Source: an uncultured virus (IMG/VR IMGVR_UViG_3300023240_000015) (lineage: Duplodnaviria > Heunggongvirae > Uroviricota > Caudoviricetes). Taken from it: a stretch of DNA of 20,000 bases. Location: the IMG/VR virus record IMGVR_UViG_3300023240_000015; one strand, written 5' to 3'. Below are positions 1-20,000 of this stretch, one piece after another. Position numbers and translations under genes: made by a program. A model generated the notes under the pieces. It saw only the letters and a program-made list of their open reading frames with translations, ran no database searches and was not told where the DNA came from. Positions within the stretch are counted from its first letter, which is position 1, and each line of letters begins with the position of its first letter.

Positions 1-686
1 GGGTTATAATTTTCTCTATATGGGTTTGTGCAACCCGCGATTGGTGGTCTATAACATTCTATAATTTTTCCATCTAAAGACTCATAATATATCTTAATAT
101 ATGATTGTGTATCACTTTGTGGATAAAGTTCTAAAAAATTACCAATAGGACATCCGTCATATAAATAATTGAATGGGTCATTTTCAGAATAAACTCTAAT
201 CCATGTAACGTTTTCGTGACACTTTCCTAGACCCCAACCCCCATTTTCATCAGGTCGTATATCACATACTAAAGATAATTGTAAAATATTGTTATTAGGT
301 GAAGATTCTCTAATTTGTCTAGCTAATTCACTATTAATGGTTAATGATGTGTCTCTATCACCGCCACCAGGATCATTATTAAGGTCTGCCACACCTATTA
401 AAACACCATTTCCTAATAATCTAAATCTAGCAGCGTTACATGAATGTCCACCTTGACAAGGCCCAGAGTTGTTAGAATATCTTACCTCTATTGTATAACC
501 ATCATAAAAAGACGTAGATTCTCCCGGTGATTCGAGAAGTCCTACTAATGCACACGAAAACGATTCTCGGGGGATCGGTTGGACTATATCAACATAACCA
601 ACGGAACAATCTGATATTTTCGATAATATAGGAAAATTCCCAGAGAATGATCTATTTCCTTTAGAAAATTGCTTGAGATAATCCAT
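1..686 (-). CDS. Hypothetical protein, 3' end outside the window (possibly virion-associated)
   Basis: ATG at 686 overlaps the TAA of the upstream gene. Manual translation begins MDYLKQFSKGNRSFSGNFPILSKISDCSVGY and no stop was met. It is absent from the ORF track, presumably because no stop lies in the window. Confidence 0.7.
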   Translation of the reverse strand, partial: MDYLKQFSKGNRSFSGNFPILSKISDCSVGYVDIVQPIPRESFSCALVGLLESPGESTSFYDGYTIEVRYSNNSGPCQGGHSCNAARFRLLGNGVLIGVADLNNDPGGGDRDTSLTINSELARQIRESSPNNNILQLSLVCDIRPDENGGWGLGKCHENVTWIRVYSENDPFNYLYDGCPIGNFLELYPQSDTQSYIKIYYESLDGKIIECYRPPIAGCTNPYRENYN

Positions 687-1375
687 TATAATATTCTATT
701 AAAAAATGCACCGAAATTTTCAAATGAAAGAAATTCATCTTCTTTATTTCTCAAAGTATCATATAATTTACCGAGATACCCACTATGCCGCAATTCTTTA
801 AATACTAAATTCCCTATGGAATATTCTCCAGAGTCTGCCAACCCCCGAGTTCTCATTTCTTTAATTTCTCTTCGAAGTATGGTTCCTTCGTCTAGTGATA
901 AATTTAGAGAAATTAATTCATCAATTCGGTCCTGATAATCTAATACGATATCTTTGATCTTATCACTACCCGATACGATATTACTAGGCATTGAAGGTTC
1001 TTGAATCCATGTATCGGTTAAAATGTCATATACACCTTTATTATCCAAAAGTTTTTCTTCCATCTTAATATTAAGTTCCAATAGATACCCACGAATGAAA
1101 ATGGAATGATGGCTGTTGAAAAGTTTAGAATACATGTTCAAATATTCCGTGGCAACATCTTCATAAGAACCAACAGGATCTACGATGATGTGTAAATCAA
1201 TATCGCTACTCGATCTCCAAACAAAAGATGCCAATGATCCAGTAAATAAAACATGTTTTACCTTGACATTGATTTTTAGGTCTGATACAATCCGTCTAGC
1301 TATAAATAATAGCTTTTCTTTAATTTCTGGTTGTAACTTTATACCATTCCAAAGTTTATCGTTGAGAGACTGCAT
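686..1375 (-). CDS. Pol-beta superfamily nucleotidyltransferase
   Basis: GS...S...SDIDLH motif (TGSLASFVWRSSSDIDLHII); TAAATA 5 nt upstream of the ATG. Confidence 0.8.
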   Translation of the reverse strand: MQSLNDKLWNGIKLQPEIKEKLLFIARRIVSDLKINVKVKHVLFTGSLASFVWRSSSDIDLHIIVDPVGSYEDVATEYLNMYSKLFNSHHSIFIRGYLLELNIKMEEKLLDNKGVYDILTDTWIQEPSMPSNIVSGSDKIKDIVLDYQDRIDELISLNLSLDEGTILRREIKEMRTRGLADSGEYSIGNLVFKELRHSGYLGKLYDTLRNKEDEFLSFENFGAFFNRIL

Positions 1376-1415
1376 AGAAATATTTACTTGATTACTACGA
1401 AAAATCTGCTATTTT

Positions 1416-1682
1416 GTGGAAATGAAGAAAAATATCGAAGAACAGAAAGAAATGGCTCTCAACTCTTTTAAATGGATCAAAGAACGAATTTCTGAATCAA
1501 ATACCAATTTGGAATTATTGCGCGAAAAATCTTCTGTAAATCAAGACTCCGATTTAATGGAAGTAGATGAGGATATAGACCAAGAAATTGAAGAAGCAAT
1601 GATCATATATAAAGAATTGGCCGATAGACTTGGTTTCGAAAAGAGAAACCTGAAAGTTTTGGGTGTTATTACTGGTATCTAG
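1416..1682 (+). CDS. Hypothetical acidic coiled-coil protein
   Basis: 88-aa ORF with protein-like composition; start may be ATG 1422. Confidence 0.6.
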   Translation: MEMKKNIEEQKEMALNSFKWIKERISESNTNLELLREKSSVNQDSDLMEVDEDIDQEIEEAMIIYKELADRLGFEKRNLKVLGVITGI

Positions 1683-1977
1683 AATCCCATTCGTTCTTCA
1701 GAGTTTCGGTAATTTCCGAAACCGTACGAAATTCTGCAATAGATTGAAGTTCAATCTTTTCCAAAAACCTTATATTGTTGAAATCTAGTTCGAGAACAAA
1801 CACCCAGTCGGATCGATCTTCGTAGATACGCTCTTCGAATCGACAATCGACAACATCAGCAATATTCAAACCACCTTTACCAAAAATTGTTACGGCTTGG
1901 TTTCTGAGAACGGTCAAATTTTCTAGGTTTAGAGGATCTGTGAAATTTGTGACATTGTAGACAATTTCTATTTGCAT
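1669..1977 (-). CDS. Hypothetical protein
   Basis: 102-aa ORF; TAAATA 6 nt upstream of the ATG. Confidence 0.65.
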   Translation of the reverse strand: MQIEIVYNVTNFTDPLNLENLTVLRNQAVTIFGKGGLNIADVVDCRFEERIYEDRSDWVFVLELDFNNIRFLEKIELQSIAEFRTVSEITETLKNEWDSRYQ

Positions 1978-2036
1978 ATATTATATTTAATATGATTTTT
2001 GTTGAATATCAAGAAAAATATGATAAATTATAGAAT

Positions 2037-2183
2037 ATGTCTGATAATAGAAAACATTCCGCTGGAAAGGGTGATTATCCTAGAAAAGTCAACCAAACCA
2101 AATATGGTAAGAATCATGATGAAATTTCATGGCCAAGTAAAAAGAAGGTTGACAAATCAATAAAAACGAAATATGATCGGTGA
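2037..2183 (+). CDS. Small basic phage protein (48 aa)
   Basis: MSDNRKHSAGKGDYPRKVNQTKYGKNHDEISWPSKKK...; the GKGD.PR...Y..N.D.I.W pattern resembles small phage proteins; below the ORF-track cutoff. Confidence 0.6.
   Translation: MSDNRKHSAGKGDYPRKVNQTKYGKNHDEISWPSKKKVDKSIKTKYDR
2149..2177 (+). promoter_or_regulatory. Sigma70-type promoter
   Basis: TTGACA-17 nt-TATGAT; favours ATG 2185 as the downstream start. Confidence 0.6.
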
Positions 2184-2184
2184 T

Positions 2185-2856
2185 ATGTTTAATAAATTTA
2201 CATTTAACCACAACAAAGACGTAAAAACATTCTTTGTGTCTGACACCCATTTTTGCCATGATCGAGATTTTATTTTAGGAAAACGAGGATTCTCCAACAT
2301 ATCTGAGCACGATATTGCGATAAAAAATCGATGGAATGATATCGTATCACCACAAGATAACGTGATACATTTGGGGGATTTTTTGGTTGGGGCCGGAAAT
2401 GATGCCTTTAAAAGAGGACAGGAAATTCTATTTTCTCTGAACGGACACATCCATTTTTTATGGGGAAATCATAATAGTTATGTCAAAGAAATATATCGAA
2501 TCTCCCTGAAAGAAAAAATTGGTGAATGTGATCTTACTACCGAAATGTATCCCATTACCTATCAAGACAAGATAACGTTTTATGGTAATAATCTTCTGGC
2601 TAAAATTAAAACCGAAAAAAACTCCCAATATATATTTTGTTCGCATTTTGCTCATCGCATATGGATAGATTCTCACAAAGGTTCTGTGTGGCATCTCAGT
2701 GGACACAGCCACGGTGTCGATGTCGAAAGTCAACCAGAATATCTCAACTCTTCTCGGTTAGATGTAGGTATCGAAAATTTTGGCGGTCCTGTGTCATTTG
2801 ATGATATCAAAGTAATAATGGACAAAAAAATGGATAAAAAAATAGATCATCATTGA
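2185..2856 (+). CDS. Calcineurin-like metallophosphoesterase
   Basis: Motifs SDTH, HLGD, GNHN, SH and GHSH. The ORF track starts at 2173, which lies inside the -10 box. Confidence 0.9.
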   Translation: MFNKFTFNHNKDVKTFFVSDTHFCHDRDFILGKRGFSNISEHDIAIKNRWNDIVSPQDNVIHLGDFLVGAGNDAFKRGQEILFSLNGHIHFLWGNHNSYVKEIYRISLKEKIGECDLTTEMYPITYQDKITFYGNNLLAKIKTEKNSQYIFCSHFAHRIWIDSHKGSVWHLSGHSHGVDVESQPEYLNSSRLDVGIENFGGPVSFDDIKVIMDKKMDKKIDHH

Positions 2857-2866
2857 TTATTAATAA

Positions 2867-3139
2867 ATGAAATTTATTATCTCGATTTTATGTGCATTTA
2901 TCGTTATGGGATGTTCGACTCCTAAATCGACATCTCGATTTTATGGTGATACTGATTACCAACAGAAATCATCGAAGACTCTTTATACTAGGATGGGAAC
3001 CGAATATCGCCTACAAATATATGAATTTAAATCTAAAAAAAATTCGGTGTTTGTGGGAGGATCGGTCGAAACAGGTTATGATATCTATCAACGTATGATG
3101 AAAATGAACGGAACGGTTAATGTTGGAATGGAATTTTAA
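2867..3139 (+). CDS. Putative lipoprotein
   Basis: MK + hydrophobic stretch + lipobox-like VMGC. Confidence 0.6.
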   Translation: MKFIISILCAFIVMGCSTPKSTSRFYGDTDYQQKSSKTLYTRMGTEYRLQIYEFKSKKNSVFVGGSVETGYDIYQRMMKMNGTVNVGMEF

Positions 3140-3140
3140 A

Positions 3141-3341
3141 ATGAAAACTATAAATAAATTATTAAACTTTTTTGGATATGCATTGATACCATATTCCGAA
3201 ATTGAATCAATGTATCGAGATGGTGAAATTTATGGGAATATCCATCCAGCAGAAAACGAAAGACTTTCTGGATATTTTAACGGTCTGGGAGATTATGCTT
3301 CTAAGAAATCTATGATATTAGATGAAAAATATTATCAATAA
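3141..3341 (+). CDS. Hypothetical protein
   Basis: ATG directly after the previous stop; MKTINKLLNFFGY... Confidence 0.55.
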   Translation: MKTINKLLNFFGYALIPYSEIESMYRDGEIYGNIHPAENERLSGYFNGLGDYASKKSMILDEKYYQ

Positions 3342-3377
3342 CCTTGACATATTTTTAAAATTATGAATAATTCAAAC

Positions 3378-3626
3378 ATGAAAAACCGCGAAACCTTATG
3401 GGTAATTTATCTGGAGAAAAACCCGAAGTTCATTCAACCAGATGCCCAAATTACCTTTACCCAAAAGGGTTTGAGACAGTTCTTCTAACGAACATTCGAC
3501 TATGCCTATAAAGCTGGTGTTGAATCTGCAATTGAAGACCCATCACCCCAATCATCTAAAAAGGATTATGATGATCTTTCGGGTGATAATTTTTTTAATC
3601 ATTTGTTCAAACGATATAAAAAATAA
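3378..3626 (+). pseudogene. Hypothetical gene interrupted by one in-frame TAA at 3486-3488
   Basis: MKNRETLW...GLRQFF*RTFDYAYKAG...KRYKK*; own TTGACA at 3344. Confidence 0.55.
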
Positions 3627-3739
3627 ATTGACATTTATCAAAAGATCTGAAAAACTTCAAACATGTTCACACTTCCACACAAATATCAACACCAATAAAA
3701 TAAGTTGACATAACCTATAAAATCTGATAATTTATCAAA

Positions 3740-4171
3740 ATGAAAACAATTAGAACCAGCACATTCGAAACAAATAGTTCATCGAGCCATTCTCTCACAA
3801 TTGGGACGAATATCGAAATGCCAAAGATAGATTATAATGGAGAACCTTTTGTAATCGAAAGTGGTGAATATGGTTGGGGATATAAAAGTTTTACCGATAT
3901 TTATAGCAAAATTTGTTACGTTGCTGTTGATGCAATGGAAACCGGAAACGAAAATCTTAAAAATTGGTTAGTCGAGATTCTTAAAGATGCATATCATTGT
4001 GGTGATGTAGTATTCGACTTCACCGTTGGTTGCGAATCTAATAAAAACTATACCTACATCGACCACCAATCGGTGGGAACCGCTCTCGAAGCATTTCAGA
4101 GCAAATCCGATCTAGAAAGATTTTTGTTTTCACCTACTAGCGAACTAATTATTAATAACGATAATCACTAA
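3740..4171 (+). CDS. Conserved phage hypothetical protein (IRxxxFETNSSSSHS N-terminus)
   Basis: N-terminal IRTSTFETNSSSSHSL and C-terminal YIDHQS, a pattern familiar from large phages. Confidence 0.75.
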   Translation: MKTIRTSTFETNSSSSHSLTIGTNIEMPKIDYNGEPFVIESGEYGWGYKSFTDIYSKICYVAVDAMETGNENLKNWLVEILKDAYHCGDVVFDFTVGCESNKNYTYIDHQSVGTALEAFQSKSDLERFLFSPTSELIINNDNH

Positions 4172-4257
4172 AACCAAACCATCCTAGAATAAGGTAATCT
4201 AGGATGATGATAAAGAAATTATTGACGACGATACGACACAATGATAAGTAATCGTTA

Positions 4258-4581
4258 ATGAACACAGATGATCTAGGAACAATTTACGAGTCCTCCGTTT
4301 TTAACGAGGGACTCGTTTCTAATGTTGGTAAGATCCTTAAAACCGGATTGGAACAGGGGTCTAACATTTTTGATATTGTTTCTAATAATCTTCAAGAGTT
4401 TATTTCGGTAATTGCTGTTGTGTCGGCAATGACCACGGCAATGAAATTTCAAACGATGTATCAAAACCGACCGGATATTTTGAAAAGTCATATTCATTAT
4501 GTTGAAGCAGCTAAAGATGAAGTGGCTCAATTTTTGGTAGATCATCCAGATATTGTTCAGATGTTGATTAAAAAGAGTTGA
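4258..4581 (+). CDS. Hypothetical protein (probable late gene)
   Basis: 107-aa ORF; TAAGTA at 4245-4250. Confidence 0.65.
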   Translation: MNTDDLGTIYESSVFNEGLVSNVGKILKTGLEQGSNIFDIVSNNLQEFISVIAVVSAMTTAMKFQTMYQNRPDILKSHIHYVEAAKDEVAQFLVDHPDIVQMLIKKS

Positions 4582-4626
4582 AAAATGATACACTCAAGTA
4601 TAAGTAAATAGAGAAGGACATATAAG

Positions 4627-4716
4627 ATGAAGTTAAGATCAAACACAACAATGCATAAACCGCAACCGATTATAGGTCGTTTAGGTTATTGTGTCGCTGA
4701 ATGGCTCTTTATGTAA
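4627..4716 (+). CDS. Putative leader peptide, 29 aa (MKLRSNTTMHKPQPIIGRLGYCVAEWLFM)
   Basis: AAGGA Shine-Dalgarno at 4614-4618; 19 different amino acids; stop immediately precedes alternative hairpins. Confidence 0.7.
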   Translation: MKLRSNTTMHKPQPIIGRLGYCVAEWLFM

Positions 4717-4718
4717 CA

Positions 4719-4757
4719 TCCCTGATTATAATCTAATAGTAGACGAATAATCGGGGA
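4719..4757 (+). promoter_or_regulatory. Putative antiterminator hairpin
   Basis: TCCCTGATTA (4719-4728) pairs with TAATCGGGGA (4748-4757), overlapping the terminator 5' arm. Confidence 0.65.
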
Positions 4758-4778
4758 ACCCAAAAGGTTCCCTTTTTT
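4754..4778 (+). terminator. Intrinsic terminator
   Basis: GGGAACC-CAAAA-GGTTCCC followed by TTTTTT. Confidence 0.85.
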
Positions 4779-4911
4779 GTTTTAGGAACCAAAAACTGAA
4801 AACAAAAAGAAAAAGTAAAAAAAATTTGACAATCTCTTAAAAATATGAGACAGTAAAGGGGTTGAAAGAAAAACAACAAAAACAATTTTTAGAACATTTT
4901 GAGAAGACTTA

Positions 4912-5160
4912 GTTAGCCTAGTTCACTTCTAGTGGCGGTAAGAACGGCGAAAAAACAATAATAAAGAAAATCGGACCTTGTGCCTCGAAAGCATATTGAA
5001 AAATGGTTTCCGATTCGTTCCAATAGGAATAGCCCCCAATTGACAGGAGATCTAAAAGATCTTGTGTGGTAATAATCTATGGGTAGAAGCATCAACTTCT
5101 ACTATAGAATAACCATCGTTCTAAATGTCTTGAAAAACTGATGAACATTAAGATGGTTAT
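4912..5160 (+). ncRNA. Putative structured RNA(s) of unknown family
   Basis: Non-coding; stems GAACG/CGTTC, AATCGGA/TCCGATT, AGATCT/AGATCT, GTAGAAG/CTTCTAC and TAACCATC/GATGGTTA. Confidence 0.4.
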
Positions 5161-5180
5161 TATATTAGCAGACTATGTAA

Positions 5181-5765
5181 ATGTCTGCACATTTTATGAA
5201 AAATCCATATCCAATTCACTATACTAGGGATGAGTATAGAAACGAATATCTAGTATCTCCCGATTGGAAGAAGAAGAGGCTTATTGTATTGGAAAGGGAT
5301 GAAGTATGTCGAATTTGTGATGTGACCGTTTCACATGATGTTCACCACATAACATATGACCGTATTCCGTTCGAGAATTTGGAGACCGATTTAATCGGAA
5401 TCTGTCGCCCTTGTCATAATAAGATTCATAGCTGGCATCTCTTAACTAAGTGCCGTAGCGTGAAAAAGATACGTTCACTTATTTCAATGATGAAGACTAA
5501 ATTCGAGATAGATGATTTATTCATCTCAAAAATGAATGGTTTACCGATAAATTCGAAGAAAAAGATGTCGAGTCTCTTTAAGAAGAATGTGCATTCCTTC
5601 GAATCTCTTCGTGGGGTTATGGTAACATTTAGAACTTACTTGGACATAAGAGACCTAATCAAAACAGCCCGTAAGAAGTTTAAATCAAAGAAGTTGGGGT
5701 TTAAGATCAATAAACCACAAAATTCTTTCTTAGGTCATGGTGGATGGAGTAGAAAAATTCTATAA
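5181..5765 (+). CDS. HNH endonuclease
   Basis: YLVSPDWKKKR..VLERD..CRIC...VHHITY....E...DL...CRPCHNKIH. Confidence 0.85.
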   Translation: MSAHFMKNPYPIHYTRDEYRNEYLVSPDWKKKRLIVLERDEVCRICDVTVSHDVHHITYDRIPFENLETDLIGICRPCHNKIHSWHLLTKCRSVKKIRSLISMMKTKFEIDDLFISKMNGLPINSKKKMSSLFKKNVHSFESLRGVMVTFRTYLDIRDLIKTARKKFKSKKLGFKINKPQNSFLGHGGWSRKIL

Positions 5766-5772
5766 TTAAAAT

Positions 5773-5845
5773 ATCCCTGCCAGCGGATTCTGGACAGATG
5801 CCTTCTAAGCAACTAGGGAAGGTTCGACTCCTTCTAGGGATACCA
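5773..5845 (+). tRNA. tRNA-Arg(TCT)
   Basis: Acceptor ATCCCTG/TAGGGAT, loop CTTCTAA, GGTTCGACTCC, CCA. Confidence 0.8.
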
Positions 5846-5861
5846 AATGTTAAATATCGTT

Positions 5862-5894
5862 TCGGCCCGATGATCTGGTAAACCAGAAGCCGAC
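5862..5894 (+). repeat. Hairpin repeat, copy 1
   Basis: ATCTGGTAAACCAGAAGCCGAC (5873-5894) is identical to 6108-6129. Confidence 0.85.
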
Positions 5895-5900
5895 ATTTTT

Positions 5901-5937
5901 GCCGTGGTCGCATAGTGGCCGATTGCACCTGTTTTTT
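5901..5937 (+). pseudogene. tRNA 5' half only (Thr-like acceptor; identity uncertain)
   Basis: GCCGTGG-TC-GCATAGTGGCCGATTGC-A-CCTGT then a T run; no matching 3' half found. Confidence 0.6.
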
Positions 5938-5938
5938 T

Positions 5939-6075
5939 ACCTACAGAGTTCGTCGATTAGTATGTAGGTGGCTGGAATAAACATCGACTCTGACGGAGAA
6001 TCTGATAGGTCAGAAATAGGTCTGACAATCCGTTGAAGCAACAACAAAAATCGCGATCAAAATGTTGCTAGGACT
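5939..6075 (+). ncRNA. Structured RNA with a pseudoknot and a group I intron-like P4-P6 segment
   Basis: ACCTACA/TGTAGGT crossed by GTCGAT/ATCGAC; GACGGA-GAA...GACAA-TCCGTT; AGCAACA/TGTTGCT. Confidence 0.45.
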
Positions 6076-6096
6076 TGTAAATTTGAAACTTGCGAA

Positions 6097-6129
6097 CGGC
6101 TCGCGTAATCTGGTAAACCAGAAGCCGAC
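6097..6129 (+). repeat. Hairpin repeat, copy 2
   Basis: CGGCT...TCTGG-TAAA-CCAGA-AGCCG. Confidence 0.85.
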
Positions 6130-6136
6130 TTTTTAC

Positions 6137-6210
6137 GCTTCCTTAGTTCACGCTGGCTAGAATTCCTCACTTGTAATGAGGGGAAGTCGGTTCGACACCG
6201 ACAGGAAGCT
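6137..6210 (+). tRNA. tRNA-Thr(TGT)
   Basis: GCTTCCT/AGGAAGC, CCTCA-CTTGTAA-TGAGG; no encoded CCA. Confidence 0.9.
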
Positions 6211-6917
6211 CATGATCGATTGCGTTTGCCACTCTTGTTAAGTCTCCTAAAGTTTGGAGTCAAACTATGACAATTTGGACAAATTAGTTCAAGGTTATCC
6301 TCAGAACAATTCAAAGCATCACCGTCAATATGGTTGACCTCCAAAGGAATAGATTTGCTAGTTGGGTTAATTTGACTCCAACCACATTTACAACATTTGT
6401 TTTCATATTTATCAAAAAGATATCTTCTTACGAATACTTTAATTCGGATAGTCTTTCCCGTCCACCCATTGATGGACCCATCTTTCCAATTACTAATCAA
6501 CTCTTGTTGTTTATATTTTCTTGTGCAAATCTGCGAACAAAATTTTCTTGGATTTTCCCTCTCGATGAAAGAAAATGAGTCTTTGCAATTCTCACAATTT
6601 TTTGTTTTAGTGTTAGTAATTTTTCTTAAATGGTTGTTGAAAGTTGCCGAACAAGACCTTGAACAGAAATTATTATCACCAATTTGGCTATTTTGGATAA
6701 TCCGACTTTCTCCGCAATTTTTACAAATAATAGACTTGGTGAGAGTCTTCGCTCGTCGTGAACACTCTACGGAACAAAAATCGACCCTTTTTGTCCCTTT
6801 CAATCCCCTTCGTGCTAGTGATATACTAACGAAAAAAGGTTTCTTACAATTTAAGCATTCGCATGGAACTTTTGAGCCGCGAACAACATCTGAAATATTT
6901 GGTACGAGCATCTTCAT
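6210..6917 (-). CDS. HNH homing endonuclease with CxxC...FCS zinc-ribbon repeats
   Basis: C-terminal LEVNHIDGDALNCSEDNLELICPNCHS. Start reassigned to ATG 6917 because TAAGTA lies 5 nt upstream and the longer ORF overlaps a tRNA. Confidence 0.85.
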   Translation of the reverse strand: MKMLVPNISDVVRGSKVPCECLNCKKPFFVSISLARRGLKGTKRVDFCSVECSRRAKTLTKSIICKNCGESRIIQNSQIGDNNFCSRSCSATFNNHLRKITNTKTKNCENCKDSFSFIERENPRKFCSQICTRKYKQQELISNWKDGSINGWTGKTIRIKVFVRRYLFDKYENKCCKCGWSQINPTSKSIPLEVNHIDGDALNCSEDNLELICPNCHSLTPNFRRLNKSGKRNRS

Positions 6918-6960
6918 ACTAATACTTACCCCGATTCCCCGTCTTGGCTCCATACAATTT

Positions 6961-7039
6961 GTCGCGGGAGTGAAACGGAATAATAATCCAAGTCTCATAA
7001 GCTTTGGGATAACAGGTTCGACTCCTGTCTGCGCCACCA
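6961..7039 (+). tRNA. tRNA with CAT anticodon (Met or Ile2)
   Basis: Loop CTCATAA, ACAGG-TTCGACT-CCTGT, CCA; one acceptor mismatch. Confidence 0.75.
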
Positions 7040-7065
7040 TTGATAATGATCGTTTACATTTATAT

Positions 7066-7161
7066 ATGGATAAGGCTAAGGTAGCCGGAAGGACTCCAAA
7101 TCCTTTGTGTCAAATCGGAAGAAATGACTACGATAAGATTCGATTTCTTATATCCATGCCA
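7066..7161 (+). tRNA. tRNA-Trp(CCA) with long variable region
   Basis: ATGGATA/TATCCAT, AAGGA-CTCCAAA-TCCTT, about 27-nt variable region, CCA. Confidence 0.75.
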
Positions 7162-7178
7162 TTTCAAAAACTTTATAT

Positions 7179-7265
7179 GTGGTTGCGCAGAAGTCGGAGA
7201 GTCTGACCTGCCTTTCAAGCAGTGTCCCTTATGGGAAGCGGGTTCGATTCCCGTCAGCCATGCCA
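7179..7265 (+). tRNA. tRNA-Glu(TTC) with long variable arm
   Basis: GTGGTTG/CAGCCAT, CTGC-CTTTCAA-GCAG, TCCC-TTAT-GGGA arm, CCA. Confidence 0.75.
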
Positions 7266-7349
7266 TTTCGATACTTTGCCTTAACAATGTGTAGTTATTA
7301 GTTTCTAGAAACTATCCGTATGTGTGCATACGGGTTGAATGTTTTTATG

Positions 7350-7425
7350 GTGGTATTAGTGTAGTGGTTTCGCACTTCTCTTTGTGAAAGAGACAGGATG
7401 ATTTCGAATATCATATACCACACCA
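7350..7425 (+). tRNA. tRNA-His(GTG)
   Basis: GTGGTAT/ATACCAC, TCTCT-TTGTGAA-AGAGA, CCA; G at position -1 (7349); discriminator A. Confidence 0.85.
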
Positions 7426-7670
7426 TTTTTCATTAATCTTATCTTGGATAATTTGGAAATATTTTAATGACGACAATTCAGTGAATTTCATCTGTTCGGT
7501 AGTGTTTATAACACACAATTCTATACCATCCTCGAAACATTTTTTGATTTTCGCGTATCATTTCTTTGAATATTTAACAATTTAGATTCCCCGTAGATGG
7601 GAGAGTAATGAAATATACCATTGATCTCAAAAGCCAAGTCTAATTTTTGGATGTAGATATCTAACTCTAT
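7421..7670 (-). pseudogene. Remnant of a Vsr/DUF559-like endonuclease C-terminus, frameshifted
   Basis: IELDIYIQKLDLAFEINGIFHYSPIYG...NDTRK / IKKCFEDGIELCVI; no start codon. Confidence 0.7.
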
Positions 7671-7693
7671 CGCTTAGAAAATTTTAGTATTAT

Positions 7694-7764
7694 TCCCTGT
7701 AGGTGTATCGGTTGCACATCTGGTTTTGGCCCAGACAGGCGTGGTTCGATTCCACGACGGGGAG
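7694..7764 (+). tRNA. tRNA-Gln(TTG)
   Basis: TCCCTGT/ACGGGGA, TCTGG-TTTTGGC-CCAGA. Confidence 0.8.
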
Positions 7765-7778
7765 CATTTTAGATTTTT

Positions 7779-7863
7779 GGGTGATTAAACTGTTAAGGAG
7801 GCAGTCGGGATTGTAAACCCCGCTCGTAATGATCGCAGGATTCGATTTCCTGATCACCCACCA
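7779..7863 (+). tRNA. tRNA-Tyr(GTA)
   Basis: GGGTGAT/ATCACCC, loop TTGTAAA, long variable arm, CCA. Confidence 0.85.
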
Positions 7864-7867
7864 TTTC

Positions 7868-7946
7868 GCGTTGGTATCCGCTTCGGCTTCGAACCGATTG
7901 AAACGGTAAAGGACGCATGGGATTTCGAAATTCCCCCGACGCACCA
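7868..7946 (+). tRNA. Non-canonical tRNA-like RNA, TCG (Arg) anticodon, no conventional D arm
   Basis: GCGTTGG/CCGACGC, TCGG-CTTCGAA-CCGA, T loop TTCGAAA, CCA; homologous to 13478-13556. Confidence 0.7.
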
Positions 7947-8052
7947 TTTGAATAATTTATCTAAACGATAAAGCCTGCACGTTTGAAGGTTCATGCGACC
8001 AATGATTACTACCATGTAGAGTCTCGCGAAACTGATCGGATGTATTTTCAAC

Positions 8053-8123
8053 CTCTGTATAATTAAATGGTATAATAAGCCTTTGATAAAGGCTCTTCGT
8101 TGGTTCGATTCCAGCTATAGAGA
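8053..8123 (+). tRNA. tRNA-Ile(GAT)
   Basis: CTCTGTA/TATAGAG, AGCCT-TTGATAA-AGGCT. Confidence 0.8.
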
Positions 8124-8136
8124 CATAATTTTCTAA

Positions 8137-8214
8137 CCTCCGTTAGCTCACGATTGGCAGAGCAAGCTCTTTATAAGAGCGAGGTAGCTGGATCGACGCC
8201 AGCACGGAGGACCA
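8137..8214 (+). tRNA. tRNA-Ile(TAT)
   Basis: CCTCCGT/ACGGAGG, GCTC-TTTATAA-GAGC, CCA. Confidence 0.8.
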
Positions 8215-8423
8215 AACATTTTTTGGTGCGTAGGCGAACACAACTCTTCGCCCACCAAAACATTTTTAACGAGACGGTGCTGCAAGGTTCGATCAGATCA
8301 TGATCTGTGAAAGACCCCAAGGAACGCACAATTAAAAAGTCTAATATAGTTTCACGACCTCATGAGGAAGTGTTACGACAATAAACACAGAAGGTTCGAA
8401 TCCCACTGGATGCACCAATTTAT

Positions 8424-8500
8424 TGCGGTCAGGTGGTCTGGTTGACCATTCAAGTTTCATAAGCTTGAGAGCTAGGTTCGATTCCTAGGACTCGCTACCA
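8424..8500 (+). tRNA. tRNA-Met(CAT), unpaired 1:72
   Basis: CAAGT-TTCATAA-GCTTG, CTAGG-TTCGATT-CCTAG, CCA; bulged acceptor stem. Confidence 0.7.
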
Positions 8501-8508
8501 TTTGTTGA

Positions 8509-8751
8509 GTAGTCGTAGAAGTAAAAATGATATGGAAGCATGGTGAAACGTTAAATAACTACACGAGGTTTTTCGAAGAAAAAAACACCGCCTTGCGATA
8601 TTTTTGCGAGAAAAGAGGCTACAAAGCGTTGATCTTAAATGTGTCTGATAATCCAGAATTTAACAAATTTTATAGAAAATATTTGAAACATTTTAATCGC
8701 AGGGTAGAGAAGGTGGTAACTCGGGGGTCTCATTCAGTAATCATGATGTGA
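8509..8751 (+). pseudogene. Probable C-terminal remnant of a PD-(D/E)XK endonuclease
   Basis: In-frame VVVEVK precedes ORF 8527-8751 (...EEKNTALRYFCEKRGYKALIL); the frame runs into a tRNA. Confidence 0.5.
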
Positions 8752-8799
8752 TTACTGAATAAGCCCTTTCATCGGATTCGAACGCCGCCCCCGCTACCA
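8698..8799 (+). tRNA. Initiator-type tRNA-Met(CAT) with a 27-nt palindromic insertion in the anticodon loop
   Basis: CGCAGGG start with C1 mismatch; GGGGT-CTCAT[insert]AA-GCCCT; irregular T arm; CCA. Confidence 0.65.
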
Positions 8800-8886
8800 T
8801 TTTTGCTACTATTTAAATTTTAATTTCAGAATAGCTACAAAACGATTCTGTTGACATCTAGGAAAGACTAGTGCCAATTTAAAAAT

Positions 8887-8961
8887 GGGAGATTAAGTTA
8901 TGCGGTAAACTTCGGATTTCATAAGTCCAGATAACGGATTCAGACGCCGTATCTCCTACCA
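8887..8961 (+). tRNA. tRNA with CAT anticodon (Met or Ile2), irregular T loop
   Basis: GGGAGAT/ATCTCCT, GGAT-TTCATAA-GTCC, CCA. Confidence 0.65.
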
Positions 8962-8971
8962 TACATTTTAA

Positions 8972-9051
8972 CGGAAATGGGACTGCTTGGCGTGGTCGCG
9001 TGATTTGGGATCACGATATTCAGCGGGATTCGATGGCCCGATTTCCGACCA
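8972..9051 (+). tRNA. tRNA-Pro(TGG)
   Basis: CGGAAAT/ATTTCCG, CGTGA-TTTGGGA-TCACG, CCA. Confidence 0.85.
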
Positions 9052-9073
9052 TATGACTTTGGGATTAGTTCGA

Positions 9074-9225
9074 TTCCACCTGTAAAGAACGTTCGTGAAA
9101 TCCTTTTTGTTTCGTAAACTTTCTGCGCGGTATATGATAGTTGACTAAGTGCAACAACCCCGCACCTTTTCTGAGTTATGCAGTTGCGATAAAACGCTAA
9201 ATAGATTGCAAACTCTATGGTGGAA
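9074..9225 (+). ncRNA. Putative structured RNA
   Basis: Closing TTCCACC/GGTGGAA; internal GAGTT..TGCAGTT/GATTGCA.AACTC. Confidence 0.4.
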
Positions 9226-9269
9226 GCTATGGTGAAAGCTGGCAACTTGCTTTGAAATGTTGTATTTAT

Positions 9270-9354
9270 GCGAGCGTGGCGAAATCGGCAGACGCGCCAG
9301 ATTTAGGATCTGGTTCCGCAAGGAGTGTGGGTTCAAGTCCCTCCGTTCGCACCA
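9270..9354 (+). tRNA. tRNA-Leu(TAG)
   Basis: Canonical class II cloverleaf, CCAGA-TTTAGGA-TCTGG, CCA. Confidence 0.95.
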
Positions 9355-9571
9355 AGTCTGGATGGGAATTGGAAACAAGACGGACTTCATAAATGTCTAC
9401 CTCACCGAATCGTTATTATTTGTGATAATCAAATGACGCAACCCTGTTTGCGAAAGAGGATAAACCTTAAACAGTTCAATTTATCATACTCCCCGCGCCT
9501 CTAAATGTATGCGTAATTCGGGGAGTCTTTTGAGAAATTTGATCACAGAGTTGTCTCTTAACCATTTATAT

Positions 9572-9651
9572 GTCTCGCTCGCCTAAATAGCTTAATGGCG
9601 TTTCCCTTCCAAGGAAAAATAATGAGGGCTGCTAATCCTCGCGGGATACCA
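9572..9651 (+). tRNA. tRNA-Gly(TCC), degenerate T loop
   Basis: GTCTCGC/GCGGGAT, TTTCC-CTTCCAA-GGAAA, CCA. Confidence 0.7.
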
Positions 9652-9654
9652 ATT

Positions 9655-9730
9655 TTGACTGATAGAGTCCTCCCCATCTAAGGGATTTGCCGGAAGGTGG
9701 TGGCGATTCAAAGAAAACTGGTTCAGTCGA
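9655..9730 (+). ncRNA. Small structured RNA
   Basis: Closing TTGACTGA/TCAGTCGA; internal GCC-GGAA-GGT. Confidence 0.4.
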
Positions 9731-9741
9731 TAATTTAAAAA

Positions 9742-9819
9742 CGCTAAGTGGTGTAGTTGGAACTCGCACGACATTCTGAAAAAATGAGGGAATCTGTTCG
9801 AATCAGATCTTAGCGGCCA
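9742..9819 (+). tRNA. tRNA-Phe(GAA)
   Basis: CGCTAAG/CTTAGCG, CATT-CTGAAAA-AATG, CCA. Confidence 0.75.
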
Positions 9820-9855
9820 TTATTCCGCTCGAATTAGAGCATGGAAAAATTTTAT

Positions 9856-9929
9856 GGGGCATAGCTGTGGTCAGCGGAGAATTCTTGCAAAATTCTTGTC
9901 TATGATTTCGATTATCATATGCTCCACCA
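9856..9929 (+). tRNA. tRNA-Ala(TGC)
   Basis: GGGGCAT/ATGCTCC with G3:U70, GAATT-CTTGCAA-AATTC, CCA; short D arm. Confidence 0.8.
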
Positions 9930-9934
9930 TTTAA

Positions 9935-10009
9935 GCGGGTGTCGTATAACGGCTATTATGGGGCATTGCCTATGCCCAGATGGGAGATCGTCCCTCCCCA
10001 CCCGCTCCA
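9935..10009 (+). tRNA. tRNA-Gly(GCC)
   Basis: GCGGGTG start, GGGCA-TTGCCTA-TGCCC, U73, CCA; atypical T loop. Confidence 0.8.
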
Positions 10010-10014
10010 ATTTT

Positions 10015-10148
10015 AAACATGAGGCGGAAATGTAAATGACGCAGCATTATCGAAAGAACTCTGGAACATCTACTAGTGATGCGAAATCCATTATTCTTAG
10101 AGATGAATCCTCCAAATGCAGGAGTGGGTCCAAATCCCACCATGTTTA
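10015..10148 (+). ncRNA. tRNA-shaped RNA with expanded anticodon and variable regions
   Basis: AAACATG/CATGTTT, GCG/CGC D stem, GCATTA/TGATGC, GTGGG-TCCAAAT-CCCAC. Confidence 0.55.
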
Positions 10149-10158
10149 AAGAATTTTA

Positions 10159-10234
10159 GTCCTCTGAGGGAGCAGGTGAACCCCAACCTCTGCAAAAGGT
10201 TTGTTGCTCGGTTCGATACCGAGAGATGACTCCA
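10159..10234 (+). tRNA. tRNA-Cys(GCA)
   Basis: AACCT-CTGCAAA-AGGTT, U73, CCA. Confidence 0.85.
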
Positions 10235-10276
10235 CTTTTTAATTGACAATATCTGAAATTTTGATATCTTCACCCT

Positions 10277-10504
10277 ATGAAGAAAATTATTGCAAACTTG
10301 GTGAGTTTTATATTTGAAATGATCGACCTTATATTTTGGTGTCTGTTTTTGTTTATGTTGTTGTTTATTGTTGCGGTAGCTTTTTACACCTTTGGGTGGC
10401 AATTATTGGCCGCTATCATTCTTATCCCGATCATCTTTTTTGGTTTTTATTTTATCTATGATGGTATTCGGTATATTTACGAATGGTCACAAAAAAACAA
10501 ATAA
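10277..10504 (+). CDS. Small membrane protein (two TM helices)
   Basis: Very hydrophobic 75-aa ORF with its own TTGACA at 10243. Confidence 0.7.
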   Translation: MKKIIANLVSFIFEMIDLIFWCLFLFMLLFIVAVAFYTFGWQLLAAIILIPIIFFGFYFIYDGIRYIYEWSQKNK

Positions 10505-10510
10505 TTTTAT

Positions 10511-10585
10511 GGTCTGCTCGCCAAGTGGGAAGGCCGAAGGTTTACATCCTTCCATGACTCCGTTCGATTCGGAGGCAGATCACCA
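10511..10585 (+). tRNA. tRNA-Val(TAC)
   Basis: GGTCTGC/GCAGATC, GAAGG-TTTACAT-CCTTC, CCA. Confidence 0.9.
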
Positions 10586-10590
10586 ATTTA

Positions 10591-10663
10591 GCGTATGGGA
10601 GATGAAATGTATATCAGGCAAAGTCCTCTCCAAGTGTAGGTTCAAGTCCTGCTACGCCCACCA
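10591..10663 (+). pseudogene. tRNA-like RNA lacking an anticodon arm
   Basis: GCGTA/TACGC, GTAGG-TTCAAGT-CCTGC, CCA. Confidence 0.5.
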
Positions 10664-10760
10664 TTTTTACGTAAAAGAAAATTCGATGGCCTTTCCTTAT
10701 AGGGCAACAAGATGTGAAACATTATCGAACGGTAAAAGTCCGTATATAGGGACAATTTAT

Positions 10761-10837
10761 GGAATCGTAGAAAGCTGGAAAATTCACTTCCCTGTCAAGG
10801 AAGCTACGTGTGGGTTCGAGTCCCATCGGTTCCGCCA
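10761..10837 (+). tRNA. tRNA-Asp(GTC)
   Basis: GGAATCG/CGGTTCC, CTTCC-CTGTCAA-GGAAG, G73, CCA. Confidence 0.9.
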
Positions 10838-10922
10838 TTTACGTAAAAGAAAACTGATGCACTTGTTGAGACGGGAGTGTGTGAAGATAGGGGTAAAAGT
10901 CCCAACTTGATCTCCAATTTCT

Positions 10923-10996
10923 GGAATCATAGCAAGCTGGAAAATGCGCCTCCCTGTCACGGAGATGATTTGAGGGTTCGAGTCCCTTTGGTTCCG
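10923..10996 (+). tRNA. tRNA-Asp(GTC), second copy
   Basis: GGAATCA/TGGTTCC, loop CTGTCAC; ends GCC without the final A. Confidence 0.9.
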
Positions 10997-10999
10997 CCT

Positions 11000-11866
11000 T
11001 TAAATACGCGAAGATTCTGTTGATATTCTTCTCAAAATTTCTTCTTTATGTTTCAAATGATCCGAATCAATAAGAATGATTTTCTGATTATCATCTTTCA
11101 CAGATTGGATTTTATTAGGCAACCAATCCTCGATATAAAATTTTCCTTTAATTTCCACCCACAACTTCAAATCTTCGAGATAAAAATCTGGATAATATTT
11201 CTTATTTTTCCCTCGGTAAATGTAATGAAAGAATGTAGTTGTGTTTTTAGACCATTTGATATTATTATCATCCAAAAGTTCGGCAAATTGCGCTTCGGAA
11301 CCCGAATCCATTTTGATACCATTATAAAAACAACGATGTAGTCGGGTGGAATTTTCTCTATATCCACCGAGATTAGGATTTTTATATGAACACGGTAAAC
11401 TACAAAATTTTCTTTGACTGCTTGACGGTGAGCAGTAAAATTCTTTATCACATATCAGACATGTTTTATAAGTTCCTGTTTTAATATGTATAGGTTGTGT
11501 GTAATTCTTTTTCGCATAAGCCGACATTTTATTCCTCAATTCAGGGGTCCATATAGATTCCCTTCGTGGAATATTAAATTTCGCAGCACACGAAGATGTG
11601 CAAAAATGATTAGAGGATTTCTTAAAATCTTTTAATGGTTTACATACATCTTTATCACATTGGGCACATTTGCATAAAATTCGATTACCAGAGTGTATTT
11701 CTAAACATCCCCGAGAACAGAAAAGCATATGATTTTTAGATTTCAAAATTCTCCTTTTATCCAATACAATTCGTTTTTTGGAAAAGAATTGTTTTTCGCA
11801 TCTTTCACATTTTAACTCAACGAGATCATGACTTTTTAATTTTGCTATATCGGATATAATATTCAT
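11000..11866 (-). CDS. PD-(D/E)XK homing-type endonuclease with zinc-ribbon repeats
   Basis: DSGSE...YYPDFYL....WVEIKG; three CxxC...FC(S/T)xxC repeats; start reassigned to ATG 11866 (TAAGTA 5 nt upstream). Confidence 0.85.
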   Translation of the reverse strand: MNIISDIAKLKSHDLVELKCERCEKQFFSKKRIVLDKRRILKSKNHMLFCSRGCLEIHSGNRILCKCAQCDKDVCKPLKDFKKSSNHFCTSSCAAKFNIPRRESIWTPELRNKMSAYAKKNYTQPIHIKTGTYKTCLICDKEFYCSPSSSQRKFCSLPCSYKNPNLGGYRENSTRLHRCFYNGIKMDSGSEAQFAELLDDNNIKWSKNTTTFFHYIYRGKNKKYYPDFYLEDLKLWVEIKGKFYIEDWLPNKIQSVKDDNQKIILIDSDHLKHKEEILRRISTESSRI

Positions 11867-11927
11867 ATAACTACTTACACTAAACGGGGTAGAAATCCAC
11901 CTAAAGTGCAAGTTTATTTTCAGAATT

Positions 11928-11981
11928 TAGGTGCATACAGCAATCAAAAAATTGTATATTAAACACAAAAAACTGCATCTA
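11928..11981 (+). ncRNA. CAGCAATCAA hairpin motif, copy 1
   Basis: TAGGTGCA-TACAGCAATCAA...AAAAAAC-TGCATCTA; homologous to 19753 and 19827. Confidence 0.7.
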
Positions 11982-11987
11982 GTTTTT

Positions 11988-12076
11988 ACTGCGATACCCT
12001 AACTGGTAAGGGACGAAGCTGTTAACTTCGCGTATTCCTCGAAAGAGGTATCTAGGTTCGAATCCTAGTTGCAGTG
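11988..12076 (+). tRNA. tRNA-Asn(GTT) with long variable arm
   Basis: ACTGCGA/TTGCAGT, CGAAG-CTGTTAA-CTTCG, CCTC-GAAA-GAGG arm. Confidence 0.8.
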
Positions 12077-12105
12077 CATCAGGTAGGGAACACCTACCAT
12101 TAAAT

Positions 12106-12244
12106 TTGAGTGTTAAGTGAGAATGATGGCCAACACACTTGTTCAGAAATGTCTAAGAGTTGGAGATTGCCGAGAGGTCTCCGCGCCTGTGGCTCCAATT
12201 TGTCCCTTGGGGATGGATATACAGAACGGTCTGTAGATGCTCAA
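12106..12244 (+). ncRNA. Putative structured RNA
   Basis: Closing TTGAGTGTT/GATGCTCAA; TTGGAG/CTCCAA, GGAGA/TCTCC, TACAGA/TCTGTA, TCCC/GGGA. Confidence 0.5.
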
Positions 12245-12255
12245 TTAATTTTAAA

Positions 12256-12329
12256 TCCCTTGATAGTTTAACATAATAGAACGAAGTCCGTGGGGACTTT
12301 GGCGCGGAGAATCACCGTGATGGGGACCA
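12256..12329 (+). pseudogene. Degenerate tRNA-like RNA
   Basis: AAGTC-CGTGGG-GACTT arm with a 6-nt loop; ends ACCA; poor T loop. Confidence 0.4.
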
Positions 12330-12341
12330 TTTTTATTAAAT

Positions 12342-12414
12342 TTCTTCGTAGCTCAATGCCCCAGAGCCTTGTGATAGTATACAAGAGATGTAGGTTCTAA
12401 CCCTATCGAAGAAT
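12342..12414 (+). pseudogene. tRNA-like RNA with an 8-nt non-canonical anticodon loop
   Basis: TTCTTCG/CGAAGAA, GCTC/GAGC, CTTGT-GATAGTAT-ACAAG, GTAGG/CCTAT. Confidence 0.55.
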
Positions 12415-12431
12415 TAATTTTGAATTTGATT

Positions 12432-12606
12432 GAGAGAACCAAAAAACTAAATACCCTGCATATAGTATATCGGGGTCTGGGTCATACCACAGTAGATCAT
12501 TGAATTGATCGAAGGATGATCCTAACCAAGCCATGTGTGAAAACAGGGCTTTGATACAGCAAGAACTAGTCGTGGAGTGTTACGCGAAAGACACCTTGGT
12601 TCTCTC
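12432..12606 (+). ncRNA. Putative structured RNA, 175 nt
   Basis: Perfect 11-bp closing stem GAGAGAACCAA/TTGGTTCTCTC with internal hairpins. Confidence 0.6.
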
Positions 12607-12652
12607 TTTCATATAATTTAAATGGGGCTTTAACCGCCCGAAAAAATTATAT

Positions 12653-12740
12653 GGATCATACTGAGGTAGGCTCCTCAAACTATTTTGAAAATAGTAGTAG
12701 CTCTAAAAGGCTAATCGTTCGATGCGATTATGATCCGCCA
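12653..12740 (+). tRNA. tRNA-Ser(TGA)
   Basis: GGATCAT/ATGATCC, ACTAT-TTTGAAA-ATAGT, long variable arm, G73, CCA. Confidence 0.8.
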
Positions 12741-12741
12741 T

Positions 12742-13003
12742 TTTTCTTGTTAGAGGTTGGCTTAGAAGCAGCAACGAATGATAAATTCTGATTGTCTATG
12801 ACAATTACCTTTAAAGAGTAGAGCGAAACGCGAGTCTCCGATATCAACGGTCCATATTTTATGGGTGTCTGTGATAACATGAGCGTGTCAAAGTTAGATA
12901 TTGACGTTCATGTTGGATTTCGTCTAACCGTGGAAGTAAAAGGATACCCCGTAAATGGTAAGGTCTGATTCTCTTTTGGCGTAATATGCACATAACAAGA
13001 AAA
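12742..13003 (+). ncRNA. RNA resembling the 23S rRNA L11-binding domain (H43/H44) with two insertions
   Basis: GAGGTTGGCTTAGAAGCAGC (12753-72), CCTTTAAAGAGT (12808-19) and GCGTAATA (12979-86) in rRNA order, closed by TTTTCTTGTTA/TAACAAGAAAA. Confidence 0.75.
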
Positions 13004-13012
13004 ATTTTTTAA

Positions 13013-13080
13013 TTCGAACTAGGGAATGGTAGTCACCCCGAATCAGGTATAGTCTTGGTTCGAGTCCAAGGTTCGCAGCA
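13013..13080 (+). pseudogene. tRNA-like RNA lacking an anticodon arm
   Basis: CGAAC/GTTCG, GGG/CCC D stem, CTTGG-TTCGAGT-CCAAG. Confidence 0.55.
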
Positions 13081-13203
13081 TACAATTTCTCTCACAAAAC
13101 GAGACAAACATTGGGGTATGGCCTAGATGGGTTAAATAAAAAGCGGTTATCGAGACCGTGATTAAAAAAGACTAGACGTTTGAGAGGGTGCATTTTTAAT
13201 TTC

Positions 13204-13277
13204 GATCCATTAGTGTAATGATAACACAAAACATTCTCAGTGTTTTATCGCGAGTTTGATTCTCGCACGGATCGCCA
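13204..13277 (+). tRNA. tRNA-Glu(CTC)
   Basis: GATCCAT/ACGGATC, AAACA-TTCTCAG-TGTTT, CCA. Confidence 0.8.
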
Positions 13278-13278
13278 A

Positions 13279-13438
13279 TTTTGCCAGCCGTATAGCAGTA
13301 CACACGCTATACGCACCTGATCATGAAATCTCCCTTTGAGAAAGGAGACCAAGGACGATTGGGCACTCGGGATCAATAAAGAGTCCAGATGAAATTCTCA
13401 CTCACCTGCTTTGCTGATATTCCCCGTAGCTGGTAAAA
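13279..13438 (+). ncRNA. Putative structured RNA
   Basis: Closing TTTTGCCAGC/GCTGGTAAAA; CGTATAGC/GCTATACG; TCTCC.CTTT/AAAGGAGA. Confidence 0.55.
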
Positions 13439-13477
13439 CTTTTTTAAATAATAAGTAGTTTCATATGGTTTAAATAT

Positions 13478-13556
13478 GCAATAGTAAACCCTCGGCTTGC
13501 GGAGCCGTAGAAAGGTTAAAGGACACATGAGATTTCGAAATTCTCCTATTGCACCA
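13478..13556 (+). tRNA. Non-canonical tRNA-like RNA, GCG (Arg) anticodon, no conventional D arm
   Basis: GCAATAG/CTATTGC, CGGC-TTGCGGA-GCCG, T loop TTCGAAA, CCA; homologous to 7868-7946. Confidence 0.7.
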
Positions 13557-13598
13557 TTTATTTGTTGACAATCCTCTAAACATGTTTATATTGGGGAG

Positions 13599-13979
13599 AT
13601 GAACATAAAACTGAATATACCGATAGAAGATGTAGAAGTTCTCGAATGGTGGTCCTTGGAGTTTATGAAACGAAAAGAAAAAATTCTTAAAAAACGGAGC
13701 ACTCCGGTTCGGGTGAGATTACTATCTAATCAACAATTTATCACCACCAAATCAAAGAAAACCATCTGGCCGAGTATCGGTGCGGCCAAGAGCGCACTTC
13801 GATTAGATTTTTCGGGTTTGGACGAATTCGTGCCTCGATGCGAGTGCCACGGTTATAATTATAGACATAAAATTACTAAAACCCACTTTCAAGATTGGAG
13901 AGAAAAGGTAGAAAGAGATGAAGCGGCATTTCAAGAATTTATTGAAAATTGGGTAGAGTTCGTCCCATGTCTGAGTTAA
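13599..13979 (+). CDS. Hypothetical protein
   Basis: 126-aa ORF; TTGACA at 13565. Confidence 0.7.
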   Translation: MNIKLNIPIEDVEVLEWWSLEFMKRKEKILKKRSTPVRVRLLSNQQFITTKSKKTIWPSIGAAKSALRLDFSGLDEFVPRCECHGYNYRHKITKTHFQDWREKVERDEAAFQEFIENWVEFVPCLS

Positions 13980-13983
13980 TATT

Positions 13984-14355
13984 ATGAATCATAGACCTAT
14001 ACAAATCATTTTACCAGAATCTCAAACCGAAATGGTCCTAAGAGACTGTCTAATGGCGTCTTATGATACTAAGGTAGATCAATTAGATTGTTCAAAATCT
14101 GTGGCACGACAAAAGACGGATAAAACCGTAGAAGAAATTTTACAAATGGGGTTGAATTATGATCACACATTGTATAGTTTTATTTATAAGGACATGTCTT
14201 TCCTTCCTCAAGAATATCCCAAAAATCATGATTATTGGGATGTCGGATTATCAACCCTAACATCCGACGTTAGTTATTATCTTTGGATTCGATTATTTGT
14301 TCAAGATGGTTGGGCCATTGCTTCTGAATATGACCTGAAAGAAAGAAAATTTTAG
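13984..14355 (+). CDS. Hypothetical protein
   Basis: 123-aa ORF tightly following the previous gene. Confidence 0.7.
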   Translation: MNHRPIQIILPESQTEMVLRDCLMASYDTKVDQLDCSKSVARQKTDKTVEEILQMGLNYDHTLYSFIYKDMSFLPQEYPKNHDYWDVGLSTLTSDVSYYLWIRLFVQDGWAIASEYDLKERKF

Positions 14356-14360
14356 AATAT

Positions 14361-14451
14361 GGGCGTGTGGTGAAGCTGGCTGAAACACCATCGACTTAAA
14401 ATCGATGACCCAAGTGGTTAAACATCGTGGGTTCGATCCCCACCACGCCCA
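14361..14451 (+). tRNA. tRNA-Leu(TAA)
   Basis: GGGCGTG/CACGCCC, ATCGA-CTTAAAA-TCGAT, long variable arm. Confidence 0.9.
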
Positions 14452-14554
14452 CCCTAGATAAAGGCATTATGTAGTGAAAAAAATGCGACAATTGATGGTT
14501 CTCAAATAGATAGTTGACATATATATAACATGTGTGGTAAAGTAAAAGTTACCA

Positions 14555-15040
14555 ATGAACATATTTCATCTATCCTCTGATCCTAAAGAAGCTGCAAAAT
14601 ATTATGTAGATCGCCATGTAGTTAAAATTATTACCGAAATAAATCAATGTTTGTCATCTGCATATCCCAAAGGCACGGCACCTTATAAATGGACTCACAC
14701 CAATCATCCAATGACAAAGTGGTGTCGGGCATCCAAATCTAACTTTAAATGGTCTATAGAGCACTGTCAGGCTCTATGTGAGGAATATACATATCGGTAC
14801 GGAAAGATCCATAAAGGTGAAGGCGTCCTTGATTGGTATCGGCAAAACGATCCACAAATTGAAAATGTTGAAATGACCGCTGTGCCAAGGTGCTTCGGCA
14901 CCTTCAAGGATTTGATCCCAGAAACTAAAAATCACATTGAAGATTATCGAAATTATTATCGAGTTGGTAAGAAGCATCTTTTTAATTGGAAAAAGCGAGA
15001 AACTCCAGAATGGATACTTGACAAATCTATAAAAGATTGA
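14555..15040 (+). CDS. Pyrimidine-dimer DNA glycosylase / endonuclease V-like protein
   Basis: MNIFHLSSDP..AA....DRHVVKII.E..Q.LS...H.NHP...W...EY..RYGK.H signature. Confidence 0.8.
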   Translation: MNIFHLSSDPKEAAKYYVDRHVVKIITEINQCLSSAYPKGTAPYKWTHTNHPMTKWCRASKSNFKWSIEHCQALCEEYTYRYGKIHKGEGVLDWYRQNDPQIENVEMTAVPRCFGTFKDLIPETKNHIEDYRNYYRVGKKHLFNWKKRETPEWILDKSIKD

Positions 15041-15070
15041 TAATGTCGAGGCATACAAACAATAAATAAT

Positions 15071-15424
15071 ATGAAAAAGGAAAAAACATTAGCCGGTTCT
15101 CGGTTGGGCGATCCAGACGAAGCTCTCAAAAAACACTGCAAAGCTGCGAACCGTTTATTTGATAATTCATTTGCCGTGGAACTGGCGGAAGAAACACGCA
15201 CCAATTACCAAAAACCTGTCGATCTAACTCTTCAAATTGGGCATGGAGATATTCATTTGCTAAAATCTCATTTTATCAAACCTCCGACCGATGAACGTGA
15301 GCGCAAATATATTAATGAGATTAAAAAATTATCAGAGGAAGAACTTTCCATATTTTTAGTTAAATTGGCAGTCCGTCAGGTCGCGGGGGAATACGCAAGA
15401 AGTTTAATTAGTCCTTCTGTATAA
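15071..15424 (+). CDS. Hypothetical protein
   Basis: 117-aa ORF; TTGACA at 15018. Confidence 0.65.
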   Translation: MKKEKTLAGSRLGDPDEALKKHCKAANRLFDNSFAVELAEETRTNYQKPVDLTLQIGHGDIHLLKSHFIKPPTDERERKYINEIKKLSEEELSIFLVKLAVRQVAGEYARSLISPSV

Positions 15425-15426
15425 TT

Positions 15427-15858
15427 ATGAAAATTTCATTCGATTTTGATGATTGTTTGGCTATCCCTCGCAGAACCTCTGGGGACTCATTGGTTTGGGC
15501 TGGTAACAACTATGTAATCGACCTCAACGAGAAGATTAGTAAGGTGATGTCGGAACATATTGCCAAGGGTGATAACGTCCATATCGTATCATTTCGTAAA
15601 TTGGTGGGTAAATTAGAAATGATTCATTTTATCCGAGATCATGACTTAATGGTCCCGATTGATCATATCCATTGCACCCATCACAATCCTAAAAGTGAGA
15701 TTATTAATGAATTAGGAATCGAAATTCATTATGATGATATGATTCAGGTATGTATTGATTTGAATCTTCATTCTAAATGTAAACCGATTCTCGTTTTGCC
15801 AGTGGGAGATGTTGGGAGGAATTCTAGTGCTGACCTTTTTGAACAATTTGTTTATTGA
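15427..15858 (+). CDS. HAD-superfamily hydrolase (capless, phosphatase-like)
   Basis: ISFDFDDCL (DxD), IVSFR, a conserved K and HYDD motifs. Confidence 0.75.
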   Translation: MKISFDFDDCLAIPRRTSGDSLVWAGNNYVIDLNEKISKVMSEHIAKGDNVHIVSFRKLVGKLEMIHFIRDHDLMVPIDHIHCTHHNPKSEIINELGIEIHYDDMIQVCIDLNLHSKCKPILVLPVGDVGRNSSADLFEQFVY

Positions 15859-15864
15859 TATTTT

Positions 15865-15953
15865 GGAACGTAGGCAGATATTGGCTTGCTGCGTAAGTTT
15901 GCTAAATTTATCCACTCGAAAGGGTGGTCAGAGTTCGATCCTCTGGCGTTCCG
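15865..15953 (+). tRNA. tRNA-Ser(GCT)
   Basis: GGAACGT/GCGTTCC, loop TTGCTAA, long variable arm. Confidence 0.85.
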
Positions 15954-15958
15954 CATAT

Positions 15959-16050
15959 GGAGGGTAGGCAAATGTTGGTTTGTTGCGCCAGTTTGGAAAA
16001 CTGGTCTGGTCGAAAGGCCAGCGAGAGTTCAATTCTCTCACTATCCGCCA
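15959..16050 (+). tRNA. tRNA-Ser(GGA)
   Basis: CCAGT-TTGGAAA-ACTGG, long variable arm, GCCA. Confidence 0.85.
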
Positions 16051-16149
16051 ATTTTCAAAATGTTCTAAAATTTGTTTGACAGATCCCCAAATATATACCA
16101 TTATACGTGCATAACTAAGAGGAAAACCCATAGCACATCTAATAAAATT

Positions 16150-16836
16150 ATGTTACTCAATAAAAAAGAATCGAAATTCAAACAATTCCATCGTGTGAAT
16201 GAACGGATCAGCGAATTGTATGATCTTATTCGAAAAGCACCTTACAAACCTCTCGAAAATAAGATTTTCGTTGGGCACTGGAGATTCTTCCAAGTTCGTA
16301 AAGATGTTCTTCGTTCTTCTATCGGTGAACAGGTTCAACAAGTTGTCGATGCCTGTAATCATTGGGTTTTGGGTAAAAAGAACGACGGAAAGAGTTATCG
16401 AACATCTAGTGAAATTATATCTTATGGTCCAGATGCGCTGTCTTATTATGTCGAAGGACAATTACTACGACCCTTGACTCAGGAAAAGTTTGATAAATCC
16501 GGATTTAACCCATCCTTTGAACGTAAATGGTTTAAGGTTAAAAGAAAGACCATTTCTTATGGTAGTAAGAATGTTATTTATAAATATTATTTCCCACAAG
16601 TTTCTGCACACATGCTCGAATGGAAATATAAGGCAGCATATATCACCGAAATAAAAACCCGAGAAGATGATTATGAATCTGAATTGTTTCGCCTAAATAA
16701 TTTCATGGAACAGAACGATGGATGGAAACAACTTCATCGCAACTATCGAGATGAGTGGGATATGTCACTAGATAAAAAAGCCAAACTTTTGAAGATTAAA
16801 GATCTAGAGATTCGAAACTATTCCGAAGATATTTAA
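16150..16836 (+). CDS. Hypothetical protein
   Basis: Long ORF; first ATG at 16150, downstream of a TTGACA element. Confidence 0.7.
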   Translation: MLLNKKESKFKQFHRVNERISELYDLIRKAPYKPLENKIFVGHWRFFQVRKDVLRSSIGEQVQQVVDACNHWVLGKKNDGKSYRTSSEIISYGPDALSYYVEGQLLRPLTQEKFDKSGFNPSFERKWFKVKRKTISYGSKNVIYKYYFPQVSAHMLEWKYKAAYITEIKTREDDYESELFRLNNFMEQNDGWKQLHRNYRDEWDMSLDKKAKLLKIKDLEIRNYSEDI

Positions 16837-17231
16837 CCTTTAAAAAGAGAATCCCATAACTTGAAGGCAATATCAACAACAATTATTAATACACCTCCTA
16901 ATGCGATCCATATTCCTTTAACTCGTAAATTAGACACCTTTTCAACAACATCATCATTTTCGAGGGTATCTATTCGCGAAGTCCTATTTCTTAATTCATC
17001 TTGAATGATTTTTATATCATCTTCTATTGATTTTAAATTCTTGGTGAACGTTTCTTTCCATACAGAATCTAGTGCTAAATTTACTGCCAATTCTCGTTGA
17101 GAATTGGACGAATCAGTCATCATTTCACGGATGAGTTTAGTATGATCAGCAACGTTGGTTAAAACCATCATAGAATGGTCTCTCCACCCACGTTCAACAT
17201 ATTCTTGGGTTTTGATAATATCGTCAACCAT
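16833..17231 (-). CDS. Coiled-coil protein with a C-terminal TM helix (XhlA/holin-like architecture)
   Basis: Heptad-like region followed by GIWIALGGVLIIVVDIAF. Confidence 0.6.
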   Translation of the reverse strand: MVDDIIKTQEYVERGWRDHSMMVLTNVADHTKLIREMMTDSSNSQRELAVNLALDSVWKETFTKNLKSIEDDIKIIQDELRNRTSRIDTLENDDVVEKVSNLRVKGIWIALGGVLIIVVDIAFKLWDSLFKG

Positions 17232-17237
17232 TATATT

Positions 17238-18149
17238 TTAGACTGCGGTATTTGAACGAGTTAGATTACGAAATGGGGTTCTACCAAATCCTCTTGGAGA
17301 GGTTCGGTCCCATATATAAATATTGTTATCAACCATTTCGGTGACATCTTTAGATATTCCGATGTAGTTAATAACATGATTACCTTCTAATATGGGGGAA
17401 AGTATTAGATGGTTGTAATATACAACACTTTCTTTTGTTAAATTTTTCAATAAAACATCACAACCATCTCCGGTTTCAAATGCTTTATTCATTGTGTTAA
17501 GAGCTTCTTGATCTACATCACCACCTTGTAAAATTGATCTATTTTGACCGACTAATTCTTTTGAGCTATAACCAGAAATTCTACAAAAAGATTCATTAAC
17601 ATATAAGATATTATGTTCAGGAGATGATGCTTCGGTAATAATGATACCGTCTCTGGTCAGAGCAACGGCTTTTTGGATAAGAGAAGTATTAAAAAAATTG
17701 TCGAAATTAAAATCGGTGACATCCGTAGCAACTCCTACGGTGTTATCATGGTTAAAATCATGGACCGAAAATCTCCATGCTAACTTTGCATATTCACCAT
17801 TTTTCTTCTTCCATCGATTGATAAAATGATTTAGACGATCAAATTGTATGTCATTTCCTTCTAAAATAGATGACCATACAATTTCGGTCTTTTGAACATC
17901 ATCAGGATGAATGAACTCCCATACTTTTTTACCTATCATTTCATCGTTTGTATATCCCAGAATTTTTCCGGTTGATTGTGACAATCTCAAAATTTCACCA
18001 TCTCGGTTAACAAATACGATCATATCAGGAGACGCCGAAAATAACAGTGATAATTGATTTTCTACTTTTATTAAATTTTGAGATAATTTTTCCAAGTCAT
18101 TCTGACGAAGTTCTACTTTCGTTAATAATTCCTCTAAATTTTCTCGCAC
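17238..18149 (-). CDS. Tandem PAS-domain protein without an output domain
   Basis: PAS1 ILGYTNDEMIGKKVWEFIHPDD; PAS2 ILYVNESFCRISGYSSKELVGQNRSILQG...KDVTE. Confidence 0.85.
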   Translation of the reverse strand: MRENLEELLTKVELRQNDLEKLSQNLIKVENQLSLLFSASPDMIVFVNRDGEILRLSQSTGKILGYTNDEMIGKKVWEFIHPDDVQKTEIVWSSILEGNDIQFDRLNHFINRWKKKNGEYAKLAWRFSVHDFNHDNTVGVATDVTDFNFDNFFNTSLIQKAVALTRDGIIITEASSPEHNILYVNESFCRISGYSSKELVGQNRSILQGGDVDQEALNTMNKAFETGDGCDVLLKNLTKESVVYYNHLILSPILEGNHVINYIGISKDVTEMVDNNIYIWDRTSPRGFGRTPFRNLTRSNTAV

Positions 18150-18168
18150 GGAAATACTTACTTATTTC

Positions 18169-18196
18169 TTGACATTTTTTCGTAGGATATTATAAT
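18169..18196 (+). promoter_or_regulatory. Sigma70-type promoter
   Basis: TTGACA-16 nt-TATAAT, ending 9 nt before ATG 18206. Confidence 0.65.
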
Positions 18197-18205
18197 TGGC
18201 TAATT

Positions 18206-18832
18206 ATGAGCAAAGCATTAAACATACATGTCTTAGTATTGAACAAATCTTGGAAACCAATAGGACATACAACGGTAAAGGATGCACTTGAAGATATGAA
18301 CTCATCTAAATACCCTAAAAAGGCACTAAAGATCGAATATATGAAAGATGATCAAGGAAATTTTGATTTTTCTGCCCCAACCGAGGTTATTCCTTTGTCT
18401 TGGAAAGAATGGGCTACCTTATCACCTAGAGAATTCGATGAAGATTCTATCCGAACGGTTTCTTTGGATGTCAGACTTCCTACGGTTATCATTGTGGGTT
18501 CTAATTATAATAAAATGCCCGTCAAGACGTTCCGAGCAACAAAGAGAAATATCTATAACCATTATGGAGGAAAGTGTATATGGACGGGTGACGTGGTTCC
18601 TTATAAAAGTGCTACCATAGAGCATATGCACCCAAGAAGTCGTGGTGGTGAAAACACTTGGGAGAATTTGGCTATTTCGTCCCCAGAATTAAATAGAAAA
18701 AAGGCTGATAGAACACCCGAAGAGTTTGGTATTATTCCTAAATACCAACTTAATAAACCGAAACCAGTTCCAGCACATATTTTGATCAAATCGGCAATTT
18801 GTGTGGATTGGAACATGTTTTTGAAGTTTTAA
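18206..18832 (+). CDS. HNH endonuclease family protein
   Basis: VLVLNKSWKPI N-terminus; TIEHMHPRSRGGENTWENL......N..KADRTP. Confidence 0.85.
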   Translation: MSKALNIHVLVLNKSWKPIGHTTVKDALEDMNSSKYPKKALKIEYMKDDQGNFDFSAPTEVIPLSWKEWATLSPREFDEDSIRTVSLDVRLPTVIIVGSNYNKMPVKTFRATKRNIYNHYGGKCIWTGDVVPYKSATIEHMHPRSRGGENTWENLAISSPELNRKKADRTPEEFGIIPKYQLNKPKPVPAHILIKSAICVDWNMFLKF

Positions 18833-18976
18833 ATTGTGTGGAGAATTGAGATCCAAGAAATTTTTAGATTGGTTATATAAAGATTCTACGGTGTTTTTAG
18901 ATAGAAAATCTGAGAAAAATTATTTTAAAAAAGAAAGTTCTCGACATTGTTTACAATTCTGATATAGATATATAAT

Positions 18977-19708
18977 ATGAGAACGACTTTCAAAAATATA
19001 TCGATTATTCTTATCGGAGATACACATTCATTAAAACTGGTTAATCTTTTCGAAAAAAAAATCCCAGAAGACTTTCAAGATTGTGTCTTTCTACATTGTG
19101 GTGATGCGGGTGAAGGGTTCCACCATCCCATTAAAGAAAGACATCTAATACGTAAATTATATGAATATATGACCAAAATCAATTCTTATTTAATAATTTG
19201 TCGAGGGAACCATAGTAATCCCATATTTTTCCATCAAAATCATTGGGCTAATCGAGAATTTGGTGAAAGAGTTTATTTTTCACCGGATTATTCAATATAC
19301 GATATTAATGACAAACGTATTCAGATAATCGGTGGTGGTATCTCTATCGACCGATCTGAACGAATTATTGGTAAATCTTGGTGGGAAAACGAAGAAGTGG
19401 TCTTTGAACCTGAACGAATCGAGAAGGTTGATATCTTAATGACGCACATTGGCCCTACAAACTGTGGATTATCTAAAGCCGAGACAAACTCTATGGTTAT
19501 GCACTATCACGGTGTAGAGGCCATGCAGGGTGGTGATCTATTAGGTGAATTGATTCACGAAATGGAACTGGTTCAGCACATGTCTGATTTATCAGAATGT
19601 CAGTCTCATTATTTCGGTCACTATCATCAAAGTCATTACGTTTTCGATTCTCATAATAATAGAGTTTATCGGTGCTTAGATATCGATGAATTTAAACAGA
19701 TTAAATAA
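18977..19708 (+). CDS. Calcineurin-like metallophosphoesterase
   Basis: GDTH, CGD, RGNH, TH and FGHYH motifs. Confidence 0.9.
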   Translation: MRTTFKNISIILIGDTHSLKLVNLFEKKIPEDFQDCVFLHCGDAGEGFHHPIKERHLIRKLYEYMTKINSYLIICRGNHSNPIFFHQNHWANREFGERVYFSPDYSIYDINDKRIQIIGGGISIDRSERIIGKSWWENEEVVFEPERIEKVDILMTHIGPTNCGLSKAETNSMVMHYHGVEAMQGGDLLGELIHEMELVQHMSDLSECQSHYFGHYHQSHYVFDSHNNRVYRCLDIDEFKQIK

Positions 19709-19752
19709 TTTGACTTAATCAAAAAAACTGGTATGATAAATATCAATCAATA

Positions 19753-19791
19753 AAGATGCAGACAGCAATCAAAATGGAAAAAACGCATCTT
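19753..19791 (+). ncRNA. CAGCAATCAA hairpin motif, copy 2
   Basis: AAGATGC-AGACAGCAATCAA...AAAAAAC-GCATCTT. Confidence 0.7.
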
Positions 19792-19826
19792 GACAATTTA
19801 ATAAAAATCTATAACATAACAATATA

Positions 19827-19874
19827 AAGGTGCTTGCAGCAATCAACTTATCTTAATGAAAAAACCAGCATCTT
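19827..19874 (+). ncRNA. CAGCAATCAA hairpin motif, copy 3
   Basis: AAGGTGCT-TGCAGCAATCAA...AAAAAACC-AGCATCTT. Confidence 0.7.
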
Positions 19875-19900
19875 GACCAATCAAGACCAATCAAGACCAA
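19875..19900 (+). repeat. 10-bp tandem repeat GACCAATCAA x2.6
   Basis: gaccaatcaa gaccaatcaa gaccaa. Confidence 0.85.
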
Positions 19901-19908
19901 ATAAAAAT

Positions 19909-20000
19909 ATGAACTCACTAATCAACTCTATCGAAAAGAACCAAAATTTCACTCTAACCGAGAATGGTGCCTTTACTCACAAGTCTACTTTGAGTAATCT
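19909..20000 (+). CDS. N-terminus of a DUF2828-like (TROVE/vWA-related) protein
   Basis: MNSLINSIEKNQNFTLTENGAFTHKSTLSN; TENG....ST start motif; only 30 aa visible. Confidence 0.6.
   Translation, partial: MNSLINSIEKNQNFTLTENGAFTHKSTLSN

Follow-up and report, generated by a model that had tools for sequence, protein, structure and literature searches.

A 29-codon reading frame, a competing hairpin and an intrinsic terminator upstream of an HNH endonuclease gene and a tRNA array in an uncultured phage: terminator-promoter junction or ribosome-tuned switch?

Introduction

The described systems closest to the locus presented here are attenuators of the trpL/hisL type, in which a short ORF has its stop codon a few nucleotides before a hairpin that competes with a terminator (PMC1183508). 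The phage element shares this layout and, in a folding model, also the behaviour that termination becomes favoured once a ribosome has reached the stop codon. Several differences should be mentioned, however. The phage element has neither a run of regulatory codons nor a conserved 1:2 pause hairpin, its hairpin contests only part of the terminator stem, it is placed at the end of a gene run instead of behind a dedicated promoter, and a promoter-like site separates it from its supposed target. A second kind of attenuator, found ahead of vmlR, msrD and mef/mel, combines a non-repetitive short ORF with a terminator/antiterminator pair and reportedly responds to stalling in general (PMC9226507, PMC10314930, PMC4335068). 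These leaders directly precede the gene that they control and respond to drug-bound ribosomes, whereas the genes downstream of the phage element are an HNH endonuclease gene and tRNA genes with their own promoter-like site.

A simpler comparison is also available. In T4-like phages there are plain terminator-promoter junctions between early transcription units. The present locus is alike in having a GC-rich stem and a T run after the last gene, followed by an A-rich tract and a sigma-70-like promoter sequence, but the competition from its upstream hairpin is far stronger than at any of 79 other terminator-like sites of this phage and two relatives. Leader-peptide control of phage tRNA genes was not found described in a limited search of the open-access literature.

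A first-pass annotation, made from the sequence alone, had proposed that the locus is an attenuator acting as a general sensor of the tRNA pool. In this work we follow up that proposal. The sequence features that it described are partly confirmed and its attenuator interpretation is partly supported, as detailed below.

The phage, its relatives and its strain variants

The window, by which we mean the whole stretch of 20,000 nucleotides that was analysed, is part of an IMG/VR record of 80,834 bases with a GC content of 36% and an estimated completeness of 38%. The source phage is a distant T4-like one. The record encodes two RNA ligase homologues, a clamp loader, a baseplate wedge protein and a major head protein (phrog_138) that shares no more than 35% identity with its counterpart in any cultured phage; relatives with head proteins 63–81% identical are common in IMG/VR. 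The RNA ligase homologues (phrog_562 and phrog_968) are located at L005 8126–9235 and 13661–14707 on the - strand, and two phosphoesterases are encoded in the window, at 2173–2856 and 18977–19708. RNA ligases and phosphoesterases are the kind of gene set that T4 employs for the repair of cleaved tRNAs.

Positions 2100–6300 of the window have no DNA similarity to five long relatives, so the locus is absent there as judged by DNA search; the tRNA genes of these relatives are dispersed in small groups. DNA searches of cultured phages in near and distant mode gave no match to the locus, scans of IMG/VR returned the same phage alone, and a transposase search of the genome contigs for host inference gave no relative. 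No element with a strong terminator and a comparable competing fold appeared in six relatives (two of them whole, four through their tRNA regions), with a detector that requires perfect stems and from which imperfect elements could escape.

The copies available for covariation are either identical or 99.87% identical. L001, L112 and L113 match the window across the whole element, and L111, a metagenome contig of 113 kb, has four differences over 3,024 nt. Three of these fall within 28 nt of the small ORF, at 4646, 4661 and 4673, all of them at second codon positions and all non-synonymous (T7I, P12Q and I16T), which argues that the peptide is not under purifying selection. The binomial chance of finding at least three of four differences in 90 of 3,024 nt is about 1e-4, and the cluster could have arisen through recombination of a patch, through diversifying selection acting on a small peptide or because constraint is relaxed. 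The frame stays open in L111 (83% by chance) and still encodes 19 amino acids (27% by chance). Keeping 19 does not demonstrate selection for amino-acid diversity in this strain, as 27% of sets of three random non-synonymous changes keep at least 19. The three SNPs also alter the fold predicted within the ORF and none is compensatory, so a conserved RNA fold within the ORF was rejected; since this fold differs between the two strains, there is no conserved 1:2 pause or anti-antiterminator hairpin. The competing hairpin and the terminator carry no SNPs and have the same sequence in all copies seen.

The 26-nt terminator is found once more, identical, in the reverse complement (1501–1526) of L110, an otherwise unrelated metagenome contig of 19.8 kb. 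There it lies 22 nt past a long ORF and has no competing hairpin.

Gene run and promoter-like sites

The features of the locus are collected in Table 1.

Table 1. Features around the competing hairpin and the terminator (positions in the window)
Feature	Position	Strand	Remarks
Promoter-like site TTGACA-N14-TGA-TAATTT	3705–3733	+	One of six matches to the recurrent motif; heads the upstream gene run
Upstream ORF 1, 143 aa	3740–4171	+	phrog_28997; ATG at 3740, 6 nt past the promoter-like site
Upstream ORF 2, 107 aa	4258–4581	+	ORFan; the terminator would close both ORFs
SD-like GAAGGA	4613–4618	+	8 nt ahead of the ATG; duplex energy −5.4 kcal/mol
29-codon ORF	4627–4716	+	ATG 4627, TAA 4714–4716; reads MKLRSNTTMHKPQPIIGRLGYCVAEWLFM
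Competing hairpin	4719–4757	+	4719–4729/4747–4757, 11 bp including one G-U; inner 4-bp stem
Intrinsic terminator	4753–4778	+	8-bp stem 4753–4760/4766–4773, CAAAA loop, T6
A-rich tract, then promoter-like site	4790–4854	+	TTGACA 4826–4831, N14, TGA, GACAGT 4849–4854
HNH endonuclease ORF	5181–5765	+	phrog_144, E 1.3e-10; separates the terminator from the tRNA genes
Marginal tRNA-Arg(TCT)-like gene	5772–5844	+	Relaxed ARAGORN threshold only; directly after the HNH ORF
First confident tRNA, tRNA-Thr (TGT)	6137–6211	+	ARAGORN default; 1.36 kb downstream of the terminator

The two proteins encoded upstream gave no match in tblastn searches, and the 107-aa one has a sole relative among 5.8 billion proteins, 99% identical, with none below 99%. 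As candidates for a dedicated promoter before the small ORF, TTGAAA-N15-TATAAG and TTGATT-N19-TACACT can be recognised; their spacing is non-standard and the promoter scan did not list them.

Downstream, the A-rich tract covers 4790–4825 and the promoter-like site lies 53 nt from the terminator. The first-pass annotation had seen the TTGACA of this site, which is indeed present, although one position off from where it was placed (4827). It had also allowed that transcription of the tRNA cluster mainly from an independent downstream promoter would speak against a sensor, and at the sequence level a promoter-like site of a recurrent class is found at 4826–4854. The motif of this class, TTGACA-N14-TGA-N5-T, is found six times in the window, always on the + strand (at 1263, 3344, 3628, 3705, 4826 and 15018), against 0.10 expected, and none of 200 shuffles reaches six, a contrast that is inflated by the pattern having been composed after viewing its sites. 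Four of the sites (3344, 3628, 3705 and 15018) are directly ahead of genes. TTGACA by itself has 16 occurrences on the + strand of the window and 4 on its - strand, with 6.7 expected, and further such sites lie within the tRNA array, at 8851, 10243, 13565, 14514 and 15018.

The spacer of the motif often contains AAAA(G/T)AT. At 3344, 3628 and 3705 an ATG follows 5–6 nt past the −10 hexamer, and a TTGACA-N17-TATGAT site at 2149 has an in-frame ATG 7 nt further on. ATGs placed so close behind −10 hexamers suggest that early mRNAs of this phage may be leaderless or nearly so.

The competing hairpin and the terminator

The intrinsic terminator reported in the first-pass annotation is indeed found, with a T run that reaches 4778 and a computed energy of −12.9 kcal/mol, and it is the sole site of the 80.8-kb record that passes strict criteria. 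The hairpin was correctly placed at 2 nt past the stop of the small ORF, and its stem was described as one of 10 bp when it really has 11. It has a bulged shape with two stems and an energy of −16.1 kcal/mol. Both structures had been taken as mutually exclusive, which is only partly so: hairpin and terminator share 4753–4757, so that the hairpin competes for five of the eight pairs of the terminator stem rather than for the whole stem. Within 4717–4774 the state with the full hairpin has −17.1 kcal/mol versus −17.7 kcal/mol for the full terminator with a shortened hairpin, and the direct branch-migration path between these two folds has a barrier of 3.7 kcal/mol. As the full terminator can coexist with the shortened hairpin at near-equal energy and across such a barrier, the hairpin should be unable to lock the terminator out.

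The effect of translation was evaluated with a footprint folding model, in which a ribosome covers 30 nt and the readout is the probability of the hairpin's outer pairs. This probability is 0.59 in the free RNA, 0.12–0.79 with codons 2–26 in the A site and 0.00–0.05 with codons 27–30. Thus, in the folding model the position of the ribosome selects the fold, and the trp/his-type switch geometry claimed for the locus holds there, in that a ribosome at codons 27–30 removes the hairpin. The additional claim that stalling at any codon would have the same outcome does not hold in this model, since the predicted hairpin probability spans the whole range of 0.12–0.79 depending on the stall position.

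Rfam 15 gave no family match at 4600–4780, with E up to 1 or at gathering scores, and no second copy of 4590–4860 was found within the genome. There is a sub-threshold match to the Histone3 family at 4761–4815 (21.3 bits, with a cut-off of 34); GGTTCC in the 3' arm of the terminator could pair with a second GGAACC at 4785–4790, and it is this region (4766–4790) that gives rise to the match.

It is important to establish how unusual the competition is. The terminator is absent from the native minimum free energy (MFE) structure of 4717–4780, 4680–4780 and 4627–4780, and dinucleotide shuffling of the sequence upstream reproduces this loss in 5, 12 and 8 cases per 1000, respectively (0.5–1.2%). 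As a measure of competition, the energy obtained when the terminator is enforced was subtracted from that obtained when the 3' arm is blocked, for 80 natural terminator-like sites of this record and two complete relatives. At 1.5 kcal/mol, the locus ranks first among the 80. Hairpins at least as stable as −12 kcal/mol are present at 38 of the sites, and within this group the next-lowest value is 8.5 kcal/mol. In a cruder MFE test the terminator was lost at 2 of 45 sites of the two relatives, and in a weak control within the genome 6 of 18 relaxed sites lost their hairpin in the MFE structure, most of these six being poor terminators. The competing fold is thus beyond chance. An ATG ORF of 15–60 codons ending 0–12 nt before a given point is found at 4–6% of random positions. 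Chance is a difficult explanation when the competing fold, the ORF geometry, the start context of the ORF, its amino-acid count and the lack of SNPs in hairpin and terminator all coincide at a single terminator; in a scan of very many windows, some coincidences of this kind are still expected.

The small ORF and its start

The ORF at 4627–4716 is as the first-pass annotation described it: with 19 distinct amino acids it lacks Asp alone, and it uses alternative codons (AAG/AAA, TTA/CTC, AGA/CGT and ATT/ATA). With 23 distinct codons in 29, it contains no run of regulatory codons. A gene caller reported it on four JGI/IMG contigs. Under a base-composition model the probability of 19 amino acids in 29 codons is 0.0022, a post hoc statistic picked once the sequence had been viewed. 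The same caution applies to the observations that no other of the 166 ATG ORFs of 25–33 codons in the 80.8-kb record has 19 amino acids, and that only 0.11% of 29-residue windows of the phage's real proteins reach this number.

The start of the ORF had been called Shine-Dalgarno (SD) led. GAAGGA is effectively found 8 nt before the ATG, but at background frequency: an anti-SD energy of −5.4 kcal/mol is reached by 7.8% of all ATGs of the genome, by 6% of a sample of ATGs and by 3 of 72 long-ORF starts (4%). The same script yields 8% and 6% in two relatives, versus 52% in a T4 control (first 50 kb). This phage lineage does not use SD sequences at gene starts, and GAAGGA was rejected as a translation signal for being at background frequency in such a lineage. 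The lack of SD enrichment in the record and in two relatives suggests that the host, too, makes no use of SD sequences. Bacteroidetes are known not to use them (PMC7797042). By a position-weight model, the start of the small ORF falls in the 25th–39th percentile when ranked among gene starts and within the top 5–15% when ranked among all ATGs. Its context is therefore gene-like, and translation of the ORF is possible.

HNH gene, tRNA array and codon match

The element had been described as standing in front of the tRNA cluster. The first tRNA detected at default threshold begins at 6137, beyond both the promoter-like site and the HNH ORF. All 22 ARAGORN tRNAs of the record are in the window, at 6137–16050; Rfam at gathering score confirms 11 of the 22 and adds none. 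The tRNA-Arg(TCT)-like gene that follows the HNH ORF was detected neither at ARAGORN default settings nor by Rfam at E up to 1, and it may be a decayed or unusual tRNA beside an endonuclease gene.

Some other features of the array deserve mention. The ARAGORN call at 12342–12414 has a two-base anticodon, and several calls are 85–95 nt long. A direct repeat of 27 nt, 96% identical between its copies at 5873–5899 and 6108–6134, combines a T run with a small hairpin (CTGGT-AA-ACCAG). Between the end of the second copy and tRNA-Thr there are 2 nt, and the first copy is followed by a sequence resembling the 5' half of a tRNA.

It had also been claimed that most codons of the small ORF match phage anticodons. 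The phage tRNAs cover 18 of the 29 codons with strict wobble and 21 of the 29 with loose wobble, versus 65.4% and 76.2%, respectively, of the 22,925 codons of 72 long ORFs, so the small ORF is at the genome baseline and there is no enrichment. For this reason, we rejected the idea that its codons are tuned to the phage tRNAs. Eight codons (AAG, AAA, AGA, CGT, CCG twice, GAA and TGG) have no phage tRNA at default threshold; of these, AGA would be read by the marginal tRNA-Arg(TCT). The phage has two tRNA-Asp genes, yet the small ORF contains no Asp codon.

Discussion

We give about even chances to the reading that an ordinary intrinsic terminator closes a gene run before the next promoter, the small ORF being incidental or fast-evolving. 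A short early run on the + strand would start at the promoter-like site at 3705, continue through the two upstream genes and the 29-codon ORF and end at the terminator. Transcription of the HNH endonuclease gene and of the tRNA genes that come first would then start from the promoter-like site at 4826–4854. The 29-codon ORF would be a chance frame or a small fast-evolving gene, and neither its amino-acid diversity nor its stop beside the hairpin would have a sensing role. The hairpin might make the terminator somewhat leaky or give stability to the 3' end of the transcript. That termination takes place at this site is an inference, and so is the choice of active promoters. Several observations argue for this reading: the terminator is canonical, with a GC-rich stem and a T run after the last co-directional gene, and a new promoter-like site follows it; the same 26 nt stand alone after a long ORF in L110; the codon match is at baseline, the SD-like motif is at background and the hairpin should be unable to lock the terminator out; and the six relatives, two of them whole and four through their tRNA regions, have no orthologous locus or similar element, nor is the peptide conserved. 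The rare competing fold, the ORF geometry, the gene-like start, the 19 amino acids and the SNP-free hairpin and terminator speak against it.

Translation could instead tune a leaky terminator, whose read-through would add to transcription from the 4826 promoter. A ribosome finishing the small ORF would cover the 5' arm of the hairpin and leave the full terminator, and with the ribosome absent or stalled upstream the hairpin would take five of the eight pairs, with more read-through into the HNH/tRNA region as a result; what would be reported is general translation capacity and not particular tRNAs. The footprint model is in line with this, as are the rarity of the competing fold, the placement of the ORF stop, the gene-like start context and the L111 strain, whose ORF is open and whose hairpin and terminator are untouched. 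Moreover, the leaders of vmlR (PMC9226507) and msrD (PMC10314930) reportedly sense stalling in general without codon runs. However, a dedicated attenuator is disfavoured by the near-equal energies and the low barrier between the two states, by the lack of a conserved pause or anti-antiterminator hairpin that would synchronise ribosome and polymerase, by its location where a gene run ends, by the promoter-like site directly downstream, which limits what read-through can contribute, and by the absence of a similar element in six relatives, the locus being a single one with near-identical copies only. We think that this translation-tuned mechanism is possible, although clearly less probable than an ordinary terminator. 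It could also be that a protein or RNase, of phage or host origin, binds or cleaves the hairpin at 4719–4757 independently of the ORF, and that this sets the efficiency of the terminator or the stability of the upstream mRNA 3' end. The hairpin is statistically unusual, unchanged in all copies and of a bulged two-stem shape, all of which would suit a factor-dependent element, but it has no Rfam match, no second copy in the genome and no known partner, and the placement of the ORF stop would be left unexplained; we consider it unlikely. Both explanations are retained because the competing fold (about 1–4%) and the ORF-stop geometry (about 5%) are jointly improbable.

The proposal that we started from goes further, as it takes the ORF for a pan-amino-acid leader through which the phage would detect that any host tRNA is depleted or cleaved and would respond by turning on its own tRNA cluster. 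The presence of 19 of the 20 amino acids in 29 codons, a number kept in L111, is in its favour, and the two RNA ligase homologues and the phosphoesterases would fit a conflict over tRNA integrity. But 19 amino acids survive three random non-synonymous changes in 27% of cases, codon coverage is at baseline with eight codons lacking a phage tRNA at default threshold, and Asp is absent despite the two tRNA-Asp genes. Elf and Ehrenberg (PMC1183508) show that the sensitivity of an attenuator drops as the fraction of regulatory codons falls, and with one codon per amino acid the sensitivity to any single tRNA would be low. Besides, the hairpin probability depends on the stall position, so codons are not equivalent, and the 1.36 kb up to the first confident tRNA contain a promoter-like site and the HNH gene, other TTGACA sites being found inside the array. 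As the general tRNA-pool sensor relies on one post hoc statistic and fails the codon-match, distance and promoter tests, we regard it as the least credible of the explanations discussed, with a very slim chance of being right.

Significance

Codon-anticodon agreement and the label of an SD-led start need the genome's own baseline before they count as evidence. If the locus is an ordinary terminator-promoter junction, its description is a matter of annotation. It is highly improbable, in our opinion, that the phage monitors translation by opening the only strong terminator of its 80-kb fragment when ribosomes fail to finish a 29-codon ORF that samples 19 amino acids; if it did, transcription into the HNH/tRNA region would rise whenever nearly any host tRNA is damaged or depleted, in a phage that also carries RNA ligases of the tRNA-repair type. 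If, instead, the terminator were simply tuned by ribosomes, this would be a case of ribosome-mediated attenuation in a phage, with a non-repetitive leader and in a lineage without SD use.

Follow-up and report, generated by a model that had tools for sequence, protein, structure and literature searches.

Can an RNA with the acceptor, anticodon and T arms of a tRNA, in which no D arm precedes the anticodon arm, work as a tRNA, and how would its core be built? The question is raised by two 79-nt elements, referred to here as A and B, in a tRNA gene array of an uncultured virus. The source is an IMG/VR virus record of 80,834 bases (CheckV completeness 38%), and the window analysed, a stretch of 20,000 nucleotides with a GC content of 36%, is the minus strand of record positions 20987–40986. 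PHROG matches (gp23-like major head protein, baseplate wedge subunit, clamp loader and two RNA ligases) indicate a distant T4-like myovirus, whose major capsid protein has at most about 36% identity to that of any cultured phage. The DNA runs that contain the phage sequence carry the label "salt lake metagenome".

ARAGORN identified 22 tRNA genes in the window, all on the plus strand between positions 6137 and 16050, with no arginine tRNA among them and none overlapping A or B. No other CGN-reading tRNA was found in the array by ARAGORN or by a purpose-written scanner. Judging from the sequence, the UCU gene listed in Table 1 would, together with A and B, make up a complete arginine set. In the 58 long ORFs of the phage, CGN triplets represent 54% of all arginine codons and CGA alone represents 24.7%.

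Table 1. Coordinates of the tRNA gene array and of the segments of elements A and B in the window
Feature	Position	Strand	Remarks
tRNA gene array with A and B	5773..16050	+	22 ARAGORN tRNAs and at least 7 other tRNA-like genes, with HNH endonuclease ORFs between
Cloverleaf-type tRNA-like gene, anticodon loop UCU (Arg, AGA/AGG)	5773..5845	+	Purpose-written scanner and constrained fold only; no ARAGORN call
Element A, putative rearranged-core tRNA-Arg gene, anticodon UCG at 7889-7891	7868..7946	+	Covariance model R2, 88.6 bits
A, acceptor-stem 5' strand	7868..7874	+	Pairs with 7936-7942; 7 pairs, one G.U
A, helix X 5' strand	7877..7880	+	Read as analogue of D-stem 3' strand 22-25; pairs with 7904-7907; 7877.7907 is U.U
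A, anticodon hairpin	7883..7897	+	4-bp stem, 7-nt loop with U33, UCG, A37, A38
A, segment T-T-G-A-A-A	7898..7903	+	TG read as 44-45 analogue; AAA as extra linker to transposed block
A, transposed block	7904..7915	+	Helix X 3' strand (analogue of D-stem 5' strand 10-13) and D-loop-like segment
A, segment C-A-T	7916..7918	+	Read as variable-loop 46-48 analogue; T7918 is the proposed Levitt partner of A7909
A, T arm	7919..7935	+	4 pairs and U.U; T loop TTCGAAA
Element B, putative rearranged-core tRNA-Arg gene, anticodon GCG at 13499-13501	13478..13556	+	Covariance model R2, 82.3 bits
B, acceptor stem	13478-13484 with 13546-13552	+	
B, helix X	13487-13490 with 13514-13517	+	4 pairs
B, anticodon hairpin	13493-13507	+	
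B, linker	13508-13513	+	
B, D-loop-like segment	13518-13528	+	GG at 13521-13522, A at 13523
B, T arm	13529-13545	+	
B, ACCA	13553-13556	+	

Besides the 22 called genes, the array holds seven more tRNA-like genes without an ARAGORN call (5773–5845, 6961–7039, 7066–7161, 7179–7265, 8887–8961, 8972–9051 and 9572–9651), with the anticodon loops UCU, CAU, CCA, UUC, CAU, UGG and UCC, respectively. Each has a 7-bp acceptor stem and a T arm, and CCA is mostly encoded; two of the seven have Rfam scores under the threshold. The CCA (Trp) gene of 96 nt and the UUC (Glu) gene of 87 nt have long extra arms, which are odd for these isotypes. Likewise, tRNA-Asn(GUU) at 11988–12077 has a long variable arm owing to an 18-nt insertion, and in phages related by their capsid protein the tRNA-Ile(UAU) genes are 90–93 nt long with long variable arms (L114:15477–15567, L115:9810–9899, L118:17641–17733), so type-II-like arms are found here on isotypes that normally do not have them. 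For the gene at 12342–12414 ARAGORN gives a two-base "anticodon" (ag); its fold has a 6-nt anticodon loop and it scores 36.2 bits with Rfam. The tRNA-Leu(UAG) gene at 9270–9354 has 60% GC, against 36% for the genome. This stretch alone reaches a summed contig depth of up to 65–69, against about 3 elsewhere, and shows variant letters in the four salt-lake DNA runs, which points to closely similar tRNA-Leu genes in other organisms of this lake that are more abundant than the phage, possibly its host.

HNH/endonuclease-type ORFs lie in and beside the array at 5181–5765 (+), 6210–7040 (−), 11000–11911 (−) and 18206–18832 (+); endonuclease ORFs are scattered likewise in other tRNA-rich phages. A 303-aa protein encoded at 17238–18149 (−) consists of two PAS domains (PAS_9, 2e-27). 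The stretch 9489–9526 weakly resembles the abiF RNA family (25.6 bits, gathering score 37), probably by chance. Two RNA-ligase genes were found outside the window, one (G000:C1:8126–9235) Rnl1-like (PHROG 562; TIGR02308, under its cut-off) and the other (13661–14707 of the same contig) of the DRB0094 type (TIGR02306, 145.9 bits, slightly under its cut-off); on this sequence evidence, the pair suggests a tRNA-repair kit. The window ORF at 686–1375 was considered as a CCA-adding enzyme and rejected, as it shows no similarity to the tRNA nucleotidyltransferase of Streptomyces phage Mildred21 (E = 0.066) and has no NCBIfam match.

An earlier, sequence-only reading had described A and B as RNAs that align with each other without gaps. 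Both lie on the plus strand at the positions it gave, and they align in this way over 79 columns, 54 of them identical. Its list of segments is also right, i.e. a 7-bp acceptor stem, TA, helix X, CT, anticodon hairpin, T(T/A)GAAA, the second strand of helix X, an 11-nt GG segment, T arm and ACCA. Element A begins 4 nt past the CCA of a tRNA-Tyr gene (7779–7863) and ends with the discriminator A and an encoded CCA (7943–7946); its D-loop-like segment has GG at 7911–7912, followed at 7913 by an A that we read as the A20 analogue. As the same reading stated, no D hairpin lies 5' of the anticodon arm: there are 6 nt between nt 9 and the anticodon stem, and the pairing there is with a strand 3' of the anticodon arm. 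The outermost X pair of A is U.U, so helix X has three pairs in A and four in B, and the innermost pair of the T stem (53:61 analogue) is U.U in both. The compensatory change between the two elements is likewise genuine. Of 40 cells, 37 pair, and nine of the 20 pairs are altered on both sides and still paired, a figure reached by 1 of 500 shuffles; structures slid by 1–3 columns have 0–2 such pairs. The single-sequence minimum-free-energy fold of A is unlike this common fold and no better than those of shuffled sequences (z = −0.14). Contigs of the four DNA runs, which give thin and patchy cover over 7700–13700, contain no variant letters in A or B.

Narrow search patterns made from the loops of A and B returned a near-identical twin contig or chance matches, apart from one metagenome contig, L229, the single useful result among 119 metagenome stretches listed. 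In viral contigs, these patterns gave 17 further loci, with one weak covariance-model match of 16.5 bits; in genome contigs, the best fit among the 120 stretches listed had 14 of 20 pairs. The 364 bases of L229 that were examined hold a third copy, C, with the anticodon UCG and 18 of 20 pairs, followed by an ORF whose product has 43% identity over 65 residues to that of the ORF after B, so this RNA is conserved across well-diverged phages. Used as an anchor, the ORF after B led in viral contigs to the twin contig alone, and nothing was found in five relatives. A near-consensus sigma-70-like promoter (11/12 matches) lies at 13565–13592, 9 nt past B and ahead of the ORF at 13599–13979, and a TTGACA-containing stretch occupies the equivalent place after copy C (L229:85–120).

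Wider patterns uncovered a large family. The first of these fixed loop bases only and identified 32 loci in viral contigs, two of them in the twin contig; the other 30 all fit the fold, with 17–19 of 20 pairs. The second pattern, which permitted one extra base in the GG segment, gave at least 120 loci, and among the matches listed 118 could be parsed, 117 had at least 17 of 20 pairs and 101 were distinct sequences. Because only loop bases were fixed, the search could not have selected for pairing. United, the two sets comprise at least 127 distinct viral-contig sequences of the same fold, at least 36 of the arginine type and at least 91 of the Ile/CAU type. The anticodons among the 127 listed are UAU (70), UCU (18), GAU (15), ACG (13), CAU (6), UCG (3), CCU (1) and GCG (1, which is B). 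The first set was used to build a covariance model, R2, which gives members 51–95 bits and canonical tRNAs 30 bits at most; by this model A and B are exactly the two members that this phage has.

The helices covary in both sets. In the first set (30 distinct sequences), 93.8% of cells are paired and 207 show double changes, against 56.9 ± 6.3 in shuffled alignments (0 of 500 reach this value) and at most 50 in slid structures. In the second set (94 distinct rows among the matches listed), which was aligned to the covariance model and is biased towards it, the corresponding figures are 93.3% and 583 double-change cells against 166.3 ± 12 (0 of 500). Homologues with covariation, on which the sequence-only reading had made its proposal depend, therefore exist, with double changes far above shuffles in two sets. 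For helix X, the three Watson–Crick pairs have double-sided changes in 14, 13 and 8 of the 30 sequences of the first set and in 20, 47 and 14 of the 94 rows listed in the second; the fourth pair is U.U in 29 of the 30. RNAalifold, given the alignments alone, predicts the helices of that reading and no cloverleaf, and the top 15 column pairs by mutual information are all pairs of the proposed structure.

The acceptor stem is paired in 98.6% of cells across the family, its 5' strand comes first and its 3' strand last in all 30 sequences, and CCA is encoded in 10 of these. The anticodon stem of the family consists of 4 bp and an invariant U.U. The 53:61 analogue is G-C in 26 of the 30, and U.U in A, B, C and L370, which leaves them a T stem of four pairs; helix X is weakest in A. 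Alignment columns T31, G33 and A34–A36 are invariant in 33 of 33 sequences. The GG is invariant as well and the canonical T loop is kept, although the latter was a fixed part of the search patterns and its constancy therefore carries no independent weight.

The predicted fold is a canonical 73-nt tRNA in which nt 10–21 (the 5' strand of the D stem and the D loop) have been moved between nt 45 and 46, with an AAA linker. The lengths agree (73 + 3 = 76 nt), and every nucleotide is accounted for. The D-loop motif of columns 41–48 is also found in canonical arginine tRNAs beside family members and in the tRNA-Arg(CCG) of a relative. We re-ordered the sequences in silico by putting columns 37–48 ahead of column 10 and dropping the AAA. 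ARAGORN, which recognizes 0 of the 30 native sequences, called 29 of the 30 re-ordered ones, all with the expected anticodon (tRNA-Arg(gcg) for B), leaving A as the sole uncalled sequence. In the controls, it called 0 of 30 after the block was deleted and 17 of 30 after the block was shifted by 2. Rfam tRNA searches tell a similar story: A has no match at E ≤ 10, and B scores 19.9 bits (gathering score 29) in an alignment that omits the D arm and places a 17-nt insertion in the variable region. The suspicion that standard scanners may miss this architecture was thus well founded, as ARAGORN misses all 30 members tested and two of 20 loci reach the Rfam gathering score (29 bits).

In yeast tRNA-Phe, the core is held by the triples 9-[12:23], 45-[10:25] and 46-[13:22], the 8-14-21 contact and the 15:48 Levitt pair. 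In the permuted core, helix X would be the D stem, closed by its two strands in swapped order with the anticodon arm nested inside, and the two helices stacked would form an arm of roughly 10 layers. The new junctions (9 to 22, 45 to 10 and 21 to 46) would join residues that already touch in the L-shape, and the D-loop GG would still come after the strand leading to the elbow. Because the junction residues are already in contact in yeast tRNA-Phe, the U8-A14 and 15:48 pairs, the contacts of G18/G19 with the T loop, and A20 could all be kept. Of the 127 sequences listed, 100 have A:U at the 15:48-like pair, 21 have G:C and six have another combination, and the G:C variants may come from few evolutionary events; most tertiary partners are invariant and hence uninformative either way.

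Bacterial ArgRS recognizes its tRNA mainly by A20 and C35, and the identity set also includes G36 or U36. Both anticodons, UCG in A and GCG in B, provide C35 and G36, and all 36 arginine-type members listed have NCG or NCU. The base after GG, predicted to take up the position of A20 in space, is A in 36 of 36 arginine members and U in 90 of 91 Ile/CAU members (127 sequences listed); outside the helices, no two positions in the alignment are more strongly correlated than this base (column 46) and nt 35. Such coupling is expected if correct charging is under selection, and it favours a functional tRNA over a decoy. Every one of the 30 sequences in the first set has U33 and a purine at 37; among the matches listed in the second set, U33 is present in 100 of 101 and A37 in 101 of 101, and all 83 Ile/CAU members have discriminator A. 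A and B are probably working tRNA-Arg isoacceptors of a widespread permuted-core phage class, with UCG for CGA/CGG and GCG for CGU/CGC. In this capacity they would be processed by RNase P, charged by the host ArgRS, bound by EF-Tu and used on the ribosome, and the phage would employ them for the frequent CGA and the other CGN codons. The earlier suggestion that UCG and GCG together read CGN without inosine is valid by wobble rules for this phage but not as a trait of the class, 13 of whose 127 listed members carry ACG.

Three other explanations have to be weighed against this reading. The elements may be tRNA mimics that do not decode and would instead act as decoys or sponges, drawing off host modification enzymes or tRNA-targeting nucleases, or would mark processing sites in the array transcript. 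Opposition between phage tRNAs and tRNA-cleaving defences is an established theme (accessible parts of PMC10264068 and PMC11464382), the two RNA-ligase genes recall phages that repair cleaved tRNA, and the T stems of A and B are weakened. However, if the RNAs served to bait an anticodon nuclease, nothing would require the base after GG to change with the anticodon (36/36 and 90/91 of those listed), or U33 and a purine at 37 to be maintained across eight anticodons, and the members fill exactly the anticodon gaps in the tRNA sets of their phages. We consider mimicry unlikely. It is far less plausible still that the elements are decaying tRNA pseudogenes or ordinary cloverleaves drawn wrongly. 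The low or absent scanner scores and the unremarkable minimum-free-energy fold of A would suit this explanation, but at least 127 distinct sequences hold the same 20 pairs through hundreds of compensatory changes, a D hairpin cannot be drawn in the 6 nt between nt 9 and the anticodon stem, and RNAalifold finds no cloverleaf; we give it hardly any credence.

A different possibility is that only the gene is permuted and that RNA cutting and re-ligation, perhaps by the phage RNA ligases, restores a canonical mature tRNA, as for the circularly permuted genes of algae. The covariation of helix X is blind to this choice, because the D stem forms in either order; RNA ligases are encoded here, Mildred21 encodes an RNA ligase and a polynucleotide kinase, and the re-ordered sequences resemble good tRNAs according to ARAGORN. 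Such maturation would nevertheless take three cuts and three ligations within a folded RNA, in which no motif resembling a bulge-helix-bulge is evident. Moreover, the known permuted genes have internal termini and joined acceptor ends (accessible text of PMC3978253), whereas here the acceptor strands are already terminal, and the AAA linker and the U.U pair, both invariant, suggest that selection acts on the RNA in its encoded form. Re-ordering is accordingly very improbable in our estimation, and the mature phage RNA most likely keeps the new segment order that its gene predicts.

Members of this class occur in cultured phages. The covariance model identified four in Streptomyces phage Mildred21 (MF155946.1), at 91367–91442, 86379–86453, 73703–73782 and 94857–94936. 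Of these, Arg-UCG is annotated as tRNA-Phe(gaa) and Arg-UCU as tRNA-OTHER, while Arg-ACG and Ile-GAU are unannotated. In Mildred21, UCG, ACG and UCU exist in the permuted form only, the sole canonical arginine tRNA being CCU. Rhodococcus phage Trina (NC_042040.1, 104372–104450) has one member with a longer linker, annotated as tRNA-OTHER. With blastn, look-alikes that are mostly unannotated were detected in 51 and 100 GenBank phage records, Streptomyces phages accounting for 44 and 77 of these, respectively; the fold was verified in two phages, Mildred21 and Trina. One or two members were also found in each of five other IMG/VR records (39–413 kb), of which four are rated complete. Canonical tRNAs lie within 300 nt at 18 of the 30 loci, on the same strand in 16 cases and in some cases 1–2 nt away.

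Other searches for this class were negative. Megablast of the array against GenBank phages found nothing. Among ten relatives with 63–81% identity in the major capsid protein, an R1 search, repeated with R2 in two, found no member of the class; these relatives include complete genomes of 211, 211 and 230 kb and possess canonical arginine tRNAs (UCU, CCG, ACG). The class is therefore dispensable, as the closest capsid relatives do with canonical arginine tRNAs and without it. In cellular genomes, a sample containing no known actinobacterial genomes, the second pattern gave 0/5, 0/401 and 0/401. The sequences are most simply read as the outcome of a single origin, after which changes at nt 35 and at the nt 20 analogue switched the identity.

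Compared with canonical bacterial and phage tRNA-Arg (Rfam RF00005), A and B share the 7/5 acceptor/T-arm branch, a TTCGA-type T loop, the discriminator A, U33, C35, G36, a purine at 37, and the D-loop GG followed by A. They differ in the connectivity of the core and in the anticodon stem (4 bp and U.U), and both fall under the Rfam gathering score. Animal mitochondrial tRNAs that lack the D arm, such as tRNA-Ser(AGY/UCU) and nematode tRNAs (PMC7609411 and PMC4013460, accessible parts), likewise have no D hairpin between the acceptor and anticodon stems and are missed or scored low by standard models. Those forms are reductions, in which a short connector replaces the D arm and elbow contacts are lost or loosened (PMC7609411, accessible text). 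In the phage class, by contrast, the D-stem strands, a full GG D loop and a canonical T loop are all present in a new order, with 3 nt gained, and the connector is paired, as shown by the covariation of helix X, rather than unpaired. The carriers are also different, phages of bacteria in one case and organelles with an adapted EF-Tu in the other. The accessible text of PMC7609411 does not mention phages.

Circularly permuted tRNA genes, known from Cyanidioschyzon merolae, green algae and Thermofilum pendens (PMC3978253, accessible text), resemble the phage class in having a segment order unlike that of the cloverleaf, and for both an origin by duplication and trimming is plausible. In the circularly permuted genes the 3' half comes first and the tRNA is broken internally, the canonical mature molecule being regained by way of a circular intermediate (same source), whereas in the phage class the acceptor ends are in place and an internal 12-nt block alone is displaced. 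Some phage tRNAs evade tRNA-targeting defences through changes in the anticodon loop; they too are phage-encoded, divergent from those of the host and located within tRNA arrays, but, as far as PMC10264068 is accessible, they keep the cloverleaf and differ in loop bases, while here the backbone topology differs. The announcement of the BE1 phages, in its accessible part, merely counts 43–48 tRNAs (PMC5764925). In the full-text literature searched, which left subscription journals mostly outside, no description of a permuted-core phage tRNA fold was found.

The original observation on A and B is real, and the family is larger than could be seen from that pair: the class is widespread and mostly unannotated. 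A more ambitious joint reading of these data, which we put forward tentatively and regard as possible although doubtful, is that the class represents a third natural tRNA connectivity, next to the cloverleaf and the mitochondrial forms that lack an arm, and that this internal permutation of the core would preserve every tertiary contact of the L-shape. It would have originated once, by duplication and trimming, and spread among unrelated phages of 66 to 413 kb, from actinobacterial siphoviruses to the salt-lake T4-like myovirus, with switches between Arg and Ile whenever nt 35 and the nt 20 analogue changed together. It might persist because the changed backbone path hides these tRNAs from factors, of host or phage origin, by which canonical tRNAs are destroyed, yet leaves them acceptable to synthetases, EF-Tu and the ribosome.

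Inventories of phage tRNAs miss genes and are in some cases incorrect, as in Mildred21. The occurrence of the class in Streptomyces and Rhodococcus phages, and probably in Microbacterium phages, which are cultured and easy to handle, makes charging, structure and any evasion of tRNA nucleases directly testable, and engineers of orthogonal tRNAs may be interested in a naturally re-wired scaffold with its identity elements intact. Cloverleaf connectivity has been treated as universal outside animal mitochondria (PMC3978253, accessible text). If these RNAs are indeed charged and decode, the tRNA fold tolerates re-wiring of its core, and synthetases, EF-Tu, RNase P and the ribosome would read the shape of the molecule rather than the path of its chain.
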